Virus record (IMG/VR): IMGVR_UViG_3300048927_000250
Coordinates: 151,419-215,418 of that record
Strand: one strand, 5' to 3'
Length of the DNA: 64,000 nucleotides
Shown here one piece after another: positions 1 through 64,000 of this stretch. How positions within the stretch are numbered: the stretch's first letter is position 1; each line of letters begins with the position of its first letter. The position numbers were made by a program, and so were the translations under genes. The notes beneath the pieces were generated by a model. It did not search any database. It was not told the DNA's origin and saw nothing but the letters and a program-made list of their open reading frames with translations.

Positions 1-441
1 GGGTACGCGTATTTTCAGAACCTGTCACCGGTGTTGAATTTGGCGGACAGTAACTACGAGTTGACAATAGAGTTAGCGTTGGTGGGTAGTGGATTCATGT
101 GCACGTTCGCTACGGGTGACTACCCGGCTGCCAACAACATCAAGAAAGGACTGGAGTTACTGCACAACCAACTCAGTCAGCCTATTCAGGTCTTCCAGAC
201 CACGGACGCGGGAGCGTTTCAACGCACTTACGGTTATGGTAGTGCCAATAACCAAATGTTGAAGCTCACGGTAAAAGAGGACAGTACGAACATTACCGTC
301 TCCAACAATCAAAACAGTAACCAGGCTGTTGCTGCCAGATTCCGGACTGGGGGTGATTCGTACCTGATGTTGGGGACGTCTCACGGACTGGCTAACCGTT
401 TCACGGGATACTTGAAGTCTCTACGGGTTGTCAAACTGTAA
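1..441 (+). CDS. C-terminal part of a beta-rich protein, possibly virion or tail-fibre associated; 5' end lies outside the window
   Basis: Frame is open from base 1 (GYAYFQNLSPVLNL...) to TAA at 439-441; strand-rich N/S/T/G composition; followed by a terminator. Product class is a guess. Confidence 0.45.
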   Translation, partial: GYAYFQNLSPVLNLADSNYELTIELALVGSGFMCTFATGDYPAANNIKKGLELLHNQLSQPIQVFQTTDAGAFQRTYGYGSANNQMLKLTVKEDSTNITVSNNQNSNQAVAARFRTGGDSYLMLGTSHGLANRFTGYLKSLRVVKL

Positions 442-444
442 CGA

Positions 445-486
445 AACAAAAAAAAAGAAAGAGGGGCGAAAGCCCCTCTTTTATTC
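445..486. terminator. Bidirectional intrinsic terminator
   Basis: GAGGGGC-GAAA-GCCCCTC hairpin (461-478) with an A-tract upstream and a T-tract downstream, between convergent genes. Confidence 0.85.
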
Positions 487-945
487 TCCATCCACCTCGT
501 AAGGGTGGTGGACATCAATCTCTAAGTCAGTGGGGCCTAGAATGCGCTGTATCATCGGATAAACCTCCCAATGTTTCAGCCACCCATTTCCACACCCGGG
601 CATCGTCATCGCGATATCGAAGAGCCCACGCTGGTCATACGTGTCTCTGAGCTTAATCAGTCCCTGTTCAACCCACTCCATCTTAGACGGGGCTTTCCAG
701 TCTACTTTAGTGGGGAACAACAGGATGATTTTTCCGTCGGGCATCCGCTCGCTGTACAACATGCCAATCTTGAACATCCCGGCGCGGCACCACTTACGGT
801 ACTTTTCGTAGAGGGCAGGATAGTTATCACGGCAATCCTTCGCAATCCCCGCACCCATCGCCCCAACGCAGTTCACCGTTATCATGATGCACTCTTTATC
901 AGTGTCCCAGATGTTCTGGTTCTTGAGCTTCCTGATGATTGCCAC
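481..945 (-). CDS. Macrodomain protein (DarG/Appr-1-p-like ADP-ribosylhydrolase)
   Basis: Motifs TVNCVGAMGAGIAK, LFPTK..W and IAMTMPGCGNG match the DarG-type macrodomain. Confidence 0.85.
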   Translation of the reverse strand: MAIIRKLKNQNIWDTDKECIMITVNCVGAMGAGIAKDCRDNYPALYEKYRKWCRAGMFKIGMLYSERMPDGKIILLFPTKVDWKAPSKMEWVEQGLIKLRDTYDQRGLFDIAMTMPGCGNGWLKHWEVYPMIQRILGPTDLEIDVHHPYEVDGE

Positions 946-1270
946 TTTCTGATTTCTCCTTTATTTTTTCTACTAATCGCGTAATGGCATCGCCGCATTG
1001 GAAGATGACGTTGGTAAGATGACTGTGGTGCCCCAGTTTGTGGTGAATGGCTGTAACAAAATAGGGAAATTGTTCTTCGGTCGGGAACCAGCCGACGAAC
1101 TGGTTCCACCCGATTCGAGCGACGTTGTCCTGGAGTAAATGTACTGCCACCATTGACTCAACGAGGTACCCCACTGTAATGAAATTGGAACCGGGTGAGA
1201 CCTCATTCACTGAGACGAGATGTAACCCTTTCTCCTGACATTGGTAGTTATCAAAAACTTTAGGTTCCAT
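899..1270 (-). CDS. Hypothetical protein
   Basis: 123 aa ORF with GGAG SD upstream, co-oriented with neighbours. Confidence 0.65.
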   Translation of the reverse strand: MEPKVFDNYQCQEKGLHLVSVNEVSPGSNFITVGYLVESMVAVHLLQDNVARIGWNQFVGWFPTEEQFPYFVTAIHHKLGHHSHLTNVIFQCGDAITRLVEKIKEKSESGNHQEAQEPEHLGH

Positions 1271-1290
1271 GAGCTGTCTCCTACGAAAGA

Positions 1291-1322
1291 AAAAATAAGT
1301 AGGGGCAAAACGCCCCTACTTT
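1291..1322 (-). terminator. Intrinsic terminator
   Basis: AGTAGGGGC...GCCCCTACT hairpin with an A-tract on its left (U-tract on the minus strand). Confidence 0.75.
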
Positions 1323-1431
1323 CGGTTAAATTTCCCACCACGTATCGTTGGCTTTCGTGATGGTATCGGACCCCGACAAATGTGCTTTGTAATCTCTACG
1401 CATACAGAGTGGAGTCCAAGTAAAAAATAAC

Positions 1432-1950
1432 TCAAGGGCGGCGGGTGATGTTGAGCATGATGAAATAAATCAGGAGTGCCATGATTTTACGGTTCACCTC
1501 AGCAGCCACACGCAGCTCTTTGTTCGCCTCCCGAATCCGGTCGTTGACATCTTTAAAGCATTTGTCGACGTAGAAGAAATCGGGCTGGTAGAGATACTGG
1601 AACTTCTCACACAGGACCAGGTCACCTTGGCGGGTTGCCAACACGACTTTGCGTTCTTCCAGGTTACAGCGGATAGCGAGCCAGGGGGCGTGGGTAGTCA
1701 GGTAACTGACCGCTGCAAAATCAAAGGTGCAACGTGTATCCGTATCCCCGGTATCGCGATAGACCAGTTTCAGTATCTGGTGAGCAATCTGACCACGACG
1801 GTTGGTGTCGTAAGTGTTAGCCAGGTCGTTCACCAGACAAGTTAATTGATAGCCCCGCTTACGGAAACGGAGATGACAGAACAGTGCGTACAGTGGGTAG
1901 AGCAGAATCCCAAAGAACCGCCAGATGAAGTAGTTAGTGTTCGCAGACAA
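1432..1950 (-). CDS. Hypothetical protein with possible N-terminal membrane anchor
   Basis: 172 aa; hydrophobic YFIWRFFGILLYPLYALF followed by basic RFRKRG. Confidence 0.65.
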   Translation of the reverse strand: MSANTNYFIWRFFGILLYPLYALFCHLRFRKRGYQLTCLVNDLANTYDTNRRGQIAHQILKLVYRDTGDTDTRCTFDFAAVSYLTTHAPWLAIRCNLEERKVVLATRQGDLVLCEKFQYLYQPDFFYVDKCFKDVNDRIREANKELRVAAEVNRKIMALLIYFIMLNITRRP

Positions 1951-2014
1951 AAGAAAAACTCCTTATCCCGTGGAGGGAATAGAAGCCACCAGAGGTTTCC
2001 CCCTGGTGGCCACG

Positions 2015-3535
2015 CTAGATTAAACGTCCCAGCCGCGCCTGACGCGTTCGCTTGATGCGACTTTTAAACAACGTCTGCCGTCGTTTACCGTACGTGACCT
2101 GTTTGGGAATATCCTCACAGATGTACGCATGGTACTCGACTTGAACGTTGGGTCGCTTCGGCAGCTCACGTAGACGACCGAGGCACTGTACGTTTTGGTT
2201 CGGGGAGTCTGACGACACGGTGTTGTGCACCTGCGTCAGGTCTGGGATATCAACCGCTGTACCGGCCTTGATGACCGTTGAGAAGATGATGTCCGATTCT
2301 TCCAGGACCGTATAGTCGTCACCGGCATTAAACGAGTTAATGATTAAGTCCGGTAGCTTTCTACGGAAGTACTCCAGAAGGTGTTGGCCCATTTCGACCA
2401 GCCCGGTGAAGATAAGCAACTTGGTCCCTTCTTCCTTCTCCAGTACCCACTTGTCCAGTGCGTAGTTGTAGACGGCGTCCAGATACCGTTGCATCATCTC
2501 CGGGTGACGCATGATAACCTTCTCGTACTCGTTGTGCGAGTACACCGACTGTTTGTTGAAGTTCTCAAACAGTCGAGGGTCTTTCACGTTGTAGAACACT
2601 TCCACCATGTCTGCGTAAACGCGCAGTTCCGCGGCTTCCTTACGGATGCGGTGCGGGAGCATGGTTTCGTACACGCGCTTGATGAACTCGTCACGTGGGA
2701 ACAATGTACCAGTCAGGTACACGGTCATTGGCATGTGAGTGTACAAGTCAGCGATGTAGTTCGCGTGATACTCCTGGTGGGTTTCATCGGTACCGCGTAA
2801 CCCAATCCCCAGAAACTCGTAGAGCTCCCAAGGTGGGACATCTTCCGCTCCGGTTCCGGCATCTGCGCCAGACTCGTAGTTGTTGATGTAGGTACGAATC
2901 GCCCCGTTAGAGATAAAGATGGCTTTGACGCCGTCTAACCCCTTCTTCTTTTTCTCCCGAATCAATTGGTACAACCGTGCCGCACCACAGCAGCTGCGAA
3001 TCTCGTCGGGCGTAAGTGAGAGGTGTTTATGAAACGCCTCCAACCATCGCCCTTCGTAACCGCCTTTGGTCTGCACGGCAAAGCGCTGACCGAAACGAGC
3101 GGCGATAAAGAGAAACATCAGTGTCTTACCGCCGCCTGGCTGAGTGGTGATACAGGTTTGTCGGTCCCCACGAAACGCGAAGTCAATAACGGGCACCTGG
3201 TTATCCCAGGGCACCCATTCCCCCATGTCCAGTTCCACGCGGGCTCCGGCTACCGGTTCATGGTAGCGAAAGTCCAACGAGGTGTCCTGAATCCCGTGCT
3301 TCTTGAGATGGTCGTGAAACAACTCCCATTCGTTACGGTGGAGGTGGTACCGCCCGTGCTTTGGCGACTTAGCCGCGTACACACAGTGCGGTTCCATGTA
3401 GAACTTACCGCGTTTCTTCGTCAGCTTCTTTTCAATCAACCCCGTGAGCCATTCGCGCAATGCCACACGCATCCTGGGACCCACGGGATTAACCGTATAG
3501 AAGTGGCTGTAGAACTCCAGTACGCCCTCAACCAT
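2015..3535 (-). CDS. Superfamily 2 helicase (UvsW-like, phiKZ gp75 position)
   Basis: Walker A QPGGGKT, Walker B DETH, motif VI QCLGRLR; directly downstream of the nvRNAP subunits. Confidence 0.9.
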   Translation of the reverse strand: MVEGVLEFYSHFYTVNPVGPRMRVALREWLTGLIEKKLTKKRGKFYMEPHCVYAAKSPKHGRYHLHRNEWELFHDHLKKHGIQDTSLDFRYHEPVAGARVELDMGEWVPWDNQVPVIDFAFRGDRQTCITTQPGGGKTLMFLFIAARFGQRFAVQTKGGYEGRWLEAFHKHLSLTPDEIRSCCGAARLYQLIREKKKKGLDGVKAIFISNGAIRTYINNYESGADAGTGAEDVPPWELYEFLGIGLRGTDETHQEYHANYIADLYTHMPMTVYLTGTLFPRDEFIKRVYETMLPHRIRKEAAELRVYADMVEVFYNVKDPRLFENFNKQSVYSHNEYEKVIMRHPEMMQRYLDAVYNYALDKWVLEKEEGTKLLIFTGLVEMGQHLLEYFRRKLPDLIINSFNAGDDYTVLEESDIIFSTVIKAGTAVDIPDLTQVHNTVSSDSPNQNVQCLGRLRELPKRPNVQVEYHAYICEDIPKQVTYGKRRQTLFKSRIKRTRQARLGRLI

Positions 3536-3544
3536 TTAGTCTCC

Positions 3545-5533
3545 CTAGACCACTTTCACCCCTTTCGTCTGCCAGTACTGATTCCACTTCTTGATGTTCA
3601 AGAACAGTGGGTCAAATGAATGGTTAGGACGAATGCGGTGAATGTAAGATTTCGGGTCAGCTATCATCTCGAACTGTCGTTCGTACGCCGCTTTCGCAGA
3701 CAAACTACGACCGCTCATGATGCGGGTTTGTGGTGCAAAGTGAATCCCGGTCCCGAGCTTCGGCAGACGGAAGTCGCCGTTTTTCGGGTCACGACCCATC
3801 ATGCAGTACAACACCAGTTCCACAATACCCAAGTTGACCGAGAACTTACGGTTGGTCATGTCACACACCAGTCGAATTGCACCGGCCAAGTTCACGGGGT
3901 CGGTCAGGTCACGGCGGAGTAACTCTTTACCGATGTCCGACGACATGAAGATGACCGATTTCAACTCTTCCATTTGCTCCAGGGTTGAACCACGGCGTTC
4001 CGGGAAGCGCAGGATGATTTCTGCGTTGTCCCAGTTCATCAGGTCAACCTCAATATATTTGCCGACGGTTTGGAAACCAAAGTCGCGCATATATTGGAGG
4101 AACTCTTTGGTCAGGAATGGGCGGTAGGAGCCACGGCTGACAGGGACGATGTCCATTTTCTGGTTCTTATCCCCGTTATCAATAACGAGAACAATTTCCT
4201 TAATCGTGGAGATACGGGACAAGTCACCGTCTTTCAGTTCGTTAAAGATGGAGATATCTGCCAGACGGAAGATGTCACTCACATCGAAACGGACTTTAAC
4301 GTGCTTGCCCCAAAGGTCCCTGGAAAGCGTTATCTCCTTATCGTCACCGAGGTTGGAGATGTACTTCAGTTCGTGGTCATGAATCACGTACGATTCTGAC
4401 TCCGCAGAGACCAGGTGGTGTTTGGTGGAAATAACGTCCTGTGATACGGCTTCGTTCTGGGTAACCGTCAGGGCGAAACCAGGGTTGGTGTCGTCCTGTA
4501 CCCGCGACGCATTCTCACAAAGACAATACTTACACACCACACCGTCTTCTGGATGCTGGCACTTCGACGGTGTACGCATTCGAATCACGGTACCCACTAA
4601 GTGGTTATCGTAACCTTTCCCGCGCACCATCTTCAAATCGCCATCCCGGTCAAAGTAATACTTGCCCGGTAAGACGTGTTCCAGGTCATCCTTCGTGACT
4701 TTCCACGGGATGGTTTCTTTCGACCCACAGTCTTGCTGGTCAACGCCGTGTACGACGTAGGTTATCAGCTGAAGTTCGCGGTTATAGTACTCAGTACGTT
4801 TAACCGGTTCACTCGTGGCTAACTGGGCTTGTGCAGCAGAGCAACGGTCCATTGCGGAGAAGGACAGTCGTTTCAGGTGTTCCGAGAACCCAACCGGAAT
4901 CGGGTTAACGAAGATACGCTGGTTAATCTCGCTACGGAAGCCCACCTTGTCGACCACCTGTAACAGCTGACCGGTTTTGGTCATCGAGTTACGGTGTGGA
5001 ATGGCCAGGTTATTGTGGTTCAGGCTCGGGTCATGGGAGAGGATATACACGAACTCTTTATAGCCGTTCGAGATATCGCGTTTCCCGGTTATCGGCCGTT
5101 CACGAATCTCCTTCAATTGTGGATGGCGGTGAATCTCCAGGAAGTCGAGGGCGTCGAGTGTGGTTTGGAACTCTTCGCCATCGGTTGCAATCGCATTGTG
5201 CAGCGCTTGCGTTATCCCGGCGTTGATTTTGTAAACGTTCTGGCGGTCTTCCAGCGGATACTCCGCATAGACCTGTTCAGCAGCACGTTGGTGCAGCTTG
5301 TTCTCCAGACCTTTACTCAACGGTTCACCGTAGACGTGGTTCTTAATGCAGAGCGGTATCGACGGGTACTGACGATGATACTCCCAGAAATACCAACTGA
5401 TTAAGGTTTGTGGGAAGTCAGCAATGATTTCCCCGTCGGCAAAGATTAGGGCGATAGGCTCGAGGTCATCGAGCCGTGCCCATATTTGTCGCTCACTCCA
5501 ATGCAGAATATCATCGGCGTAGAAAGTGCGCAT
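3545..5533 (-). CDS. nvRNAP beta' C-terminal subunit (phiKZ gp74-like)
   Basis: beta' Zn-site pattern CGS...RTPSKC...VCKYC, Q..ISTKH trigger-loop-like motif, synteny. Confidence 0.9.
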   Translation of the reverse strand: MRTFYADDILHWSERQIWARLDDLEPIALIFADGEIIADFPQTLISWYFWEYHRQYPSIPLCIKNHVYGEPLSKGLENKLHQRAAEQVYAEYPLEDRQNVYKINAGITQALHNAIATDGEEFQTTLDALDFLEIHRHPQLKEIRERPITGKRDISNGYKEFVYILSHDPSLNHNNLAIPHRNSMTKTGQLLQVVDKVGFRSEINQRIFVNPIPVGFSEHLKRLSFSAMDRCSAAQAQLATSEPVKRTEYYNRELQLITYVVHGVDQQDCGSKETIPWKVTKDDLEHVLPGKYYFDRDGDLKMVRGKGYDNHLVGTVIRMRTPSKCQHPEDGVVCKYCLCENASRVQDDTNPGFALTVTQNEAVSQDVISTKHHLVSAESESYVIHDHELKYISNLGDDKEITLSRDLWGKHVKVRFDVSDIFRLADISIFNELKDGDLSRISTIKEIVLVIDNGDKNQKMDIVPVSRGSYRPFLTKEFLQYMRDFGFQTVGKYIEVDLMNWDNAEIILRFPERRGSTLEQMEELKSVIFMSSDIGKELLRRDLTDPVNLAGAIRLVCDMTNRKFSVNLGIVELVLYCMMGRDPKNGDFRLPKLGTGIHFAPQTRIMSGRSLSAKAAYERQFEMIADPKSYIHRIRPNHSFDPLFLNIKKWNQYWQTKGVKVV

Positions 5534-5535
5534 TC

Positions 5536-7074
5536 TTACTCCTCTTCATCGGAATAGTCGTCGTCGCTGTCGTCTTCGGAGTCGTCGTCTTCACTGGACT
5601 CTTCTTCCGTTTCAACCACGCTATCCTCAGGAACGATGTCGTCTTCTTCCTCTTCAGCTTCTTCTTCCGGGTCAATGGGTACTGCCACCGGTTGAGCCAC
5701 ATCAGGCGGAATCCCTAAACGGTCCACGTCGAAGTACGCAAACTGAGCGCCTGCGCAATACATCGTGTTGTTCAGGTAACTCAATGCCAGGGAATTCCCG
5801 ACCGGAATCTCTTCACGGTCCACAACACGCTCAATGTCAGTTGGGCGGTCTGTGTTCATGATGTTACTGAAGATTTGATACAAGGCTTTCGGGTTGTTCG
5901 GACGGTCTACCTGGTCGGCCATATACTCGCCACCCAGAATACCTGCCTGGTTACGTACCTCGGCCTCACCCATCAGACGGATTGCCTGATAACGCCACGG
6001 GAGTGCATGGCGGTCTTTCTGCGACATCTTCGCCGGAACCCCATGAACCTGGCGACGCGGTGCATCGACGGCGGACCAGTCGTGACCCGTTTTCTCCAGG
6101 ACAATCATGTAGTTAGCACCGATACGAATCTTGCTGCGTGTACGACGGAGGTCACCCTTCTCGTTGTAGAACGTTACCGGACCGTAATCTGACGGGAACC
6201 GGTCTTCGATGTCACCTACGCCTTCCACCCCGATGTTCTGAGTGTGGGACGGTAAGTAAATGTACATCATGTCTTCAACGACCGAGTTCACATGACGCTT
6301 CACGCGGCGAATGTCGTTACCCATCCCGTTGAACTCAATCAACTTATCGTAGAACGGTTTGGACAACACTTCGTAGAACGACATCAGCAGTTTGTACGCT
6401 TCCCGATAGCCATCGTCAGAACTGTCACGTTTAATCATTTCACGGACGCGTTCTTCCATGCGCATACACTGGAAGTTGTAATACTGCTCGAACACTTTCG
6501 GCGGGTTCATACGGTTGATGGAGACAACTGGAGCAGACAACACTTCAGCTACCACGCCGTATTGGTCCATCGGCATTTGTTCGCGCTTCAGCACTTTACA
6601 AATAACCCCTTTGTCACCCCAGCACCCGGTTGCTTTGAACCCGATGGTTGGTACGACGTCGTAGGTGTATTTGATGACGATACGGCAGGTGTTCAGCTGC
6701 TGGCCGTTGTAGTTAGGGACCAGCTTCAGGCGACCCAGTCCTGGCATCTCACTGGTGGCACCCGCAGAGTCACGAATCAGACGCGAGAACTTCTTAGAGA
6801 ACTTCGGCGTCTTGTTGACCTTACGGTTGTCACGGATGATTTTATCGTAGGCGTCCAGGATACGCTTGTGATACTGACGACGGGCGTTATCGAAACGCGT
6901 TACGTCATCGGTTGGCGTCATCCCTTGTTCTTCCGGCGTCGGCTGCTGTTCCAGCGGGTCGTTTTCCGGTTTCCAGACTTCCACGTCAATCACACGAGCA
7001 TTGCGGGTGTGCGCCTCAATGTAGACGAATTCATCGAAGAAGTAATCGAGTTGCATAATATATTTAGGTGACAA
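5536..7074 (-). CDS. nvRNAP beta subunit (phiKZ gp71-73-like), portion downstream of the in-frame TAG
   Basis: GFKATGCWGDKGVICKV, YMIVLEK and RLMGEAEVR match RpoB conserved regions; begins TTG directly after TAG in the same frame as 7075-7833; very acidic C-tail. Confidence 0.85.
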   Translation of the reverse strand: MSPKYIMQLDYFFDEFVYIEAHTRNARVIDVEVWKPENDPLEQQPTPEEQGMTPTDDVTRFDNARRQYHKRILDAYDKIIRDNRKVNKTPKFSKKFSRLIRDSAGATSEMPGLGRLKLVPNYNGQQLNTCRIVIKYTYDVVPTIGFKATGCWGDKGVICKVLKREQMPMDQYGVVAEVLSAPVVSINRMNPPKVFEQYYNFQCMRMEERVREMIKRDSSDDGYREAYKLLMSFYEVLSKPFYDKLIEFNGMGNDIRRVKRHVNSVVEDMMYIYLPSHTQNIGVEGVGDIEDRFPSDYGPVTFYNEKGDLRRTRSKIRIGANYMIVLEKTGHDWSAVDAPRRQVHGVPAKMSQKDRHALPWRYQAIRLMGEAEVRNQAGILGGEYMADQVDRPNNPKALYQIFSNIMNTDRPTDIERVVDREEIPVGNSLALSYLNNTMYCAGAQFAYFDVDRLGIPPDVAQPVAVPIDPEEEAEEEEDDIVPEDSVVETEEESSEDDDSEDDSDDDYSDEEE

Positions 7075-7833
7075 CTACAACCCACCCAGGATATCGTCGT
7101 GCTTACGCATTGCCAACAACAAACCGTCTTGTCGAATCCTGTCACCCGGTTCCGGGATAAGTTTCTGACGGTCTATCGTACCGTTCACGTTCAACAGGTA
7201 GTGGTCTTTCGGTACGTTAATTGCCACGGTACCAAAGCCACGAGATTTTGCTCGTTCGCACCATTCGTCCATGACCACAAATCCGTCTTCAGTAGTATAC
7301 GGATGGGACATGGTGGCAGTTGTCGTCAGGAGACCTGGACGCCAGATGCCGTATTCATCAATTGACGGAGATTGCGCCAGCGTTGCCCCTGCCTGGAATG
7401 CGCCACCACGGTGGGCTTGTTCCAATGCTTTGAGGTTCAGCTTCTGCTCATATCCGAAATTGTTATGATGCGAGACGTATTTGTCCACGTGCACGATATC
7501 GTATTCTTCTTTCTTACGGTTAAACACGACGTACGTGGTGCGTGGGTTTGTTGTGAAAGCGCCAAGACCTTGCCCAACATTGAACTTTTCGATTTTTTCA
7601 ATGATGTCCATTGGGTCTTTGATTTTGGTCTTCCAGGTATACTTACCATACTCGCGGCCAACTCCGGTATAAAACCGGTCGCGGGTACAGCCTTCAATCA
7701 CCAACGCTTGGGGTAACTGACTACCCCACATTATCAAACGCGAGGCTGACACACCGCCCATCCATGGCAGCAAGTTACACGCCAGTCCCGTTAGTTCGGT
7801 ATAGAGTTGATTCTCATTGGCTAGAGTACTCAT
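7075..7833 (-). CDS. nvRNAP beta subunit, portion upstream of the in-frame TAG
   Basis: SASRLIMWGSQLPQA, TTEDGFVV and IPEPGDRIRQDGLL match RpoB-like motifs; ends ...HDDILGGL-TAG. Confidence 0.85.
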   Translation of the reverse strand: MSTLANENQLYTELTGLACNLLPWMGGVSASRLIMWGSQLPQALVIEGCTRDRFYTGVGREYGKYTWKTKIKDPMDIIEKIEKFNVGQGLGAFTTNPRTTYVVFNRKKEEYDIVHVDKYVSHHNNFGYEQKLNLKALEQAHRGGAFQAGATLAQSPSIDEYGIWRPGLLTTTATMSHPYTTEDGFVVMDEWCERAKSRGFGTVAINVPKDHYLLNVNGTIDRQKLIPEPGDRIRQDGLLLAMRKHDDILGGL

Positions 7834-7868
7834 TGATAATTCCTTAGTATTGGAACACTGTCACTACG

Positions 7869-7876
7869 GTAATATA
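7869..7876 (-). promoter_or_regulatory. Early-type promoter motif TATATTAC upstream of the nvRNAP beta operon
   Basis: Exact match to the phiKZ early consensus, intergenic, about 36 nt upstream of the ATG. Confidence 0.7.
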
Positions 7877-7924
7877 TACTTTAATTCCCGTATGGTTAAA
7901 CACATCCGTTGAACAGGTGGCGTT

Positions 7925-8272
7925 ATGTCCGAAGTTAACACCCTCATGGTAAACCCGGGCTCAGCCTGGTATTACCGCCCATCATGGTACGCGACCATTG
8001 AAGACCACATGTACCTGTTTCGCGATACCACCAACTCCGAATTAGTAACGGTAGCGGATATTGACCGCCATCGTTACGAAGCTGATTTCTACGGTTATCT
8101 GCGAGACGTACACGAAATCAAACAACCGCAATACTGGTACGTGATTCTGCGAACCAATCACATGACCTCACCGCAAGAATTTGGGGCGGATAACCAGGCA
8201 ATCTACTTACCGAAAACGGCAGTGGTTGACCGGGTTATGGAGCTGTTCAAAACCGCAAAAGGAATTGGGTGA
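7925..8272 (+). CDS. Small conserved protein, possible LysM-like/T4 gp53-like baseplate wedge fold
   Basis: Y.ADFYGYL...YWYVILRTNHMTSPQEF resembles the gp53-type W.IL..N....P motif; lone plus-strand gene with its own terminator. Confidence 0.5.
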   Translation: MSEVNTLMVNPGSAWYYRPSWYATIEDHMYLFRDTTNSELVTVADIDRHRYEADFYGYLRDVHEIKQPQYWYVILRTNHMTSPQEFGADNQAIYLPKTAVVDRVMELFKTAKGIG

Positions 8273-8297
8273 ATACTACATCCCATGTGGTCTCGGC

Positions 8298-8329
8298 GTA
8301 AAAAAGGAAGGGCGCAAGCCCTTCTTTTA
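8298..8329. terminator. Bidirectional intrinsic terminator
   Basis: GAAGGGC-GCAA-GCCCTTC flanked by A- and T-tracts between convergent genes. Confidence 0.8.
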
Positions 8330-8659
8330 TTCTGCATTTCGGAGTGCGGTGTCGTAAAGTTGGTCCAGTCGTTTCTGACTGAAATGGTAACCCATCTTCT
8401 TAACCCGACAGTAAACCAGTTCCCGTAATTGACGGTCACGTTCTTCCGGCACCAGTGACTTCAACAATGCACCAAAATCATCCCCTTTCTTGGGGGACGT
8501 TGAACTCAAACGGAAATCAACAAATACCTCTTTCGAGAGTATCTGGGGAATGAGGGAGGGAACAACTTCCAGCTGACGACCAATTTCCTTGTCCGTCATC
8601 CCTTTTGCTTTTAGAGCCATCACTTCCTTGCGTGTCAAATATAGCTCGATGGTAATCAC
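8327..8659 (-). CDS. Small helix-turn-helix protein
   Basis: LKAKGMTDKEIGRQLEVVPSLIPQIL fits an HTH pattern. Confidence 0.6.
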   Translation of the reverse strand: MITIELYLTRKEVMALKAKGMTDKEIGRQLEVVPSLIPQILSKEVFVDFRLSSTSPKKGDDFGALLKSLVPEERDRQLRELVYCRVKKMGYHFSQKRLDQLYDTALRNAE

Positions 8660-8662
8660 GGG

Positions 8663-8881
8663 TTATTCCTCTAATTGACCGTGTTGTTCAAAGTGCTGAA
8701 TCTCTTCAACAGAAAGATTGAATACCGCAGAGAGGCTGTCTATGGGAACGCCATTCTCCAACCCATTACGCAAGTGCGTTTCCATGCGCAACCGGTGCAT
8801 TTCTTTGGCGTCAATTTCCGCCTGCTTAATCAGGTCGTCGAGAGATTTCCTTAGCGGGCTAGGTTTGGGTGTTTTTGCCAT
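8663..8881 (-). CDS. Small HTH-like protein
   Basis: GLENGVPIDSLSAVFNLSVEEIQHF resembles a terminal HTH; 72 aa. Confidence 0.55.
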   Translation of the reverse strand: MAKTPKPSPLRKSLDDLIKQAEIDAKEMHRLRMETHLRNGLENGVPIDSLSAVFNLSVEEIQHFEQHGQLEE

Positions 8882-8897
8882 CTTTTGGGTCCTCTAA

Positions 8898-8936
8898 GAA
8901 AGAAAAAAGAAAGAGGGGCCGAAGCCCCTCTTTTCT
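8898..8936 (-). terminator. Intrinsic terminator with C(UUCG)G loop
   Basis: Minus strand AAGAGGGGC-TTCG-GCCCCTCTT followed by a U-tract. Confidence 0.85.
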
Positions 8937-8937
8937 G

Positions 8938-10296
8938 TTAACGACGCCAGCCGCCGCGTCCACGGTCGCGACTGCGGTCATCACGTACGGATTCACCCCA
9001 GTCACGGCTGATACCGGAGGAGGTGGTTTCACGTGCATCATCGCGTCCACGCCCGCGGTCATCTTCGCGGTCACGGCTATAGCGGTCGTCACGGTCACGT
9101 TCACGACCACGGCGGTCGTCGTAATCATCACGGCTGCGACCACGGTCACGACTGTAACGACTGTCGCGGTCATCGCGGTCGTCATCACGCCCACGTCCAC
9201 CCCAGTTACCACCACGTCCACCACGGTCATCGTCACGTTCGTCACGACGTCCGCCACCCCAAGAGGCACGACGAGGTTCATCACGGCTACCACGATTGTC
9301 CGTATAACGGTTTCCGCCACGGCTGTGCTGGTCACGGAGTTCACGACGTTCTTCACGTCCTTTCTCTTTGGCCAGACGGTCCTTCTCTTCCTTCAGCGTC
9401 CCTTCGTCCGCTTCCCCTTCGTTACCCGGCAGAGAGGATGGAATGTCTAAACGGTAATCGTTCAGCATTGACATCTCTTTCGTCCAGTTGGTCGGGATAA
9501 TCCAGGCTTTCAGCGCCGGGTTATAGGACTCAAAGATTTTGAGCTGTGCGTTGATGTCTTTCGCCACACGGCTGTAGGCCATCATTAACGCATGGAAGTT
9601 TGGAGCCACCGGTGAATTCGACCCGTAGTTGTAATGCAGGTCGGCTTCGTCGATACCCGGCAGGATGTGACGAATCAGCTTGAAGAAAGCTTCTTTGTCA
9701 GAGACCCGTGCCAGGTTCTTACCGTAGATGGCTTTACCGCCGGTGTACTCTTCATCCATCACGGGGAAGGACACGGAACACAGACGTGCCACTTCTTCGC
9801 CTTTCCAGGTACCGTTACGACGCACGAACAGGTTGATGAGGGCTTTCTCCTCACCGTCCATGTTCTTCAACAGAACGTCTTTGATACCTTTATAGGTGCG
9901 CTCGTCCGCATCTTCCATCAGACGCAGGAAGCCTTTCTGTTCGGTGGTAACCTGAGAATGCTGCTCGGTTTCCGCCGCCAGTTTGCTCATGGTCAGAATC
10001 AGTTCAGTCAGTGCGCCGTTCAAATGGTGTTGTGCCATCTTCACGGTACGTTCATGAATCAGAGACTTCTTACGAATCAGGTTCTCACCGAGCGGATGGA
10101 ATGCCCAGAAGTTATCCCAGTCTGGGTCAGCCAGGAACTCTTCGGTTGGGACACGCAGTTGCTTCCCTTCGATGGTGAAGGGGATGTTAACCCCCTCCTG
10201 TTTCAGCGTTACGAAGCCGGTGTCGTCAACTGACAGTCCAATGGCAGTAAGGACTTGACCGTAAAACTTCGCAATAGGTTTCTTTTTATCGGACAT
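8938..10296 (-). CDS. Conserved core protein (phiKZ gp70 position) with R/D/G-rich disordered tail
   Basis: Folded N-terminal ~330 aa followed by ~130 aa of RD/RG repeats; synteny. Confidence 0.75.
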   Translation of the reverse strand: MSDKKKPIAKFYGQVLTAIGLSVDDTGFVTLKQEGVNIPFTIEGKQLRVPTEEFLADPDWDNFWAFHPLGENLIRKKSLIHERTVKMAQHHLNGALTELILTMSKLAAETEQHSQVTTEQKGFLRLMEDADERTYKGIKDVLLKNMDGEEKALINLFVRRNGTWKGEEVARLCSVSFPVMDEEYTGGKAIYGKNLARVSDKEAFFKLIRHILPGIDEADLHYNYGSNSPVAPNFHALMMAYSRVAKDINAQLKIFESYNPALKAWIIPTNWTKEMSMLNDYRLDIPSSLPGNEGEADEGTLKEEKDRLAKEKGREERRELRDQHSRGGNRYTDNRGSRDEPRRASWGGGRRDERDDDRGGRGGNWGGRGRDDDRDDRDSRYSRDRGRSRDDYDDRRGRERDRDDRYSRDREDDRGRGRDDARETTSSGISRDWGESVRDDRSRDRGRGGWRR

Positions 10297-10310
10297 TTTC
10301 TACTGGTTCC

Positions 10311-11843
10311 TTATAAATCGAGCAGGAAGCGTGACGCAGACGTTTCTTCACGACGGGTGTCGCGGCTACGGCTGTTATGGTCAATCGCGGCGGTAATCAG
10401 GTCGTCCATGTCGTTCACGATGTTTTGCAGGACACTACTGTCATTTGCTTTCATCGGAGACAACAGGCCATCACAGAAGACCGGTGAGTTAAACGGTTCC
10501 ATTGGACTACCGTCAACGGAGATTTTAATCAGCATGTCAGTAGTAACACGGATGTTCACGGACATGTTGAACGGCAGCTGGTTGTTACGAGACAACAGCA
10601 GACCCAGGTCGGTTTCCAGACGCAGTTCCAGCGCCTGTTCGTAACGGGAGATATCCATGTCACGAATCAGCGGCATTGCGTTGATAACGCTGCAACGAAT
10701 TTGACCGTCGAGAGTTTCGTTGGTCATTTCGATGATGGCAGACGAGATGAAGTTGTTCATGACCAGAGCAGGTAAGGTCTTCGCAATCATCTCAGCGGCC
10801 ATGGTCACGTTGTTCGCGCCACGCCATTCGTTGGTATCACCACGACGAACACGGTTGGTGTCGGTATGACGAGCAGAGCCGAAGCCTACCATCATTGCAC
10901 GCACATCACGCGGCCAGTCAACACAGTCCTGGAATTCAGAGAATGTGATTTCGGCATTGCGTTCGTATTCGGTACGAGACAGGAAGTTACGGAACAGTTC
11001 ATTACGGTGCAACTCGGTGCCACGCAACATCGCTGCTGCACGTTCGCTCGGGTTGAGGTCGTCCTGACGTTCCATTTCTTCGTCCATACGGTTATCGTCA
11101 GAATGACGGGTACCGCGTTCGTTCTGGTCAACGGTTTCCGCCGTTACACCGGTACGAATGATATCGGACAGGTAGTTCGCTGGGTTGTTGTGGATACGAC
11201 GGGCTGTCTTAAAATCACCGGACAGGTTCGTACGGGAATCGTTGTACGCATCAGCGCCACCGAAACGTCCCACGGTTTGTGCTTCGGACTTCTGGAAGAA
11301 GATGTCCTGTGGACGAATCAGAGTATCATGGTTCTGCACGCCAATGAGGTTACGTTCCGTTGCACGACGGCCACGGATGATGTACTCACTGGATTCCATA
11401 CGGCTACCACGACGACGGCCACGACCCGTTTCAATTTCTTCATCACGGATGGTGAACGTGTTGTTGATGTACAGCACGGTATCCGGGTCCATCTCACCGG
11501 ACAACGACAGGTCAGCTTTGTCAGTAAAGCCGGTCAGTACCTGACGGCAGGAAGACCCTGCGTAGTCTTCGGTCAGGACCACGATGATGAACGCCAGACG
11601 TTCTTCATCCCAACCGTTGGCAATCTGGATAATGTCATTACGACCCACATCGGCACGCAGTTCCAGGATTTCACCTACAGCACGGGCGCAGGTGGAGGCA
11701 TCCAGGTTACGCCCATCATTGGTTTCACGCAGGAAGGTTTCACGTACATGGTCAGAACGACGGTTCGGGACGTAGTGACGACCGTACTGGTCTTCTTGAC
11801 CGGAAGTTACGTAGAAGGTTGCTTCAAGTACACGCGGTTCCAT
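10311..11843 (-). CDS. picA: Probable nuclear protein-import factor PicA/Imp1 (phiKZ gp69 position)
   Basis: 510 aa gene directly after the gp68-like subunit; assignment mainly by synteny and size. Confidence 0.55.
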   Translation of the reverse strand: MEPRVLEATFYVTSGQEDQYGRHYVPNRRSDHVRETFLRETNDGRNLDASTCARAVGEILELRADVGRNDIIQIANGWDEERLAFIIVVLTEDYAGSSCRQVLTGFTDKADLSLSGEMDPDTVLYINNTFTIRDEEIETGRGRRRGSRMESSEYIIRGRRATERNLIGVQNHDTLIRPQDIFFQKSEAQTVGRFGGADAYNDSRTNLSGDFKTARRIHNNPANYLSDIIRTGVTAETVDQNERGTRHSDDNRMDEEMERQDDLNPSERAAAMLRGTELHRNELFRNFLSRTEYERNAEITFSEFQDCVDWPRDVRAMMVGFGSARHTDTNRVRRGDTNEWRGANNVTMAAEMIAKTLPALVMNNFISSAIIEMTNETLDGQIRCSVINAMPLIRDMDISRYEQALELRLETDLGLLLSRNNQLPFNMSVNIRVTTDMLIKISVDGSPMEPFNSPVFCDGLLSPMKANDSSVLQNIVNDMDDLITAAIDHNSRSRDTRREETSASRFLLDL

Positions 11844-11858
11844 TTATAGGCCTCGTTA

Positions 11859-13412
11859 TTAGGAATTGAGTTTAATGTAAAAGTCTGCTAACACCTGGCG
11901 GAAATTCATCGGCACGATGTAGCAACTGTCTTCGACGCGAATCATTTCTGATTCATCGTGGATAGCATCAACAACTTGTGGTGACCAGCAGTGGTCTGAG
12001 CACGCCGCCATGATTGCTTCAATTGCAATCACCGCCGGGTTCTTAGACGTGGTGCGGTTACCTTGTTTGTTCAGCTTCACGGTACGTCGATAAGGGAGCA
12101 ACTTCTCCAGCGCCGAGTTCTGGTAATCTTTGGTTTGAACACGGCCGAATTTGTTGTCCCCTAGAGAGGGGTCACGGCGTCGAGCTTCGCTTGCGCCAAT
12201 CAATTCTGCGATGGTGGAGAATCCCCACTCATGACAGACGACCTGTGCAATCGACATCAGCTTGACCGTACCATCTCGGTTGATGTATCCGTAAGAACGT
12301 GGCGTAACGACCGGCTTGGTAATTAACCCTGCCAGACGCATCTGAAACTCTTTCGGGTTGAAAGACTTCCTTGCCATGTTCATGTTGATTTGATGACGCA
12401 CCATCTCCAGGTCAATGTCCGGCTTTATCGCCAGTGCATTCGCCCTGTCGTCTTCTGTATAGAAGTCGAAGATGGCTTCTGTTACCTCCGAAACGTTAGC
12501 ACGTAATGTATGGTTCTCCGCTGTGGATGTATTGTCCTCTTCGTTTTTGCCACCACGGTCTATCTCTTTATCGCGGACACGGAACCCCTGGCGTTCTTCT
12601 ACGGCTTTGACACGGGTGTCAATGTAGTTGAACAAGTTCGCAATGACGTTCCCCGTCTTCTCCTGGTCATCGTCTTTGTGCGACAGACGAATCTGGGTCA
12701 AACGGTCAACAACGCATTGACTGAACATCCAGTCTGGCATGTCCAACGTCCCAATCCCTTGCAGTAACGTACTGGTGCCGGAAATGATTCCTTTGTGCTC
12801 CAACGTTGCACTCACGAATTCTTCCAGACGCTGATAAGCATTGCTCTCAGCCAGTACCGTTTGTTCCACTAACCCCAACGCCCGTTTCTCTGGGAACGTA
12901 TCGGTTATTGAGTTACGCATCCCGAGGTATTCCCCCCAGATAGGTAACATCACTTTCAGTACCACCGACAATGCTGTCAAGTCATGGTACTCAGGTTCCA
13001 GGTAGGTTTGCTCTACCCGGTGTCCGTCGTTTAGGGTGGTCGCCAACGTATCCGGGAAACGGATGTCGCTGTGCGTTTTCACCCAATGGCACATCAGGTC
13101 AACCGGATGCAATGCCATTAATTTTTTCACCACGTCCCGTACTTCACGGAAGCGGTATGTTTGGTTAATCGTGTTATTCAACGATTCTGCTGCTTCTTTA
13201 AACAACGCAAAGACTTCACGGGTTTCATCATCCCCCATCTTCTCACGCCATTCCCAATAATTGTTAATGTCGCGGAAAGTATCGTTGATGTCGCCTGCCC
13301 GGATTTTCGAATAGTACCCAAGGTTGTAAACAATCTGTTCACTCCCATGCTCGATTATAACCGCTTTGGTTTCACCGAGCAGCTCAACATCAGAGCGGAT
13401 TCTCATTGACAC
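11859..13412 (-). CDS. nvRNAP sigma-like subunit (phiKZ gp68-like)
   Basis: 517 aa, helical, at the conserved position between the ChmC-like and PicA-like genes. Confidence 0.65.
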   Translation of the reverse strand: MSMRIRSDVELLGETKAVIIEHGSEQIVYNLGYYSKIRAGDINDTFRDINNYWEWREKMGDDETREVFALFKEAAESLNNTINQTYRFREVRDVVKKLMALHPVDLMCHWVKTHSDIRFPDTLATTLNDGHRVEQTYLEPEYHDLTALSVVLKVMLPIWGEYLGMRNSITDTFPEKRALGLVEQTVLAESNAYQRLEEFVSATLEHKGIISGTSTLLQGIGTLDMPDWMFSQCVVDRLTQIRLSHKDDDQEKTGNVIANLFNYIDTRVKAVEERQGFRVRDKEIDRGGKNEEDNTSTAENHTLRANVSEVTEAIFDFYTEDDRANALAIKPDIDLEMVRHQINMNMARKSFNPKEFQMRLAGLITKPVVTPRSYGYINRDGTVKLMSIAQVVCHEWGFSTIAELIGASEARRRDPSLGDNKFGRVQTKDYQNSALEKLLPYRRTVKLNKQGNRTTSKNPAVIAIEAIMAACSDHCWSPQVVDAIHDESEMIRVEDSCYIVPMNFRQVLADFYIKLNS

Positions 13413-13462
13413 TTCTCCTTAAAAAGTATAACCATTGTCAATAAAGCCAATGCTTCACTTAG

Positions 13463-13470
13463 GTAATATA
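13463..13470 (-). promoter_or_regulatory. Early-type promoter motif TATATTAC
   Basis: Exact consensus with the same AGTATATATTAC context as 7869-7880; upstream of the gp68-like gene. Confidence 0.7.
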
Positions 13471-13494
13471 TACTCGAGTCTTTTTAAGATTCGG

Positions 13495-13525
13495 AATAAA
13501 CCGTCGCGGCCTTAGCCGCGACGGT
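13495..13525 (-). terminator. Intrinsic terminator
   Basis: ACCGTCGCGGC-CTTA-GCCGCGACGGT 11-bp stem followed by TTTATT on the minus strand. Confidence 0.8.
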
Positions 13526-13566
13526 CATCGCTGTGCTGTCTTTGCTACATGCTCAGACGAAGGGAA

Positions 13567-14346
13567 TCAGAACGGGATGTCGGAATCGAAATCGCCGCCA
13601 GTGGCGCTACCACCACCAGTTTCGCCGCCCCATCCGCCGCCTGTAGCCTGCTGTTGAGGAGCTTGTTGTTGCTGGTTCTGTTGAGGTTTGCCCCAACCGC
13701 CGCCGCCCTGGCCGCCGTTCCCACCACCGTTCCGGCCGGAGAAGGCATTCTTGCGTTTGTTCTCTGAGGCAATCTTTACCTCATCGCGGTCCATGTAACC
13801 GGCGTCAATCAGACGGAAGAACTGACGTTCGAAGATTTTCGCTTTCGCACGGGCCACCAACATGGAGGCTTCGTTGTTCGGCAGGATAGAACCGTCTTTC
13901 GCCTGGTAGACAACGTCACGACCCGGCTTGAAGTAGAACTTCACGCTTGGACGACCCTGTTGCGCCAGACCGAAGAACACACCATCGTTGTCACGCATGA
14001 TAACCAGTGACACGTCCAGCTCTTTTTTATCCAGCTTCTTACCGAACTTCCACAGCACCATGTTACCCACTTTGAAGAAATCACGGGTACCAGAGGCAAT
14101 GGCGTGGAGCTCGTCCAGAATAATCTGGAGGTTTTCCGGGTCGGTATAGAAGTCGATGCGACTGTTTTTATCATCGGTACGCAGGTTAACACCGATGTGC
14201 GGGATAGCCACTTTACCGTTTTCTTCGTAACGGAAGTCCCAGAACATGAACGGTTGTTTGTCACCGCCATTCAGGGGGTCCGCGAACAGACGCATGTTCC
14301 AGTCATCCAGTAAACGCGTCGGTCGGTTCAGCTTGTTATCAGCCAT
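13567..14346 (-). CDS. chmC: SSB-fold nucleic-acid-binding protein, probably ChmC (phiKZ gp67/Imp6 position)
   Basis: beta-rich core, G/Q-rich linker, acidic C-terminus DFDSDIPF; directly upstream of the gp68-like gene. Confidence 0.55.
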   Translation of the reverse strand: MADNKLNRPTRLLDDWNMRLFADPLNGGDKQPFMFWDFRYEENGKVAIPHIGVNLRTDDKNSRIDFYTDPENLQIILDELHAIASGTRDFFKVGNMVLWKFGKKLDKKELDVSLVIMRDNDGVFFGLAQQGRPSVKFYFKPGRDVVYQAKDGSILPNNEASMLVARAKAKIFERQFFRLIDAGYMDRDEVKIASENKRKNAFSGRNGGGNGGQGGGGWGKPQQNQQQQAPQQQATGGGWGGETGGGSATGGDFDSDIPF

Positions 14347-14414
14347 TGTTCATTCGCCTTCTTAGGTTTTGATAAGGGGTCCACATTAGATAAGACCCGT
14401 TCGTAAAAAATGTC

Positions 14415-15275
14415 TCACAGCAGGCGCTGGAGCTGCTTCGCCAGGAATTGGTCCTTCATTCCCTTCAAGTTATACTTGATTTTTTCCATGGTGGTAACCG
14501 GGGTCCACTTGGCCGAGGTGGCCACTTCGAGCAGTTCACGTCGGGCTTTAATTGCCCAACGATTGAAGTGAACCCCACCGTCACCAAACACCTGGATGGT
14601 AAAGTAGTTGAAAGGAACAATCTTCATCTCTTTACCTTCCGTCAGTTTGGTGGACCACTGACTTTTGGACTTGATGGCACCGGTATGGGATTCCAGTAAA
14701 CGCAACTGGTTGAACTTGGTACGGGAGAGCAGGTCAACCGGACAATGGGTAATAATCAGCGACTTGGTCTGTTCACCACGAAGTTCGCTTCCTTTATCCT
14801 GTTCGATTAACGTGTCGGCGTCTTCCATTAACACGTAGTCCAGTGTGCGTTCCATCAGGTCGGCGTACTGCTGTTGCAACGGGGTTGTTGGGACACGCAG
14901 AATCGCCATTGGGTACTTCTTGGCGAGGTCTTTGTACCCCAGGTGGTACACACGTACCCCTTTCAACTTACCGTCCAGGAAGCCGCGTATCTGTTGCAGT
15001 TCTTCCTTCATGGTGTCTGCCATCGCCTTACAGATTTGACGATAGTGGGCGTCCATTTGTGCAGGGGACGGCGGTTTAATCATCCGTTCCCGGTCTTCGC
15101 GTTCAATGGCGTCGTAGATGTTACGCCACAGCGTACGAATGTTAATCCACAGCGTATCGTACTTCTCATACACCGCAGGTTCTTTCAATGCTTCGATGGC
15201 CATGGACGTGCCGATGGATAACGGAAGTTCACCGGTAGCACGCTTGGCCAATATGTCATACGGGTCTGCTGCCAT
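14415..15275 (-). CDS. Conserved core protein, possible PIN/FEN-like 5' nuclease fold
   Basis: 286 aa; TLWINIRTLWRN and LIITHCPVDLL patterns; the fold call is tentative. Confidence 0.5.
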   Translation of the reverse strand: MAADPYDILAKRATGELPLSIGTSMAIEALKEPAVYEKYDTLWINIRTLWRNIYDAIEREDRERMIKPPSPAQMDAHYRQICKAMADTMKEELQQIRGFLDGKLKGVRVYHLGYKDLAKKYPMAILRVPTTPLQQQYADLMERTLDYVLMEDADTLIEQDKGSELRGEQTKSLIITHCPVDLLSRTKFNQLRLLESHTGAIKSKSQWSTKLTEGKEMKIVPFNYFTIQVFGDGGVHFNRWAIKARRELLEVATSAKWTPVTTMEKIKYNLKGMKDQFLAKQLQRLL

Positions 15276-15304
15276 GTCGTCGCTCCTTTAGATAGATGGG
15301 TTAA

Positions 15305-15337
15305 GAACTGCTACAGGGGACCCACCCCTGTAGCAGT
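15305..15337 (-). terminator. Putative terminator hairpin
   Basis: ACTGCTACAGGGG...CCCCTGTAGCAGT 13-bp stem. Confidence 0.6.
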
Positions 15338-15339
15338 CG

Positions 15340-16485
15340 TCAGTGCATTACGCCGCGGACCAAGTTCACCGCGTGATTGATTCGTCCAGAAGCTTCTCCG
15401 GTACTTTGCAGGTGCTCGGTCAACAACCCGACCAGGTTCTCTTCCGTGAGCGGGGTAACCGCATTGCCCACGTTCAACAACTTGAAACCGGTGTTAACCT
15501 TGTTGTCTTTTTTACCGCCCTTCTCTATCGACGTTAAGATGTAATCCTGGTACAAGTCCTGGAGTTCTTCGAGAATCGCCCGCATGGGGTCAGTGGCTCC
15601 GTGCTCCAGTCGGATAGCACTCCCTTTCGGTAAGTTCTGTCCTTCAATTAACTGGGCAATGTCCGTGACGGTAAAGTCATAGACTGCGAGGGTCACGTAC
15701 TTTTTCGCCAGCTGATTCTCAATAAACCGGAACTCGTGCTCCACTTTATTTCGGTAAGTAATGTCCAGGAACCCTTTCGCTTCTTCTTCCCCGTGCCCAC
15801 AGCGGTTCGTTGAACCGATGGAGATGTGTTTCAGAAAACGCGAGAAGGTATGGACATGTCCGGAAAGGATTGCCATCGTTACCAGTTCAGACCATTTCTC
15901 TGCATCGTGATACGCAGGGGACTGGTGTCCTTGTAACTGGTGTAACCATGCCCCGTGCATAATAGACAGGTCAGCTTTGGCCAGGCCACGCGAATGCAAC
16001 AGCTCTTTCGCTTGCTGGTAAGTCTGTTCGGCTTCGGGGTGGTACTCATCAGGAATGTACAACACGTTCAGGTCGTACTCTTCCATGTAGTCCAGCGTCA
16101 TGGTGGTGAAGTACTTTACATCGCAGTTCGTTTCCATGGCTTCGTTCAACCAAAGGAAATGTTTTGACTGTCCGCGGTCATGGGAGCGCGTTCCTTCCAG
16201 GATACGCAGTTTGATGTTGTACTTTGCACACACACGCAGGACGTGCGCCATGGCCATCTGCGCCGCGTAGACGTCTTCGTCTGACATGGTAAGCAAATGG
16301 TCAAAGAAGTCGCCAGGGATGAAACAGATGTCGTACACGGCGGTTTCGGGGCTATCCGGGAAATACCGGCGAACCGCAGCTAACGTTGACAGGGATGGCG
16401 TACGATTGTGTCCGAAATGTGGGTCACTGAACACAAAGATACGCAGCCACTCAGAAATCGTCTTCAACAAAGTCGACGTCGCCAA
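15340..16485 (-). CDS. SbcD/Mre11-like metallophosphoesterase nuclease
   Basis: SDPHFGH, GDFFD, GTRSHD, MHG and SGHVH motifs. Confidence 0.9.
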   Translation of the reverse strand: MATSTLLKTISEWLRIFVFSDPHFGHNRTPSLSTLAAVRRYFPDSPETAVYDICFIPGDFFDHLLTMSDEDVYAAQMAMAHVLRVCAKYNIKLRILEGTRSHDRGQSKHFLWLNEAMETNCDVKYFTTMTLDYMEEYDLNVLYIPDEYHPEAEQTYQQAKELLHSRGLAKADLSIMHGAWLHQLQGHQSPAYHDAEKWSELVTMAILSGHVHTFSRFLKHISIGSTNRCGHGEEEAKGFLDITYRNKVEHEFRFIENQLAKKYVTLAVYDFTVTDIAQLIEGQNLPKGSAIRLEHGATDPMRAILEELQDLYQDYILTSIEKGGKKDNKVNTGFKLLNVGNAVTPLTEENLVGLLTEHLQSTGEASGRINHAVNLVRGVMH

Positions 16486-17047
16486 TTTCGAAATCCTCAG
16501 TCGCGTTAACTACCGTAGCCCCTTTACTGCCCGGACCGAGTATCCCCGTCTTTGGTTTCCCGTCAAGGTAACCAAAGTCTTTCAGGATTTTGTACCAGTC
16601 CAACGCCCATTGTTTCTGCTGCGCATCACTTTGGGAGAGGTTGTTGAACATCTCTTTCTGCGCACGGATACCGAATGACACCAGGCGGTTCATCTGCGCT
16701 TGCATCATACGGGTACGGGATTCGATTGAATGGGGGTTCCCTGTCTGACGCGTCTGTACCGTACCGGTAATGGGTGGCACGGTATACAGGTGATTACCGG
16801 CTTTGTCCACAATCAATACTGGGCGGCGAGCGTTCTTTGACACTTCCGCTTCCCACATACGCAGGGCAGCCACCGAGTCTTTCGAATCCAGGTCACCGGC
16901 GAGGTATGGGAGATAACGAGTACGGAAGATGTCGATGTCAAGTTTGGGTAACTCTTCCATCGTGTACTCGGTAAGGATGTAGTCAAGGAATGACGTATCC
17001 TCAGGTTCTAAGGGAGGCGTCAGTTCCACTTCTTCGGGTTCAGTCAT
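16451..17047 (-). CDS. Conserved hypothetical protein
   Basis: 198 aa in the core operon; acidic termini. Confidence 0.75.
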   Translation of the reverse strand: MTEPEEVELTPPLEPEDTSFLDYILTEYTMEELPKLDIDIFRTRYLPYLAGDLDSKDSVAALRMWEAEVSKNARRPVLIVDKAGNHLYTVPPITGTVQTRQTGNPHSIESRTRMMQAQMNRLVSFGIRAQKEMFNNLSQSDAQQKQWALDWYKILKDFGYLDGKPKTGILGPGSKGATVVNATEDFEIGDVDFVEDDF

Positions 17048-17441
17048 CGCCGTTCGTCCTCTTTATAGTTTTCACGAAGGCACCGTTTCGGGATTGCACT
17101 TCATGGCCGACGTTAAAGTTCACACCATTGTACTTTCCCGTAATTTCTAACACGATGGTACAAATCCCGGTGGCCGTGTCTTCCTCTACTGAACAGGTGG
17201 CGTCAGCGGTTCCAAAGACACGGGTGAACAAATCCTTGTACATCTGCTCGACAGCGGCAGCCAGTTGCTCGGGTTTGTTGTTGAAGTCTTTCATCAACGT
17301 ATCGAGTGCGGCCACTTTACCGAAGTAGATTTCGCTGTAACGGTTTCGGGCAAAGATAGAGGCGGCAAAGACCTCGTCACAGATGGTCCCGATATCGGTG
17401 GCGTAGCCATTACCGTTCAGGGTAGGGAAGACAATAGACAT
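17040..17441 (-). CDS. Conserved hypothetical protein (possible gp25-like fold)
   Basis: Start moved to ATG 17441 (GAGGA SD); helix-helix-strand-strand pattern. Confidence 0.65.
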   Translation of the reverse strand: MSIVFPTLNGNGYATDIGTICDEVFAASIFARNRYSEIYFGKVAALDTLMKDFNNKPEQLAAAVEQMYKDLFTRVFGTADATCSVEEDTATGICTIVLEITGKYNGVNFNVGHEVQSRNGAFVKTIKRTNGDD

Positions 17442-17466
17442 GGGTAAATCCTCGCAGCTGAGATAC

Positions 17467-17494
17467 AAAAAAAGAAGGGGACCGAAGTCCCCTT
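17467..17494 (-). terminator. Intrinsic terminator with C(UUCG)G loop
   Basis: AAGGGGAC-TTCG-GTCCCCTT plus U-tract on the minus strand. Confidence 0.85.
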
Positions 17495-17498
17495 GCTT

Positions 17499-18134
17499 TT
17501 AGAGTTTTTCCAGGAATCGACTGGTTGGGTCGATACCATCGTCGAGTGCTGCATCCACCAACGCATGGGTTGCCAAGAGGTCAAGTTGCTGTTCAATGAA
17601 CAGTTCCTCTTCACCTTCCACGGTATGGGCACCAATCTCGTACTCTGTTACCCAACGCACGGTCTCGTCTTCTTGCTCTTCCGGTCTGGCTACGCCATTC
17701 TGGATAGCTTTCCAATACGGGTCCGGTGCATTCATTGGGGTCACATCAAATACCCCAGGTTTAGCACCCCAGGCCTCAATTGACTGCGAATGGTAGCGCG
17801 AACGTAAGCGCGGGTTAGCCAGAAGCCAGCGGCGCATGGTATCCGGTGCCATGGAGATTTCGCTGTAATCGTCCAGGTACTGAATTACGTTATCGCGATA
17901 CAGACCTCGCTTCGACGTGTTTAGCGCGTGTAAGGCGCGACGCACCGATGGGTCAAAGAGTCGGGTTAACGTGTCACGTGTCCGCTCCAGATACCCAACC
18001 GCGCGGTCAGACAAGTTTCTACTGTACTCTTCAAGACGTCGATAACCTTCTTCCAGATTACGGCGGTCGGGGATACCGAATGCCGAGGCCTGAAAGACGG
18101 TGTCATCTCCGTCAACAAAGTGAAATTTTACCAC
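17499..18134 (-). CDS. Conserved core protein downstream of beta'-N (possible phiKZ gp59/Imp3 position)
   Basis: 211 aa, coupled to the beta'-N stop; orthology unverified. Confidence 0.6.
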   Translation of the reverse strand: MVKFHFVDGDDTVFQASAFGIPDRRNLEEGYRRLEEYSRNLSDRAVGYLERTRDTLTRLFDPSVRRALHALNTSKRGLYRDNVIQYLDDYSEISMAPDTMRRWLLANPRLRSRYHSQSIEAWGAKPGVFDVTPMNAPDPYWKAIQNGVARPEEQEDETVRWVTEYEIGAHTVEGEEELFIEQQLDLLATHALVDAALDDGIDPTSRFLEKL

Positions 18135-19543
18135 TAGTGAGCCCGTCCATACATTAAGTTGTTAATGGTTGCTAGTACTGGCACACCCAGCCCCATGTTG
18201 GAAGTCATGGCGTTAGGTTTGTTCAGGTCGGCCAGACCAGATTCCGGGGACAGCTTCCGTGCAACTTTCCAGTCTTCATGAGAGAGGACCGGTTTTCCGC
18301 CCAACTGGTCGCCATCGAAGTCGGCGTTCGGACTGCGCAGTACATGCACCGAGAGAGAAATCGTGTTGTCGTGGATATTACTTTTAATCTCTGTTACGTA
18401 CAGCGCCTGAATGGAGCGTAAGTTCAGAGTTGGGTTTCGACCAAGAAGTATTGGTAACCCTTTATATCCCGATTCGCGTTTCAGTTCCTCGAAGATGTCG
18501 TGTAGCCCTGCATCGTATCGACTCATGGCTTGTATCAGGTAACCGCGTGCGCTGTTTGGCGTATAACCCCGGCGCAACAGTTTACTGATGAGTTGTGGCA
18601 TATACACTGCAATGGCCATTGCCCACGGCAAATGTATTTCGTCGTAGTCGTGCACACCCGCCAGCGAGGTAATTACCCCACGGAATGACGGACCGTCACG
18701 CGTACCGACAACCTGCTTACGAATCCACCCTTCCTTTTGTCCGATAATCTTCTTGTCCACGAATACGCGGAAGTCAATCATCATCTGGAGCGAACGGAAC
18801 ACATGGTATTCTTTTCGCGCCAACGACATGGTGTCTTCTTGTCCCACGATACTGTACAACGCGCGCGCAGCATCGACAATCGTGAACATACTTTTCACGG
18901 CGGTCTTTGCACGGGTCGACGTTTCAGTGATAATGGAACGTTTGTTTGGCAGGGGAAGATGCTTCGGGAACAACACATGGCGGTTCTCTTTGATGCACGT
19001 ATAGACATCGCGGCGACGCTGCATGTTGTTCTTAAAGATTCGGGCCGCCATCAGCGTTTCCAGAATCTCATCGAAGTTATCAATGAAATGGTTGTACCCA
19101 CGGGGAATGTTTAACGCCATGAACTGCCGATAGACAATGCTGTTCGGGTCGTCAAACTTGTAGCGCGGATTACACAGCCATTCAATGGCACTGAACCCTT
19201 CTTGCGTGAACGCTTCAAGTAGCATCCCAAGCAAGTTAGGTCGGATAAAGGCTCGCACACCTTTCGGCGTTTGTAACCACACGTCAGAATAGAATCCACG
19301 TTCCATCACTGACAGGACTTCATCTCCACAACGCTCACACACTTTAAGATGACGTCCGCGACTGTGACCACATCCACACGTTGGCATTGTGTCAATGTAA
19401 TCGCAATCGTACTCCGTAACCATCAAAGCCTTTACCACGTCGATACCTTCAACACCGGCATGGTATTGGTTCAGGATTATCGGCTCGCGCGGCAATCGTT
19501 TAATGTCTTCATCGAAGTCCGGGTTGATTAGAAATATACCCAT
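18134..19543 (-). CDS. nvRNAP beta' N-terminal/catalytic subunit (phiKZ gp55-like)
   Basis: GRNPTL and NADFDGDQ catalytic motif; N-terminal Zn ribbon CGCG...CERC. Confidence 0.95.
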   Translation of the reverse strand: MGIFLINPDFDEDIKRLPREPIILNQYHAGVEGIDVVKALMVTEYDCDYIDTMPTCGCGHSRGRHLKVCERCGDEVLSVMERGFYSDVWLQTPKGVRAFIRPNLLGMLLEAFTQEGFSAIEWLCNPRYKFDDPNSIVYRQFMALNIPRGYNHFIDNFDEILETLMAARIFKNNMQRRRDVYTCIKENRHVLFPKHLPLPNKRSIITETSTRAKTAVKSMFTIVDAARALYSIVGQEDTMSLARKEYHVFRSLQMMIDFRVFVDKKIIGQKEGWIRKQVVGTRDGPSFRGVITSLAGVHDYDEIHLPWAMAIAVYMPQLISKLLRRGYTPNSARGYLIQAMSRYDAGLHDIFEELKRESGYKGLPILLGRNPTLNLRSIQALYVTEIKSNIHDNTISLSVHVLRSPNADFDGDQLGGKPVLSHEDWKVARKLSPESGLADLNKPNAMTSNMGLGVPVLATINNLMYGRAH

Positions 19544-19582
19544 TTCTCTCTAACCTCTTATGGCTTTTTCGGTACGAAAAGA

Positions 19583-19617
19583 CAAAAAAGAAGGGGACGC
19601 GAAGTCCCCTCTTTTTT
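19583..19617. terminator. Intrinsic terminator downstream of chmA
   Basis: AGGGGAC-GCGAA-GTCCCCT with A- and T-tracts. Confidence 0.8.
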
Positions 19618-19630
19618 ATCGCACTACAAC

Positions 19631-21601
19631 TTAGCGACCGAAGCCGTAACCACCACGAGAGTTGAAGGTGTTACCGTTGTAGTTACCGGAACCGCCGAAA
19701 CGGTTGTCGAAGTAACCACGACGAACGCTGTCTTGCAGCAGACCTTCAGTCGGGATGGTCAGGCCAGCTTTATCCACCGCCTGAGTCAGTTTGTACAGCC
19801 AGTCAGGGTTAATCTGAACCAGGTACGCATGACCAGTGATGGTGTAGCTGCCGGTAACGGAAGCGATGATTTCTTCCATTTTCGCCAGACGTGCTTCTTC
19901 GCTGATGTTGCGGTTCCAGCACGCGTCATCCCACATGGCAATCGCTTCGAGGTCGCGGTTCTTCGCCAGACCGAAGTGGGTCATCATGAAGAAACGGTCC
20001 AGTTCACGCAGGTCACGGATACGACCTTTAGAATCGGTCCAGTGGCCCAGCAGGATGATGCGCTCTTCCAGAGCACCGAACGGAGTAGCTTCATCGAGGT
20101 AATCTTCGATGACGCCGCCGGTCAGACGGTGTGCCGCTTCCCACAGCTGGATACGAGCCTGACGGTGGTTCGGGTGCTTATCGTCAGCCGCTTCCAGGTA
20201 CAGACGCTGGGTACGCGTTTGCAGGCCGGATTTTTCGATGTGCAGGAAGACGTTCAGAGAATCTTCCTGAACGACCGCTTCGTTCAGCTCAGCCCACTCA
20301 ACTTCTGATGGGTCAGCTGGAATCGGCGGGTCAAACTCGACCAGCTGCTCAACTTCCAGAGCACGTGCATCACGCAGGTCAGCAGAATCGCCAACCGGGC
20401 GCAGAGATTTCACCAGGCAGTCTTCACGCATCAGAGCCGATACGGTGGACAGACCCAGCAGGTTCATCTCGGTAGTGAAGTTGTTGTTGGACGCAATCTT
20501 GGTCAGGTTCAGACCCAGTGCGTAGATGTCCAGCTCATCAACTTCACGACGACGTGCACGGCTACCGCCACGACGACGACCGCCATCTTTTGGACCCAGG
20601 TAGATGTAGTCGGTGAAACCGTCAATCTGCACCAGGTTAGAGTTACGGTTACCTTCCAGGGCGTTTACCTGACCTTTGCGGCCCGCAGGACCGGTAGTGA
20701 CTTGCAGAGACAGGTCACGACGCAGTGGTTCGCCAAAGACGGTAGAGTCATCACCCGGTGCGTAAGTTACGCGACCGCTGACTTCGTAGTTCTCTGGAAT
20801 GATATCTTCCAGCTTGAACTGGTGGTCACCCTGAGTCAGCTCATCGTACATGCTGTACGCTGCGGTGTTAATCAGGTTGGTGATAACTTCATCCACTTCA
20901 CGCTCGGAGTAACCGAAGGTGACCGGAACGGTTACCGCACCGAAGAGGACAACCGGTACATCAGCACCCAGGCCAACGTTTTTCTGCACCTGATTGATGA
21001 CGGAACCTTTGAAGCCTTCGGTCCACACATCGCTCGGTACCGCAGAGAACACGTAACGGCGCTGACCTTCAGTCACTTCCTGCTTAGGCAGCTGCTGGCG
21101 ACCCATCATGACCGCAGTGATTGCGCCGACGAATTTCACGTCGCCGTAGGTAAAGGCCGCAGCCAGGACAACTGAGTCCAGCTGGAAACCAGTCAGATGA
21201 CCCGGAACCGGAATCAGCTGCCACTTAGTTTTGCCACCCATGCTCAGACGGTTTTTGTTCGCTTCGAGGAACTTGTTACCCGCGTCGATGAATTTACCCA
21301 TCTCGTCGCCGCCAGCGGCAGACTGAATCAGCGGTTGACCAGGATTGAACATGTTCAGGATATCGTTCATTGCAGTTTTCCCTTTATAGGCTTCTGTATT
21401 AGTTTCGGTTTGTGGTACATGACGAGCTGCGACAACTTCTTCTTCGTGAGGAGCTGACGCTTGGGTATTCGGTTGCTGCTGCGAGTGCTTTTTGGCACTC
21501 TGGTGTTGGCGATACTGAGCTAACGGGTTAGGCGGGTTTTGGCGTTTGCCTTCACCTTCATCCTTATTACCGTGTTCACTATCACCAGAATTCCAACCCA
21601 T
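19631..21601 (-). CDS. chmA: Chimallin, major phage nuclear shell protein (phiKZ gp54-like)
   Basis: 656 aa, directly upstream of beta'-N and near the DNA polymerase; disordered N-tail and G/F/Y/N/R-rich C-tail; AGGAG SD. Confidence 0.8.
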   Translation of the reverse strand: MGWNSGDSEHGNKDEGEGKRQNPPNPLAQYRQHQSAKKHSQQQPNTQASAPHEEEVVAARHVPQTETNTEAYKGKTAMNDILNMFNPGQPLIQSAAGGDEMGKFIDAGNKFLEANKNRLSMGGKTKWQLIPVPGHLTGFQLDSVVLAAAFTYGDVKFVGAITAVMMGRQQLPKQEVTEGQRRYVFSAVPSDVWTEGFKGSVINQVQKNVGLGADVPVVLFGAVTVPVTFGYSEREVDEVITNLINTAAYSMYDELTQGDHQFKLEDIIPENYEVSGRVTYAPGDDSTVFGEPLRRDLSLQVTTGPAGRKGQVNALEGNRNSNLVQIDGFTDYIYLGPKDGGRRRGGSRARRREVDELDIYALGLNLTKIASNNNFTTEMNLLGLSTVSALMREDCLVKSLRPVGDSADLRDARALEVEQLVEFDPPIPADPSEVEWAELNEAVVQEDSLNVFLHIEKSGLQTRTQRLYLEAADDKHPNHRQARIQLWEAAHRLTGGVIEDYLDEATPFGALEERIILLGHWTDSKGRIRDLRELDRFFMMTHFGLAKNRDLEAIAMWDDACWNRNISEEARLAKMEEIIASVTGSYTITGHAYLVQINPDWLYKLTQAVDKAGLTIPTEGLLQDSVRRGYFDNRFGGSGNYNGNTFNSRGGYGFGR

Positions 21602-21720
21602 TTCATTTCTCCTTAAACGTACTGTGACGTTACGGTCCTTAGAGAACCTTCTATGAATTTAGCTTTTCCGGAAAGACTAAACGTTCGAATCAATTCCTAT
21701 AAAGGACTCAATTCACTACA

Positions 21721-21728
21721 GTAATGTA
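21721..21728 (-). promoter_or_regulatory. Early-type promoter variant TACATTAC upstream of chmA
   Basis: One mismatch to TATATTAC, about 120 nt upstream of the ATG. Confidence 0.55.
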
Positions 21729-21852
21729 TGCCTGAAAAAAGTTTCAAAAGGCACTTACTCCCGTTAATCCAGCATTGCCATTCTGGATGGCAATACTTTC
21801 TACATAAGATATATACAGTAACGTAAAAAATGATTACTGTACTGGGGGCGTC

Positions 21853-22926
21853 ATGTTTGAACTCTTTAGTCAGAAAACTCACGGCAATTCATCACTCCAC
21901 GTTTCACCCCGACACGAGTACGTTTCCTCACGCTTTGATGAAGCTTACGTTAGGTTGGCGCACTACTTCCGGAAATCGGTAAGAACGGTGGAGTCGGACA
22001 ATCTGCTGTGTCAGGTCATCCACCATGCAAACGTCGTGTACACGGGTAATGATGAGCAGTACTACTACGCTGTTGCCAGTCGCGTGGAAAAGATTGCCAC
22101 TGCCTTACGACTGAACACAGCTGTTCACAAAAGTGGACCGCTAGTAAAAAATCACTTCTACGGTTCGGACGTGACCGAGTACGTTCTGGCGGTGACCCGT
22201 GGTTACCCAACGGGATTGGATGCCGGGAAGTACTGGCAGTCGTTCCAACCGTTACAGGCGGTTTCCCACCCGTACAGTGACCTCAACATGAACCCCCGTA
22301 ACGGCAGCGAAACTGTTGGCGTTAAAGGTGTTGCGGTCCTGACACTTGATGTACCGTTGTTGATGCTTCAATACACCCGCTGGCGTTTGTACTGCGAGAA
22401 GTATCTGGACCAACAACCGGACATCGCCCAGTTCGTGTTCCAGTATCCGGTGGTAAACCTGATACCGTCTGACACGGACGTTTGCTACTTTAACCAGTTA
22501 CGTAACGCCGCACAAGGCCGTCCCAATGTACCGCAGAAACGGCGCTATGGGTTAGGCCTGAACGACGTCACCAACTTCGTGGAGAAAGAGCAAGCCGAGT
22601 TTCTGAAAGAAGCCATCAGTAGCAATGCTTCCATCATGGACCTGGCCTTGGGTACACCGATGGTGTTCAGTGAAACCCTGTGGGACTTCTTGCAGTTACC
22701 CCCGGGCGTGTACACGAACAAGAACTCCGGGCTCTGGTTACTCGGGTACCTGCCGTATCTGGCGTATCTGGTACAACTCAGTAAGAAAGCGGGCAGCAAC
22801 GATAACACCGCGGCAGCCGCGTATCTCAAGAAGAAGTACCGTTACTTCAAGAACGCCGGGTTCCTCAGTTCCTATCCGGGCATCGAGAAAGAAATAGATG
22901 AAGAAGTGATTAACTATCTAACATGA
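21853..22926 (+). CDS. Conserved protein, probably virion-associated
   Basis: 357 aa lone plus-strand gene between chmA and the polymerase; function inferred from position only. Confidence 0.65.
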   Translation: MFELFSQKTHGNSSLHVSPRHEYVSSRFDEAYVRLAHYFRKSVRTVESDNLLCQVIHHANVVYTGNDEQYYYAVASRVEKIATALRLNTAVHKSGPLVKNHFYGSDVTEYVLAVTRGYPTGLDAGKYWQSFQPLQAVSHPYSDLNMNPRNGSETVGVKGVAVLTLDVPLLMLQYTRWRLYCEKYLDQQPDIAQFVFQYPVVNLIPSDTDVCYFNQLRNAAQGRPNVPQKRRYGLGLNDVTNFVEKEQAEFLKEAISSNASIMDLALGTPMVFSETLWDFLQLPPGVYTNKNSGLWLLGYLPYLAYLVQLSKKAGSNDNTAAAAYLKKKYRYFKNAGFLSSYPGIEKEIDEEVINYLT

Positions 22927-25060
22927 ACGCCTCATCACGGGTGACCATGTCCATCACTAACTTCGACTGTTTCTCGTCAAAGCAATAGAACTCCAGGGAT
23001 TCCAGCACGAGGTAGAACGGGCTCATGGCTTTCGCCACGATTTTACGCACGTCAATCACGGGCAGGACTTCCTTGGGGATTCCCACGGACAGGATAATGG
23101 CTTCAGGAAGAAGCATCTCTCCCACGTACGACTTCCCACGACTGGCTAACCACGCCGTCATCTCATCAGCCGCACTGCGGTTCGACCAGGTCGCTATCCA
23201 CTGTTCGGTCTTACGTTTGGTATCCGGTGTGATACTGAACGACAAGGCGGAATACGGAGGCGGTTCACAGGCACCGTAGTTCGGTGCGAATACCCGTTGC
23301 CACATTTCGTAGTTAATGAAGCGAGAGTTCTCGGTTGAGTACCCTTCCTCTTCGTTCACTCGCGCGGTCTTCAGGTAGTCTGTTTCCCCACTCATCACAC
23401 TTTCCATTACCGTATATTCCCAACGCGCCACCATCCGGAGTATCTTGTGGATGGACACCGGCTCGTCATTCGTGACCGAGTCGATGATGTAGTGCAGTAC
23501 GCCGTCCAGGTCTTTACGGATAACCGGCGGTAAGTTCGAGGCAATCAGTTCTACGCCTTTACGTTCAAAGTCGTATTCCTTGAAGATAACCCCTTCCTGC
23601 ACGGCCATGTTCGCAAAGTAGTGTTTCGCACGCGAGGTCAGGACAAACACCGGGAACAGGTATTCGTTCTTCATCGACAAGCGGAACAACTCTTTCGGGT
23701 CAGTCACCCCGATGTTCGAAACCATGGTTGCCAGGTTATGGGTCGTGGTCTGCGAAATCAGGAAGCCGAAGGTTTCCGCCACGATGATGTTAGCGTGGTT
23801 GATGGTATCGTTACCCGAGTACCAGCGTACCCAATCCTGCACCGTGAAGATGGCGGAGTCAGTATCAGACCCGACGGTCACTTTACGGATACTGGACGGG
23901 AAGTCAGCAATCAGGAACGGGATATTGCGCGTGGTGTGGAACGCATCAATAATCCGGCGGTGGTCATGCAGGCACTGCGTAATCTCGTAGCAGGAGCTAC
24001 CGATTAACCCAAAGTTCGGGTCGTTACGCAATTCCGGGTTGTCCAGTTCTTCACGTCCCAGGATATCCGGATAGATAACCTTCACCTGGTTAATGATGTC
24101 ACCGTCTACTTTCTTCAACCAGTCTTCGTGGTCCGGTACAATGCGCGAGGCACGACAAGACAACCGGTCAATCCAGGTACGCACCAGTTCTTCGTTATAC
24201 AGACGCAGGTGGTAGAAGTCCCCCATGTACATGACGGCGGCACGTTCTTCCGGTTCCATATTGCGCACAAAACGCTCAATGTTGACCAGACCCACTCGGC
24301 CACTCCAGTACGGTTCGATAGACCGCTCCACCATTTGCATGACTTCGTCAGGCGAGGGCATATGGAGACGGTGATGCTCGCACGCGTCACGGACCATGGT
24401 AAAGTCGGTGAGGTCGAGTATCGAGGCAAAGTTATTTATCACCACCTCCGGGGAGTAGTAGTGTCGGTTACCTGCCAGGAACCGTTCGTTATGACTGTTC
24501 GCCACGCCGTTCGCAATACGGCAACTGGAGGTCAGTATCGGGTGAGTCGGACGGTCAACCAGATGCGAGTGTTCTGAACGGTGGTTACCGGAGATGGCGT
24601 TGTTCAGAATCTTTTTGTTGTTCTGGTTGTTCTTGTGCAAAGTCGCTTTGAACGCGTCACCGCGGTTCTTGGCAATCATCTGCTTATGTTTTTCTTCGTT
24701 ACGGTCAGCCAAGTTACCCTTGATGTATTTGGATAACTTCGATTCACGAATCCACGGCGGGAGAACGACCGATAACGTTGGGGCAATGTAATAGCGGTTC
24801 TTGATAACGTAGTCGAGGTACTGGGTGAACGGATACGCTTTCTTCGAGCGGTCCCCCTCCTCGTCTCGTTCCAGGACGCAGACCAGCGGGTCCTTCATCT
24901 GACTTTGCAGTTCCTGAATCACGAACACGCGACATTCGTCCATTTCTACCCCGGTCGACTTCGACAGGTAGATGGCGGTTTGTTCCACGTACGCCCGACG
25001 AATATCCAAATCGCGGCTATATTGCTCAGCCGTGCGGTTAAACGGGTTGGTTGGTTCCAT
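22910..25060 (-). CDS. Family B DNA polymerase subunit (phiKZ gp50-like)
   Basis: Motif C GSDTDS and motif B-like NNKKILNNAISG; start moved to ATG 25060 (MEPTN). Confidence 0.9.
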   Translation of the reverse strand: MEPTNPFNRTAEQYSRDLDIRRAYVEQTAIYLSKSTGVEMDECRVFVIQELQSQMKDPLVCVLERDEEGDRSKKAYPFTQYLDYVIKNRYYIAPTLSVVLPPWIRESKLSKYIKGNLADRNEEKHKQMIAKNRGDAFKATLHKNNQNNKKILNNAISGNHRSEHSHLVDRPTHPILTSSCRIANGVANSHNERFLAGNRHYYSPEVVINNFASILDLTDFTMVRDACEHHRLHMPSPDEVMQMVERSIEPYWSGRVGLVNIERFVRNMEPEERAAVMYMGDFYHLRLYNEELVRTWIDRLSCRASRIVPDHEDWLKKVDGDIINQVKVIYPDILGREELDNPELRNDPNFGLIGSSCYEITQCLHDHRRIIDAFHTTRNIPFLIADFPSSIRKVTVGSDTDSAIFTVQDWVRWYSGNDTINHANIIVAETFGFLISQTTTHNLATMVSNIGVTDPKELFRLSMKNEYLFPVFVLTSRAKHYFANMAVQEGVIFKEYDFERKGVELIASNLPPVIRKDLDGVLHYIIDSVTNDEPVSIHKILRMVARWEYTVMESVMSGETDYLKTARVNEEEGYSTENSRFINYEMWQRVFAPNYGACEPPPYSALSFSITPDTKRKTEQWIATWSNRSAADEMTAWLASRGKSYVGEMLLPEAIILSVGIPKEVLPVIDVRKIVAKAMSPFYLVLESLEFYCFDEKQSKLVMDMVTRDEAFMLDS

Positions 25061-25112
25061 TGTACAGGTCCTGTAGTCCGATACTTTTGTTCTACACCAT
25101 GACAGGAGAAAA

Positions 25113-25148
25113 TAAAAAATAAATGGGGGACCGAAGTCCCCCGCTTTA
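25113..25148 (-). terminator. Intrinsic terminator with C(UUCG)G loop
   Basis: GGGGGAC-TTCG-GTCCCCC plus U-rich tail on the minus strand. Confidence 0.8.
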
Positions 25149-25571
25149 TTACTCGAAGTTGATGGTAAAGTCGCTGATGTCCACTGACGAAATTGCCAGA
25201 CGAAGTTCAGACAACTTCGCATCACTCAAGTTAGGGAAGTAACCCACGGCATTGCGGGTAGATTCGACCGTGATACTGTCGGCACGAATCCACGGAATCC
25301 CCACCACTAACTTCGTAGTCGGGTCACCTGCCGGGGTAACTACCAGGTACTGGTAACTGGCGTAGTCCAATGGGATTTGTCCACGGGGGACGTTCTCATC
25401 AGCAATCACCTGACCATGTACTGCGGCGGCATCGAAGTTGAAGTACTTCGTGGTATCCGCAGACACTTGGTCGGTTACCTTAACACGATTGAAGGGTCCA
25501 CCTGCCAATGTGGAGTAACACTGGAAGGAGATGGTATCCCCAATTTTGAACTTGTCGAGAATCAGGCTCAC
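25149..25571 (-). CDS. Conserved beta-rich hypothetical protein
   Basis: Probable GTG start at 25571 overlapping the upstream TGA. Confidence 0.7.
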   Translation of the reverse strand: MSLILDKFKIGDTISFQCYSTLAGGPFNRVKVTDQVSADTTKYFNFDAAAVHGQVIADENVPRGQIPLDYASYQYLVVTPAGDPTTKLVVGIPWIRADSITVESTRNAVGYFPNLSDAKLSELRLAISSVDISDFTINFE

Positions 25572-25951
25572 TGCAACACCCCTTTGAATCGGTAGACTAT
25601 ACACAGAGAAGGGCCGGTAATCGGTTCAACCTTGTAACTATAGTTCTCGCCAATCGGAAGTTTGTAATGTTCGCTGATACCGTTGACAATGCGTTTCAAC
25701 ACAGACACCCACACGTCGTCGTAGTTACTCCAGGCGTCATGCGGTGAACTGCCCTCCAAAAGCACGCGCATCTGCGTGGTCACCCAACTTACGGCCATTT
25801 GGGCAGCCAACATCGGCGGCATGTCAGGGTCGTCTTTCAGGTATTCCCGGCCGACACCGTCGACCAGGTACGGAAACAGGTTACAATCACAGAGGACCGC
25901 GTTAGGGGTTTCCGTGATGTTGATTTCCGGTACTTTTCTTTTTTTGCTCAT
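25568..25951 (-). CDS. Small array protein 1
   Basis: 127 aa; strand-helices-beta-hairpin layout; 4-nt overlaps with neighbours. Confidence 0.7.
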   Translation of the reverse strand: MSKKRKVPEINITETPNAVLCDCNLFPYLVDGVGREYLKDDPDMPPMLAAQMAVSWVTTQMRVLLEGSSPHDAWSNYDDVWVSVLKRIVNGISEHYKLPIGENYSYKVEPITGPSLCIVYRFKGVLQ

Positions 25952-26322
25952 CTGCGAACGTACCTCACCACGATGGTTTGGGCTTTGAACAGAAACTTCC
26001 AGTCTGTCACCACCAGGACGTTTCGAGCGTCATCGGCTGCCACTTCATCCCACTGCTTCCGGAACATGTCAATGATACGGACTTGCGCGTCGTAAAGGAC
26101 CGTACGATACCACTCTTGTTCGCCCCGGTCGCTACTGCACCAGGTACAAGCTGTTTCCCACTCACCGCCCTGATTAGTCAGGGCTTGACGGAGCGCCCCT
26201 CCTAACCAGAGGTCGTAGTTGATGTGACAGCCCATGGGGGCCATCTCTACGACGTCATCGAGGAGCTCAAAGGCGCGCATACATTCAAATATTTGAACGC
26301 CGCTGCTACTTGGCTCTTTCAT
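25948..26322 (-). CDS. Small array protein 2
   Basis: GAGGT SD before ATG 26322; C-terminus WKFLFKAQTIVVRYV. Confidence 0.7.
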   Translation of the reverse strand: MKEPSSSGVQIFECMRAFELLDDVVEMAPMGCHINYDLWLGGALRQALTNQGGEWETACTWCSSDRGEQEWYRTVLYDAQVRIIDMFRKQWDEVAADDARNVLVVTDWKFLFKAQTIVVRYVRR

Positions 26323-26329
26323 AAATACC

Positions 26330-26758
26330 TCAGCGCTCGACAGCAATACTCACGGCAATCCCTACCCCCAGTAACTCCGCCCCCTGTACTTCATAATCCA
26401 TACGGCGGAAGTTGAAGTTAAAGTGGTCAAGGCTACCCAAGAGACCGGGCTCGATTACTGCACACAAATCACATATGGAATTAGCGCGTTCTTCCGAAAG
26501 GTCTTGCAGGTGGTCCATCAAGAAGATTTTCTCGTCACGGTACACATGACGAAGAACTTCCTCGACGGCATCTTGCAGGTCTTCGAACCAACCGCTGTCC
26601 GGTGCTTTCTCGTACGCCATGACAGCTTCGGTTGCCATCTTGATGGCTTCTGAAACAGTGAACTCATCCAGGTACCGGCGGACGAACTCACGTATCTCAC
26701 TGCGCGACAGATTAGTGTCAAAGGAGAACACTTCAACACGATGTAAAAATGAACTCAT
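26330..26758 (-). CDS. Small array protein 3
   Basis: 142 aa, GGAG SD. Confidence 0.7.
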   Translation of the reverse strand: MSSFLHRVEVFSFDTNLSRSEIREFVRRYLDEFTVSEAIKMATEAVMAYEKAPDSGWFEDLQDAVEEVLRHVYRDEKIFLMDHLQDLSEERANSICDLCAVIEPGLLGSLDHFNFNFRRMDYEVQGAELLGVGIAVSIAVER

Positions 26759-26768
26759 ATACTCTCCG

Positions 26769-27143
26769 TTAAAACGGTTTGTCGCTTTCGTCCCACTCGA
26801 ACGCCTTGACTCGAATACCCGTGCTTGTATAAGAAACGTCTACAATGGTTGCATCGGGATAATGACGTCGGATGACCGCTGTCTTGTACGACTCCCAGAG
26901 AGCCTGGGCGAATCGCTGGACATCGAGGAGTTCAACACTCCCCAAATCATCCAGACGATTACGTACAATTTGAATCTGGTAGGCGATTTCATCCAACCAG
27001 TCTCGATTAGGGTGACGATGAGCATAAAGGAATGAGGACCACGCTACCGTGTGCAAGACGCGGTAGTGTGGGGAACGTAGTAGTCGCTGATGGGTTCTAT
27101 CAACCCGATACGACGATGGTAGGACTATCCGAATGGTTCTCAT
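26769..27143 (-). CDS. Small array protein 4
   Basis: 124 aa; ATGA overlap. Confidence 0.7.
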   Translation of the reverse strand: MRTIRIVLPSSYRVDRTHQRLLRSPHYRVLHTVAWSSFLYAHRHPNRDWLDEIAYQIQIVRNRLDDLGSVELLDVQRFAQALWESYKTAVIRRHYPDATIVDVSYTSTGIRVKAFEWDESDKPF

Positions 27144-27556
27144 CGTGGTTCAAACCTCACGACCAGAATCCCTCGGGCGAAGTCAGGGGCGACCCTGACC
27201 TCCTTGATGTCTTGTACTCGGTCCGCGTAATTGTGGGTTTTGTTCCGCAACCATTTGGCCACCTGGTGTATCTCGCGATACACCTTCCCACGAATCTGCT
27301 CCACTTCGGATTCGGTCAGGTTATGACTGTCAATCCTCAGTTGGTCACAAATGGCTTCTTCCACGTAGTCGGCCAATTCGTAATACAGACTCATGCGCAT
27401 ATGGAGCCGGTCCTCGCTTTTCGCAGTGATGAAAGAAGCGAGAACAGCGGCTTTGCAGAACGTCCGGGAGCCGATAAACGATTTCATCGCGTACTCCCCG
27501 ATATCACGGTTACGTATGGCGATGTCAATGAGTTCTATTTCTTGACGTCTAGACAT
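27140..27556 (-). CDS. Small array protein 5
   Basis: 138 aa; C-terminus GILVVRFEPR. Confidence 0.7.
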   Translation of the reverse strand: MSRRQEIELIDIAIRNRDIGEYAMKSFIGSRTFCKAAVLASFITAKSEDRLHMRMSLYYELADYVEEAICDQLRIDSHNLTESEVEQIRGKVYREIHQVAKWLRNKTHNYADRVQDIKEVRVAPDFARGILVVRFEPR

Positions 27557-27567
27557 ATAACCCCTGC

Positions 27568-27939
27568 TTATTTCACACGTAAGACAATCGTATCCTTACG
27601 CCGGTTCAAGAATTCCCAACGGCTGACCAGGTGGAAACGCACTTTCCCCGTGTGTCGGTAGATAACCCCTTTTGTAAATGCCTTCGCTTCCGAAAGCATC
27701 TCTTCGGCGTCAACGCGACTCACGTCAAACATCATCAGGTCAGTCACGAAATCCATCTCCCGTTCCGTGAGACCGTACTTATCCGAAGACAAGACCGTAT
27801 CCAGGAACAGGGTGATGTGGGTTTCTAAGTTCAACTGCCCTAACAAGTCGGGAAAGCGTTCCTCTATTACACATTCGTATTTGCTGTACAACCGGTCAAC
27901 GGGAATCAGAATCAATTCGTCGCGGCGGTTACGGCTCAT
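27568..27939 (-). CDS. Small array protein 6
   Basis: Start moved to ATG 27939; C-terminus WEFLNRRKDTIVLRVK. Confidence 0.7.
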   Translation of the reverse strand: MSRNRRDELILIPVDRLYSKYECVIEERFPDLLGQLNLETHITLFLDTVLSSDKYGLTEREMDFVTDLMMFDVSRVDAEEMLSEAKAFTKGVIYRHTGKVRFHLVSRWEFLNRRKDTIVLRVK

Positions 27940-28405
27940 AGGCGATACCCTTATTAATACAGTACTGCTGGGCCCGCCAATCTCCGAACATTTCCAGAAT
28001 GAACACCTCACGGGAGTCATTGTAGAGTTCGTAGATTTGCCAGCGGCTGTGCAACGAGAATCGGGATGCATGGTCACGGATGCGGTCTTCAATCCGGTAC
28101 ATGATGTCCGACAACGTTATCGACTCCTGGTCTCGAACCGTCCCATCTCGGGTTACCCCTGGGTACGGGTAGTACCCGTCAAACCACTTCTCTATCGCGG
28201 TGTCAACATCCCAGTTGTCAGCCTGGTATTTGACGTTGCGATGACACTCATTCCAGAGAATGTTCAGGAGGGTATCCCGGGTGTCGTCGTAAGTAAGTTT
28301 GTCGCTTTTGAATCGGCGGTCAAAGGCATCGTTTCGTTCGCGCTCATGTATAATCCAGGCATGGAGTAAATCCTGCCATTGGCTCAGGTCTATCTTAAAG
28401 CGCAT
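27929..28405 (-). CDS. Small array protein 7
   Basis: GAGGAG SD before ATG 28405. Confidence 0.7.
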   Translation of the reverse strand: MRFKIDLSQWQDLLHAWIIHERERNDAFDRRFKSDKLTYDDTRDTLLNILWNECHRNVKYQADNWDVDTAIEKWFDGYYPYPGVTRDGTVRDQESITLSDIMYRIEDRIRDHASRFSLHSRWQIYELYNDSREVFILEMFGDWRAQQYCINKGIAYEP

Positions 28406-28406
28406 T

Positions 28407-28862
28407 TTAGTACTCCTCACTGTCGGCGACGTAGAACCACTCGGCTGTCGGTTCCGGGTCTTCCAGGCAGTATGGGCTGATAATGTTTAGAGGTATTAAC
28501 AGTCGGTCAAATGAACGCCACAGTCGTTCGTAACCATGACGTTCAGCACCTCGGCCAGTAAAGCTGTTGGCAAAGGCCTGGAACTCTTGCCACTGTCGTT
28601 CAGGTAAGTCGTTATCGTCACTTTCATGCGAGTCGATAAACAGCTCGTAGAAGTTGGTTTCCCACGCCATTATAAACTGCTCTTCCATTCGTTTGTCCCA
28701 ACGAATTTCCAATGCGTTACGGCGGTAGAATCCTTGCATAGTTACCCAGGTTTCCAGCAAGGACTGATAGACCCATTGAAGGTCGAGGTTAATTGGAGTT
28801 CGGTCTAACGCATTCTGAAGGAAGCGTGGGACATCGAACCTATGTCCAGTAATCACGTACAT
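28407..28862 (-). CDS. Small array protein 8
   Basis: 151 aa, GGAGG SD. Confidence 0.7.
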   Translation of the reverse strand: MYVITGHRFDVPRFLQNALDRTPINLDLQWVYQSLLETWVTMQGFYRRNALEIRWDKRMEEQFIMAWETNFYELFIDSHESDDNDLPERQWQEFQAFANSFTGRGAERHGYERLWRSFDRLLIPLNIISPYCLEDPEPTAEWFYVADSEEY

Positions 28863-29154
28863 CTACCTCCGTCATGCTCAAGAACCCACAGCTCAACTTC
28901 GGGTCCTTCACTGCGTGGACATACGACGGCAAATGCATGGCGCGTTTACCGTAAATGTTGCGCACTTTCTCGGCCACGAATAACTCCCCGCCGCCGATGG
29001 CTCGATGGTCGAAGCCGTCCACAATCAGGTCGTTGTCCTTAACCAAGATGTACAGCAGGATATCCAGCAGGTTATAATTTTCCCCGTCAATGAGTTCGTA
29101 GCATACCTCTTCTATAAAACTGAGTCGCCCGTGACACTCAACGGTGAATCTCAT
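28840..29154 (-). CDS. Small array protein 9 (first gene of the operon)
   Basis: 104 aa, GAGG SD. Confidence 0.65.
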   Translation of the reverse strand: MRFTVECHGRLSFIEEVCYELIDGENYNLLDILLYILVKDNDLIVDGFDHRAIGGGELFVAEKVRNIYGKRAMHLPSYVHAVKDPKLSCGFLSMTEVDVRDYWT

Positions 29155-29296
29155 GTAACGCCTCTCGGTTCGCCATAATCATCTCCACAACCCTCGCTGA
29201 GCGCTTTAAACTATCCGCCCTATACAAGGTTCCACATAACAGAGAAAACCGCGTAGAATTTAATACAGGCGGTTTCCTGAATTTGTATTCATCTGG

Positions 29297-29304
29297 ATAA
29301 TATA
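29297..29304 (-). promoter_or_regulatory. Early-type promoter variant TATATTAT driving the small-gene array
   Basis: One mismatch to consensus, intergenic, about 140 nt upstream of the first array gene. Confidence 0.5.
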
Positions 29305-29327
29305 TCCTTTAAACTCTGTTAGTTAGG

Positions 29328-29605
29328 AAAGAAAATAAAAGAAGATATTCTGGTTACCTCACCGCTCGCGCTCGTAAGCCGATTGTGTGGGTAACCAGGT
29401 ATCTTGTCGTGCTTGTGGTCCCGTCCAGAGTCAGTCGCTGCAATAGCGCTTCGTCATCGCGGTTAACGCGAGTTCCCCGCTGGGAACTTAATGGCCGCAA
29501 TTAAGCAGCTTGGGTTTTTTGGGGTACCTCTGCACGCAGGTGTTGACCAGACACCCCGCAGCTATTCCATCCAGAGAACAACTACGTTAGCTTGCATATT
29601 TGTAC
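29328..29605 (-). ncRNA. Candidate structured non-coding RNA (or structured phuZ 3' extension)
   Basis: No long ORF; at least five hairpins; ends in a long stem plus U-tract; TATG motifs at the 5' end. Confidence 0.4.
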
Positions 29606-29635
29606 ATATAATAGACTAAACCGCTAACGGTTCTC

Positions 29636-30604
29636 TTACGAAGAGAATTTAAAGCCGTCGTCGTTCAGACCAGCGGTATCCAGCACGTCAACGCTCTCAC
29701 GTTGTTTACGGGCACGGGCCAGCGCTTCGAAGTTGTCCACGGTCTTTTGCAGGCCTGCAATCACACCCGCCAGGTCCTGGGTATAGATGATGAAGTGCAG
29801 GTCGTTCTTTTCAGCTACGCGGCGATACCCTTCACAACCGTATTCAGACGGCAGAGATGGGTTGGCACCGTCCACTGAACCGTGCAGGCTGGCAACCGCC
29901 AGTGGGTATGGCAGCGACTTCGCATGGCTGTAGTCTGGGGTGATGTCCAGTAGCGCAACGCCTGGGCCGTTTTTCACGTTGAAGAAACGGTGTACGTCAG
30001 AGCTGTCGAGACGGTCGTGTTCGCCAGAGTACAGGTCAAGGATAGACAGCAAGCCCAGAACCATCTGTGCATCAACGTCGTTGTCCTGTGCCACAGAACC
30101 GTTATCTTCGTAGAAGACGACCGCAGTGGATTCGTTCTTCTTCGCGATACCGTTCAGGGTCTGCCAGGTATCCATGGTGTTTTTGGTGGTCTGGGAGTTT
30201 TCCGCAGAACCTACCACAAAGAACACGGTTGGTTTTTTCTGGCGCAGCAGTTCTTCAGCCAGTTTCGGTCCAATAACAGAACCGGAACCGCCACCGCCTG
30301 AGAACACCAGAATGTTCAGGTCACCGGCAGGGTGGCTGACCAGCACGTCTGGGATGGCGCGGGCGATGGGGTGATAGTTGGTACTGCGCTCTTTGCCAGA
30401 ACCGTCGGTTGCACCCGGGATGATATAACAGTCTTCATCACGGAAGTTGGAACCGCCGATGGCGCTAAAGTTTGAACGAGAGGTATCGACGAAGTGGGCT
30501 TTCACTTCGGCCAGACCCGCGAGGTTTTTCTTCATCAGCAGGCTGACAATGTTGATACCAGTGCCGCCACAGCCATAGATGGAAACGGTGTTACGTGAGC
30601 TCAT
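29636..30604 (-). CDS. phuZ: Tubulin-like spindle protein PhuZ
   Basis: GCGGTGIN and SGGGGSGS tubulin/FtsZ signature motifs; 322 aa. Confidence 0.95.
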   Translation of the reverse strand: MSSRNTVSIYGCGGTGINIVSLLMKKNLAGLAEVKAHFVDTSRSNFSAIGGSNFRDEDCYIIPGATDGSGKERSTNYHPIARAIPDVLVSHPAGDLNILVFSGGGGSGSVIGPKLAEELLRQKKPTVFFVVGSAENSQTTKNTMDTWQTLNGIAKKNESTAVVFYEDNGSVAQDNDVDAQMVLGLLSILDLYSGEHDRLDSSDVHRFFNVKNGPGVALLDITPDYSHAKSLPYPLAVASLHGSVDGANPSLPSEYGCEGYRRVAEKNDLHFIIYTQDLAGVIAGLQKTVDNFEALARARKQRESVDVLDTAGLNDDGFKFSS

Positions 30605-30706
30605 TGTTTTGGGTCCTTAACACAAAGGTTATTCAAAAAGGTTACCAACGTTATACTTCTACACAGTTACTGTGACATACGTACATTTTGAAACGGAGCG
30701 AGCCCA

Positions 30707-31537
30707 ATGAGCGTCATCACGAAACTCATCGCTGATGTCAAAGCGGAAATCCCCCGTCAAGTCCTGGAAATTGCTTTCCTGGGTGACATGGGCCGGGAGA
30801 ACCGTTTTGCCAGCAACCTCGACTTTCAGATTCGCCAGAAGGTCATTGACGCCCGTGTCTGGGTGGACTTAAGCCTTCAAGGTGCTGAAGAAGTCAACAT
30901 CCCTCTGGCGCGTTGCGAAGTTGAGCAAGACGACCAGTACAAGACCATCATACGCATCCCAAAAGAATTGACGGGCGGGCGTATCATCACGCAGGTATTA
31001 GCGTTCAACTATACCATCAACGGCGTGACCGGTATGACCAACAACGGGTATAACAACAACTCGTTTAACATGTCCAACGAAGGAAACTCCCCGCAAATGA
31101 ACTCCGCGGCAAAGATTCTTCGTTCGGCATCCCCGGCACCTATCCTGGGGTCAGCGGCTACCCGTATCGTCGGGGAGAACGTAATTCTCCTGAACGATTA
31201 CATGGGGTCGGTGAAGCAGGGTAATATGACCGTGCGTGTGGGACATGACCCGGAACTGAATACCTTCAAACCAACCAGTGTAAAACAGCTGTCGAAGTTT
31301 GTCGTGTACGCAGTGAAGGCGTATATCTACACCAACAGTGTGATTACGCTGGATATGGGTCATCTGTACGGTGGTAGTGAAATCGGCCGTATCCGTGATA
31401 TCATTGACGGGTATGCGGATTGTAATGAACTGTACAACACCTACTACGATGAAGAAATGATTGCGGTCAACTTCATGAACGATGACACGCGTCACGGGAA
31501 CTTCCTGCGCACCCTCATTGGCGGTGCTGCGTCGTAA
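30707..31537 (+). CDS. Conserved protein, probably virion-associated
   Basis: 276 aa, divergent from phuZ, own terminator; function inferred from position only. Confidence 0.7.
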   Translation: MSVITKLIADVKAEIPRQVLEIAFLGDMGRENRFASNLDFQIRQKVIDARVWVDLSLQGAEEVNIPLARCEVEQDDQYKTIIRIPKELTGGRIITQVLAFNYTINGVTGMTNNGYNNNSFNMSNEGNSPQMNSAAKILRSASPAPILGSAATRIVGENVILLNDYMGSVKQGNMTVRVGHDPELNTFKPTSVKQLSKFVVYAVKAYIYTNSVITLDMGHLYGGSEIGRIRDIIDGYADCNELYNTYYDEEMIAVNFMNDDTRHGNFLRTLIGGAAS

Positions 31538-31576
31538 AGAAAAAAAAAGAAGGGGCGCAATGCCCCTTCTTTTTTG
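31537..31576. terminator. Bidirectional intrinsic terminator
   Basis: AGAAGGGGC...GCCCCTTCT with long A- and T-tracts. Confidence 0.85.
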
Positions 31577-31583
31577 CTGTTTG

Positions 31584-31970
31584 CTACGAAATCCAAGACA
31601 GCGCGATAACCTGTCGCTCAAAGTCTGTTTCCGCCAGGATTTTCTCGACGTCCTCTAACCATTTCAGATAATGTCTCTTGTCAGGGTCATCATCGTCAAG
31701 GGTTGTGATGGCGGTTTGTGCAATACGACGACTTTCCTCCAGCATCTCTTTAGTGAGCCGGTGGTAAGTACACTGGTCCATTCCGTTACAGAGTCCCACC
31801 AGAGTATCGCGAATCACGTAATGTTTGCGATAATAGAACAACTGGTCTTCTTTCCCTGACCCCGTATGGTAATCCACATGACCTTGACCGGGCTTATCGT
31901 CGTGATAGTGTCCTTCATATTCTTCGAAGAACTCCCGGTCGAAACGTTCGATGTCAATATCCAGTCCCAT
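31584..31970 (-). CDS. Conserved phage hypothetical protein
   Basis: MGLD... start and F/Y-Y-R-K motif typical of a widespread small phage family (recalled, unverified). Confidence 0.7.
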   Translation of the reverse strand: MGLDIDIERFDREFFEEYEGHYHDDKPGQGHVDYHTGSGKEDQLFYYRKHYVIRDTLVGLCNGMDQCTYHRLTKEMLEESRRIAQTAITTLDDDDPDKRHYLKWLEDVEKILAETDFERQVIALSWIS

Positions 31971-32362
31971 TACTGCTCCTTACCAATCAAATTTCTGAAA
32001 CTATTTACCGATATCGACCTGAAAAACTTCTTCAGTGTCTTAAATACACTCGGCACCTTGTCTGCGTACAGGGTGACCTGCATGACATGAAAGTCGATAC
32101 CTTCAGATTCAAACTGAATAGAACGCCCTAATGGTGATAGCGGCTCGTCCGCCATAGCTTCCAGAACTGCCGCCATGTGCGCTTTGATATCTTTGATGCG
32201 CGGGTGAGTCTTGTGGATAATCGCGTAGGCGTCCTTTAATTTACGGGTGTCTTCCGGGAGAATATCACGGCCGGTCAACATGATGCAGACGGGAGAAAAC
32301 TGGACGCCATCCACTTTTAATGTCGTGGCGAGTTCGTCACCCACAAATACCTTCTTACTCAT
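31970..32362 (-). CDS. Hypothetical protein
   Basis: GAGG SD before ATG 32362. Confidence 0.65.
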   Translation of the reverse strand: MSKKVFVGDELATTLKVDGVQFSPVCIMLTGRDILPEDTRKLKDAYAIIHKTHPRIKDIKAHMAAVLEAMADEPLSPLGRSIQFESEGIDFHVMQVTLYADKVPSVFKTLKKFFRSISVNSFRNLIGKEQ

Positions 32363-32912
32363 TGTTAACCTCAAACTTTTTAGTGATGTACAACTTCATG
32401 CGTTGAATAACCGCGTCGACGTACTCACGATGGATACTGGCGTCTTCCAGTCCGGCGCGGACGGAGACGACGATGTTATTGATGAGCCAACCGTTTTCTA
32501 ACGCGGTGTCGACGAACTCTACCCAGTTAACGCGACTGTTGCGCTCCAGGATAATTTGCCCGAAGATGACGTCGAACGGCAACCCGTGCGTAGCCTTCAT
32601 TTCGAAAACCAGTTTTCCAGACACCATGGGGTGTTGCTTTTCGAATGCCAGGTGTTTACGGAGAGCCAGTTGGTAGTGCATCTCCTTGTCCAGCTTCTTA
32701 TCGGGGTACAGACGCGCCCAGTCCTTCGTTACGGCGTCGAACGCCACCTGGGGTACCAATGGTCCATTAGAGGAGCGCGGTTGCTTGAGTAGCGCTTCAT
32801 TGATTGGATTAGGGGTACTGGTCTGGCGGCGAGCATCGCTGGTGAGGGGTGGTGCCCACTCGGTGTAGCTGGCTACTGTGCGCTGAAAGCCTTTCGGTTT
32901 ATTCTTCTTCAT
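32355..32912 (-). CDS. Hypothetical protein with an alanyl-tRNA-synthetase-like helical motif
   Basis: SGKLVFEMKATHGLPFDVI resembles AlaRS G..AFKLYDTYGFPLDL. Confidence 0.6.
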   Translation of the reverse strand: MKKNKPKGFQRTVASYTEWAPPLTSDARRQTSTPNPINEALLKQPRSSNGPLVPQVAFDAVTKDWARLYPDKKLDKEMHYQLALRKHLAFEKQHPMVSGKLVFEMKATHGLPFDVIFGQIILERNSRVNWVEFVDTALENGWLINNIVVSVRAGLEDASIHREYVDAVIQRMKLYITKKFEVNNE

Positions 32913-33243
32913 TACCCATCACCTCCGGTTCTACTCCTTCCGGTAAATCGCACGGCTCTAAGTCAGCCGGGTTAATACCGAAGACCCGCTTGTCGAAATC
33001 GAAAGGACGGACATCTAAGTTATACTTCCTGAGGATGGTCACCGTGATGGTCCCGTCTTCCGACAGCGAGTGCAACATCACGCGTTGACCGGTCGTCTTC
33101 AGGCGGTACAATTCATCGCCGACCAGGTTATATTTCTCCGCGATGTCCTGAATAACTTGTGGTCGACCGGTAATCCATTCGTACCAACCCTTCTTCTGTT
33201 CTTCTTCCCAAATTAGCCACTTCGCCATTTTACTTACTCCCAA
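32899..33243 (-). CDS. Hypothetical protein (small beta-barrel-like)
   Basis: 114 aa ORF in the operon. Confidence 0.65.
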   Translation of the reverse strand: MGVSKMAKWLIWEEEQKKGWYEWITGRPQVIQDIAEKYNLVGDELYRLKTTGQRVMLHSLSEDGTITVTILRKYNLDVRPFDFDKRVFGINPADLEPCDLPEGVEPEVMGNEEE

Positions 33244-33275
33244 AATAAAAAATAGAGAAGGGACCGAAGTCCCTT
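33244..33275 (-). terminator. Intrinsic terminator with C(UUCG)G loop
   Basis: AAGGGAC-TTCG-GTCCCTT plus U-rich tail on the minus strand. Confidence 0.75.
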
Positions 33276-33283
33276 GCTCGAGG

Positions 33284-33640
33284 TTAGTGCGTGACGCGAG
33301 AGATTGTTAACCCGCCACGTTTGGATTTCGTCAGGTCGTAGTTCACCTGGGTGTACTTTTCCATCCCGGTAGCTTTAACCTGGGTCTTACCTTTCTTAGA
33401 CTCCATGGTGACACTGAAGTCGAGGTGCATGGTTTCCGCCACGTTCATCAGGTAGTTCAGCGAGAACGTGTGGTAGCGCCCATTACGGATAGCGCAGATA
33501 GCGTAATACTGGATACCGAGAGATGCGGCGATATCACGCATGGTAGCCTCTTGCGCTAACTTGTCGAGCAAGTAGCTGAGACGAACACCGAAAAAGTTAC
33601 GGGCTTCTACAAGAGCTTGATTCTTAATACGTTTTGACAT
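33284..33640 (-). CDS. XRE-family HTH protein (HigA2/HTH_37-like)
   Basis: DIAASLGI..YAICAIRNGRYHTFSLNYLMNVAETMHLDFSV fits the G...FSL..L pattern of this HTH subfamily. Confidence 0.7.
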   Translation of the reverse strand: MSKRIKNQALVEARNFFGVRLSYLLDKLAQEATMRDIAASLGIQYYAICAIRNGRYHTFSLNYLMNVAETMHLDFSVTMESKKGKTQVKATGMEKYTQVNYDLTKSKRGGLTISRVTH

Positions 33641-33652
33641 TAGTTCGGTCCT

Positions 33653-34141
33653 TTAAATAAGAGGTTGAACGAGGGTAGCGTTATAGCCTTTCTCAGTAGG
33701 AAGGCGATTTTGGTCATCTGCCAGAATCAACTGGACGAGTCCGTGAGTCGGCAGACAAACTTTCTGGTTGACGGCAAAGTAGGCTTTCTCTTTGATGCTC
33801 TCTGGCGTCAAGGTGCGTAACATGCAGCGGCGAAGGCTACTGCGGTTATGGTTGTCGCTACGGCTGTCCACCACCTTGAACGTGAACGGAACGTCCAGCT
33901 CGAAGGGTGCGCCATTTACCAGTGCATCAATGAAGTCTTTCAGATAACGACTGGACTGCGATAATGCGCTGGCTCCCGTAAGGACAACTTCGGGGAGTTT
34001 GAGGGTGGTGAGGCCCACGGTGTAGATAAAGTTGTTCGCGCCGTTCTTTGGGTCACGGACTTCAATCGGAACCCAGCCTCTTTCTGCGACGGCACTGCGA
34101 ACGTTAGAATAGAGCTGGTCCAGTTCCTTGCGTGTACTCAT
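33653..34141 (-). CDS. DUF4262-like protein
   Basis: FIYTVGLTTLKLPEVVLTG and C-terminal QLILADDQNRLP motifs. Confidence 0.7.
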   Translation of the reverse strand: MSTRKELDQLYSNVRSAVAERGWVPIEVRDPKNGANNFIYTVGLTTLKLPEVVLTGASALSQSSRYLKDFIDALVNGAPFELDVPFTFKVVDSRSDNHNRSSLRRCMLRTLTPESIKEKAYFAVNQKVCLPTHGLVQLILADDQNRLPTEKGYNATLVQPLI

Positions 34142-34176
34142 GAAAACCTCAGTAGGGAGGGAAACCCCTCCCGACG

Positions 34177-34644
34177 TTATGCCGCGATGTTGCGGAAGAT
34201 AGATTGCGCAAACCCAAACACGCGTTCCGGGTCAGTCCCGGTGGCGTTGTGTTCTTGCAGCGCCTGGCGGAAGTAGTCGCTCAGCTTACCGCTGCGACTG
34301 ATGATGGGACGGTCGGAGAAGGCAAGCCATTCTTCGTCGTCAATGGAAACAACGGTTGGGGAACCCCAGACGATGGCGTCAAAGGTCAGACCATAGTTGT
34401 TCTTCAGGTCATCACGGATGACTTCAGCGTAATGGCTGATGCGATGAATTTTACCTGGGCTGTTACGGGTTAATTGAAAAACCTCCAGACCGGCGTCGGT
34501 GAGGACAACCGCGGAGTAAGGCATGTGGCGAGCGTTGTGACTCATGCGAAGGAGAACACTGCGTTTCTCATCAGTACCAATGACGGAGATTTCGCGCAGC
34601 TTCCCTTCTGATAGGCGAATAGTGACTGTCATTAACGAGGACAT
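34177..34644 (-). CDS. Hypothetical protein
   Basis: 155 aa ORF in the operon. Confidence 0.65.
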   Translation of the reverse strand: MSSLMTVTIRLSEGKLREISVIGTDEKRSVLLRMSHNARHMPYSAVVLTDAGLEVFQLTRNSPGKIHRISHYAEVIRDDLKNNYGLTFDAIVWGSPTVVSIDDEEWLAFSDRPIISRSGKLSDYFRQALQEHNATGTDPERVFGFAQSIFRNIAA

Positions 34645-35090
34645 GGTTTCTTACCCTTACAGTTTGGTTGGCAGTATTTACCAAACCCTGTTATGGTTGT
34701 TAAGTTAACAGGGAAATCAGAGATAACAGGGTTAACCCGACCGCAACCTTGACATTTAGCCAGCCGAATATTGTCGGGGACAAAGACCATCAGTGGATTA
34801 CTTTTAAATTCTTCACGGATGAGGCGGTCGTTGGTTATGGCGGTGGTTTCCCTACAGGTGGTGCAGTACTTGTAAATTTTGTCGCGGAACGTGAACTCCG
34901 CAATGTCGAGCTGTTCTTTACAGCACGGACATTCTTTCTCGGTGAGGACCTCCTTCACTTTGGTGACCCGAGGTTTCTTAACGTCCTTGTTGGCAGTACC
35001 GGCTTTGATAGGGGTACTGTGAAAGAACTGGTTCGGGTCGTACTGGTTGCCGTTACGGTCTAACATTTGATATTCCTTATTAGCGGTCAA
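34632..35090 (-). CDS. Cys-rich protein with two zinc-finger-like units
   Basis: CPCC...F...CTTC and CQGC...F...CQPNC. Confidence 0.7.
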   Translation of the reverse strand: MTANKEYQMLDRNGNQYDPNQFFHSTPIKAGTANKDVKKPRVTKVKEVLTEKECPCCKEQLDIAEFTFRDKIYKYCTTCRETTAITNDRLIREEFKSNPLMVFVPDNIRLAKCQGCGRVNPVISDFPVNLTTITGFGKYCQPNCKGKKPCPR

Positions 35091-35114
35091 TGCCGCGATG
35101 GTAAATGGTGTTGG

Positions 35115-35507
35115 TTACAGCTTGATAACTTTGTCAACGAGCATGTAGGATGGTTCGTCGTCAAAATACCCTTCGCTACTTGCAATGCGGTAGTGTTTCC
35201 GTGCTTCACGTGACGTGGCCACTTGACCGGTTTTGCGATGGAACTCCTGCTGACGTTGTATGTTTGCCAGATAGTCGACTTGGTGTTTGTCGAGTGCCTG
35301 AATGGTTTCTTCTACATCGGAGACCGGGAGACTAAAAGCGTGTGCAATCATCTCATCGGTGAAGTTGTTCTCACGCATCTGGTGAAAGCTTTCGTACGGG
35401 GCGTATTGTAAACCAGCAACCGCCCGACTACGTTCTGAGTCGATACGGTCCGACTCCATCAGAATGTCCAAACACTCACGACGTTCGCTTTCGAATTGTT
35501 CGCTCAT
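35115..35507 (-). CDS. Hypothetical HTH-containing protein (paralogue A)
   Basis: Aligns by eye with 35504-35965. Confidence 0.7.
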   Translation of the reverse strand: MSEQFESERRECLDILMESDRIDSERSRAVAGLQYAPYESFHQMRENNFTDEMIAHAFSLPVSDVEETIQALDKHQVDYLANIQRQQEFHRKTGQVATSREARKHYRIASSEGYFDDEPSYMLVDKVIKL

Positions 35508-35965
35508 GGTAGTCTCCCGAAACCATAGTCACTTTGTGGAGGGAAGTCGGGGTACAAGCTGTACATCGACTCATCAAAAGGTTTGTCGCTAAGGACGTAA
35601 TCGCCCGCCCCGGCGTAAGAGTATTCGCGCTCAACCCGGTAGAAGTGTCGGGTGTTTTCGGAATGGACTGACTTACCGTGGGTCTGTTCGAACGCCGCTG
35701 ATTTCTCGTTCCACTCGCGCATTTCACCACGAAACTTCTTCATGGCAGCGAGAACATTCTCAATGTCATCGTGCGACATGGTGAATGCCTGAGAAACCAT
35801 CTCGACCGTCATGTAGTTATCGAGCATCTTCTGGATTTCGTAAATCGGGTCACCTTCATACGGTGCTACTGCATTCTGATACTCCCGGTCTATCTTTATC
35901 CATTCGTTTAATAGCTCAACATATTCCCGTCGGGTCATTTCCCAACGGCGCTGGAAGATATCCAT
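35504..35965 (-). CDS. Hypothetical HTH-containing protein (paralogue B)
   Basis: Aligns by eye with 35115-35507; GGAGG SD. Confidence 0.7.
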   Translation of the reverse strand: MDIFQRRWEMTRREYVELLNEWIKIDREYQNAVAPYEGDPIYEIQKMLDNYMTVEMVSQAFTMSHDDIENVLAAMKKFRGEMREWNEKSAAFEQTHGKSVHSENTRHFYRVEREYSYAGAGDYVLSDKPFDESMYSLYPDFPPQSDYGFGRLP

Positions 35966-35973
35966 GTTACCTC

Positions 35974-36576
35974 CTAGTGACAGTTAACGTGGTTGTACTC
36001 TTCGGCCATCAGCTGTTGAATACGTTTTTTGATGCCGTCGCTCTCAACGCCCGGTGGGTTGATGACATCGACAAACGTGATGCCGTGCTGACGCAAGAGT
36101 TCCATGATACCGGACAGCCCTTTCTCTTCCGCCCCTTCGATATCAATCTTCGCAAACGCTCCGCCGTAGATTTCACCCGGTGGAACATAGTGGTCAATTT
36201 CAATCTTCAGTTCGTTCATCGGAATGGAGTGGCGGAACTTGTGGTGGATGTTCCCGGCAAAGGCAAGGACCTGACGGAAGCCGTGTTCGTCAATCACCAC
36301 TTCGGTTTCGATACATTCGCTGTTGATGGAACCGGCAGTGCGAGGGAGACGGAACTTGGTGGCGGCCTCGTACAGTTCTTTATCGGTTTCCCCATGGTCA
36401 TCAAAGGTGACAGTACGGCGAACGCGGTTGGTAACACGCATTCCTTTATCGGTAGTCGAGTTTGTCTCGGCCTGAATCATGTACTGGGCATTACCGCGTT
36501 TACTGTTCAACATGGCTTTGGACCCGACACCCAACATGACAAACAAACATAACTCTGCTTCTTTGGCAGTACTCAT
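35974..36576 (-). CDS. Hypothetical protein
   Basis: 200 aa, first gene after a TATATTAC promoter. Confidence 0.7.
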   Translation of the reverse strand: MSTAKEAELCLFVMLGVGSKAMLNSKRGNAQYMIQAETNSTTDKGMRVTNRVRRTVTFDDHGETDKELYEAATKFRLPRTAGSINSECIETEVVIDEHGFRQVLAFAGNIHHKFRHSIPMNELKIEIDHYVPPGEIYGGAFAKIDIEGAEEKGLSGIMELLRQHGITFVDVINPPGVESDGIKKRIQQLMAEEYNHVNCH

Positions 36577-36609
36577 GACAAAATCCTTATTAAGGTTAAG
36601 TTCAAGTAA

Positions 36610-36617
36610 GTAATATA
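36610..36617 (-). promoter_or_regulatory. Early-type promoter motif TATATTAC
   Basis: Exact consensus, about 34 nt upstream of ATG 36576. Confidence 0.7.
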
Positions 36618-36784
36618 GACCTCAGTCCGAATGCAAAATAAAAGCATATTCGGGGAACAGACCCGGATATTATTCACGGGTCTATTCAAGGGGTGAATTG
36701 GTAAAGTTATCTTTTGGTCTGTTCGCTACTGCGGGTGCGAACAAGATGACTTTATTAATTTTTCCGACTTTATTGCCGAAAAGA

Positions 36785-37483
36785 TTAGGTTCGTGAGGCT
36801 GTAACAAATTCCATCTGGTGCTCGAAGGCAGTCAGCATGGTAATCTCGCGGTAGGCTCGCTTATGGCTCTCAACCATCTGGCGGGTGAACTTGCGAAATT
36901 CAGCTACAGTCCGTGGCTTCCCATTCTCTTTCAGGAAATACCGTTTATTTTTCGACGGTGATGTTCGGGCCGCTTGATAGGCGACGCGATTACTTTTGGC
37001 ACTCAGGATTTTCAGCGCGCCGCCTGGTCCTAGCAGGTGGGCGGTATAAACCTCGGCGGTACTAACAGGCCGACCAAGTCGACTCTCCAGGATACCCCGG
37101 TTCTCCTTGATGTATTCGGCAGTCATAAGCAGGTTGGCGCGGGGATTGGATTTCCGAGTCTTCATGGAAAGCCCATATTTTTTCCCGTACGTCTTTAGCA
37201 TCGCTAGCCAGGTGCTGTCAATAAAGGCACCCATTCCGGCAGCGCTACTACCCTCACCGTTCTTTGCTTTGGGGTTGAACTTCGACTCAATGCTGATGAA
37301 GGTCACCAGTTCCATCGGGTCGACCCCGGTTTGGTTAGCGACTTGTAACACTAACTTGCCGTACTTCTCCATCCCGGCGTAATTGACCTTCACGGGTCCG
37401 GTACTGGTGGTCGCCATTACCGGTGCCGCTAACAGGCCAAGGGTCAGCAAAAGGGTGCTGAGCCAGAGCGTAAAGATGCGCAT
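36785..37483 (-). CDS. SLT-family lytic transglycosylase with N-terminal signal peptide
   Basis: ISIESKFNP catalytic Glu motif, SAAGMGAF, YTAHLLGPGG; leader MRIFTLWLSTLLLTLGLLAAPVMA. Confidence 0.85.
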   Translation of the reverse strand: MRIFTLWLSTLLLTLGLLAAPVMATTSTGPVKVNYAGMEKYGKLVLQVANQTGVDPMELVTFISIESKFNPKAKNGEGSSAAGMGAFIDSTWLAMLKTYGKKYGLSMKTRKSNPRANLLMTAEYIKENRGILESRLGRPVSTAEVYTAHLLGPGGALKILSAKSNRVAYQAARTSPSKNKRYFLKENGKPRTVAEFRKFTRQMVESHKRAYREITMLTAFEHQMEFVTASRT

Positions 37484-37530
37484 GTGGTAGTCTCCAAGTT
37501 AGGGGAGTCGCCACTCCCCTTAAATTATTA

Positions 37531-38157
37531 TCAGTCTTGCTCGACTGGATTAAAGTAAGCTCCCATGAAGAACGTTGGGTCTTCGTAGTCATTGAACAGA
37601 ACGGTTTTACGTTCCGGGGTATTATAAATCGCAAAGATGTCCGAGCCCATGGAACCGTGTTGGGCCATGATACTCAGTGCATACATAAGTTCGCTTGGAT
37701 TGAACAAATCCGGCGTTTTAGTGTCATCTTCGCGTGGCGCTGGGAGGTCTTCGCCTTCTTCAAAGCAGAGGAAGGTCTCCGGCATGTCGTTCACCCACCA
37801 GGCAAGGACACGCTTGTTGTCGCCGTGTTCCAGGATGAGGTGACTGGACGTTTCGCTGTGATGATACCCCAGCTTTTTGAAGTCAGGGTACAGGGCAATG
37901 AGGTGGAAGAAACGGTACTGCACGTAATCTTCGCCCATCATCCCGGCTAAATCGGTTAACGCGCCAGCAGACCCGTATTGGGTAATCGCAGGCGAGGTTG
38001 AATACTCTTCCGGGCGGGGTAACAGCGGAGCAGGAATCGGGAAACGTACCGGAGTACTGTCACCCGTCAATGCTGTCAGGTCAACGACTGCTACGTTGTC
38101 TTCAAACTTGACGACACCACCACGGCGAACCGTCACCTTAGGTAAAGGCTTGTTCAT
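37531..38157 (-). CDS. Hypothetical protein
   Basis: GGAG SD before ATG 38157. Confidence 0.65.
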   Translation of the reverse strand: MNKPLPKVTVRRGGVVKFEDNVAVVDLTALTGDSTPVRFPIPAPLLPRPEEYSTSPAITQYGSAGALTDLAGMMGEDYVQYRFFHLIALYPDFKKLGYHHSETSSHLILEHGDNKRVLAWWVNDMPETFLCFEEGEDLPAPREDDTKTPDLFNPSELMYALSIMAQHGSMGSDIFAIYNTPERKTVLFNDYEDPTFFMGAYFNPVEQD

Positions 38158-38301
38158 GTTCTTCTCCAGAAACAAACAAAAAAGAAACCGGCGCGTGGAC
38201 GCCGGTCAGGGAAAGACCTACTTGCTTGCTGACACAAGCGGTAGGCGAATGAGCCATGTAGTTCGTTATTTTGTTCACAACAAAGAACACGGCCGTAAAT
38301 T

Positions 38302-38637
38302 TTAACTAGGGGCCTTCATCCCCGGTTCCATCACAAAGTCAATCGACGTGATGGCACCGATTTGACGACGGTGGTACTTTCCCGGATAGACCTGGTGTTC
38401 CAGAATCAGACCCCGGGGTTTCCGATAGGTCAGGTAGTTGTGCAGGCGAGAAAAGAGAACGTCGAGTTCAGCTTTCCCCATGGAGATGTGACATTTATCT
38501 TCAACCAGTTCTTCCATGAAACCGCGCCATTCTTTCGAAGGGATAACGTAGAACCCTTTGTCGACTTGACGCTTCAGTTTCAGGATATGGCGATGTAACT
38601 TCTGGGCCTGGGCGTGAGTGAGAGTTAATACTTTCAT
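38302..38637 (-). CDS. Hypothetical protein
   Basis: 111 aa; ATGA overlap. Confidence 0.6.
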   Translation of the reverse strand: MKVLTLTHAQAQKLHRHILKLKRQVDKGFYVIPSKEWRGFMEELVEDKCHISMGKAELDVLFSRLHNYLTYRKPRGLILEHQVYPGKYHRRQIGAITSIDFVMEPGMKAPS

Positions 38638-39008
38638 GCTTGCGCTCCTGCTTCCATAGCACGTAATTCGGATGGTAAGAGGTAACCAGTTCGAGACATG
38701 GCTTCAACCTTCGAGGCGACTTCGACGTCGCCAATTGGAAGTTTGATGCACACGCCGATGTCAACCCGGTGTACGATAAACCCTGCACGTTCCAGGTGGG
38801 TCGCAAGTGCCCACTTGATTTCACCGCTATCCGTGAACATGGCGTTCTGAAGATAGTTGTAGATGTGGAAGTAATCGTACTCAAACAGTTCCTGTACTGT
38901 CTGTTCACCAAAGTGAATCGCAGGGTCTGCACACAGCATGTTAAGACGGGAGATGACAATCGAAGCCTGGCGAGAGAGTTCTTCTTTGCAGCGGAATAAT
39001 ACGGTCAT
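38634..39008 (-). CDS. Hypothetical protein
   Basis: 124 aa with AGGA SD. Confidence 0.6.
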   Translation of the reverse strand: MTVLFRCKEELSRQASIVISRLNMLCADPAIHFGEQTVQELFEYDYFHIYNYLQNAMFTDSGEIKWALATHLERAGFIVHRVDIGVCIKLPIGDVEVASKVEAMSRTGYLLPSELRAMEAGAQA

Positions 39009-39048
39009 GGTAAGTCCTTAGCGGCTAGCCGCGATGATAAGTTAAGAA

Positions 39049-39417
39049 TCATTCTTTAACGCGATAGATTTCCAGGGTGTGTTTGTTGCCGTTAGTCCGT
39101 GCGCGCACATAAACTGCAAACGGAGTCAGGCGAGTAGAAGTACCACGCCATACACCTTCAAACACGTCAACACCCATAGTGACAACGGCCTGCATACGAC
39201 TACTTTCACTAATCAGACCTTTGATTTTCAGGAACGTTTCGATTTCCTGGTGAATCTGGAACTGTTGCGTTTTCAGGATTGGACCTACCAGTACCGGCAT
39301 TTCCATAAAACCTTTGCAGAAGTCCAGTGACACATTGTCACCCCGAAGAAGGAAGTGAGAACGGTCGATGCGGCTGAACTTGAGTACTTCTTCTTTCAGG
39401 GTGATGTGACTGAACAT
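39049..39417 (-). CDS. Hypothetical protein
   Basis: 122 aa with GGAG SD. Confidence 0.6.
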   Translation of the reverse strand: MFSHITLKEEVLKFSRIDRSHFLLRGDNVSLDFCKGFMEMPVLVGPILKTQQFQIHQEIETFLKIKGLISESSRMQAVVTMGVDVFEGVWRGTSTRLTPFAVYVRARTNGNKHTLEIYRVKE

Positions 39418-39464
39418 AATTATTCTCCGTAGTTTAAAAAAGGAGCCACTGGCTCCTTGAGGTT

Positions 39465-40094
39465 TTAGTTTACAATGTTGAGTGTTTCAACGTCTTCGAT
39501 AATCCAGATGCCGTCGCTACCCATTCCCCAAGAACGCGGGGCTTGGTAAACTTCAATCATCAGGGTTTTAGCCTGGTACTTAAATACTGCCATGCGGCAC
39601 GGTTTCGCCAGCGCATGTTGAATTGCAGCTGGCAGCACCACGCCCAAATAATCCGGTTTGATGAAGGAGCCGTTCTCGGTAGTAGTGTCATCAAAACAGA
39701 ACTTCTTGCCGTTGGCTTCGTAGGTGCTGAAACCTTTCTCGCTACTAACCAGTTTAGCGACCTGGGCTTCTTCTGCTTCTGGTGCGTTAACGTCTAACGC
39801 AAACCAGGTCATGGCAGTTTCCCCGACCAACATTTCTTCGATAGGACCGGCCATGATTAACGCTGCTTGTTTCCCGTTGAACTCCTGGGTAACGTAACCA
39901 GCGACCCAGTTATTTTTGGCGATATCGTTTTTGATACCGTCGAAGATTGGGAACGGGAATTCGCCACCCAGGTTTACTTTACCGACGTTAGATTTGTTTT
40001 TGTCAAACACGTAATCTTTGCCAGCGACGGTAACAACCAGTTCATTTTTACCGTTGACATTCACGTTTACGTTTGCGTTGTTAGATGCGTTCAT
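39465..40094 (-). CDS. Hypothetical protein with internal duplication
   Basis: Two GK.(Y/F).FD units; N-rich leader. Confidence 0.7.
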   Translation of the reverse strand: MNASNNANVNVNVNGKNELVVTVAGKDYVFDKNKSNVGKVNLGGEFPFPIFDGIKNDIAKNNWVAGYVTQEFNGKQAALIMAGPIEEMLVGETAMTWFALDVNAPEAEEAQVAKLVSSEKGFSTYEANGKKFCFDDTTTENGSFIKPDYLGVVLPAAIQHALAKPCRMAVFKYQAKTLMIEVYQAPRSWGMGSDGIWIIEDVETLNIVN

Positions 40095-40191
40095 GATATT
40101 TCCTTAGAGCGTATTTGCTCGATGATAGAAAAGATAATAAGTGGGAGAATTCCCTGAGTGAAGCAAGGTATAGTACCCTAATTCACCCAGA

Positions 40192-40200
40192 GAATATATA
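40192..40200 (-). promoter_or_regulatory. Early-type promoter variant (AGTATATATTCT context)
   Basis: Shares AGTATATATT with the 7869 and 13463 promoters. Confidence 0.45.
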
Positions 40201-40202
40201 CT

Positions 40203-40823
40203 TCAGATTTGTTTGGAACGGGTTTGGAACTCCGTGTCCGACATGTCCGATAATTGCGCTTTGGCAATCTCGGCCAGACGCAGATACCGCATGGTAAAGG
40301 CTTCGCGGTAAATCTTCGCCGAGACCTCTTCCTGATACGCACTTTGTTCCAGCTCGCATAGCTGGTTCCAAAATGTCAAATCGAGACATCCTTCCTTCCC
40401 TGCAAAATAGTTACGAATGCGGCCACAGAAACGAATCCCCATTTCCCGGTAGGCGACCTGTTCAACGCCAGCTGTCACGTCCCTCAAGTTAAACCAGACG
40501 GGTGGTAGCTTTTTACCGCGGGTGGTACTGTAGGATATCGTGGAAGCAACTTCGTTAATCTTGCCAACCATCCCGTGGTAGGTCCCCTGACGACTCGCCA
40601 GACTCATCGGGATAAGGACGCGGAGACGAAGGGACAAGGGGAGTGCCTTCCAGGTGTGGTTGTTGCGTGTCCACTCGATGATACCTCGGACGAAGCGACA
40701 GCTGTCGCGGTTAGTGGGTAACTTCAGCGCCATCTCACGGAAGTTCTGTAATACCTGAATTTCCATGTTAACGAGATAGGCTAACGCTAACGAACTGCGT
40801 AAAGCACCATGGGAGTGAATCAT
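40203..40823 (-). CDS. Hypothetical protein
   Basis: 206 aa ORF, 1-nt overlap with the upstream gene. Confidence 0.6.
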   Translation of the reverse strand: MIHSHGALRSSLALAYLVNMEIQVLQNFREMALKLPTNRDSCRFVRGIIEWTRNNHTWKALPLSLRLRVLIPMSLASRQGTYHGMVGKINEVASTISYSTTRGKKLPPVWFNLRDVTAGVEQVAYREMGIRFCGRIRNYFAGKEGCLDLTFWNQLCELEQSAYQEEVSAKIYREAFTMRYLRLAEIAKAQLSDMSDTEFQTRSKQI

Positions 40824-41323
40824 CAGAAGTCTCCGTAGCTTAAACCGGAGTCAACGCGCTCTTCACGGAACAGCGTCATGACCTTCACGGCGTTGTTGTA
40901 GACCGTCGTGTTAGAAGACAACACGTGCTTACAATAAGCGTCGTAAAACTCGACTTCCGTAAATTTGGCATCCTTCGCCATTTTCAGTGCGCGGTCAATC
41001 AACTTCACTTCCCAGCGCGGGTCTTGCAGGAATTCAACCCAGGCATGACGCAGGACATGGTACGTTTTGGTCACTAGTGGGGTGTCCCAGAAAACCTTAT
41101 CATTCAGGTCAGCCTTCAGTTCTTCTGCAACCTGGATAGTGCGGCACGGGTGCATGTCCAGGAACGGGAGGTCTAGTCGCGCGAGTCGTACGTATCCCGC
41201 CAACTGTTTCTCACGAAACTCCGATATATCGGAAATATGAATCGTACCGCTAACAGGCATACGAAACTTGTAGCGAGGCAGCAAAGCAACGTCTTGTGAT
41301 TGTGTATCAGTAGTTCCGCCCAT
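40823..41323 (-). CDS. Hypothetical protein
   Basis: 166 aa with GGAG SD. Confidence 0.65.
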   Translation of the reverse strand: MGGTTDTQSQDVALLPRYKFRMPVSGTIHISDISEFREKQLAGYVRLARLDLPFLDMHPCRTIQVAEELKADLNDKVFWDTPLVTKTYHVLRHAWVEFLQDPRWEVKLIDRALKMAKDAKFTEVEFYDAYCKHVLSSNTTVYNNAVKVMTLFREERVDSGLSYGDF

Positions 41324-41397
41324 CGGTAGTTCTCCGCCATTTCATCCTTCGACTAAAGAAAGTAAATCTCAAATTACATACGAAGACCCGATGCGTC

Positions 41398-41433
41398 AAA
41401 AAAAAAAGAGAGGGGCGCAAACCCCTCTCTTTT
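41398..41433. terminator. Intrinsic terminator
   Basis: AAAGAGAGGGG...CCCCTCTCTTT with an A-tract. Confidence 0.8.
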
Positions 41434-42010
41434 AGCGTATTACTCGGCGCATGGCGGCGAGAACTTGTTCCAGGATATCGAAGTTGATGTACGCCTCATT
41501 GAACGCTAACTGAATCGCGTCAACGTAACACTCGTATTCCCCGAACGCCAGGATAGATTCATCCATGTCGTCCCACCATCGACCAGAATGTTCTTCGAAG
41601 GCAGCGTGAAGTGCGCTGTTGAACCAGTCGTTCAGTTCTCGTAACTTCTCGCAGTACTCGACAAACATTTCCCGGATAATCGGTGGGGTATCAGGATGAG
41701 TAATCTGAATCACCAGTTCCTGATAGAGTGCCGGACGGTTCTTTCGCATCAGGGTGTAACTAAGTTGAACCTTTGCGCGCTCTTCGCCTAACAACATGAA
41801 CTGTTCCATCACGGCGCTGAGCTCGGGTGCCCAACGCAGGCGCATCATGTTGGCGTGTTCACGAGGCAGGTCCCCCACCATCCCGTATAACTTTCTCGAG
41901 TCGGCGTAGACCGTGAACTTTGTTTCCAGTAACCGGCAGACATCCTCGTACAACCAGTCGAGTGATTCTTTGGGAGTACGGGCTTGTGCCCCTCGGCGTA
42001 CGTCAGTCAT
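41432..42010 (-). CDS. Hypothetical helical protein
   Basis: Start at ATG 42010 (42028 is also possible). Confidence 0.65.
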   Translation of the reverse strand: MTDVRRGAQARTPKESLDWLYEDVCRLLETKFTVYADSRKLYGMVGDLPREHANMMRLRWAPELSAVMEQFMLLGEERAKVQLSYTLMRKNRPALYQELVIQITHPDTPPIIREMFVEYCEKLRELNDWFNSALHAAFEEHSGRWWDDMDESILAFGEYECYVDAIQLAFNEAYINFDILEQVLAAMRRVIR

Positions 42011-42374
42011 GTTGGGTGTCCTTGTCAACTAACTTCAGGCGGCATTGCTTGGCCCGAATTTCACTTTCGATGTTGATACGTAATTCGTCCAGGTAACTTA
42101 GTGTCTCCGTCCGCATATCCAGCGGGAGGTTAGACACGATGTGATGCAGGTGTTCGTCCATTTTATCCGGGGTGGTATAATGCACGAGAAGAATCTGGGC
42201 TAAGGTGACGGCTCCAATCTTGTCACTGTACTTGGTGCTCTGTTGTTCCAGGTCCCGTAACAACTCGAGGTCTTCAATGATGAAGCGGTACTCGTCGTTC
42301 TGTTCGATGAGTTGTAACTTATTTCCGAACACGAGGGCGATGAGCTTTTCCCACCATGTCTTACGTTTTGCCAT
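42003..42374 (-). CDS. Hypothetical protein
   Basis: 123 aa, GGAGG SD, amphipathic N-terminus WWEKLIALVF. Confidence 0.65.
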   Translation of the reverse strand: MAKRKTWWEKLIALVFGNKLQLIEQNDEYRFIIEDLELLRDLEQQSTKYSDKIGAVTLAQILLVHYTTPDKMDEHLHHIVSNLPLDMRTETLSYLDELRINIESEIRAKQCRLKLVDKDTQHD

Positions 42375-42444
42375 GCTTCCTCCAACGGATTCTTTTTGAC
42401 CCTATAACTGAGTCTTTGATTTAAAAAATAAAATAAAGGGGCCG

Positions 42445-42768
42445 TTAGGCCCCTCTCTTCAGACTGGCTAACCATGCATCCTGTTTAGCGCACATCCGGT
42501 GGCCCAGACGGTCGTATTCGTTCTGCATGATATCGTACCAGTTCTGAACCGGCTGGCGGTCCAACAGTTGACGGAAGAACTCTTCATGTTTGATGAGGTC
42601 GTCGCCCTGTTGTGCGTACAACAAGTTCAGTGCCTGGTCCAGGTTGTGCGGACGGCCGAAGCGGTGAACTTGTTCCATGTAGCGTAGCGCCATGGTCCGT
42701 TCTTCCTCTTCCACACACAACCCAATCTTCCACATCCGGGTTTTCTTATCCCACTTCGAATGGAACAT
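42445..42768 (-). CDS. Hypothetical protein
   Basis: 107 aa, AGGAG SD, terminator downstream. Confidence 0.6.
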   Translation of the reverse strand: MFHSKWDKKTRMWKIGLCVEEEERTMALRYMEQVHRFGRPHNLDQALNLLYAQQGDDLIKHEEFFRQLLDRQPVQNWYDIMQNEYDRLGHRMCAKQDAWLASLKRGA

Positions 42769-42784
42769 GGTGATACTCCTTAGT

Positions 42785-43393
42785 TTAATTCATAGGAGTG
42801 GTGAAGTGTTTTATTACCGCCTCCGCTCGGCGTTTGAATTCTTCAGGGGTATCCGCATTAAGAATAGGCTCCACAATCTTACCCACAAACTTCGAGTCCA
42901 GCTGTTTTGCCTTGTACCAGTCGATAAGTGCTCCGGCCAGAATCTTCTTGCGGTAGCTGTGGATATAATCCCGCGAAGCTTCCTGGAAGAACGTCCGTAC
43001 ATCTTCCAGTTCAATGATAGCCGGGACAATCTTATCTTCGTTAGTTCGCACCCGGTTGAGGGAGGCGACGGTTTTGTCAATGAGGCTGTTAAGCTCTTTG
43101 TCAAAGTCCTCCCCTTCCAGGTTGAGGTTACCGAACTCACGCCAAGTTTTCTCCCACCAATCATTCACACCTTCCAACTTACCGATGTTGTACATGACCA
43201 CCATCCCGACATTCACTGCCCCTGCACGGAAGATGCGACCAGTCCCGTTTGGACTGAAGTCTTTCAGGCTGGAGAAGACGGTGTCGTGAAACTCGGGGTC
43301 CTGCCATTCATCAGTGATGAACTTGCGCAAGGTGTTGACCAGCAGTTGGTTGTGGAACTCCTTTTCCACCGGGTCAAGTTTGTAATACTTCAT
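42785..43393 (-). CDS. Hypothetical protein
   Basis: 202 aa ORF in the operon. Confidence 0.65.
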   Translation of the reverse strand: MKYYKLDPVEKEFHNQLLVNTLRKFITDEWQDPEFHDTVFSSLKDFSPNGTGRIFRAGAVNVGMVVMYNIGKLEGVNDWWEKTWREFGNLNLEGEDFDKELNSLIDKTVASLNRVRTNEDKIVPAIIELEDVRTFFQEASRDYIHSYRKKILAGALIDWYKAKQLDSKFVGKIVEPILNADTPEEFKRRAEAVIKHFTTPMN

Positions 43394-43773
43394 CAGTTAG
43401 CATCCATAATGATGGTCCCGGACGTCCCCTTGTAATCAACCGTCATGGTTTCGCTGGGTACCGTGATGAATTGGAACTTAATAACCCCACCTTCGTTGAA
43501 GATGACTTTAACCGGAGCACCGGGGTAACCTGCCTCGCGGAACTGACGGGTTAAATGTGGCCAGTACTCAGGGTTGATGAGAGATTGCGGACGGAAGAAG
43601 CGGGTGACGAGGTGTTCTTTATCCAGTTGCTTAATCAACACCATGAAGAACACCTCACCGGGAAAACATGCCTCATACCCCCCGGTCAGTATATCCAGCG
43701 GTGTCTCCTGGTCCTCGATGGTAACGAACAATCGTTCTGGGAGTTCAGAAACATATTCCTTTTCGCCGGTCAT
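43393..43773 (-). CDS. Hypothetical protein (paralogue of 43770-44183)
   Basis: Start moved to ATG 43773 (ATGA overlap). Confidence 0.65.
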   Translation of the reverse strand: MTGEKEYVSELPERLFVTIEDQETPLDILTGGYEACFPGEVFFMVLIKQLDKEHLVTRFFRPQSLINPEYWPHLTRQFREAGYPGAPVKVIFNEGGVIKFQFITVPSETMTVDYKGTSGTIIMDAN

Positions 43774-44183
43774 TGTGCATTCACCCCACTGCTGACATTC
43801 CCTTTGTAACTGAGGGTGCGCTTCCCTTCGTTCTTCAGGACGTTCTCGTACTGGAACTCCTCCCCCGTATTCCACAATACCCGAATCACCATAGGCGTGT
43901 GTCCGCCGTGTCTAACCTGTGCTGCAACCAGTGCCCAATGTGTCAGGTCCAGTTTACGGTTGGGGTAGAAGACCATCATCGGACTTTTGTCCGGAACAGG
44001 TGTCACACCCTCAGGAAGTTCTTTGGTGTCCATGGCCAGCATCAGGTATTCACCGCCTTCCACTGCCCCCGCCCATCCAGTACGAATCCCCCAGAACGGA
44101 AACACCATCCCAGCTGTACAGACGACTAAGTCCGCTTCCTTTCCCTTATCGTCTACAGGGAAGCTTTCATTGGTTTTAATCAT
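43770..44183 (-). CDS. Hypothetical protein (paralogue of 43393-43773)
   Basis: Start moved to ATG 44183 (ATGA overlap). Confidence 0.65.
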   Translation of the reverse strand: MIKTNESFPVDDKGKEADLVVCTAGMVFPFWGIRTGWAGAVEGGEYLMLAMDTKELPEGVTPVPDKSPMMVFYPNRKLDLTHWALVAAQVRHGGHTPMVIRVLWNTGEEFQYENVLKNEGKRTLSYKGNVSSGVNAQ

Positions 44184-44479
44184 GGCTTCTCCCACCCTTT
44201 GTCATTACGGCGTGTGATTACCCAGGTTAAGACTTTCATTGCCCAAGCGTGAAGTTCATCCAGGGTAGCGTCCCCAGAAGTTTCCGTCACTACCTTGCTC
44301 ACGAGTACCAATGCGTCTTCGTAGTTCTGTGGAGCAAACTCTACGTAACTTCCGCGTAAGACGAAGGTGTTCTCGGGAATGTTGCGATGCGTCAGGTATT
44401 GCGTTTCACCTTTAGCCATATCGCGTACTGAGTGGGGTACAATGATAGGAACAACGATTCCGTAATTAGCGTGTAACAT
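44180..44479 (-). CDS. Hypothetical protein
   Basis: 99 aa, AGGAG SD. Confidence 0.6.
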   Translation of the reverse strand: MLHANYGIVVPIIVPHSVRDMAKGETQYLTHRNIPENTFVLRGSYVEFAPQNYEDALVLVSKVVTETSGDATLDELHAWAMKVLTWVITRRNDKGWEKP

Positions 44480-44529
44480 GACTCTCTCCTGAATAAGGTT
44501 TTTTATTGAATGGTTAATTTAATTAGTTT

Positions 44530-44775
44530 GAAATTTTTCGAGTGATTGGTCTCTCACTCTGAAAGAAGGATAGAGTACTAGCGTACTCACTCAGTACCCT
44601 CTAATGATTACTCGTATTCACTCGCAATCATACGGGTACTAGTTAACAGCACAAAAGCCCCTACGGGCCTTTTGGCTGGAAGTTCAAAACAATGCACCCC
44701 ACCGTAAAAAATAACCGTTATACGACGGAATACCTATCGAAACACCCCTTTTCAGAGATGTTCGATAAATATAAT
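44530..44775. other. AT-rich, hairpin-dense non-coding region (candidate ncRNA, leader or origin)
   Basis: Six inverted repeats in about 230 nt, no long ORF. Confidence 0.4.
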
Positions 44776-44800
44776 AAGTCAGAGTGACCAAATCGTGAAA

Positions 44801-45448
44801 TTACTGTTCGAGGACTGGAGGCTCCGGTGAAGCACTTGGTTCGATGTACTTCAACGTGATGTCAATCATGCGACGGAACTCTGTCCACGTGACTGCCTGA
44901 TGAAGAATCCCGTCCATCAGTTTGTGGATGTAGTAATCGTCGAACTCACCAGCGTCGATGTACTTGGCGATGGATTCTCCCAGTACCCGTTGAGCACTCT
45001 CCACCCGCACCAGGTCAATTAGCGTCTTAATACGGGTAGTGATGTACGACAGGTTAATCAGTAACTGGAATAGCGGTTGGTCATCGACATCACTTTCCTG
45101 CTTGTTGATGGCTTCCCAGATTAACTTTACGCCCCTGTCGACTAACACCTTCACAGCAGGGAGTGTAACCATCTGTCCTCGTTCGAGCTCCTGTTCAACC
45201 AAGTCACGAAGCATGGCGATACGGTCCTGTGCAAACTCCTGCTCGTCCGCCAGTTCTTTGTAGCACGCTGCGGTCTTACTGTAGAAATCTTCCAGGATTG
45301 CACGAATGCGTTCAGGCGGAACAACCATCTCGTTCATCGCCTCCTCATCACCCTGCCACACTACCCCTACGCCAACCAGCATCCAACGTAGGCGGTCGTT
45401 GAAGCGACGTTTCGCATCGTCGCTAAACTCGTAATAACTTCTGTCCAT
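44801..45448 (-). CDS. Hypothetical helical protein
   Basis: 215 aa, AGGAG SD. Confidence 0.7.
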   Translation of the reverse strand: MDRSYYEFSDDAKRRFNDRLRWMLVGVGVVWQGDEEAMNEMVVPPERIRAILEDFYSKTAACYKELADEQEFAQDRIAMLRDLVEQELERGQMVTLPAVKVLVDRGVKLIWEAINKQESDVDDQPLFQLLINLSYITTRIKTLIDLVRVESAQRVLGESIAKYIDAGEFDDYYIHKLMDGILHQAVTWTEFRRMIDITLKYIEPSASPEPPVLEQ

Positions 45449-45477
45449 ATACGCTCCTGTAAAGCGCTGTAGGCGTT

Positions 45478-45510
45478 TAAAAAAGAAAAGGTGGGGGTTT
45501 CCCCACCTTT
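45478..45510 (-). terminator. Intrinsic terminator
   Basis: AAAGGTGGGG-GTTT-CCCCACCTTT with an A-tract on the plus strand. Confidence 0.8.
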
Positions 45511-45517
45511 GATGTTG

Positions 45518-46552
45518 TTACGGGTGAATCTTTTCCCAGAGCTCCTGGTGAGCTTTGATTTCGAGGTGGTTAAGGTACTGTAACGTTCCTTTACGCACCC
45601 CTTGGTAAATATTCACGTAATCGAAGTCGTAATACGCTTCCAGCAGAATGGTGACTGAAGGAGATTTTTCCTGAATCGCCTTGTGTTTACGGTAGACGCC
45701 ACGCACGTGCTGGAAGAAAGCATCACGTACACCGTCCAGGGTTTCCTTCAGGCTGCACGCGAACAGCTGGTACAACGCCACATGTACATCACGCCATGGA
45801 GTCAGGTCACCGTGACCGATGGCTGTCAGACAGAAGCGGCGAGCATCGTCGTATTTGAGCGCCATGGCCACATGACCAACCTTCTCCTGCTCTGTCCAGA
45901 ACCAGTCCGGGGTTTCGGTCTGCGCATGTTCGAAGAACGCCACCACGAGTTCAGGCGCATCGCCGGAATACTGGATGTGGTCAACTGCCAAACTTTTACG
46001 CAGGTCTTTTACTTTATGGACGGCTTCGTTGAAGAGACCTAACCACGGACTGAGCCCATTGGTCTTACCGGGTTCCGATGATGCGAAGACCGGCAGTTCC
46101 AGGTCGGCGAGGAAAGAGCGTAACGCCAGAATTTCCATCAGCAGCGGACGCTCAGGGATACCTTCTACACCGTGGTCACCCAGGTAGTAGTTTGCCTCCA
46201 CCTTCACGCTCATGTGCGAGACTGTGTAAAAGCTGATGTCGCTATCGTCACCCAGCGTCAGCACCCCGTCTTTGTTGATGAGCTGTAGCGTACCGTACCC
46301 ACCGTCTAACTCTAGGTACAACGTGAAGTCTTTGTTGAGGTCCGCTTTCGCCATGTCCTCATCAGACAGTGGGAAGTCGATGCTTTCGTTGACCTTCCAG
46401 TCCAGGGAGATAGTATCGACGGTAATCTTCTGAAGCTGGTCGAGAGAGTGATAACCCTTCTCGGAGATTTCGCGACGCCACTCACAGCGGTCGTCAACGA
46501 AGGTCAGGTAAATTTCTTGTACGTCTTTGTTGGTTGCGAAAAGTGAAGTCAT
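45518..46552 (-). CDS. Hypothetical protein
   Basis: 344 aa; beta-rich N-half, helical C-half. Confidence 0.7.
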   Translation of the reverse strand: MTSLFATNKDVQEIYLTFVDDRCEWRREISEKGYHSLDQLQKITVDTISLDWKVNESIDFPLSDEDMAKADLNKDFTLYLELDGGYGTLQLINKDGVLTLGDDSDISFYTVSHMSVKVEANYYLGDHGVEGIPERPLLMEILALRSFLADLELPVFASSEPGKTNGLSPWLGLFNEAVHKVKDLRKSLAVDHIQYSGDAPELVVAFFEHAQTETPDWFWTEQEKVGHVAMALKYDDARRFCLTAIGHGDLTPWRDVHVALYQLFACSLKETLDGVRDAFFQHVRGVYRKHKAIQEKSPSVTILLEAYYDFDYVNIYQGVRKGTLQYLNHLEIKAHQELWEKIHP

Positions 46553-47133
46553 TTGGTTTCCTCCTGAGGAATGATTTGTTCGACACGAACGATTTTAATG
46601 GTTTCTTTGGCGAAGACTCGCCACTCAGTCGTGTACATGGATGCAGCATTGCCGCCGTACGCCGCCCCGTCAAACCCTGCTGCGATTAATTTAGTAACCT
46701 CTTCAGGGTCGTCGTAGAACGGGTAGGCTTGGAAGTAGAGTTCCTCCAGTCGGTCCGGGTAACGGTCCAACCATTGGTCAATCGTGTGGTTCGGGTACTG
46801 CGCAAATTCCGATACGGTCATGTCCTCCCAGAGGTTGGTGTCGACAATCCACTCTTTGAACTTGCGGGCAATACGTAGGGCTTCGGTACGCCCGAGTTTA
46901 GCTTCAACCTCACCTAACTCCAGGAAGGGGTCAGTCGGGGTATTCTGGAAAAAGTTCTTGCAGTCGAGAGTAGCGACGACAATGCGTGGGTTCTCGACCT
47001 GTCCCAACGCATCCAGTGGATGGATGGCGTAGTAGTGAGCGGTGGGTCGATGGTTACTGAAGGTCCATGACGCCAACCGCTTATCTAAGACGTCTCCCGC
47101 ACCGTAAATGCCGCGAAAGAATTCTGTAGTCAT
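46549..47133 (-). CDS. Putative ADP-ribosyltransferase-fold protein (ART-PolyVal-like)
   Basis: FRG (R7), TFS...TAHYYA (S26), AGFDG, EWRVF (E170) in canonical ART order. Confidence 0.55.
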   Translation of the reverse strand: MTTEFFRGIYGAGDVLDKRLASWTFSNHRPTAHYYAIHPLDALGQVENPRIVVATLDCKNFFQNTPTDPFLELGEVEAKLGRTEALRIARKFKEWIVDTNLWEDMTVSEFAQYPNHTIDQWLDRYPDRLEELYFQAYPFYDDPEEVTKLIAAGFDGAAYGGNAASMYTTEWRVFAKETIKIVRVEQIIPQEETK

Positions 47134-47789
47134 TGTGCTTTCAGACTCCCGCCTGTTTTGCTGGCCCCGGCCTGCACTTGTTGTTCTTTACGCAGGTAAA
47201 CCATTTCGAGGTTGAAATGATAAACCGCATTGTTCAGAATCGCCCGTAACCCAGTCAGGGTTTTGGCGCTGTTAATTTGGTCAGTCAGGTAATCGCGATG
47301 ATGCGGGTCGAATTCCTGGAACGCAACTTCTTGCCCCAGACGTTTGTGGATGTCGTGCACCACTGCATTCAACGCGTACTTTTCTTGCACTTCTTTGTAG
47401 TGCACTTCGTAGATATCGCGGACCGCATCGAGCAAAGCCTTCAGGCGGTCAGACCCGCCCACGATGAACAGTTGGTGTTCCACATCGCGCACGAACTCAG
47501 AGATGAAATCCACCATCTGACTTTCAACCGCCAGAAAGTCAGGGAGTATGATGTCTCGCCAGCTCTGACTGTTTTTCAGCATCCCTTCTAACCAGACTTG
47601 TTCCGAACGCTCAGTCTCGGCAACCAGTCCCGGAAGCCGCGCTGCGAGATTGGATTGGAGGCTAGCAACCATCGGTTTGTTCAGTGCGGTTGTTTTTGCC
47701 CGTTCAGTCAGGTTCAACAGGTCCTGCATGATGGCAGCTGCCATCTGAACGTAAATAAGTTTCTTCTTGTTGTCGAAGTTGTTGTACAT
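47130..47789 (-). CDS. Hypothetical helical protein
   Basis: AGGAG SD before ATG 47789. Confidence 0.7.
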   Translation of the reverse strand: MYNNFDNKKKLIYVQMAAAIMQDLLNLTERAKTTALNKPMVASLQSNLAARLPGLVAETERSEQVWLEGMLKNSQSWRDIILPDFLAVESQMVDFISEFVRDVEHQLFIVGGSDRLKALLDAVRDIYEVHYKEVQEKYALNAVVHDIHKRLGQEVAFQEFDPHHRDYLTDQINSAKTLTGLRAILNNAVYHFNLEMVYLRKEQQVQAGASKTGGSLKAQ

Positions 47790-47820
47790 TACTTTTTTCT
47801 CCTGAATAAAAGAATACACT

Positions 47821-47842
47821 CCAGGTCCCCGAAGGAACCTGG
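47821..47842 (-). terminator. Hairpin with C(UUCG)G loop
   Basis: Minus strand CCAGGTTCC-TTCG-GGGACCTGG. Confidence 0.6.
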
Positions 47843-47869
47843 AGGCATAAGGTTTATGTCCGTCGTAAA

Positions 47870-48271
47870 TTATGACTTACGATTCTGGTGAGCAGCGATA
47901 CCGTTGACAATGCGTTTCAACGCGTCGACCGTGTCGTTCCACTTGCGGTACAATTCGCTGGCGTGACCGAATTCAGGGAACGCATTGATTTCGATTTCCA
48001 TCGCGCGCATCACACCTTTGAAGTCATGGTGGTCGAACATAGATGGCCAGACAGCCCCGATGTGGGATTTGACGGTCTGGTACTGCATCCCAGCTTTGGA
48101 AGCTTTCATTTCCCCAACGGTTGGGAGACGCACTTTATCCAAATAGTCAGTAAGCTCGGACAAAGGTGCTTCGGTTTGCTTATTCAAAAGCTTGATAAGT
48201 TTTTCTTTATGCTCATCATCGAGTTCTTCGATTAGACCCACGATGATATTGTATATTTTTTCTTGTTTCAT
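47870..48271 (-). CDS. Hypothetical protein (paralogue of 48307-48702)
   Basis: 133 aa; aligns by eye with the upstream gene. Confidence 0.7.
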   Translation of the reverse strand: MKQEKIYNIIVGLIEELDDEHKEKLIKLLNKQTEAPLSELTDYLDKVRLPTVGEMKASKAGMQYQTVKSHIGAVWPSMFDHHDFKGVMRAMEIEINAFPEFGHASELYRKWNDTVDALKRIVNGIAAHQNRKS

Positions 48272-48306
48272 GTTTACTCCGATAGGGGTCCATGGACCCC
48301 GGGTTA

Positions 48307-48702
48307 TTAGTTAGTGTTTTGTTTACGTAAGCAGCGGCCAGCCTGAACTATCTTGATGAGATGTCCGATGTAGCTGTTCCATTGCTTTGAGTAGTAGTGC
48401 TGACTGCGGTACCACGGATAACGTTCAGGTAGCCAGTCCATGAACTTCGTAATGGCCTCTCTGAATTCAAAGTCTTCAAAGAGTGGGATGTGCGTCATCT
48501 TGAAGAGTCCGATAGACACCTTTAAGAAGTTCTTCTTCACATCGTTCATGGACATCGGTTCCGATGAAAGATGTTGACGCAAGAAACCAATGACTTCTTG
48601 CTGCGGGTCAAAGGTCCCTTGAATCGCAAGAATGATTTCTTTGCGTTCTTCGATACTGTACAAACTGAGTGCTTCAATTACCTCTTTATATTTTTCCGTC
48701 AT
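48307..48702 (-). CDS. Hypothetical protein (paralogue of 47870-48271)
   Basis: GGAGGT SD before ATG 48702. Confidence 0.7.
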   Translation of the reverse strand: MTEKYKEVIEALSLYSIEERKEIILAIQGTFDPQQEVIGFLRQHLSSEPMSMNDVKKNFLKVSIGLFKMTHIPLFEDFEFREAITKFMDWLPERYPWYRSQHYYSKQWNSYIGHLIKIVQAGRCLRKQNTN

Positions 48703-48768
48703 AAATACCTCCAATGGTGTTACGGATTATTGTTGTAGTGGAAGGCATAAGTACACCTTCTCATGCTG

Positions 48769-48776
48769 ATAATATA
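48769..48776 (-). promoter_or_regulatory. Early-type promoter variant TATATTAT
   Basis: GGTCTATATTA context identical to the 36610 promoter. Confidence 0.6.
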
Positions 48777-48802
48777 GACCTTTCCTCACTTTAAAACGGG
48801 TT

Positions 48803-50023
48803 GTGAATATGGCCATTCGTGACGTTTTCTTGCGCCTCTCCCGCGTCCAGAGCTTCGACAAGAAGTTCGCCAATCGGGTGAAAGCGTTTTACAATGGGTT
48901 CATTAACAAGAACCCTGAGCATTCCGGCTTCTTCGGTTCCGGTTTGTTAGCCGTACACCGCCTGCGTTGGACAGACCAGGAAACCGGGAACTGGTTCGAT
49001 GACATCCTGGAAGGTGACCGCGATGAAATCCAGGAAGCCCTCTGGGAACTGGATAGCGTCGACCGAAACCACATCGTGGCCTCTGACGCCCTGAACCTCA
49101 GTGTGATTTATCTGGTCCACCGGACACTGACCAGCAAAGCGCTGAACGCCAAAGAACAACATGAGTGCGCGGTACACCTCATCAGTATCCTGCACTTCAA
49201 GTACATCTCCAGTATCCTCACCAACTACTTCCAGTATCAGTCTGACCCGCAGATTGCACTGCGCACGTACGAGGCGATGAACTTCAAGTTTGACCTGAAG
49301 GTCCTGAAGACGTGGGGTAACCTGATTCACGCCCGCGCTGAAAGTATCATTGCCAAATCCGGTATCCACTACAAAACCTTCATCGCCTTTGCCGACGACG
49401 AAGATATCCAGTATGCGGTCACCGACCCACAGACCCGTATCCGTGTGGTGATTAAGAAACTCACTGCGCTGTATTACGAAGTCCGGGCCGATGATGGGCG
49501 TGTTGCTTCCGTCTCCAGTATGGTAGAAGTGGACGGGGAACTGGAAGTGCGTGACATGACGCGTACCCTCAGTACGTACAGTCGATACCTGAAGGAAATC
49601 ATCGTTGACGGCCCGTCCTTTGTTCGCCTTGAACTGGTGAACACCGTAGCAGGGATGAACCCGTCCATGACCCCCAGTGCGTTCGTGCAAACCTTGAACT
49701 GGGTGTCGGCGAACTACCAGGCTAACCCAAAAGCCAAGTTACCGGAGTTCGTGGATAAGGTCCTGGAGTTTGCGTTTGACCTGATTAAGGAGAAGGGGAT
49801 TGATTCCCGAAACCTGGTTGCGGTCTCCGAAGTCCTGAAGGGGATTATCAACGCCTCCCGTAACAAAGAGAAAGACGTCCTGTACCTGCGTAACGAAGGC
49901 GACAAGATTGTTCGGACTGCGACTGGACGTAAGAGCCCAACGCCTGTATCCGGGGAACGTACCGGGTTGATTCTGTACTTGGTCCTTAGGGCGATGACGG
50001 TGAACTACTTCAAGAAACGCTAA
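48803..50023 (+). CDS. Conserved helical protein, probably virion or core gene
   Basis: 406 aa (ATG 48809 is an alternative start); lone plus-strand gene with terminator. Confidence 0.75.
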   Translation: MNMAIRDVFLRLSRVQSFDKKFANRVKAFYNGFINKNPEHSGFFGSGLLAVHRLRWTDQETGNWFDDILEGDRDEIQEALWELDSVDRNHIVASDALNLSVIYLVHRTLTSKALNAKEQHECAVHLISILHFKYISSILTNYFQYQSDPQIALRTYEAMNFKFDLKVLKTWGNLIHARAESIIAKSGIHYKTFIAFADDEDIQYAVTDPQTRIRVVIKKLTALYYEVRADDGRVASVSSMVEVDGELEVRDMTRTLSTYSRYLKEIIVDGPSFVRLELVNTVAGMNPSMTPSAFVQTLNWVSANYQANPKAKLPEFVDKVLEFAFDLIKEKGIDSRNLVAVSEVLKGIINASRNKEKDVLYLRNEGDKIVRTATGRKSPTPVSGERTGLILYLVLRAMTVNYFKKR

Positions 50024-50110
50024 TGGTATGTTCATTGTAGCTGAACATGGATTGGGAGTTCAGGCCCGACCCACTAGATTGGCGCGCAATTTAAGCGGAT
50101 ACTTTTCCAC

Positions 50111-50145
50111 GAGGGCCTTCGGGTCCTCGTTTTTTTTTCTTTTTG
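50111..50145 (+). terminator. Intrinsic terminator with C(UUCG)G loop
   Basis: GAGGGCC-TTCG-GGTCCTC plus a long T-tract. Confidence 0.85.
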
Positions 50146-50156
50146 TTTCGAGAGGG

Positions 50157-50184
50157 CAAAAAAAAAGTGCCGGTTTCCCGGCAC
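50157..50184 (-). terminator. Intrinsic terminator
   Basis: GTGCCGG-TTTC-CCGGCAC with an A9 tract on the plus strand. Confidence 0.8.
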
Positions 50185-50187
50185 CGG

Positions 50188-51225
50188 TTACTCAGTTTCA
50201 AACGCAGCCTCTTCTTCTAACAGTACCGCATCCGCCTCTTCCAGAAGCAGTTGTTCTCGCCGGTACAGACGATAAATCCCTTCAACCAGGATATCGGGTA
50301 AGTCGGTAATCTCATCGAACTTAAACCCGAACGCCCAGCCAAACCACTCCACCACCTTACGAATTCCCGCCACGCTGTTCAACGCATTGGTTGGGAGACG
50401 TCCAATCGGTTTGCCGTTGTTAGCAATGGTGGTCAGGCCCGTGTCGTTGAACAAGTCCAGGTTCACAAGTTGCAGGTGTAACTCACTGCTGCTGAGTTCG
50501 AAACCAAAGGTCTTGGACAAGGCTTCCCGTAACAGTGGGAGGGTGTCTTCAAAACTCATCGACGTGTACGTGATGGCGTAGGCAAACGGATGACCAAAGA
50601 GTAGCCCCACAATCACCGCACGAATCTCATCGTCCCGACTCACCCGCCGTACAAACTTCACATCCGGAATCGTGTACCCCGGGGCAAAGTAGTAGAGGCT
50701 CTTTGAATGGTAATTGAACCGGTTTTCGATGTTGATGCGTTCGACGTGCCCTACCGAGGTCTTCGGGTGCAGTAAAACCCAGTCACGGTAATCGGCGTTC
50801 AGTTCCGCGTTCAACGAGTCGTCACAATACCCGTACCGTTGCAATACCGATGCATCCATCGCCCAGCGCAAGTCGGACCCATTGCGGTCGGCTCGCGCTA
50901 CCTTTTTATTTTTGCTGTACATCACAAACCCGGTGTCTTCGATAGCAAAGCGCACCTTGGTCGCCAGAGCTGCCTTCAGAACGCCTGGGAAGTACCCTGT
51001 CTGGTATATCAGCTCAACCATGACCTTGACTAGCTGGTGACGGTTAATCGCGTCAGGGGACTCCTGGTAAAGGAAATAGCGATGACAGCGTTTCTGCGTT
51101 TCCGAAAAAAGAAAGAGATAGTCAGCACAAGGGTTGTCCCTGTGGGACAGCAAGCGTCCGAGTAGACGCCCACCACCCCACAGTTCCCAGCCCGTCTCAA
51201 CAATTACCAGACGGAAGTTTTTCAT
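50188..51225 (-). CDS. Hypothetical protein
   Basis: 345 aa, GGAGG SD, ATGA overlap. Confidence 0.7.
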   Translation of the reverse strand: MKNFRLVIVETGWELWGGGRLLGRLLSHRDNPCADYLFLFSETQKRCHRYFLYQESPDAINRHQLVKVMVELIYQTGYFPGVLKAALATKVRFAIEDTGFVMYSKNKKVARADRNGSDLRWAMDASVLQRYGYCDDSLNAELNADYRDWVLLHPKTSVGHVERINIENRFNYHSKSLYYFAPGYTIPDVKFVRRVSRDDEIRAVIVGLLFGHPFAYAITYTSMSFEDTLPLLREALSKTFGFELSSSELHLQLVNLDLFNDTGLTTIANNGKPIGRLPTNALNSVAGIRKVVEWFGWAFGFKFDEITDLPDILVEGIYRLYRREQLLLEEADAVLLEEEAAFETE

Positions 51226-51896
51226 TCTCCCTCCTCGTCATCGAGCAGGCTGTCATACGCCAGTTCAATCAGGTCCTGCCATTCATCGAAATTCAACTTG
51301 GAACCAAGCTTCTTCTCGTAGTCCAGCATAAATGCTTTCACCGGGTTGATGGTACCTTCTACCGCTTCCATTCCTGCGTTACTTGCACAATTCTCATCGG
51401 CGGCCATGGCAATCTCCTGTTTAAGGAATTCGTGGATGAAAGTAGAAAGGGTACTTAGACTGATGCCGTCAAGGTCTTTATCCAGCACCAGACGATAATC
51501 CGTCTCGTTCCCTGGGATAACAAACCCGACGTTGTAATCACCCAGCTTCAAACCGATGACAGGTTCTTTACTGGTATCGCTCTGCACTTCGACAGGATGG
51601 AAGTTTGGACCGTGGGCAACGACCTTGGTCCAGCCAGCAGTTTGACGCAGGCGTTTCATGACATCGTCAACAATCATCGGCGCGGTCAAGCCTTTGCGGT
51701 TAACGGTGAGGGAATAGAGACGGTGGTTACCAAACGTGTTGGTAATCAGATAGTGGTTGGCACCACGATGATAGCCCGGTTCGATATCCACATCGTTACG
51801 GGTAGTGACAGTCACCAAAGTCAGCTCAGGACGTTTCTTCTTTGGTTTCTGCGGACTCTTCTGAGTCAGGGTCGAATTGGCTAAACGAATCAACAT
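51222..51896 (-). CDS. Hypothetical protein
   Basis: 224 aa, GAGG SD. Confidence 0.7.
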   Translation of the reverse strand: MLIRLANSTLTQKSPQKPKKKRPELTLVTVTTRNDVDIEPGYHRGANHYLITNTFGNHRLYSLTVNRKGLTAPMIVDDVMKRLRQTAGWTKVVAHGPNFHPVEVQSDTSKEPVIGLKLGDYNVGFVIPGNETDYRLVLDKDLDGISLSTLSTFIHEFLKQEIAMAADENCASNAGMEAVEGTINPVKAFMLDYEKKLGSKLNFDEWQDLIELAYDSLLDDEEGE

Positions 51897-52053
51897 GATG
51901 GAACACCTCTTGAATTACGTGGCAGGCATTGCTAAGCGCCCTCGATTAAATGGATAATAAAAGTGAGGTCCTGATAAAGAACTACTAACCACACGTGCAC
52001 ATACCACGTAGCGACTGAGTAATTTTTTACCAGGACTTTTCTTTCTCACTTGA

Positions 52054-52061
52054 GTAATATA
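52054..52061 (-). promoter_or_regulatory. Early-type promoter motif TATATTAC
   Basis: Exact consensus just downstream of the terminase stop. Confidence 0.65.
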
Positions 52062-52072
52062 GGTCTGAAAGT

Positions 52073-54190
52073 TTATCGGTAACGACTGTACGAATCCCGA
52101 CGACGAGAACTGTTGAGCTCTTCGATGAGGGACGAGACGTTGATGTTCTGCACACCCATGCCCTGCAACTCGCCTTCCAGGTAACGAAGCTGTGCCTCGT
52201 ACTTGGTGATGAGTACCGGGTTACTGGTATCGCGCAACACCTGAATCGTTTCTTCCAGCGCATCGTTAAGTTCGTCCAGCTGATAGTTCATCTGGCGTTC
52301 TTCTTTCGACAACCCATCTTCTTCAATGGCTTTCGCCAATACTTTCTTCCGGTCAAGTCCGTAGTAACCGAGGTTACGTCCGTAGACCAGGAACCACACA
52401 GGAAGGAGCCAAGCGATGACGGTATCATCGTGGCCATCGCGACTGTGGTCCACACGCCCGTTCTTATCTTCCAGTCCACTGATTTCCGCAATCAGCTGTT
52501 TATCGTGAACACGACTTGCACCTTTACGCGCAGCAATCTTCAGGATTTCGTTGTACAGCGTCTTACGGGTAGTGGTGCCGGTACAGAACCCGAACTTGGT
52601 TTTACGTCGCACGTAGAAACTGTCATCACGGGTATTCAGCGGACGACGGATTTCCATGTACGCATCAGGGTTGACCTCGTGGTCCTGTACGATGCTGTTG
52701 TAGATACGCGCAAACGGGTCAATGCCTTCGGCGTGAAGTCGGATACACAGGTAGTCGATGAACGTCTGACCGGTGGACTTACGCTCTGGAATCAACACCG
52801 ACGTTGGGTAGCGCATCATGAACTCGAACAAGAAATCGGCGTAACGTGGAATCAAGGCCTCGTTCACCACCGACACACCCAACACCGACAGGTCGGTATA
52901 GTCTTCGATGACCAGCGACAGCGCATCTCGACCACCGCCTTCCGAGGTATCCGAACCCACCACCGCAGGTAGGGTCAGACGGCGTGCTTCCAGTTCATCA
53001 CGGGTAAGGTACCAGTGAATGATGAACCCGCCCGGTAAGGTCTCTGAGTATTCGGAGTAACGTTGAGAACCGTTGATGCGTCCCAGCAGTTCTTTGTCCA
53101 GTGGGTTCTTCAACCCGCCTACGGTCCAGATGTTGAAGTAGTCACGGTCAGCGTCCCCACCTTCCGCGGCGTTCTTCGCCATGTTCTCGTAGTGCTGTTT
53201 GTCCGATACACCCACTTGCAGATGTGACCAGGTGCCGTTGATAAGAATCTTACGGCCCTTACAGTGCCGCTTCACGGTCTCACGCAGGTCGTCTTCGTCC
53301 TTGCAATCGTACAAGGTGTCAGACCAGCGCATGGCTTCTGCCCACAGCTTGTAGATGAACGCACCGTCACGGTCATCCTGCTTACCGGCCGTTGTGGTGA
53401 TGATGGAACCGTATGGGAGCCCCTTTTTCTTCGCTTCCTGAATTACGGCATCACCGGACGCCATACATGCGGAGTAGGCAATCTTGATGTTTGCGATGTA
53501 GGGGGCTTCGTCCCAGATGTTCGTTGGTGTGGTGTTACCACGACCAACACGGTATGCACCGTTTTCGTCCGCACGGGATACGGCAATGGCGTAGCGGTTG
53601 TTACGAGACTTGTAAGTGACCATCTCATTGCTGAGGGAGTCGTTACGGTCTTGGACCACCAGGTATTGCGGCAGATACTCTTTAATGCGACGTAAACGAC
53701 CGGCGTTCTCTGCACGCAGTTCGTCGGACTTTGTAACCAGACCGATACGGGCGTTACGGTACTTGATGTACAAGAGCCAGGAGGACAGGGCATCCGAGGA
53801 GATGGACTTACCGGTCTGTCGTGGCTGAATTAACAGGTAGTCGATATGGTTACAGTACGACCAGATGAGCGACATGTTCGCTCGGTTGGCACGGAACTGG
53901 TTACCACCTTCGCCGACTGCCGGTGGAATCAGTAGGCATTCCCGTAGGTAATACCAAACGTTGTTGTAGCACTCGTTCTTAATCGCCAACTTCTCTTCGA
54001 ACGTCAGCTTTGGGGAGAACGGGTCCAGTCCCTGAATTTCGGGGTTAAGTAAAGAGATAGGCCAGAGGCAGTTCTTTACACCGGCTTCATGGTACAACTT
54101 CGATGCGAAATCCATGAAGTAACCGTTATTGGTTTTCTTATCCGGAATCGCACTGGGGAACCTTTCCCAGTCCTTCATGAACAGAATCAT
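52073..54190 (-). CDS. terL: Terminase large subunit (phiKZ gp25-like)
   Basis: Walker A QPRQTGKS, Walker B IWDEAP, nuclease acidic motifs GSDTSEG and HDDTVIAW. Confidence 0.92.
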   Translation of the reverse strand: MILFMKDWERFPSAIPDKKTNNGYFMDFASKLYHEAGVKNCLWPISLLNPEIQGLDPFSPKLTFEEKLAIKNECYNNVWYYLRECLLIPPAVGEGGNQFRANRANMSLIWSYCNHIDYLLIQPRQTGKSISSDALSSWLLYIKYRNARIGLVTKSDELRAENAGRLRRIKEYLPQYLVVQDRNDSLSNEMVTYKSRNNRYAIAVSRADENGAYRVGRGNTTPTNIWDEAPYIANIKIAYSACMASGDAVIQEAKKKGLPYGSIITTTAGKQDDRDGAFIYKLWAEAMRWSDTLYDCKDEDDLRETVKRHCKGRKILINGTWSHLQVGVSDKQHYENMAKNAAEGGDADRDYFNIWTVGGLKNPLDKELLGRINGSQRYSEYSETLPGGFIIHWYLTRDELEARRLTLPAVVGSDTSEGGGRDALSLVIEDYTDLSVLGVSVVNEALIPRYADFLFEFMMRYPTSVLIPERKSTGQTFIDYLCIRLHAEGIDPFARIYNSIVQDHEVNPDAYMEIRRPLNTRDDSFYVRRKTKFGFCTGTTTRKTLYNEILKIAARKGASRVHDKQLIAEISGLEDKNGRVDHSRDGHDDTVIAWLLPVWFLVYGRNLGYYGLDRKKVLAKAIEEDGLSKEERQMNYQLDELNDALEETIQVLRDTSNPVLITKYEAQLRYLEGELQGMGVQNINVSSLIEELNSSRRRDSYSRYR

Positions 54191-54207
54191 ACTTGCCTCC
54201 GTGTGAA

Positions 54208-54233
54208 CCCAGAGGACCCGAAGGTCCTCTGGG
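54208..54233 (-). terminator. Hairpin with C(UUCG)G loop between virion gene and terL
   Basis: CCCAGAGGACC-CGAA-GGTCCTCTGGG 11-bp stem; U-tract is weak. Confidence 0.55.
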
Positions 54234-54241
54234 GCAGAGCG

Positions 54242-55951
54242 TTATACTGATTGGTGAATGATGAGGCCCGAGGACGCCAACTGCAAGTCAACCCCGTTCA
54301 CTTCCTGTACCCAGTGGATAACCGCGAGGTCGCCCTCTGCACCACCGCTTTGTACGGTGAACGGTAAGTTCCAACTGGAGATTGGTTTGCGGTAACGCAG
54401 CCCACCAATCTGAAGCACGAAGTGGGTTGGGGTTAGTGGACCGGCTTCTGCGGATTGGTCGTACATCGGACGGGTCCGGGTGTACAAGCGTTCCAGCCAC
54501 TCTTCCACCGTTGCCGCACCACAGTCGATACCACACGTCCAAACCTGAGAAGAGACGTACGAAAGGTTGGCCACAACTTTGTCGCCGTAATCCGCATACC
54601 CGTTTTCAAAGGTCACGAGCCAGTTGGTCGCCCCGTCGATGTTCCCCGCCTGCATCAGCGAGAATGCTAACGACTGGGTGTGACGGTAATCGGAGTACCG
54701 CGCATCCACCTTACTGATGTCGAGCGCAAACGTCATGCGTTGCTTCACACCAAAGAGGAGCGGGTCCCAGATAGCCGAGGTACTGGCAACTTCCACCTGG
54801 TCCGTAACATCAAGTGCAATGTCGCGGTCGATGCTCTGGAGGAAGTGACGAATGCCGTATCCGGCGCTCGCAGATTTCCAGTACGGGAAACTGAACAACT
54901 TCATCCCGTACGCTTTCATGGTGGCGTCAGCTTCAATAACGTAGACGTCCTGGAAGAAGCGGGTCACGTTATCTGTCGAACCATCAAAGGCTTCCGTGGA
55001 GTCGAGGTTGTAAATCAGAATCGCCTGCTGGTTGATACCCGGAGAAGACGGAATGTAGTCGGTGTCAGACACCAGACGAATCTTCACGCCATCAATCGGA
55101 CGGTCAACTTGTTTACCACCACGGTAGGTGACCCGGCACATCAGTGTCAGTGATGACAGCAGCGCATTCACCGCAATCTTCACGGTCTTCGCGCCCACGT
55201 CCACGGTTGGACCCACCAGTTCAATACTGAGGATGTTCTTCGTGGCGGTGTTGGACTGACGAACCATCCCGGAGTTACGCGCCAACCAGGTGACGGTACC
55301 AATGACGTTAGCCTTGGCATCGTAGCACGCCATGGTCAACGGTTCCCCGTCTACCACATCACGCTTCGCCCAGCCCACTTGAGGCACGTAGGCTTCAACC
55401 CCGTCGGCGTCATCAAGACGCGTACACGGAATCTTGTCGTCCACGTATTCCCCACTGGCGTTATAACGAGCAGAGAGAATCTCCGCACTCGGTAACGGGT
55501 TCAGTCCGGCAAAGACACGCACGTACGAAACACTCGGTAAACGAATGTACGCCATGCTGTCCACAGCCATCACCGGCGGTGACACGGAAGAGTCAACGTA
55601 GATGAAGTAACCCGGTTGCGGGAAACGCGTTCCCACGCCCATCAGGAAGTCTTCGTCCGTAGCGCCCGCAATTGGCGGCTCACGATAACGAACCAGAGTC
55701 GGAATCAACAGCTGACTGACTTCATCAACGATGTACGAACCCGTGGCGCGGTCAAACACCTTGTCCCCCACGTTGGGGACGTAGCGCCCGAGGTTCCCTT
55801 CCCCGACTTTGTCCTTCCCGAAGTAAATCTCCGGATAACCCCACTCCTTGTAGAGGCCATTCGGATTGTACACCGGCACGTCGGCCGGTGTGGTGTCGCT
55901 CAGGGTATTAACGTACGCTACCCCTGATGCGGTTGTTTGTAACGTTGTCAT
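54242..55951 (-). CDS. Virion structural protein (phiKZ gp26 position)
   Basis: 569 aa, beta-rich; synteny terL-gp26-gp27-gp28-sheath-tube. Confidence 0.75.
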   Translation of the reverse strand: MTTLQTTASGVAYVNTLSDTTPADVPVYNPNGLYKEWGYPEIYFGKDKVGEGNLGRYVPNVGDKVFDRATGSYIVDEVSQLLIPTLVRYREPPIAGATDEDFLMGVGTRFPQPGYFIYVDSSVSPPVMAVDSMAYIRLPSVSYVRVFAGLNPLPSAEILSARYNASGEYVDDKIPCTRLDDADGVEAYVPQVGWAKRDVVDGEPLTMACYDAKANVIGTVTWLARNSGMVRQSNTATKNILSIELVGPTVDVGAKTVKIAVNALLSSLTLMCRVTYRGGKQVDRPIDGVKIRLVSDTDYIPSSPGINQQAILIYNLDSTEAFDGSTDNVTRFFQDVYVIEADATMKAYGMKLFSFPYWKSASAGYGIRHFLQSIDRDIALDVTDQVEVASTSAIWDPLLFGVKQRMTFALDISKVDARYSDYRHTQSLAFSLMQAGNIDGATNWLVTFENGYADYGDKVVANLSYVSSQVWTCGIDCGAATVEEWLERLYTRTRPMYDQSAEAGPLTPTHFVLQIGGLRYRKPISSWNLPFTVQSGGAEGDLAVIHWVQEVNGVDLQLASSGLIIHQSV

Positions 55952-55954
55952 TCA

Positions 55955-58510
55955 TCAGCCCTCAATGCGGAAGAAGTTCGACATGTCCAGTTTGTCGTTC
56001 AGGTACAGTTTGATGACTTGTTTCAGGAAACGGTAGTCACGCTCACTGACACTGCGCATCACACGGTCAGGGACCGGGTAGATACGTGAGAAGTTCACGT
56101 TGGTATCAAACCGGCACGGGTCGACGTCAAGTAACGCCACGTACGGTTTCACCTTCGCACTCACCGACATCGCATCCTCTGGGGTGTACGGTGACGTCAA
56201 TGTACCTTGTTCCAGCTCATAGACCAGGCGCGTAAAGAACGGACTGTAGAGCGGATAGAAGTCGGTAATCGGGCTTGGTCCCACGATTTCAGCCTGTGGG
56301 CGCTTCCACGTCAGGTAGTCTTCCAGACGACTGTCGAAATCCAGTGCGGCATTACGCAAAGCTTTCTGCGCGGCATTTGAAATCCCACGAATCGGCGTAT
56401 GCACCTGGTACGACGCGTACGGCGAACCATTCGGTACCGGGAACAAACCGCTTTGACCATACCGTTCAGCGTACGGCGCTTTCGCAGGGTCCTTCACGCC
56501 ACCGCCCACAATGAGGTGCATGACTTTATCATCACGAACGTCGTAGTGGTTGTTGGCAGAGATGTACCCGGCGTAGGCAAACCCTACATCCGTTGGAATG
56601 TCCCGCAGCATGTCATCCCCACAGAACCCGGTTCCCATGACAGTCATCACGTTCGGACCGCCCACGTTCAAATACTTCGTGGAGGTCAGGGTCAGTTGCG
56701 GGAACACGCCCATGCGATAGTCGAGGTTCTCGATAATCGGGTGTCCGTTCAAGAACAGTGCCAATCTCCCCGGCTGTAACGTCAGTGGTGTACCCAGGGT
56801 ATCGGTGTGCGTGATGTCGAAGGTGTAGACAGCGCTCAGTGCGGAGAATTGAGAAGTGTAGAGCAAGAAGTACTTGTCTGTCACCACCAACCCTTCGTAC
56901 TTCGTGGTAGAGTGCAACCAGTTGACGGTGTTCCCGACCATCTGGTAGTTCACACCCTCCACCGCTTTCTTCCACACCAGGTCCGGAACGTCTTTGACCT
57001 TATTACAGAAGTAGGTTTCGAAGTTGTAGCCCGTGATATCGACATCGGTGTTCCCCTGATGCCAATCGAGCTGCTTCTGACCAATCCCGACCTGCACTTC
57101 AACCAGCGTACAGTTATCGTTGGTCACGTAGTAACGCTCACCCCCGCTGTGCTGATAGAACCCGAGCAGGATGCCGTCTTTGTCGTACTCCAGCATAGTC
57201 GAGTTGTTGAGCTGACCGTACCCCAGCGTTACGAAGCGGTCGTTACCGGACGTCTGCACCGTGAGCGGTGACGGGTCGACCAACTTACTGACCGCGTTGT
57301 ACCCGTACGCTTCCAGTACGTCACGAACTTCTTCCGGGCCGTAATAGCTGCGCATGATGGCCGTGTACAGACTTTTCTCTAATGAGGCCGCCTGCCACTC
57401 TTCCAACGTGGAGTCAATCCCGACCATGGCGCGCACGATGTCGGTATCCGATAACCGGTACAGTTCGTTGATGCGATGCGCTTCAAGAATCAGCGGACGG
57501 TCCAGTCCCGCATTGCGGACCTGTAAACGGATACGTAACGTCGCCTCAGTCGCCCAGGTTTGCCCTTCCCAATACGCACGGACGTAATCGACCGGGATAC
57601 TGTAGTCGGCATGGGTGACCATGCGTAACGAGTTTTCCATGTTACGGTGGTAATACCGTCCCAGTAACTTGCCATCTGCCCCCGTAACGTAAACGAAGAC
57701 GTCCACGTCGTCACGATAACGGATGGTTTGCCCGCTAGACCCTTTTGCTGGATGTAGGAGGTACTTACGCTTGGCGTCAAGCTCAGATTCGAAGTCGTAC
57801 AGGGTATTGACCTTAAAGTCCACCACGCGCGCTACAGCGGCGTCGTAGCAGTACTCCAGGAAATCGCCCACCTTGACAGCTGCCGAGGTCACGTCACTAA
57901 TCCAGACCCCGTTAAGGTACATGTTGACCACACCGTTTAAACGACGGTAGGTTTGCACCTCAGAGAGAATCTCACCGGTCCGGGTTGCACTGGTCACCAG
58001 GCCGCCACCGTACTCAACTTTGTATTGCAGTTGAGAACCGGTATCGGAGAAGTAGTACGCGTTCCGATACAGACGCATGTACAGGTCCTGGGTGTCCAGG
58101 TTCAGAATCGGCGTGTAGTTAGAACGCCACTGCTGAATCTTAACCGCCACCAGGATATTGTAATCATCCGCGCGGTACACGTACGCCATGGACAGTGGAT
58201 AAGAAATCCCCGAATCAGCGTACAGGTTAATCACCTGGCTGTTGAGGCTCCCCCAATCCTGGAAACTAAACCACTTCTGGCGTTCCGACGGTAACCCGAT
58301 GGATTGCGGATGGTTCTGGCCAATCTGGTAGACGTGGAAGAAGTTGGTTTTATCCGGGAGTGCAATTGACTCCCACAGCGCATCCACGTACCCACGCTCG
58401 CCACCGTCTTTGGTGAGTCGGCTCAGCTTCAGGATACTTTGACGGTCCTGAAACGGCATACACCAAACATTGTCACGAGCGTGTTGCATCAAGTAGTCAA
58501 CCATCGACAT
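55955..58510 (-). CDS. Virion structural protein (phiKZ gp27 position)
   Basis: 851 aa; synteny. Confidence 0.75.
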   Translation of the reverse strand: MSMVDYLMQHARDNVWCMPFQDRQSILKLSRLTKDGGERGYVDALWESIALPDKTNFFHVYQIGQNHPQSIGLPSERQKWFSFQDWGSLNSQVINLYADSGISYPLSMAYVYRADDYNILVAVKIQQWRSNYTPILNLDTQDLYMRLYRNAYYFSDTGSQLQYKVEYGGGLVTSATRTGEILSEVQTYRRLNGVVNMYLNGVWISDVTSAAVKVGDFLEYCYDAAVARVVDFKVNTLYDFESELDAKRKYLLHPAKGSSGQTIRYRDDVDVFVYVTGADGKLLGRYYHRNMENSLRMVTHADYSIPVDYVRAYWEGQTWATEATLRIRLQVRNAGLDRPLILEAHRINELYRLSDTDIVRAMVGIDSTLEEWQAASLEKSLYTAIMRSYYGPEEVRDVLEAYGYNAVSKLVDPSPLTVQTSGNDRFVTLGYGQLNNSTMLEYDKDGILLGFYQHSGGERYYVTNDNCTLVEVQVGIGQKQLDWHQGNTDVDITGYNFETYFCNKVKDVPDLVWKKAVEGVNYQMVGNTVNWLHSTTKYEGLVVTDKYFLLYTSQFSALSAVYTFDITHTDTLGTPLTLQPGRLALFLNGHPIIENLDYRMGVFPQLTLTSTKYLNVGGPNVMTVMGTGFCGDDMLRDIPTDVGFAYAGYISANNHYDVRDDKVMHLIVGGGVKDPAKAPYAERYGQSGLFPVPNGSPYASYQVHTPIRGISNAAQKALRNAALDFDSRLEDYLTWKRPQAEIVGPSPITDFYPLYSPFFTRLVYELEQGTLTSPYTPEDAMSVSAKVKPYVALLDVDPCRFDTNVNFSRIYPVPDRVMRSVSERDYRFLKQVIKLYLNDKLDMSNFFRIEG

Positions 58511-58520
58511 GGCTTACTCC

Positions 58521-59438
58521 TCACTTTTTCAGTTCACGCAGCAGACCTTCGACGATATGGGCATACTGAGCGTAGTTGTGCTGACGACCTTCGCGTTTCA
58601 CGATTTCCGACAGCGTCGTTTTGCGGTACAGCGGTTCTTTACCGGCCGCCAACACCAGTGCAATGAACACCGGCGGGAATTCCAATGCCGCTGCAACCAG
58701 CGCACGGGCATCCGTACCACCGAACCAACTGGTCATGGTGATGGTGTAAATGAAGCGCGAGTCAACAATGCTCAGCGACTTCGAGTACACCCGGGCTTTC
58801 AGTTCATCGCAGAACTCACCCAGGTTATCCATGTAGTTAACCTGACTCAGGAAACGAATCACGTCGGAAGGGTTCACGCGCAGGGCACGAGAAATACGCA
58901 GACAGAAAGCTTCACGTTGCTTTTCGGTCAGGCGGTCTTTCTCGATGTGCTGGCAGCAGTAATAGAAAGCAGCCAGAAGAAGGACCTGGGCTTGCACTGC
59001 CGCATCCAGGTTACAGCGGGTAGACAACAGACCGGATAACCAGCGTGCGTAAACCGCCATCGGTAAGTCCCCAGCGTGTTGTACAGCCAGCCCACCGAAT
59101 TTGTTCCAGTAGATTTCCAGCAGTGTACGTTTCACCAGAATACCGGAACCGCCTTCCATCGGCAGCTTCCCACCGTTGGCACGAATCTTCCCAGCATGGG
59201 AACGCAGGTCAATGACCCAATATTCTGGACGCCCTGGTTCCTCAACCCGCACCGGGTGTTCGAACGTAGGGATGTCTTTGCTACGTGCATCGGACTCGAG
59301 AACGGCGTACAGGTCTGGACAACCGTCGACTACCGAGTTGGTCAGTACCCCTTCTGCCCGAGCTAAAATCAAACGACGGCTCAGCGTAGCATCGAAAAAC
59401 GAGGAGCCAGACGTCGTTTCGTACGCACTTTTAAACAT
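58521..59438 (-). CDS. Conserved protein (phiKZ gp28 position)
   Basis: 305 aa; divergent from the sheath gene. Confidence 0.7.
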   Translation of the reverse strand: MFKSAYETTSGSSFFDATLSRRLILARAEGVLTNSVVDGCPDLYAVLESDARSKDIPTFEHPVRVEEPGRPEYWVIDLRSHAGKIRANGGKLPMEGGSGILVKRTLLEIYWNKFGGLAVQHAGDLPMAVYARWLSGLLSTRCNLDAAVQAQVLLLAAFYYCCQHIEKDRLTEKQREAFCLRISRALRVNPSDVIRFLSQVNYMDNLGEFCDELKARVYSKSLSIVDSRFIYTITMTSWFGGTDARALVAAALEFPPVFIALVLAAGKEPLYRKTTLSEIVKREGRQHNYAQYAHIVEGLLRELKK

Positions 59439-59607
59439 GGTAATTATTCTCCATTAGAACTGAAAGGGGCAAAAAAAGAAGGGGAATGACGCACAAGAAA
59501 ACGCACTATTATAGCTCGTCGTACTTTTTCACTCGCCGAAAGCACGAATTAGTATGACGTAATATGTACATACTGCGTTATCCACTAATTAGTTGGAGTA
59601 TTGAACT

Positions 59608-61689
59608 ATGGCCGAGGTCATTACCAGCTCAACTCCTGGCGTTAATTTTCGAGGGACAAAAGACGTCAGTGGGAACCGAGCTACAGGAGTGGCAGAAGCG
59701 CTCGCGTTTCACCGCCCGCTCCATTTCTTCTTCTCGCCGCAAGGCGATACCACTCCGCAATATCTGAGCACTGCTCAGTTCGCAGAGTTTTACGGCGCGG
59801 ATGCGTTGGACGTTAACTCGGCCTTCGCTACCCACTCCACCCCGTTCCTTAACGAGGCTATTGACGCTGTGTCCCGGTTTGTCAGTATCCGCGTTACGCC
59901 GGAAGACATGCCGGACAAATCCAACCTGGGTCTGTCCATTGATTACCTGGAAACCCCGGTCCCAGAATACAAGCGTAAAGCTGACGGTTCTTTCGACCTG
60001 GACGACAGCGGTAATCGCCAGGAAACTGGTACCACAACCCCGGGCATCATCATGAAGTTCGTGGTTGCACCTGTCGGTACTGACGCAGAAGGGTCCCTCC
60101 TCGGTCGTCGTAAAGTCGGTGAAGGTTCCATGGAGTCAGAAGACGGCAGCACCAAATCGGTGTTAATGCCTCTGCTCGACTTCGAAGCCCTGGACTTCGG
60201 TGACGGTAGCAAGTTCGGTATTCGTCTCTGGGCCCCAACCACTTCTTCTGCGATTCCGGCCGATGCGGACAAAGAAGAAACCCTGGGCACCCGCCTGTAT
60301 CGCTTCCAGTTCATGAAGCGTGCGGATGAACTCTCATCCCCGTCTGCGGTCACCACGACCTACGACGAAACCAGCATCCTGTTCTCCTTCAAAGAGAACG
60401 TGGTGGATAAAGATGCGGGTAACACGATTTACGACTTGAACGAGCGTATCCCGGGCCGTTGGACCGACGATGCAATCGACACCATGCAACGCCCACCGGT
60501 TGGTACTGTGAACTACTATCAGACTAACCTCGAAGCGTTCCTGGCGAAAGTTCAGGCTAACGAATCGGCGTTCACTGACACGATGCCGATTGGCACCGTG
60601 GAAGAAACCCTGCACCAGATGAACTTCATCAGTGCACAAAGCATCGACGGTATCCCGTACCACTCTCTGGTTATCCAGGGTGTGCTGAACGGTGCAGTCG
60701 CGCTGACCGCCAACACCACGCATTACCTGCAAGGTGGTGGTACCGGTACCATGACGAACAAAACTTTCAACCAGGCAGTGAATAAAATCCTGACTGACGT
60801 TGATGGTGTTTACCGCCTGTCTAACCTCGCGCGTTATCCGTTCAACGCCGTGTGGGACACCGGGTTCGACATGGACACCAAGCTGCTGTTCCCGAAACTG
60901 CTGACCGCTCGTCCGGACTGCTGGATTGGCCTCAGTACACAGGATATCAGCCTGCCTGCGAACGACGAAGCTACGGATGAGTCAATCGCCCTGTCGCTGA
61001 TGACCCGTTTGCAGCAGTACCCGGATTCCGTGGAGTTCAACACTCAGTCCTTCCGTGGTCTGATTGCTGGCCACTCTGCGCTTTGGGTAGGCGCTCAGCG
61101 TAAGATTGCTTGCGTGCAGGGCATTGACCTGTACCGTAAGTTCTGCGACTGGGGCAAAGACCCAACTGGCCGCCTGGATGAAGACAGTGCACCGGATAAC
61201 GGTGACAACCGTATCGTTCAGCGCACCAAGAACATCTCCAACCTCGACATGTCGTATCGCGTGAAGCGTCGTCAGTGGATGGCTGGTATTTGCTACGTGG
61301 AGGACTACGACACCCGTTCGCAGTTCTACTCTGGCATCCAGTCCTTCTACCCAGACCAGACCTCGGTACTGCGTTCTGCGTTGGTGGGTCTCTGCGTGGC
61401 CAACATCAACCGCTATGCGTGGGAAGTCTGGCGTTCCTATACGGGTAACCAGAACCTGACCGATGCACAGCTGGTAGAACGGTCCGAGAAGCAGATTGCT
61501 GCTCGCATCGCCGCGAACATTCCGAACGGCCGTATGATTGCCAAGCCGCACGCCGAAATCACTCGTCTCGACGATGACAACGGTTACAGCTGGACTCTGC
61601 GCACTGACATCGGGGTGAGCGGTATGCGTACCGTTCTGAACGCCTCTGTTGTGGCCTACCGTCGTGAGGAGCTGGAAGACAATGGCTAA
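59608..61689 (+). CDS. Contractile tail sheath protein (phiKZ gp29-like)
   Basis: 693 aa; YPFNAVWDTGF segment and sheath-type C-terminus; directly upstream of the tube gene. Confidence 0.85.
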   Translation: MAEVITSSTPGVNFRGTKDVSGNRATGVAEALAFHRPLHFFFSPQGDTTPQYLSTAQFAEFYGADALDVNSAFATHSTPFLNEAIDAVSRFVSIRVTPEDMPDKSNLGLSIDYLETPVPEYKRKADGSFDLDDSGNRQETGTTTPGIIMKFVVAPVGTDAEGSLLGRRKVGEGSMESEDGSTKSVLMPLLDFEALDFGDGSKFGIRLWAPTTSSAIPADADKEETLGTRLYRFQFMKRADELSSPSAVTTTYDETSILFSFKENVVDKDAGNTIYDLNERIPGRWTDDAIDTMQRPPVGTVNYYQTNLEAFLAKVQANESAFTDTMPIGTVEETLHQMNFISAQSIDGIPYHSLVIQGVLNGAVALTANTTHYLQGGGTGTMTNKTFNQAVNKILTDVDGVYRLSNLARYPFNAVWDTGFDMDTKLLFPKLLTARPDCWIGLSTQDISLPANDEATDESIALSLMTRLQQYPDSVEFNTQSFRGLIAGHSALWVGAQRKIACVQGIDLYRKFCDWGKDPTGRLDEDSAPDNGDNRIVQRTKNISNLDMSYRVKRRQWMAGICYVEDYDTRSQFYSGIQSFYPDQTSVLRSALVGLCVANINRYAWEVWRSYTGNQNLTDAQLVERSEKQIAARIAANIPNGRMIAKPHAEITRLDDDNGYSWTLRTDIGVSGMRTVLNASVVAYRREELEDNG

Positions 61690-62545
61690 GAAAGACCCGA
61701 ATACCATCATGAACTCCGGCGAATCCTACTCTAAGGGGACCTACGGTCCCGTGACGAGTCTGGAAATCCCGGGACAGGGTGGTTACACCAACAACCTGGA
61801 GTTCTACCATGCTGCGGCGGATTACACCCGCCGCCCGGTCATTCCTTTCCTGATGGAGGCCCCAGCGGGCTTCCAGGATTTGAACGACCCGGACAAGCGT
61901 GTGGCTGCTCTGAAGGCGCTCATCGAATTGCACCCTCGCCGCATCACTGGTCTTGACCAGTCGCTCGAAGTGGAATACGTGAGCACGCCGTTCGGTGCTG
62001 CGGGTGAAGAAATGGAAACGCTGGCGAAAGTCAAACGTGCCCGTTCTCAGCCACAGTTCGAATGGGTGGAGAAAATCGGTACTCCGGTGAAATGGTTCTG
62101 GCAGGATTACATCATTAACCTGCTGGGTAACCCTGACACCAACGTCCCTGCTGTCGTTGCCCGTGGCCGTAACACGCCATACGGTTTGTACCCGGACTAC
62201 ACGGCCTTCACCGTACTGTTCGTGGAACCAGACCCAACGCAGAAGTACGTTGTGGAAGCGTGGCTGTGTACCAACATGATGCCACGTGCCGGTGCGAAAA
62301 TCGAAGGTTCTCGTGACATCACGGAAACCCCAGAGAACGTTACCCACTCCATCGGCTTCACCTGCCTGCAACAGGTTGGTGCTGGCGTGCGTAAGCTTGG
62401 TCAGCAGCTGCTGGACACGGCGAACCAGACAGGTATCGACCCGTCTCAACGTCGTGCATGGCTCCAGGCGATTGAAGCGGACGTCAAGTCTGCGGATACC
62501 GGCTACCTGAGCTCCATGACTGCCGCGAAGAACGCAATGGTGTAA
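61682..62545 (+). CDS. Tail tube protein (phiKZ gp30-like)
   Basis: Start moved to ATG 61682, overlapping the sheath stop; WLCTNMMP tube-type motif. Confidence 0.8.
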   Translation: MAKKDPNTIMNSGESYSKGTYGPVTSLEIPGQGGYTNNLEFYHAAADYTRRPVIPFLMEAPAGFQDLNDPDKRVAALKALIELHPRRITGLDQSLEVEYVSTPFGAAGEEMETLAKVKRARSQPQFEWVEKIGTPVKWFWQDYIINLLGNPDTNVPAVVARGRNTPYGLYPDYTAFTVLFVEPDPTQKYVVEAWLCTNMMPRAGAKIEGSRDITETPENVTHSIGFTCLQQVGAGVRKLGQQLLDTANQTGIDPSQRRAWLQAIEADVKSADTGYLSSMTAAKNAMV

Positions 62546-62560
62546 TAACCCGTGCATAGA

Positions 62561-62592
62561 CCCAGGAGCCTTTCGGGGCTCCTGGGCTATTT
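62561..62592. terminator. Terminator after the tail tube gene
   Basis: CCCAGGAGCC-TTTCGG-GGCTCCTGGG. Confidence 0.75.
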
Positions 62593-62596
62593 ATGC

Positions 62597-62803
62597 TCAT
62601 TCGAGGGTACTCGTGAATTTGTGTTTGCAATGTCGACACTTGTGCGCTAAGACATCAGTGTACCAGTCCACTAACTGTACCTGAACACTCCCACACTTCG
62701 GACAGGGCTTCATTTGTTTACTGGCACGTTCCCGACGCTCCACCATATCCATGGAGAACGCGTGTAGCTCTTGGTCGGTCATTTCTTCAAACGGGGTTGT
62801 CAT
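62597..62803 (-). CDS. Small zinc-ribbon protein
   Basis: CPKC...CRHC; GGAG SD before ATG 62803. Confidence 0.65.
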   Translation of the reverse strand: MTTPFEEMTDQELHAFSMDMVERRERASKQMKPCPKCGSVQVQLVDWYTDVLAHKCRHCKHKFTSTLE

Positions 62804-62817
62804 AATTTCTCCAGACA

Positions 62818-62841
62818 TAAAAGCGGGGACCGAAGTCCCCG
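62818..62841 (-). terminator. Intrinsic terminator with C(UUCG)G loop
   Basis: CGGGGAC-TTCG-GTCCCCG followed by CTTTT on the minus strand. Confidence 0.75.
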
Positions 62842-62858
62842 TGGATTTCTGAGCTGTG

Positions 62859-63536
62859 TTAGATAAGTGCGCGACGGTTAACGAGTTGTTGACCCTTACG
62901 CATTTTTTCGGCCACTTTTGCAGCGGCTTCACTTTTCAGGATAACGCCATCTTTGTCGATGTCCAAACCTTTGTTCTGCAAGTAGGTTTTAGAACCCTGT
63001 TCCCAGAGGCGATAATTCTCAGGCTTTCCGACAGCCGCTGGCCACAGAATGCGCATGTAGATATCGCTTAGCGTTTGGAGCTTGCCCGTGTATGGCTTGA
63101 AGAAGCGGTACACGTATTCCAGCTGCCCTTCCGCGGACATTTTAAGGAGTTCAGGTAACGAGGTACCGGCGTCCTTGGCTGCTGCTGCACCGAACTGAAT
63201 CAGTCCGTAGTAAGGTGCCCCTGCGCCGTTCTTGATGGTAGGACTGAACGTCTCACCCGTCTCGAACGCCATGCAACCCATCATCTTGTCGGGACCGTCA
63301 TCGGGAAGCCCAAGCTTCTTCGACATCGACCCAACTGCTGTAGTAAACGCCGGGCTGACTTTTGCCGACCAGGCAATGTCATAAATCCCTTTGGTTACCA
63401 GATTTCCTTTACCCGCGTCTAACGCTGCATCGAACGCTCCCTGTGACACCTTGCCCCATAATCCATCGACAACACCTGAATACAACCCGAGGTTCTTCAG
63501 GTTTTGTTGCACTGCCTTGATGCTTGCTACGCTCAT
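62859..63536 (-). CDS. Modular endolysin: N-terminal peptidoglycan-binding domain plus lysozyme-like domain
   Basis: QQNLKNLG...VDGLWGKVS PG-binding motif; AFETG and GLIQF lysozyme-superfamily motifs. Confidence 0.85.
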   Translation of the reverse strand: MSVASIKAVQQNLKNLGLYSGVVDGLWGKVSQGAFDAALDAGKGNLVTKGIYDIAWSAKVSPAFTTAVGSMSKKLGLPDDGPDKMMGCMAFETGETFSPTIKNGAGAPYYGLIQFGAAAAKDAGTSLPELLKMSAEGQLEYVYRFFKPYTGKLQTLSDIYMRILWPAAVGKPENYRLWEQGSKTYLQNKGLDIDKDGVILKSEAAAKVAEKMRKGQQLVNRRALI

Positions 63537-64000
63537 TTTTTCGGTTTCCCAAAGTACTTCGCCACGTGGTTGTGAATCGCCCGGTCAATGACGGTCACCA
63601 TTCCTGAGGCGCAGGTGATACGGTTGGGGTATCCCCCATAGCGTGCGTCACGGTTCCAGGGTTGGTCCATGACGTACACACTATCAGCACCCTCGGATGT
63701 CCCGTGTTCAAAATTATGGCACGGGCGGTCATCGAAAAGAATGTGGTCGTACTGAGGTTGGTTCTTTAATAACCAGGCCATTTTGTCGGAGTGAACCTTC
63801 GGGTCCAGGTAGACAATGTTCATGTGCTGGAGCTTATCCCGGCACAACGCCTGACGGGTCAGAGCCGGACCCTGTTCATGGTAACCGCGGTGCGTCACAA
63901 ACTGGAAGCGCGCAACTCTCGCCCAGTGAGTACGCATACGGTTGAAGTACCCTTCGCATTTTTCAAATTCCTTGCGCAGCGGAGTGCTCGCCATGAAAGA
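63533..64000 (-). CDS. 5'(3')-deoxyribonucleotidase-like HAD protein, N-terminus probably outside the window
   Basis: VTHRG, LFDDRPCHN and MDQPWN motifs; frame is open to the window edge and the first HAD Asp motif is not visible. Confidence 0.7.
   Translation of the reverse strand, partial: SFMASTPLRKEFEKCEGYFNRMRTHWARVARFQFVTHRGYHEQGPALTRQALCRDKLQHMNIVYLDPKVHSDKMAWLLKNQPQYDHILFDDRPCHNFEHGTSEGADSVYVMDQPWNRDARYGGYPNRITCASGMVTVIDRAIHNHVAKYFGKPKK

What the first reader, a model, noticed from the sequence alone, without database searches (positions are those of the whole stretch)
7060..7095. Single in-frame amber codon splits the nvRNAP beta subunit
Seen: minus strand reads GAT ATC CTG GGT GGG TTG TAG TTG TCA CCT AAA TAT, i.e. 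HDDILGGL*LSPKYIMQLDYFFD. Both halves are in one frame with no gap or overlap, so readthrough would give one 765-aa protein. Recalled: the phiKZ gp71-73 product is continuous across this segment (roughly HDDDLAPAEMTP), which would place the TAG at a Glu/Gln position, one base from GAG or CAG. TAG is also a real stop here (2015, 3545, 18134, 35974), so global recoding is unlikely. Inference: (a) suppressor-tRNA or programmed readthrough gating middle/late transcription; (b) a true new two-chain split with TTG reinitiation (GGGTGGG lies just upstream); (c) an amber mutant stock or a sequencing error.
Basis: partly seen in the sequence, partly recalled or inferred. Interest (0 to 1): 0.85.

Follow-up and report, generated by a model that had tools for sequence, protein, structure and literature searches.

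The report
Amber codon is probably an assembly error
The stop codon that splits this jumbo phage's RNA polymerase gene is really in the deposited contig, but an independent assembly of the very same phage strain has a normal Glu codon there, so it is most likely a local sequencing/assembly error and not biology.

Summary
The TAG at window 7077-7075 (minus strand) is there. It splits a 765-codon frame into 252 + 512 codons of the phiKZ gp71-73-type non-virion RNA polymerase beta-like subunit. It is not a lone point change. It is one of 7 substitutions in 28 nt (7053-7080), all at G on the coding strand (6 G>T, 1 G>C), hitting 6 of 6 G's in a GA context and no non-G base.

The window is the last 64 kb of a metagenome contig (JGI 3300048927, Ga0496124_0000077). 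An independent SRA run (Logan SRR35925735) contains the same strain. It is identical at 49,870 of 49,877 compared bases, and the only 7 differences are this patch. There it reads GAG (Glu) and the conserved VELSPKEMME. That contig ends 6 nt past the patch, next to a 287-nt gap in the Logan assembly.

Both named relatives and 12 aligned homologues have Glu at this position. No tRNA gene occurs in about 92% of the contig or in PhiEaH1. TAG ends other genes normally. No new ribosome-binding site, promoter or RNA structure was created.

Best reading: one aberrant read bridged a low-coverage gap. A rare dead variant is second. Programmed readthrough and a functional gene split are unsupported. Interest is low.

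The parts
7075..7077 (-). In-frame TAG; GAG (Glu253) in both named relatives and in the same strain assembled from SRR35925735
7053..7080 (-). Patch of 7 substitutions private to the JGI contig (7080, 7077, 7066, 7062, 7060, 7057, 7053), all at G on the coding strand: 6 G>T and 1 G>C. Protein effect: V>L, E>stop, E>Y, M>I, E>Q, plus one silent change
7069..7084 (-). Genuine strain-level synonymous differences from PhiEaH1 (GGC>GGT at 7084, GGT>GGG at 7081, TCG>TCA at 7069; CCA>CCG at 7066 in the Logan contig, overwritten to CCT in the window)
7078..7833 (-). Upstream ORF, 252 aa: N-terminal third of the nvRNAP beta-like subunit (phiKZ gp71-73 homologue)
5536..7074 (-). Downstream ORF: 512 aa from TTG 7074, or 506 aa from ATG 7056 as called by JGI. 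Contains the GFK...GDKGV motif that corresponds, by inspection of the alignment, to the two double-psi beta-barrel lysines, and an acidic C-terminal tail
6760..7046 (.). Stretch present in the JGI contig but not covered by either Logan SRR35925735 contig. One ends at 6759 and the other at 7047. Read as a local low-coverage gap directly beside the patch
7055..7062 (-). TATATTAT, the 8-mer core of the phage early promoter, made by three of the G>T changes. It lacks the TGA box (has TCG) and the A at -5 found in all 12 gene-strand (presumed genuine) sites, so it is judged incidental
7861..7876 (-). Genuine early-promoter-like site TATATTAC-CGTAG-TGA, 43 nt upstream of the RNAP gene's ATG
3545..5533 (-). 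Next gene downstream, 662 aa, homologue of phiKZ gp74 (7ogp_D, E 2.4e-55). Ends in a normal TAG

Best explanation
The TAG is a local error of the deposited metagenome assembly and not a property of the phage. The phage strain itself carries an intact 765-codon gene with GAG at this codon. In the JGI assembly, a 28-nt stretch next to a thinly covered region was taken from an aberrant read (or a very few reads) in which G's on one strand were miscalled as T (once as C). Inferred steps: correct reads stop at about 7047, so the assembler removed the short correct dead end and kept the only path that crossed the gap. The G-only, next-base-dependent pattern is what a base-calling problem would give. 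Shown: the gene identity, the 7-base difference, its base and strand specificity, the otherwise perfect identity of the two assemblies, and the contig break beside the patch.
For: (1) The same strain in an independent run has no stop. Logan SRR35925735 contigs match the window at 49,870 of 49,877 bases. The only 7 differences are at 7053-7080, where Logan reads GTG GAG TTG TCA CCG AAA GAG ATG ATG GAA. (2) Error-like signature: all 7 changes fall on G of the coding strand (11 G among 28 nt, P = 2.8e-4). G is changed in 6 of 6 GA contexts, 1 of 3 GT and 0 of 2 GG, and 0 of 17 non-G bases are changed. The spectrum differs from the window's normal divergence, measured on the 10-substitution, 32-nt cluster against the relatives: 2 ts: 8 tv vs 583: 188, P = 4e-4; C>A 5 of 10 vs 28 of 771, P = 2e-5. 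(3) The Logan contig with the wild-type sequence ends at 7047, 6 nt after the last changed base. The next Logan contig starts at 6759. (4) The patch destroys a segment, VELSP(K/R)EMME, that is invariant in PhiEaH1 and in seven relatives down to 52% identity. Glu253 is kept in all 12 aligned full-length homologues and in 32 of 40 family-wide. No homologue has the patch residues. (5) It is the only broken gene of about 78 in the window, there are no frameshifts, and there is no other C>A or G>T cluster in about 197 kb of the contig. (6) The 252-aa product exists on this one contig only among 153 billion indexed gene positions. (7) The rest of the gene on this lineage has 15-16 substitutions with only one amino-acid change, so there is no pseudogene decay.
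Against: No reads could be inspected, so the number and quality of reads behind each allele is unknown. It is not shown that SRR35925735 and JGI 3300048927 are the same library. This is inferred from the perfect identity and from both assemblies breaking within 12 nt of each other at window 63,988-64,000. Seven miscalls inside one read, with correct sequence on both sides long enough to be joined by an assembler, is an unusual error. A real but rare damaged molecule would look the same at the assembly level. The assembler behaviour (tip clipping) and the two-colour base-calling mechanism are inference from general knowledge and were not tested.
Confidence: 0.8

Rival explanations
1. Real but rare variant. 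A minority of phage genomes in the sample truly carry the 7-substitution patch, from one clustered strand-specific mutational event. The assembler happened to follow that path. The allele is a null or crippled copy of an essential gene and survives only briefly, or by complementation in co-infected cells.
For: Assemblers do not invent sequence, so the patch existed in at least one read. Strand-coordinated clusters are known outcomes of damage to single-stranded DNA (general knowledge). The rest of the genome is identical to the wild-type assembly, so the event would be very recent. In phiKZ the nvRNAP genes, including orf71-73, tolerate no transposon insertions, so such an allele could not persist alone (PMC12676376).
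Against: Oxidative G damage favours the 5' G of GG runs, but here GG sites are spared and GA sites are all hit (chemistry from general knowledge). The patch sits exactly at a contig break of the independent assembly, which a biological variant would not predict. The truncated product has been seen in no other sample.
Confidence: 0.13
2. Functional gene fission. The subunit is made as two chains (252 aa + 512 aa). Ribosomes terminate at UAG and restart at the adjacent UUG (7074), helped by the GGGUGGG element 6 nt upstream. The chains then assemble, as other split RNAP subunits do.
For: The start codon abuts the stop. The SD-like pairing energy of -6.3 kcal/mol equals the median of real gene starts in the window. 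Jumbo-phage RNAPs are already built from split beta and beta' pieces (PMC8287921).
Against: The SD-like element is ancestral (-7.0 kcal/mol in the intact gene) and was not improved. ATG 7056 has none (+1.3). The split is absent from both named relatives and all aligned homologues, and from the same strain in another assembly. The break lies in an ordered, conserved segment (pLDDT about 81, two short helical turns between strands), and four other conserved residues are changed as well. The promoter-like core made by the patch lacks the TGA box that all 12 gene-strand sites have, and its predicted start site lies downstream of both start codons (PMC5312081).
Confidence: 0.04
3. Programmed readthrough or suppressor-tRNA decoding of the UAG that gates middle and late transcription.
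For: The two halves are in frame with no other defect.
Against: No tRNA gene in the window, in about 92% of the contig, or in the whole PhiEaH1 genome. TAG ends at least six other genes normally. The stop is not conserved. There is no stable RNA structure around it (z = -0.08). The following base is U, generally a strong termination context (general knowledge).
Confidence: 0.02
4. Short recombination patch imported from a divergent homologous gene, or copied from elsewhere in the genome.
For: Three of the 10 differences from PhiEaH1 (GGT, GGG, TCA) are synonymous variants also seen in more distant relatives.
Against: Those three, plus a fourth (CCA>CCG, overwritten to CCT in the window), are simply the strain's own background, shared with the Logan contig. 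The other 7 have no counterpart in any homologue. No donor was found in the window, the PhiEaH1 genome, the phage collection, IMG/VR, JGI metagenomes or 185,579 genomes.
Confidence: 0.01

Closest known systems
phiKZ non-virion RNA polymerase subunit gp71-73 (PDB 7OGP chain C, PHIKZ071)
   Same: Homologous over the whole length. Followed by the gp74 homologue, as in phiKZ. Carries the GFK...GDKGV motif that corresponds, by inspection of the alignment, to the two beta-barrel lysines described for gp71-73.
   Different: phiKZ is interrupted by an intron with a homing endonuclease after codon 394, which is not at this site. The Erwinia-phage protein has an extra acidic C-terminal tail of about 60 aa. 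The window copy has the in-frame TAG.
Erwinia phages PhiEaH1 (gp008, YP_009010061) and vB_Ea277G (WBF04838), genus Iapetusvirus
   Same: 98.6-98.7% nucleotide identity over the gene, same gene order, and the same protein apart from one V/I change outside the patch.
   Different: Both have a continuous 765-aa gene with GAG at codon 253.
Classical phage amber mutants (e.g. T4 am mutants in essential genes)
   Same: A single in-frame UAG, one base from a Glu codon, in an essential gene.
   Different: Those are single-base changes selected on suppressor hosts in the laboratory. This one is part of a 7-base, G-specific cluster in a metagenome contig, with the wild-type allele in the same population.
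Naturally split multisubunit RNAP subunits (jumbo-phage beta-N/beta-C and beta'-N/beta'-C; archaeal B'/B''; cyanobacterial rpoC1/rpoC2)
   Same: A beta-like chain divided into separately translated pieces that could in principle assemble.
   Different: Known splits are conserved across lineages and each piece has its own translation signals. This break is private to one assembly and lies in a conserved, ordered segment.
Consensus errors of short-read metagenome assemblies at low-coverage junctions
   Same: Private to one assembly, base- and strand-specific, next to a contig break in another assembly of the same genome, and it produces a spurious pseudogene.
   Different: Seven errors in 28 nt is more than usual, and read-level proof is missing.

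Membership tests
phiKZ-type nvRNAP beta-like subunit (gp71-73 family) | Sequence homology along the whole chain to the solved phiKZ subunit | tested here: met
   N piece matches 7ogp_C residues 17-249 (E 1.5e-30); C piece matches 254-696 (E 2.5e-45)
phiKZ-type nvRNAP beta-like subunit (gp71-73 family) | Catalytic-core elements (double-psi beta-barrel lysines in the GFK...GDKGV motif; TEDGF segment) | tested here: met
   The motifs are present and nearly invariant in the alignments. Their role is taken from PMC8287921, and the correspondence to the phiKZ lysines is by inspection of the alignment
phiKZ-type nvRNAP beta-like subunit (gp71-73 family) | Gene immediately followed by the gp74 (beta'-like) homologue | tested here: met
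   Window 3545-5533 matches 7ogp_D, E 2.4e-55
phiKZ-type nvRNAP beta-like subunit (gp71-73 family) | One continuous reading frame (after any intron is removed) | tested here: not met
   Broken by TAG in the window, but intact through codon 253 and the patch in the same strain's independent assembly, whose contig ends after codon 262, and continuous in about 290 of 303 phage genomes
Programmed stop-codon readthrough / suppressor-tRNA recoding | Stop codon conserved at the site in related genomes | tested here: not met
   GAG or GAA in PhiEaH1, Ea277G, P0002-P0004 and the same strain. Glu in all 12 aligned homologues
Programmed stop-codon readthrough / suppressor-tRNA recoding | A suppressor tRNA (CUA anticodon) available from the phage | tested here: not met
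   No tRNA genes in the window, in about 92% of the contig, or in all of PhiEaH1. About 18 kb of the contig was not seen
Programmed stop-codon readthrough / suppressor-tRNA recoding | Stimulatory context or RNA structure near the stop | tested here: not met
   Folding energy is no better than shuffles (z = -0.08). The next base is U
True gene fission into two cistrons | Split shared by related genomes or by independent samples of the strain | tested here: not met
True gene fission into two cistrons | Translation start signals for the downstream piece that arose with the split | tested here: not met
   The SD-like element before TTG 7074 scores -6.3 kcal/mol but -7.0 in the intact ancestor. ATG 7056 scores +1.3
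True gene fission into two cistrons | Two protein products that assemble into active enzyme | not testable with these tools
   Needs protein analysis of infected cells
Jumbo-phage early (virion-RNAP) promoter | TATATTAY core plus TGA 5 nt downstream and A at -5, in an intergenic position | tested here: not met
   The patch site has the core only (TATATTAT-GCAAC-TCG, C at -5, intragenic). All 12 gene-strand TATATTAY sites in PhiEaH1 and 6 in the window have the full motif. Motif identity from PMC7058600 and PMC5312081
Laboratory amber-mutant stock | Sequence derives from a cultured, mutagenised or selected phage stock | tested here: not met
   The window is an exact part of metagenome contig JGI 3300048927 Ga0496124_0000077 / IMGVR_UViG_3300048927_000250
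Sequencing/assembly artefact | Absent from an independent assembly of the same genome | tested here: met
   7 of 7 differences between the assemblies lie in the patch, and 49,870 other bases are identical
Sequencing/assembly artefact | Base-, strand- and context-specific pattern unlike evolutionary divergence | tested here: met
Sequencing/assembly artefact | Variant supported by few, low-quality reads | not testable with these tools
   Raw reads are not available here. The only indirect evidence is the contig break at 7047 and the gap 6760-7046 in the Logan assembly

The most novel reading that the evidence does not exclude
The amber-containing allele is real and co-circulates with the wild type in a natural Erwinia jumbo-phage population. 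It would be either a cheater genome complemented in co-infected cells, or a freshly split nvRNAP subunit expressed by termination-reinitiation at the UAG-UUG junction. That would capture the first step of the subunit fission that shaped jumbo-phage RNA polymerases.
Probability: 0.04. Interest if true: 0.55.

Novelty: not a real feature. Interest (0 to 1): 0.07.

Why it matters
If it had been real, an amber codon inside an essential phage RNA polymerase subunit would have pointed to translational gating of the middle/late programme, or to a subunit fission caught in the act. As it stands, the value is practical. The deposited IMG/VR genome carries a spurious pseudogene in a hallmark gene, and anyone using this UViG for gene-content, essentiality or recoding surveys would be misled. 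The case also shows a cheap test. An independent assembly of the same strain, plus the base-specific signature of the differences, can expose such errors without access to the reads.

Tried and rejected
(1) Homing-endonuclease or intron scar: phiKZ's intron (gp72) interrupts the gene after codon 394, not near 253. Rejected.

(2) Donor for the patch: none within the window at up to 3 mismatches, in the PhiEaH1 genome by fuzzy 18- and 22-mers, in the phage collection, or in IMG/VR, JGI metagenomes and GTDB genomes with a 26-mer.

(3) Diversity-generating retroelement: the changes are not at adenines, and I did not search for a reverse transcriptase. Rejected.

(4) New internal promoter: the patch creates TATATTAT, the early-promoter core. 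For a while this looked like a designed stop + promoter + start arrangement. It was rejected because the site lacks the TGA box and the -5 A that all 12 gene-strand sites have, because its predicted start site lies after both start codons, and because three G>T changes in AAAGAGATGATG produce the core automatically.

(5) General poor assembly quality: rejected. No other broken gene or frameshift was found. A second candidate at 40.8-41.3 kb is intact (166 aa, as in Ea277G).

(6) Apparent extra differences between the JGI and Logan contigs suggested by gene lengths (110 vs 151 aa and so on) are gene-caller differences on identical DNA.

(7) Literature searches for the sample identifiers found nothing.

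(8) CRISPR-escape recoding of a 32-nt protospacer was considered and dropped. The true private patch is 28 nt, G-specific and non-synonymous.
Full report
OBSERVATION. The frame 7833-5536 has 765 codons and this single stop. That leaves a 252-aa ORF (7833-7078) and a 512-aa ORF from TTG 7074, or 506 aa from ATG 7056 as in JGI's gene call. Searched separately, the pieces match the phiKZ non-virion RNA polymerase chain 7ogp_C (PHIKZ071, the gp71-73 product). The N piece matches residues 17-249 (E 1.5e-30) and the C piece 254-696 (E 2.5e-45). The next gene (3545-5533) matches phiKZ gp74. So the gene identity and the position of the stop in a continuous homologue are confirmed. By inspection of the alignment, the C piece holds the two double-psi beta-barrel lysines described for gp71-73 (PMC8287921). 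The 252-aa product alone therefore cannot be a working subunit. In phiKZ this gene tolerates no transposon insertions (PMC12676376).

WHAT THE WINDOW IS. The window is about 98.6% identical to Erwinia phages PhiEaH1 and vB_Ea277G (genus Iapetusvirus) and collinear with them. It is an exact part of IMGVR_UViG_3300048927_000250, which is JGI metagenome 3300048927 contig Ga0496124_0000077 (215,418 bp). Specifically it is the last 64 kb of that contig, so window x equals contig x + 151,418. The source is a metagenome assembly and not a laboratory stock.

THE STOP IS PART OF A CLUSTER. Both named relatives have GAG at the codon and annotate one 765-aa protein. Against them the window has 10 substitutions within 32 nt (7053-7084), while the other 2,266 nt of the gene have about 21, nearly all silent. 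In the conserved block 1280-31582 this is the only such cluster. The Poisson P is 1.8e-13 per position and 5e-9 after correction. The cluster has 2 transitions and 8 transversions, including five C>A on the + strand. The other 771 window-specific changes are 76% transitions and 3.6% C>A (P = 4e-4 and 2e-5). The amino-acid changes (V>L, E>stop, E>Y, M>I, E>Q) fall in VELSP(K/R)EMME. That segment is invariant in PhiEaH1 and in seven relatives down to 52% identity. The Glu is kept in all 12 full-length homologues aligned and in 32 of 40 across the wider family. No homologue has the patch residues. An AlphaFold model of a 93%-identical relative places the site in an ordered segment (pLDDT about 81) of two short helical turns between two strands. 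It is not a floppy linker.

THE DECISIVE COMPARISON. Looking up neighbouring proteins by exact sequence turned up a second data set with the same strain, Logan assemblies of SRA run SRR35925735. Contig _2773467 (7,110 bp) is 100.000% identical to window 1-6759. Contig _96400 (56,942 bp) covers window 7047 to about 63,988. Across the 49,877 window bases that I could compare there are exactly 7 differences. All lie at 7053-7080, and they are six C>A and one C>G on the + strand. The remaining 49,870 bases are identical. At the patch the Logan contig reads CTG GGT GGG GTG GAG TTG TCA CCG AAA GAG ATG ATG GAA. That gives Glu at the stop position and the conserved peptide intact. It also shares the window's silent GGT, GGG and TCA codons, so those are genuine strain variants. 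The strain therefore has an intact codon there, and the lesion is private to the JGI contig.

SIGNATURE OF THE SEVEN CHANGES. On the coding strand all seven are at G: six G>T and one G>C. The 28-nt span has 11 G's and 17 other bases, and no other base is changed (P = 2.8e-4). G is changed in 6 of 6 GA contexts, 1 of 3 GT and 0 of 2 GG (P = 0.015). This is not what divergence, recombination or a DGR would give. It is also not the known preference of oxidative damage for the 5' G of GG (general knowledge). It is the sort of pattern expected when the call for G depends on signal from the following base. On two-colour instruments G is the dark base, so this would be a base-calling artefact. That is inference, not shown.

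POSITION RELATIVE TO ASSEMBLY BREAKS. Logan contig _96400 carries the wild-type patch and ends at window 7047, 6 nt past the last changed base. The neighbouring Logan contig begins at 6759. That leaves 6760-7046 unassembled. Both the JGI and Logan assemblies also end within 12 nt of each other at window 63,988-64,000. The simplest reading, which is inference, is that both derive from the same or nearly the same reads. Coverage by two or more correct reads stops at 7047, and only one aberrant read crossed the thin stretch. The JGI assembler then kept that bridging path and discarded the 34-nt correct dead end.

TESTS OF THE BIOLOGICAL READINGS. Suppressor or readthrough: ARAGORN finds no tRNA gene in the window. 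It finds none in seven further tiles of the contig either, so about 92% of 215 kb is scanned in all. It also finds none in the whole PhiEaH1 genome. TAG ends at least six other genes; the stop-codon tally is TAA 41, TGA 30, TAG 7. There is no RNA structure around the stop. Fission with reinitiation: GGGTGGG lies 6 nt before TTG 7074 and pairs with the anti-SD at -6.3 kcal/mol, the median of real starts. However, the intact ancestral sequence scores -7.0, and ATG 7056 scores +1.3. Nothing was gained by the patch. Internal promoter: three G>T changes turn AAAGAGATGATG into AAATATATTATG. This creates TATATTAT, the core of the jumbo-phage early promoter: phiKZ TATATTAC (PMC7058600) and AR9 AAATATATATTAT-N6-G (PMC5312081). 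The six other copies in the window are intergenic and upstream of genes. All 12 gene-strand copies in PhiEaH1 carry TATATTAY-N5-TGA with A at -5. The patch copy has TCG and C instead. It resembles the one intragenic non-promoter copy in PhiEaH1, and its predicted start would lie after both start codons. I regard it as a by-product. Donor sequence: none was found anywhere. Assembly quality in general is good. This is the only broken gene of about 78, there are no frameshifts, and there is no other C>A or G>T cluster in about 197 kb. The truncated 252-aa product is on record from this one contig only.

VERDICT. The feature is most likely not real biology. I put about 0.8 on an assembly or sequencing artefact. 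I put about 0.13 on a genuine but rare and probably dead variant molecule, about 0.04 on a functional split, and 0.02 or less on readthrough. At the assembly level it has in effect been done here, and it came out in favour of GAG. The gene itself is an ordinary member of the gp71-73 family in a new strain of a known genus.

Noticed in passing
window minus strand, first bases at 7876, 13470, 29304, 36617, 48776, 52061: Six intergenic copies of TATATTAY-N5-TGA (A at -5), the early (virion-RNAP) promoter type of phiKZ-like phages. PhiEaH1 has 12 copies, all on one strand. The 8-mer occurs only once outside such sites in 436 kb of two-strand sequence, against about 13 expected at uniform composition, so it seems to be avoided elsewhere.
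   Followed up: partly
window 5539 to about 5730 (minus strand): The nvRNAP beta-like subunit of this clade ends in an acidic tail of about 60 aa (…DPEEEAEEEEDD…SDEEE). The tail is absent from phiKZ gp71-73, predicted disordered (pLDDT < 50), and retained in relatives down to about 52% identity. Its function is unknown.
   Followed up: no
window 63,988-64,000 (contig end): The JGI contig and the independent Logan contig both stop within 12 nt of each other, inside the homologue of the PhiEaH1 tail-fibre gene gp080. About 3.8 kb of the genome is missing there. This suggests a repeat or strain variation in the tail fibre.
   Followed up: no
window 41,000-48,100, e.g. 42,321-42,350 and 44,952-45,341: Runs of dense divergence from both relatives (up to 10-12 window-specific changes per 35 nt, with mixed spectrum) in small hypothetical genes. 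These look like mosaic recombination tracts and are unlike the RNAP patch.
   Followed up: partly
L034 (JGI 3300048914, Ga0496111_0123673), L029 and L033 (Logan SRR35925735): The same Iapetusvirus strain turns up in a sibling JGI metagenome and in an SRA run. It is a third lineage of the genus, about 98.5% identical to PhiEaH1 (Hungary) and vB_Ea277G (Mexico).
   Followed up: partly
L035 vs L037 (window 8,134-29,543): Identical DNA was given different gene starts by the JGI and Logan gene callers (110 vs 151 aa, 75 vs 124 aa, 110 vs 124 aa, 375 vs 381 aa). Length differences between catalogues are therefore not evidence of sequence differences.
   Followed up: yes
whole PhiEaH1 genome (L003, L004, L012-L014) and about 92% of the UViG: This 218-kb nucleus-forming jumbo-phage lineage (a chimallin homologue is present) encodes no tRNA at all.
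   Followed up: yes

What the first reader, a model, noticed from the sequence alone, without database searches (positions are those of the whole stretch)
25568..29154. Operon of nine small, highly diverged same-architecture proteins between PhuZ and the DNA polymerase
Seen: nine 104-158 aa tightly packed genes (several overlapping) follow one early-type promoter. Most show an N-terminal strand (VLCDC, VQIFEC, VEVFSFD, IRIVLP, IELIDI, LILIPV, FKIDL), an acidic helical middle and a C-terminal beta-hairpin. Members 2 and 6 are clearly alike (WKFLFKAQTIVVRYV vs WEFLNRRKDTIVLRVK), and members 4 and 5 end in GI.V. Recalled: phiKZ has small ORFs between phuZ and its polymerase that include the cargo-specific import factors Imp4/Imp5. 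Inference: a diversified adaptor repertoire, for example nuclear-import cargo adaptors or host-protein binders built on one scaffold.
Basis: partly seen in the sequence, partly recalled or inferred. Interest (0 to 1): 0.68.

Follow-up and report, generated by a model that had tools for sequence, protein, structure and literature searches.

The report
Old paralogue cassette beside phage tubulin
The nine small genes are real and belong to an ancient, order-conserved early operon of nucleus-forming jumbo phages; most of its proteins look like very old copies of one small fold, and their function, possibly helping specific proteins into the phage nucleus, is still untested.

Summary
The window is from a relative of Erwinia phage PhiEaH1 (99% identity), a nucleus-forming jumbo phage. 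The nine minus-strand ORFs (25568-29154) are real genes: all are kept as ORFs in seven diverged metagenomic relatives, with dN/dS 0.06-0.29. Together with a tenth gene (SH3DP, PF20287) they form one tightly packed unit. It runs from a phiKZ-type early promoter (TATATTAT-N5-TGA, 29304) to a terminator (25142-25125).

None of the nine hits Pfam, PHROGs, NCBIfam or PDB, and pairwise BLAST among them finds nothing. Their best BFVD matches are almost all small jumbo-phage proteins, including other members of this operon. With deeper profiles, 6 and 2 align over their full length (HHalign 85%, P 6e-6). m0-m3 and m5-m3 also exceed every reversed-profile control.

The set is not a fluid repertoire. 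It is a strictly collinear 10-11-gene cassette with one-to-one orthologues across several enterobacterial jumbo-phage genera. Members 1, 8 and 9 remain unlinked. No similarity to phiKZ Imp2 or Imp4 was found, and the import-adaptor role is untested.

The parts
29289..29304 (-). Early-type promoter-like site, TATATTAT-CCAGA-TGA
   Evidence: One of 12 TATATTAY-N5-TGA sites in the 215-kb genome. All are on the minus strand, 11 are intergenic, and each lies 41-165 nt before an ORF (one 887 nt). Chance expectation is 0.125. The site is invariant in five related genomes. It matches the published phiKZ/201phi2-1 early promoter consensus (PMC7058600).
29244..29277 (-). Hairpin in the 5' leader (GGAAACCGC...GCGGTTTTC)
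   Evidence: Read from the sequence. It is conserved in relatives, with changes on both arms in L012 (alignment A4). Its role is unknown.
29138..29176 (-). 12-codon remnant of the cassette's first gene (m0, 138 aa in relatives), left by a clean in-frame deletion
   Evidence: Alignment A4: the start ATGGCGAAC and the last codons are kept and about 380 nt are missing. tblastn of m0 finds no copy elsewhere in the genome.
   Evidence: ORF. Conserved in relatives with dN/dS 0.06-0.11. Orthologues are X1_2, X2_2, Moabite gp028 and SPLA10 gene 192. No link to the other members was found.
28407..28862 (-). m8, 151 aa
   Evidence: ORF, conserved. Orthologues are X1_3 and X2_3; the positional genes of FBKp24 and KpLz score E 0.007-0.015. 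No link to the other members was found.
27929..28405 (-). m7, 158 aa (the ORF can be read from GTG at 28420 as 163 aa)
   Evidence: Relatives and database clusters start at MRFK. Orthologues occur in six genera, with invariant D6, W51-N52, D92 and G141-D142-x-R144. Only 16 clusters exist among 1.84 billion proteins, all 158-186 aa. It is the BFVD match of the m6 model at E 9.6e-3, TM 0.51.
27568..27939 (-). m6, 123 aa
   Evidence: AF2 model: pLDDT 73, pTM 0.63, b1(8-13), four helices, b2(108-114), b3(117-122). An invariant VDRLYSKYEC follows strand 1. HHalign to the m2 family gives prob 85%, P 5.7e-6 over 117 columns.
27140..27556 (-). m5, 138 aa
   Evidence: Conserved. Orthologues are Moabite gp032, KpLz, FBKp24, SPLA10, PCH45 and X1/X2. 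HHalign to m3 gives P 6e-4. A 138-aa PhiEaH1 entry matches both models in BFVD.
26769..27143 (-). m4, 124 aa; not annotated in the PhiEaH1 record
   Evidence: The annotation has a gap here. The ORF is conserved at 46-71% identity with dN/dS 0.18. Orthologues are PCH45, SPLA10 and X1/X2. The C-terminal tail F-[ED]-x-D-x-x-D-x-P-F is conserved. There are weak reciprocal HMM hits with m3 (E 0.006-0.008).
26330..26758 (-). m3, 142 aa
   Evidence: Conserved. Orthologues occur in five other lineages. HHalign to m0 gives P 3.5e-4 and to m5 P 6e-4.
25948..26322 (-). m2, 124 aa from the ATG (annotated in PhiEaH1 from TTG at 26346 as 132 aa)
   Evidence: Relatives start at MKEPS. AF2 model: pLDDT 73, pTM 0.71. 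BFVD returns m6 at rank 4 and a 138-aa PhiEaH1 protein at rank 5.
25568..25951 (-). m1, 127 aa
   Evidence: Conserved, with dN/dS 0.07-0.21. Orthologues are found only in X1/X2. No link to the other members. It sits in the slot that Imp4 (gp48, also 127 aa) holds in phiKZ, directly before SH3DP.
25149..25571 (-). Tenth gene of the unit: SH3DP protein, 140 aa from GTG
   Evidence: PF20287 at E 5.9e-29 and phrog_3235 at E 1e-33. It is conserved in all compared jumbo phages, including phiKZ gp49. It served as the unrelated-fold control in the profile comparisons.
25125..25142 (-). Intrinsic-terminator-like hairpin plus T-run that ends the unit, before the DNA polymerase gene
   Evidence: GGGGGACTTCGGTCCCCC followed by ATTTATTTTT.

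Best explanation
The nine ORFs plus the SH3DP gene are the local copy of an ancient, strictly collinear early-gene cassette. Relatives carry 10 small genes plus SH3DP; the first small gene, m0, is deleted here. The cassette lies between the tubulin PhuZ and the DNA polymerase in nucleus-forming jumbo phages of Enterobacterales.

It is transcribed as one unit from a phiKZ-type early promoter. The genes are translationally coupled.

At least six or seven of the ten small proteins (m0, m2, m3, m5, m6, m7 and, weakly, m4) are very old paralogues of one small alpha/beta scaffold. The scaffold is an N-terminal strand, a 3-4-helix bundle, and a C-terminal beta-hairpin that should pair with the first strand. 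After the duplications each paralogue was kept as a single-copy orthologue. Each is under purifying selection while drifting about 3-4 times faster than PhuZ.

Inferred, not shown: each protein is a small protein-binding module made in the first minutes of infection, and each recognises its own partner through its variable helical face. The most likely role is as accessory or adaptor factors of the phage nucleus, for example cargo-specific import through Imp1. This role was shown genetically for Imp2 and Imp4, which occupy the same genomic slot in phiKZ.
For: Real genes and one unit:
- ORFs; conservation and dN/dS 0.06-0.29.
- Gaps from -23 to +11 nt with SD motifs.
- Promoter motif at 12 sites against 0.125 expected; terminator.

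Ancient collinear cassette:
- Synteny from PhuZ through the small genes, SH3DP and the DNA polymerase to ChmA holds in Moabite, SPLA10, FBKp24, PCH45, KpLz-2_45, Eowyn, Goslar, PhiPA3 and phiKZ.
- Seven metagenomic relatives have the same gene count and order.
- Iterative HMMs recover only positional orthologues, in order.
- Each family has one copy in the genome.

Shared scaffold:
- AF2 models of m6 and m2 have the same element order.
- The BFVD neighbours of both models are almost all small jumbo-phage proteins.
- The non-self PhiEaH1 neighbours have the lengths of m7, m5, m3 (query m6) and of m6, m5 (query m2). gp058, the other 138-aa protein checked, is excluded by its accession.
- The four Eowyn neighbours have the lengths of four genes of Eowyn's own cassette.
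- HHalign gives m6-m2 P 5.7e-6, m0-m3 P 3.5e-4 and m5-m3 P 6e-4. All three alignments are collinear and cover most or all of the length. The best of 110 reversed-profile controls is P 0.018, and nothing matches SH3DP.

Functional lead:
- Imp2 (gp47) and Imp4 (gp48) lie directly before gp49/SH3DP and gp50/DNA polymerase in phiKZ.
- The same promoter type precedes the operon that holds the Imp1 homologue.
Against: - m1, m8 and m9 have no sequence or structural link to the others. m4 has only weak HMM cross-hits.
- TM-scores between members are borderline (0.43-0.51).
- Both models rest on shallow alignments of 5-6 sequences, with mean pLDDT 73. The C-terminal strands are the least confident part (54-67), and one expected strand of m2 is modelled as a helix.
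- BFVD entries were assigned to operon genes by length and accession pattern, not by a direct look-up.
- The m6-m2 profile hit needs members added on synteny plus sub-threshold scores. With strict membership it drops to P 0.014.
- A crude propensity test of 'strands at both ends' gave only modest enrichment over other small ORFs.
- Function: no similarity to Imp2 or Imp4 (best P 0.05-0.15). m7 is not detectable in phiKZ, PhiPA3 or Goslar. There are no localisation, interaction or expression data.
Confidence: 0.5

Rival explanations
1. Direct orthologues of the phiKZ cargo adaptors: m1 and m2 (and their paralogues) are Imp4 and Imp2 diverged beyond recognition. They dock specific cargo on Imp1 at the nuclear shell.
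For: They hold the same slot immediately upstream of SH3DP and the DNA polymerase. m1 and Imp4 are both 127 aa. By eye and by the crude score, Imp4 has the same layout of terminal strands and an acidic helical middle. Imp2, Imp4 and Imp5 are described as cargo-specific adaptors with no homologues outside Pseudomonas phages, so enterobacterial phages need substitutes.
Against: No profile similarity between the Imp2 or Imp4 families and any cassette family. Imp4 has only two clusters in the word search, so its profile is shallow. The phiKZ interval is rearranged, with gp42 inside it. No fold of Imp2 or Imp4 could be made here.
Confidence: 0.2
2. Early host-takeover or anti-defence proteins: small binders of host proteins, made from the injected genome before the nucleus matures.
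For: Early-type promoter. Small and mostly acidic (pI 4.5-6.3 for seven of nine). No homologues outside phages. They evolve 3-4 times faster than PhuZ. One member, m0, is dispensable in this lineage.
Against: Strict one-to-one orthology and fixed order hold across phages of Erwinia, Serratia, Klebsiella and Salmonella. dN/dS stays well below 1. Host-specific weapons usually turn over, and this set does not.
Confidence: 0.15
3. Subunits of one hetero-oligomeric assembly built from paralogous subunits, possibly tied to replication through SH3DP and the DNA polymerase.
For: The paralogues are old, single-copy, collinear and translationally coupled. They are co-transcribed with SH3DP, a domain family named for its association with phage DNA polymerases.
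Against: m0 is lost here without loss of the rest. Moabite lacks a detectable m6 and KpLz lacks m9. A terminator separates the unit from the polymerase gene. No interaction was tested.
Confidence: 0.1
4. Unrelated orphan genes whose likeness is only the generic look of small alpha+beta proteins.
For: No pairwise similarity. Shallow profiles find nothing. TM-scores are about 0.45-0.5. The propensity test is weak. PDB searches return only generic helical matches.
Against: Three family pairs beat all 110 reversed controls with collinear alignments over most or all of the length. All same-genome BFVD neighbours of both models have lengths of operon members, out of about 240 proteins. The top neighbours are jumbo-phage proteins, not random viral helical proteins.
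Confidence: 0.05

Closest known systems
phiKZ Imp2 (gp47) and Imp4 (gp48), cargo-specific nuclear import adaptors (bioRxiv 10.1101/2024.03.27.586873; 10.64898/2026.09.21.753271)
   Same: Small proteins (178 and 127 aa) encoded directly upstream of the SH3DP gene and the DNA polymerase in a nucleus-forming jumbo phage. No known domains. Narrow sequence distribution. By eye, Imp4 has the N-terminal strand, acidic middle and C-terminal hairpin pattern.
   Different: No detectable sequence-profile similarity. Their fold could not be compared here. Their function is shown genetically, while nothing is known for the cassette members. The phiKZ interval is interrupted by gp42.
Positional orthologues in other enterobacterial jumbo phages: Moabite gp027-036, SPLA10 genes 190-199, PCH45, FBKp24 gp320-327, KpLz-2_45 gp303-311, Eowyn gp074-084
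   Same: Same cassette, same order, and orthology recoverable by HMM for eight of ten positions (m6 and m8 only with sub-threshold positional support beyond X1/X2; m1 only in X1/X2). All are annotated as hypothetical proteins. The 153-aa Eowyn entry (the length of gp076) is the second-best non-self structural match of m6, with TM 0.73.
   Different: Identity is 15-30% or undetectable. Gene content varies by one or two genes.
SH3DP, PF20287 / phrog_3235 (phiKZ gp49)
   Same: It is the tenth gene of the same transcription unit and is conserved in every compared genome.
   Different: A different, all-beta fold family. It has no profile similarity to the nine.

Membership tests
phiKZ Imp4 (gp48) family | Sequence or profile similarity to gp48 and its Pseudomonas-phage homologues | tested here: not met
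   HHalign of gp48+P0038(+PhiPA3 gp045) against all ten cassette profiles: best P 0.054-0.15.
phiKZ Imp4 (gp48) family | Position immediately upstream of the SH3DP gene and the DNA polymerase | tested here: met
   m1 (25568-25951) overlaps the SH3DP start by 4 nt. gp48 precedes gp49/SH3DP in phiKZ.
phiKZ Imp4 (gp48) family | Required for import of a specific cargo (TopA) into the phage nucleus | not testable with these tools
   Needs genetics and microscopy.
phiKZ Imp2 (gp47) family | Sequence or profile similarity to gp47 / PhiPA3 gp044 | tested here: not met
   Best P 0.14.
phiKZ Imp2 (gp47) family | Dependence on and contact with Imp1 | tested here: inconclusive
   Co-fold of the Imp1 homologue (window 10311-11843) with m2 gave no verdict: 0.59 against a control at 0.41. 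This is not evidence either way.
   Met for m6 and m2 in AF2 models at pLDDT 73.
   Met for m6-m2, m0-m3 and m5-m3. Foldseek gives m6->m7, m5, m3 and m2->m6, m5 at E 0.01-0.26 and TM 0.43-0.51. Not met for m1, m8 and m9; weak for m4.
phiKZ-type early transcription unit | Promoter matching TATATTAC(-N-GTG) upstream of the first gene, on the coding strand | tested here: met
   TATATTAT-CCAGA-TGA at 29304; 12 sites in the genome against 0.125 expected; published consensus. Early timing itself was not measured.
SH3DP (PF20287), tenth gene only | Pfam score above the gathering threshold | tested here: met
   100.6 bits against a cut-off of 25.

The most novel reading that the evidence does not exclude
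The cassette encodes a previously unrecognised superfamily of phage-nucleus cargo adaptors built on one beta-alpha-bundle-beta-hairpin scaffold. phiKZ Imp2 and Imp4 would be its divergent Pseudomonas-phage members. Each paralogue would license a different cargo at Imp1, so the ten-gene set would be the 'address book' of the phage nucleus in enterobacterial jumbo phages.
Probability: 0.15. Interest if true: 0.8.

Novelty: new variant of a known kind. Interest (0 to 1): 0.5.

Why it matters
[quoted passage not shown] This work gives a defined shortlist of ten conserved early proteins. They sit in the equivalent genomic slot in phages of Erwinia, Serratia, Klebsiella and Salmonella. Most appear to share one scaffold that has no solved relative.

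That turns the question of who provides cargo specificity elsewhere into a testable one. It also shows that these 'orphan' genes are not disposable filler: they form an old, purifying-selected module.

If they prove to be ordinary early accessory proteins, the result is still useful for annotation. It adds one unannotated gene, corrects three start codons, and defines a promoter motif and a gene-family map.

Tried and rejected
- Pfam, PHROGs and NCBIfam scans of all members returned nothing.
- Pairwise BLAST and shallow HHalign among the nine returned nothing.
- A PhuZ single-sequence scan of IMG/VR returned nothing.
- The PDB profile search with the m7 family returned nothing. The Atlas feature search for m7 gave no usable hit.
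- The home-made Chou-Fasman predictor reached Q3 of only 0.55-0.65 against the two models. The terminal-strand test was modest (N-terminal p 0.009, C-terminal p 0.003), and the combined call was not significant. It is not used as evidence.
- Merging families into super-profiles degraded the signal.
- The word search for Imp4 homologues found only two clusters, too few for a deep profile.
- Complex prediction on the Imp1 homologue plus m2 gave no verdict and is not evidence for or against binding.
- Four RNA-library runs hold a 97%-identical relative as contigs of 23-175 kb, that is, whole-genome-scale assemblies. They show presence, not transcription, ends or strand.
- The weak m1-like HMM hit at window 47870-48271 is a 42-residue helical stretch only.

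Full report
**Identity of the window.** The region is 99% identical to Erwinia phage PhiEaH1 (Iapetusvirus, 218 kb) and to vB_Ea277G. The window is the last 64 kb of a 215,418-bp genome. Its neighbours are the tubulin PhuZ (29636-30604, minus), the DNA polymerase, the nuclear-shell protein ChmA and RNA polymerase subunits. This is therefore a nucleus-forming (phiKZ-like) jumbo phage.

**The observation.** All nine ORFs lie on the minus strand at the stated coordinates. One search with the best-conserved member found five metagenomic relatives at 61-75% identity. Their contigs carry the whole region in the same order. Two more distant genomes, X1 and X2, were reached through the Imp1 homologue (45% identity) and have the same layout.
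- Every one of the nine is kept as an ORF of nearly the same length. Amino-acid identity is 44-77% and dN/dS is 0.06-0.29, while dN is three to four times that of PhuZ.
- The relatives fix three start codons: member 7 is 158 aa, member 2 is 124 aa and SH3DP is 140 aa.
- Member 4 (26769-27143) is missing from the PhiEaH1 annotation but is a real gene.

**Transcription unit.**
- Genes overlap or are at most 11 nt apart, and each has an SD-like motif.
- TATATTAT-CCAGA-TGA lies 150 nt upstream of the first gene. The pattern TATATTAY-N5-TGA occurs 12 times in the genome. All sites are on the minus strand and 11 are intergenic. Each precedes an ORF, and 0.125 sites are expected by chance.
- The motif equals the published early-promoter consensus of phiKZ and 201phi2-1 (PMC7058600). 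It also precedes the operon that holds the Imp1 homologue.
- The unit does not end after the ninth gene. A tenth gene, SH3DP (PF20287, E 6e-29), overlaps member 1 by 4 nt. A G+C-rich hairpin with a T-run follows it at 25142-25125.
- Relatives have an eleventh gene, m0 (138 aa), at the 5' end. Here it is removed by a clean in-frame deletion that leaves a 12-codon remnant overlapping the start of member 9.

**Known families.** Pfam, PHROGs, NCBIfam, the PDB (by sequence and by fold) and the ESM Atlas gave nothing for any of the nine. An exhaustive profile search with member 7 found only 16 clusters among 1.84 billion proteins, all 158-186 aa.

**One scaffold: sequence evidence.** Pairwise BLAST and profiles of 5-6 sequences found no similarity among the nine. 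I then collected the interval from nine GenBank jumbo phages and the seven metagenomic genomes, and built families by iterative HMM search.
- Every family recruited only genes in the corresponding position of other genomes. This gives a strictly collinear map, m0-m9-m8-m7-m6-m5-m4-m3-m2-m1-SH3DP. It spans the PhiEaH1 clade, X1/X2, Moabite, SPLA10/PCH45, FBKp24/KpLz-2_45 and part of Eowyn.
- Each family is single-copy in this genome.
- With these deeper profiles HHalign gives m6-m2 at probability 85%, P 5.7e-6 over 117 columns. The alignment runs from residue 1 to the end.
- m0-m3 (P 3.5e-4) and m5-m3 (P 6e-4) are also collinear; m0-m3 covers nearly the full length and m5-m3 the first two-thirds.
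- The best of 110 forward-versus-reversed controls is P 0.018. SH3DP matches nothing.
- The m6-m2 signal grows steadily as members are added on either side. With strict membership it is only P 0.014.

**One scaffold: structural evidence.** Only two fold jobs were available.
- Member 6 (pLDDT 73, pTM 0.63) is b1(8-13), four helices, b2(108-114), b3(117-122).
- Member 2 (pLDDT 73, pTM 0.71) is b1(9-13), three helices, then C-terminal strands.
- Against BFVD, each model finds its own PhiEaH1 entry first (TM 0.83-0.85). After that the matches are almost exclusively small proteins of jumbo phages: Eowyn, RSL2, Desertfox, Ea35-70, RisingSun, Noxifer, PhiPA3 and others.
- The other PhiEaH1 entries in the lists are 163, 138 and 142 aa for query m6, and 123 and 138 aa for query m2. 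These are the lengths of m7, m5, m3 and m6.
- One alternative 138-aa protein, gp058, has another accession. The accession pattern also fits consecutive genes gp027-gp031. This assignment is inferred, not looked up.
- The four Eowyn matches have the lengths of four genes of Eowyn's own cassette. The 153-aa entry (TM 0.73) matches the length of gp076, the gene next to the m7 orthologue, which is the m6 position.
- TM-scores between members are only 0.43-0.51. Members 1, 8 and 9 never appear.

**What it is.** It probably holds for m0, 3, 5 and 7, weakly for 4, and is unshown for 1, 8 and 9. The set is not a fluid, diversifying repertoire. It consists of old tandem duplicates that were already distinct in the common ancestor of these enterobacterial jumbo phages, whose PhuZ proteins are now about 40% identical. 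They have been kept one-to-one and in order ever since, with occasional loss: m0 here, m6 in Moabite, m9 in KpLz.

**Function.** Nothing here measures function.
- The lead is positional. In phiKZ the two genes directly before gp49/SH3DP and gp50/DNA polymerase are Imp2 (gp47) and Imp4 (gp48), the cargo-specific import adaptors.
- In a transposon screen, imp2 and imp4 lack disruptive insertions.
- By eye Imp4 shows the same layout.
- Profile comparison of the Imp2 and Imp4 families with all ten cassette families is negative (best P 0.05-0.15). The m7 family is not detectable in phiKZ, PhiPA3 or Goslar.
- The one co-fold allowed, the Imp1 homologue with member 2, gave no verdict.
- My rough odds for the function: nucleus-associated adaptor or accessory factors about 0.35-0.4, including about 0.2 for direct orthology to Imp2 and Imp4; host-directed early binders 0.15; hetero-oligomer 0.1. 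The remainder is an unknown role.

**Novelty and score.** The genes are annotated 'hypothetical' (one is not annotated at all) and sit in no family database, and no solved structure matches the two folded members (m2, m6). The paralogy, the collinear ten-gene map and the promoter motif appear to be undescribed. Two literature searches found no treatment of them. Arrays of small unknown genes are ordinary in jumbo phages, and no function was shown. Interest is 0.5.

**Limits.** Two fold jobs, shallow alignments and a single complex job.

Noticed in passing
window 29328-29600 (minus strand): The PhuZ-to-cassette spacer is more conserved than the genes around it. It folds into a roughly 270-nt structure that ends in a 17-bp stem plus a T-run. 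Of its 71 pairs, 19 have changes on both sides, against 6.0 +/- 1.9 in shuffles and 1-6 when the partners are slid. There is no Rfam match. This is a candidate new ncRNA or structured 3' UTR of phuZ. A covariance model finds only a weak 5'-domain match in one more distant genome (L023, E 0.1).
   Followed up: partly
window 29138-29176 (minus strand): The first cassette gene, m0 (138 aa in five relatives and in X1/X2; orthologues in Moabite, KpLz and FBKp24), is removed by a clean in-frame deletion. Its start codon and last codons remain, so the remnant still overlaps the ATG of the next gene.
   Followed up: yes
window 26769-27143 (minus strand): Member 4 is not annotated in the PhiEaH1 RefSeq record. 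It is nevertheless conserved, with dN/dS 0.18, and has a strongly conserved C-terminal tail F-[ED]-x-D-x-x-D-x-P-F.
   Followed up: yes
whole genome; window sites 7876, 13470, 29304, 36617, 48776, 52061 (minus strand): Twelve TATATTAY-N5-TGA sites, all on the minus strand, are a likely map of early promoters. One drives the operon that holds the nvRNAP gp68-like gene and the Imp1 homologue.
   Followed up: partly
window 29244-29277 (minus strand): A conserved hairpin followed by TTTTC sits in the 5' leader, between the promoter and the first gene. It could be an attenuator or an RNA-stability element.
   Followed up: no
window 25568-25951 (member 1): The N-terminus MSKKRKVPE is a conserved basic tail that looks like a classical eukaryotic NLS. 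This is probably coincidence, since phage-nucleus import is reported not to use linear signals.
   Followed up: no
window 47870-48271 (minus strand): A 133-aa early-operon protein shares a short helical motif (ALKRIVNGI) with member 1, with HMM E 0.0065 over 42 residues only.
   Followed up: partly
window 24900-30666: A 97%-identical strain is assembled as contigs of 23-175 kb in four 'metatranscriptomic' runs of one study. The window's DNA itself is fully held by a root-metagenome run.
   Followed up: partly

Follow-up and report, generated by a model that had tools for sequence, protein, structure and literature searches.

A stand-alone protein with a predicted ADP-ribosyltransferase fold in a relative of Erwinia phage PhiEaH1

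Results

The window analysed here, a stretch of 64,000 nucleotides from IMG/VR virus record IMGVR_UViG_3300048927_000250, contains a minus-strand gene for a protein of 194 amino acids that forms a three-gene unit with the overlapping ORFs on either side (Table 1). The ORF of the original prediction was recovered at its coordinates and on its strand, with the stop codon counted in the end coordinate, and all five of its motifs were found: FFRG at residue 5 (R7), WTFSNHRPTAHYYA at 23 (S26), VVATLDCKN at 52, LIAAGFDG at 149 and EWRVF at 170 (E170). Identity between the window and Erwinia phage PhiEaH1 is about 96%. The gene is separated from its PhiEaH1 counterpart by 13 synonymous nucleotide differences and one amino-acid change, and from that of vB_Ea277G by 17 synonymous differences and two amino-acid changes; it is thus a real gene, and it is under purifying selection. 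Its counterparts AGX01786.1 and WBF04783.1 are both labelled 'hypothetical protein' in the genome records of relatives, so that only the functional annotation is missing; the description of the gene as unannotated therefore holds for its function but not for the gene call.

Table 1 Features of the locus and of the proposed partner gene, in window coordinates.
Feature	Coordinates	Strand	Remarks
Macrodomain-like ORF, 154 aa, proposed 'eraser'	481..945	-	PHROG 335 match; ART gene lies 45.6 kb away
Terminator-like hairpin, 10 pairs plus T-run	45487..45510	-	Just past the 344-aa ORF; consensus scan only
Downstream ORF, 344 aa	45518..46552	-	Start overlaps ART stop by 4 nt
ART-fold gene, 194 aa, ATG start	46549..47133	-	CDS 46552-47133 plus stop
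E170 codon, start of penultimate strand (EWRVF)	46624..46626	-	Invariant; proposed catalytic Glu
D155 codon, G-F-D-G	46669..46671	-	Invariant; conserved Asp of published H-Y-D (PMC5512222)
Helical insert, about 65 residues (73-140)	46714..46917	-	AF2 helices 73-131; hhalign gap versus canonical domains
Y35 codon, AxxYA helix after strand 2	47029..47031	-	Invariant; AxxYA common with canonical ART-PolyVal
T24-F25-S26 codons, strand 2	47056..47064	-	Slot of S-T-S (R-S-E enzymes) and Y-F-T (canonical ART-PolyVal)
R7 codon, strand 1 (FFRG)	47113..47115	-	hhalign pairs R7 with His of canonical YHGT
Upstream ORF, 229 aa from GTG start	47130..47819	-	219 aa as annotated in vB_Ea277G; stop overlaps ART start by 4 nt
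Terminator-like hairpin, 11 pairs	47819..47844	-	Just upstream of the three-gene unit; consensus scan only

The flanking ORFs matched no Pfam or PHROG family, and in the Atlas the upstream ORF gave no usable match and the downstream ORF matches at chance level only. No second copy of the gene and no canonical ART-PolyVal domain was found in the 215-kb phage genome. Four 'metatranscriptomic' runs contain the region within contigs of 75–175 kb that span the phage genome; as depth is flat over the whole genome, these runs are no proof of transcription.

The 194-aa protein had no match among Pfam and NCBIfam models at E ≤ 10, and a search of the whole phage genome with Pfam PF18760 gave none at E ≤ 1. 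It does match PHROG 8642 (E = 7e-62), a family of unknown function. A single-sequence search of the PDB was blank, and a PDB profile search gave only spurious helical matches (a spike-derived construct and haemagglutinin HA2), set aside as coiled-coil noise produced by the helical insert. Because a word-index protein search yielded only seven close relatives, an exhaustive search was used, which returned 362 relatives at E ≤ 1e-3. Among the 157 sub-family relatives collected, 50 are longer than 1000 aa; many of the 362 relatives are single domains within polyvalent-type proteins of 1000–5800 residues, the large proteins having LPD, MuF_C, GNAT and GGDEF as partner domains, and in such giant polyvalent proteins the sub-family domain sometimes lies beside canonical ART-PolyVal copies.

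The link to ART-PolyVal proposed in the original prediction was borne out by these relatives. PF18760 is matched by 76 of 115 homologous domains (homologues at the phmmer level), and four of ten re-scanned homologues exceeded its curated cut-off of 31.2 bits, with scores of 37.8–50.1 bits over positions 3–140 of 140. The sub-family profile aligned with 67 canonical ART-PolyVal domains at an hhalign probability of 99.4% (E = 7e-22). Homology extends over the whole domain and includes the common motifs P-L-x-V-Y-x-G, x-F-x, AxxYA, P-V/A-x-L-x-I-x-N-P, G-[FY]-D-G and F-x-x-x-Q-[IV]. The 194-aa protein itself differs in being missed by the PF18760 model, in standing alone where canonical domains are usually embedded, and in carrying a helical insert that canonical domains lack. 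ART-PolyVal was described as the ADP-ribosyltransferase (ART) domain of the polyvalent proteins of phages and conjugative elements, where it is the commonest protein-modifying enzymatic domain of giant, putatively injected phage and plasmid proteins, with an H-Y-D active site made up of H on strand 1, Y on strand 2 and D on strand 5 (Iyer et al. 2017, PMC5512222). We found no report of a biochemical assay of any ART-PolyVal domain in the literature.

The predicted structure agrees with these relationships. The AlphaFold (AF2) model of the protein (pLDDT 93.8, pTM 0.88) has the split beta-sheet core and the strand-helix-loop-strand-helix NAD+ cradle of the ART superfamily, and its structural matches are almost exclusively ART folds, which upholds the fold originally proposed. 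The top match is a domain of a pre-ejectosome protein of cyanophage A4 (9K3A chain B, residues 1420–1610), followed by diphtheria toxin (DT), PARPs, RES/ParT toxins and the anti-CRISPR protein AcrIF11, while cholera and pertussis toxins were matched only at a Foldseek E of about 0.7–1.7 and a TM of about 0.2. Neighbours in BFVD and the ESM Atlas carry the labels ART-PolyVal, RES, MuF+ART-PolyVal and AcrIF11_ADP_ribosyl. The A4 domain, the closest solved structure, belongs to an ejection protein packaged in the capsid (PMC12002296), and chain B is probably gp27; the A4 domain was not recovered by sequence search with the 194-aa protein and, unlike the latter, forms part of a longer chain whose numbering runs past residue 1600. 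ADP-ribosylation is not mentioned in the main text of the A4 paper (PMC12002296), and this solved capsid-core domain gains a likely identity as an ART from the comparison.

Six residues, R7, G8, F25, Y35, D155 and E170, are invariant in all 115 sequences and are kept across the Iapetusvirus-like clade at 72–99% identity. Placed by alignment of profiles, by alignment ranges and by known motifs, R7 would correspond to H862 of PARP1, H21 of DT, R27 of MbcT and H20 of AcrIF11-Pae2, and E170 to E988 of PARP1 and D115/E116 of AcrIF11; the alignment ranges would put the pair at H20 and D146/E147 (D115) of AcrIF11, residues validated by mutation. R7 and E170 appear to occupy the canonical strand-1 and catalytic-acid positions. 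Y35 is likely the nicotinamide-stacking tyrosine and, judging from its spacing, would be equivalent to Y65 of DT and Y907 of PARP1. D155 aligns with the D of GYDG, found in 66 of the 67 canonical ART-PolyVal domains, among which E170 has no conserved counterpart. On strand 2, where the canonical consensus is GFYFT, the serine of the proposed triad (S26) falls in a variable column (G/S/T), but a conserved hydroxyl is present nearby at T24, in a column occupied by S or T in 107 of the 115. The H-Y-D arrangement is therefore not retained as such: its His column holds R7 (115 of 115), its Tyr column T24, and only the Asp (D155) is kept.

Does the protein then belong with the R-S-E enzymes, as had been suggested? 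The R-S-E clade, which includes Alt/ModA/ModB, C3, iota/VIP2 and the cholera and pertussis toxins, is marked by Arg on strand 1, S-T-S on strand 2 and [QE]-x-E ahead of strand 5. R7 and E170 are in place, but S-T-S and the first Q/E are missing, since T-F-S stands on strand 2 and T-T-E at the acid motif; position 168 is E in only 47 of 115 sub-family sequences. With T4 Alt/ModA/ModB and other R-S-E ARTs the protein shares R ... S/T ... E at the three classical positions, and "R-S-E type" is hence apt for the residue pattern (R7, T24, E170) but not as a clade, the closest relatives in sequence and structure (DT, PARPs, RES/ParT and AcrIF11 among the structural neighbours) lying outside it.

An alternative is that the protein is a catalytically dead pseudo-ART serving as a structural or binding module for protein-protein or DNA contacts, as in a capsid core, given that its best structural match helps to build the A4 pre-ejectosome. 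Several near-invariant sub-family positions are indeed changed in the 194-aa protein (E9I, H10Y, N40L, P61F, H159Y, G163A, Y171W, Q178T and E168T), and dead copies exist, since in the SPN3US-type homologue SaP7 strand 1, including R7, is absent and V replaces E170. However, the 194-aa protein and its clade retain all six invariant residues, R7, Y35, D155 and E170 included, and the protein is small and stand-alone, with no packaging or scaffold domain, which makes loss of catalysis very unlikely here.

Discussion

We consider it moderately probable (roughly 60%) that the protein is a free-standing and catalytically competent representative of a diverged 'R-type' branch within ART-PolyVal. The fold is of the kind that phages usually embed in giant injected proteins, and the protein is therefore predicted to be, probably, an enzyme that tags a host molecule; most likely it would be an active transferase that uses NAD+ to modify a host macromolecule. 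NAD+ would be bound in the strand-helix-loop-strand-helix cradle by R7-G8 on strand 1, T24-F25-S26 on strand 2 and Y35, and E170, perhaps aided by D155, would activate the ribose C1'' so that ADP-ribose passes to the target. We infer a protein as the most probable target, for instance a component of defence, transcription or translation, whose modification would favour the phage; the early action originally proposed is likewise presumed. Polyvalent proteins are predicted to be carried in virions and to be injected from them, and one such domain type has been seen inside the cyanophage A4 capsid (PMC12002296). The 194-aa protein would be produced from a small three-gene unit, not as a segment of a polyvalent protein, and would for this reason act as a freely expressed effector of the jumbo phage. 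As a small, predictedly soluble, stand-alone member with a high-confidence model, it offers a handy entry to the targets of ART-PolyVal domains, in a gene from a culturable group, the PhiEaH1-like phages of Erwinia amylovora. In practical terms the gain is small: the 'hypothetical protein' family PHROG 8642 obtains a testable function.

ART folds also cover NADases, NAD+ phosphorylases and pseudo-enzymes. The protein could accordingly be a hydrolase or phosphorylase that consumes NAD+ (NADase or MbcT/RES-like), altering NAD+/ADP-ribose pools and tagging no macromolecule. This we regard as highly improbable: the protein does not match the Pfam RES model of the RES/MbcT NAD+ phosphorylases, its homology is to ART-PolyVal and not to RES, its invariant Glu at the transferase position resembles that of DT, PARP and AcrIF11, and a drain on NAD+ would harm a lytic phage. 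More generally, the protein showed no sequence-level match to DT/PARP or to RES/ParT/MbcT; it differs from the H-Y-E enzymes DT and PARP in that an Arg replaces the strand-1 His, and from both groups in that the gene has no antitoxin-type neighbour and the protein no receptor or translocation domains.

Another alternative concerns the acceptor. A nucleic-acid-directed ART would tag the DNA or RNA of the host or of a competitor, as DarT, Scabin/pierisin and RhsP2 do. Structural matches to nucleic-acid ARTs are present but rank below those to the protein-modifying DT, PARPs, ParT and AcrIF11; in addition, neither a nucleic-acid-binding domain nor a conserved basic patch was identified in the protein, and the neighbour genes of ART loci form no consistent pattern. 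We therefore find nucleic acid an unlikely target and favour a protein acceptor for the proposed transferase.

RNA-polymerase beta-like and tubulin-like proteins are marks of phiKZ-like nucleus-forming phages, and the present Erwinia phage, which encodes both, is a phiKZ-like and probably nucleus-forming jumbo phage. For this reason the analogy with T4 Alt/Mod is weak, although it may hold as a concept, that of a host-modifying role encoded by a phage. AcrIF11 is an anti-CRISPR mono-ART of phages and plasmids that ADP-ribosylates Csy1/Cas8f (PDB 6KYF, 8DWQ), and it has a variable helical region at the place equivalent to the insert of the 194-aa protein. Its active site combines H/Y with D/E, in contrast to R/T with E here, and a sequence match to AcrIF11 (PF26151) was not obtained, so that the similarity is one of fold alone. 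Anti-CRISPR activity is one possibility among others for the 194-aa protein.

From the aligned columns, the domain is best described as a putative switched-triad offshoot of the H-Y-D polyvalent family, with H replaced by R, Y by S/T and a Glu added. The emergence of an R/[ST]/E site from an H-Y-D family bears on the evolution of ART specificity. A stronger version holds that the R-type domain is a functionally distinct enzyme that arose within the H-Y-D family by a complete triad switch, and that the stand-alone copy serves specifically against defences or in host shutoff, perhaps together with the phage macrodomain; we judge this rather doubtful as a whole. If true, the triad switch would mean that two textbook ART configurations are not strictly bound to clades, and a new specificity for the acceptor, such as a defence protein or a nucleic acid, might accompany it.

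The macrodomain-like ORF at the other end of the window had been proposed to form a dedicated writer/eraser pair with the ART, removing its tag or protecting phage components. The ORF matches Pfam Macro weakly (E = 0.0027, 15.2 bits over positions 3–110 of 118, below the 22-bit cut-off) but is 37% identical (E = 1e-31) to a Macro protein of Klebsiella phage Eowyn that passes Pfam at 35 bits, and in Eowyn the ART homologue directly follows this Macro gene. Furthermore, the tag made by AcrIF11 can be erased by macrodomains in lysate (bioRxiv 10.1101/2024.08.26.609590). In the present phage, however, the two genes are 45.6 kb apart. Two macro queries were run against the flanks of 45 IMG/VR and 8 other loci, a search less able to detect distant macro sub-families: within 6 kb of the ART domain, none of the 45 other IMG/VR loci had a copy from this macro subfamily, and adjacency was seen in Eowyn only among the loci searched. 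Pfam Macro was likewise absent from all 61 nearest neighbour proteins scanned around 13 stand-alone ART loci. Gene adjacency in a single phage lineage thus leaves the dedicated pairing improbable. About 56% of jumbo phages have a Macro domain anyway (PMC9503650), so that co-occurrence with an ART is expected by chance, and other roles proposed for phage macrodomains include the degradation of ADPr-derived immune signals and the reversal of modifications by host ARTs.

Sequence family and predicted fold of P0001

The window, a jumbo-phage segment, makes up the final 64 kb of a virus record 215,418 bp long. Over bases 46000-48000 it shares 96.6% identity with Erwinia phage PhiEaH1 (Iapetusvirus) and 96.3% with vB_Ea277G. 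The open reading frame for P0001, the protein under study, is present as the original prediction had claimed, with each quoted motif at its given residue. The description as unannotated holds for function, but the gene had already been called in two GenBank relatives as 'hypothetical protein'. Comparisons with relatives show purifying selection on the gene: 13 synonymous substitutions and one amino-acid change separate it from that of PhiEaH1, and 17 and two from that of vB_Ea277G. A near-identical strain from public runs has four silent substitutions together with the same D98N. Its domain occurs as a single copy in the genome.

P0001 had no match in Pfam or NCBIfam at E ≤ 10, a PDB sequence search was blank, and its PHROG family (8642, E 7e-62) is of unknown function in PHROGs. 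A word-index protein search returned only seven close relatives, and an exhaustive search returned 362 proteins at E ≤ 1e-3 (280 at E ≤ 1e-10). The 157 relatives collected comprise 87 proteins of at most 300 aa, 20 of 301-1000 aa and 50 of more than 1000 aa (maximum 5812 aa); in long relatives the matching part is one internal domain, and markers of polyvalent proteins are found (LPD1, 22, 23, 37, 38, MuF_C, GNAT, GGDEF and Zeta_toxin). Six residues, R7, G8, F25, Y35, D155 and E170, are invariant when P0001 and 114 domain pieces are aligned. Scanned singly, 76 of these 115 sequences match ART-PolyVal (PF18760) at E ≤ 0.01; when nine sub-family relatives and the homologue of Klebsiella phage Eowyn were re-scanned, four of the ten matched end to end at 37.8-50.1 bits (curated cut-off, 31.2 bits). 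The homologue gp269 of Serratia phage Yaphecito (L003:2929-3555), which has no Pfam match, is annotated 'putative PLxRFG domain-containing protein', a label that may stem from the N-terminal P-L-x-V-Y-R-G motif of the family and not from a true PLxRFG domain.

Structure prediction against ART folds, the check that had been proposed, was run with AlphaFold2 on the 115-sequence alignment (mean pLDDT 93.8, pTM 0.88). The model has strands at 5-9, 23-26, 50-56, 61-65, 156-160, 169-173 and 179-186, a helix at 29-37 that comes after strand 2, and a block of helices at 73-131; its structural neighbours are almost all ART folds. Foldseek against the PDB placed 9k3a_B (cyanophage A4 pre-ejectosome, E 4.8e-6) first, followed by AcrIF11 (6kyf), MbcT, PARP4, ParT, PARP2 and diphtheria toxin. 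A search independent of Foldseek, over 48,161 representatives, scored residues 1420-1610 of 9k3a_B at 9.7, MbcT at 7.9, ParT at 7.6, diphtheria toxin at 7.4, tankyrase at 7.3, and PARP1 and Xre-RES at 7.1. Among predicted viral structures (BFVD) the protein's own family tops the list (Eowyn TM 0.88, Moabite 0.81), with many 'ART-PolyVal-like' or 'PolyVal ADP-ribosyltransferase' proteins and an N4-like vRNAP protein further down; neighbours in the ESM Atlas are labelled ART-PolyVal, RES, Phage_Mu_F+ART-PolyVal and AcrIF11_ADP_ribosyl.

A sub-family branching from H-Y-D ART-PolyVal

The best PF18760 match in several long proteins is a separate domain adjoining the P0001-like (R-type) one. This canonical (H-type) domain occupies residues 439-580 of the collected protein P0009 (R-type, 236-414) and 203-384 of Tunturi_5 gp225 (L002:1396-5184; R-type, 529-715), and is present in four copies in a 2387-aa protein of Dolichospermum phage Dfl-JY45 (L010:254-7417; R-type, 1244-1427). 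The gp225 gene lies directly before the portal gene, and the protein also has a domain resembling nucleoside 2-deoxyribosyltransferase; Pfam at E ≤ 1 lends no support to the 'MutT/NUDIX' label of gp225.

For profile comparison, 67 canonical domains were split out of the collected proteins, and hhalign aligned them with the R-type profile over 135 columns (99.4% probability, E 7e-22). Together with the model neighbours and the PF18760 matches, this bears out both the ART fold and the kinship with ART-PolyVal. The canonical consensus, P-L-V-V-Y-H-G-T ... G-F-Y-F-T ... A-x-x-Y-A ... P-V-Y-L-S-I-x-N-P ... G-Y-D-G ... V-A-F-x-P-x-Q-I-K-S-A, has His in 62 and Asp in 66 of the 67 domains and agrees with the published H-Y-D configuration of polyvalent-protein ARTs (PMC5512222).

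Canonical and R-type ART-PolyVal domains compared
Position	Canonical	R-type	P0001
Strand 1	His	Arg (115/115)	R7
Strand 2	Tyr	Ser/Thr (107/115)	T24
G-x-D-G	Asp	Asp (invariant)	D155
Before last strand	variable	Glu (115/115)	E170
Mid-domain	no insert	helical insert, ~65 residues	73-140

P0001 is an offshoot of H-Y-D ART-PolyVal with an R/[ST]/E configuration and not an Alt/Mod-type R-S-E enzyme; the "R-S-E type" assignment fits in part as a residue pattern and is partly wrong as to clade. Of the 157 collected proteins, P0045 alone has a second sizeable R-type copy, and 1-13 H-type copies co-occur in 19 of the 64 proteins of at least 400 aa, which suggests that the two types are not redundant. The homologue of Salmonella phage SaP7 (SPN3US-like; L011:3866-4393) lacks the N-terminal R7 strand and has Val in the E170 column but keeps G-Y-D-G; judged from its sequence, it is probably a degenerate, inactive copy.

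Predicted active site

Mapping onto solved ARTs is indirect, by profile alignment, alignment ranges and motif resemblance. In the hhalign comparison R7 falls opposite the canonical His, and D155 opposite the canonical Asp. In the Foldseek-independent search, residues 2..192 of the model aligned with PARP1 857..1010; the ranges matched in the other structures were tankyrase-1 1179..1314, diphtheria toxin 15..173, MbcT 22..178, AcrIF11-Pae1 1..132 and AcrIF11-Pae2 14..167. These ranges presumably place PARP1 H862, tankyrase-1 H1184, diphtheria toxin H21 and MbcT R27 near residue 7, and PARP1 E988 and tankyrase-1 E1291 near residue 170. With lower weight, we take the sub-family motif E-Y-R-V-F-D-x-x-Q-V to resemble the PARP1 catalytic strand, and the F25-to-Y35 spacing to be that of the strand-2 and helix tyrosines of PARPs and diphtheria toxin. 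By range, AcrIF11-Pae1 D115/E116 fall at about 168-170 of P0001, and AcrIF11-Pae2 H20 and D146/E147 at about 7 and 166; these AcrIF11 residues are mutationally validated (bioRxiv 10.1101/2024.08.26.609590).

The three lines jointly point to R7, T24 (with S26), Y35 and E170 as the likely NAD+/catalytic set, with D155 as a second conserved acid on the strand preceding that of E170. R7 and E170 were well chosen in the original prediction; T24 is to take the place of S26. None of the six invariant residues is lost in P0001 or its close clade (72-99% identity). Their departures from the sub-family at large fall at E9, H10, N40, P61, H159, G163, E168, Y171 and Q178, a caveat for activity or specificity. 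The best-supported predicted activity would be NAD+-dependent ADP-ribosyl transfer onto a target predicted only as a host macromolecule, with AcrIF11 as the nearest experimentally understood analogue.

Genome context and the Alt/Mod and macrodomain comparisons

The stop/start overlaps and bracketing terminator-like hairpins suggest that orf229, the ART gene and orf344 form a three-gene unit; orf229 and orf344 are both orphans in family searches.

Features of the window
Feature	Position	Strand	Remarks
Macrodomain-like ORF	481-945	-	Pfam Macro, E 0.0027, below cut-off
RNA-polymerase beta-like ORF	5536-7074	-	Pfam RNA_pol_Rpb2_6, 25.2 bits, match ~6475-6852
Tubulin/PhuZ-like ORF	29636-30604	-	Pfam Tubulin, 33.4 bits, match ~30116-30580
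Terminator-like hairpin, strong	45510-45487	-	directly downstream of orf229-ART-orf344
orf344	begins over P0001 stop	-	344 aa; start overlaps ART stop by 4 nt
P0001 ORF	46549..47133	-	194 aa, ATG start
orf229	ends over P0001 start	-	229 aa; stop overlaps ART start by 4 nt
Terminator-like hairpin, strong	47844-47819	-	directly upstream of orf229-ART-orf344
Large terminase subunit (PhiEaH1 annotation)	52073-54190	-	~5 kb from ART unit; orphan genes between

RNA-polymerase beta-like and tubulin/PhuZ-like genes typify the phiKZ-like jumbo phages that form a nucleus. Both occur in the window, and PhiEaH1 is cited among the nearest relatives of nucleus-forming Serratia phage PCH45 (bioRxiv 10.1101/782524), so this is probably a phiKZ-like phage that brings its own transcription machinery. 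This weakens the proposed analogy with T4 Alt/Mod, R-S-E enzymes that re-program host RNA polymerase. A survey by the Aravind laboratory points the same way, having found ARTs most often in jumbo phages that lack a polymerase of their own (PMC7824862).

The ORF at the start of the window had been put forward as a macrodomain eraser paired with P0001 as writer. The ORF is macrodomain-like: its Pfam Macro match is below cut-off, it shares 37% identity (E 1e-31) with the Macro protein of Eowyn, itself above the Pfam threshold, and it matches PHROG 335. The Eowyn Macro gene lies directly upstream of the ART homologue, yet this is the only ART-Macro linkage found; two macro queries against the flanks of 45 IMG/VR loci gave no match, and Pfam Macro was found in none of the 61 neighbours of 13 stand-alone loci, which include thymidylate synthase, DHFR, ligase, lysozyme and HTH proteins. 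As a Macro domain is present in more than half of jumbo phages (PMC9503650), co-occurrence in the same genome is weak evidence of pairing, and we regard a writer/eraser pair as unlikely.

Distribution and delivery

Four libraries labelled metatranscriptomic RNA-Seq contain the region 44300-49000 in a 99.5%-identical strain. Since it lies there inside 75-175 kb contigs at flat depth, the signal may be phage DNA or mislabelling and no sign of transcription. The window itself probably comes from a root metagenome sample.

The closest solved structure, 9k3a_B, is part of an ejection protein packed in the A4 capsid, in a paper whose main text makes no mention of ADP-ribosylation (PMC12002296). By analogy, this supports the view that embedded R-type copies would travel in with the DNA, and says nothing direct on the stand-alone copy.

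The R-type domain occurs in about 20 of 50,697 phage records. The match is full-length in 19, all of them genomes above 200 kb (Iapetusvirus, Eowyn-like and Moabitevirus-like phages, a Dolichospermum phage and Tunturi_5); the remaining one, in a 48-kb virus, is short and partial. About 30 of the 45 IMG/VR loci are embedded in ORFs above 400 aa; of the roughly 15 stand-alone loci, 10 lie on contigs above 180 kb.
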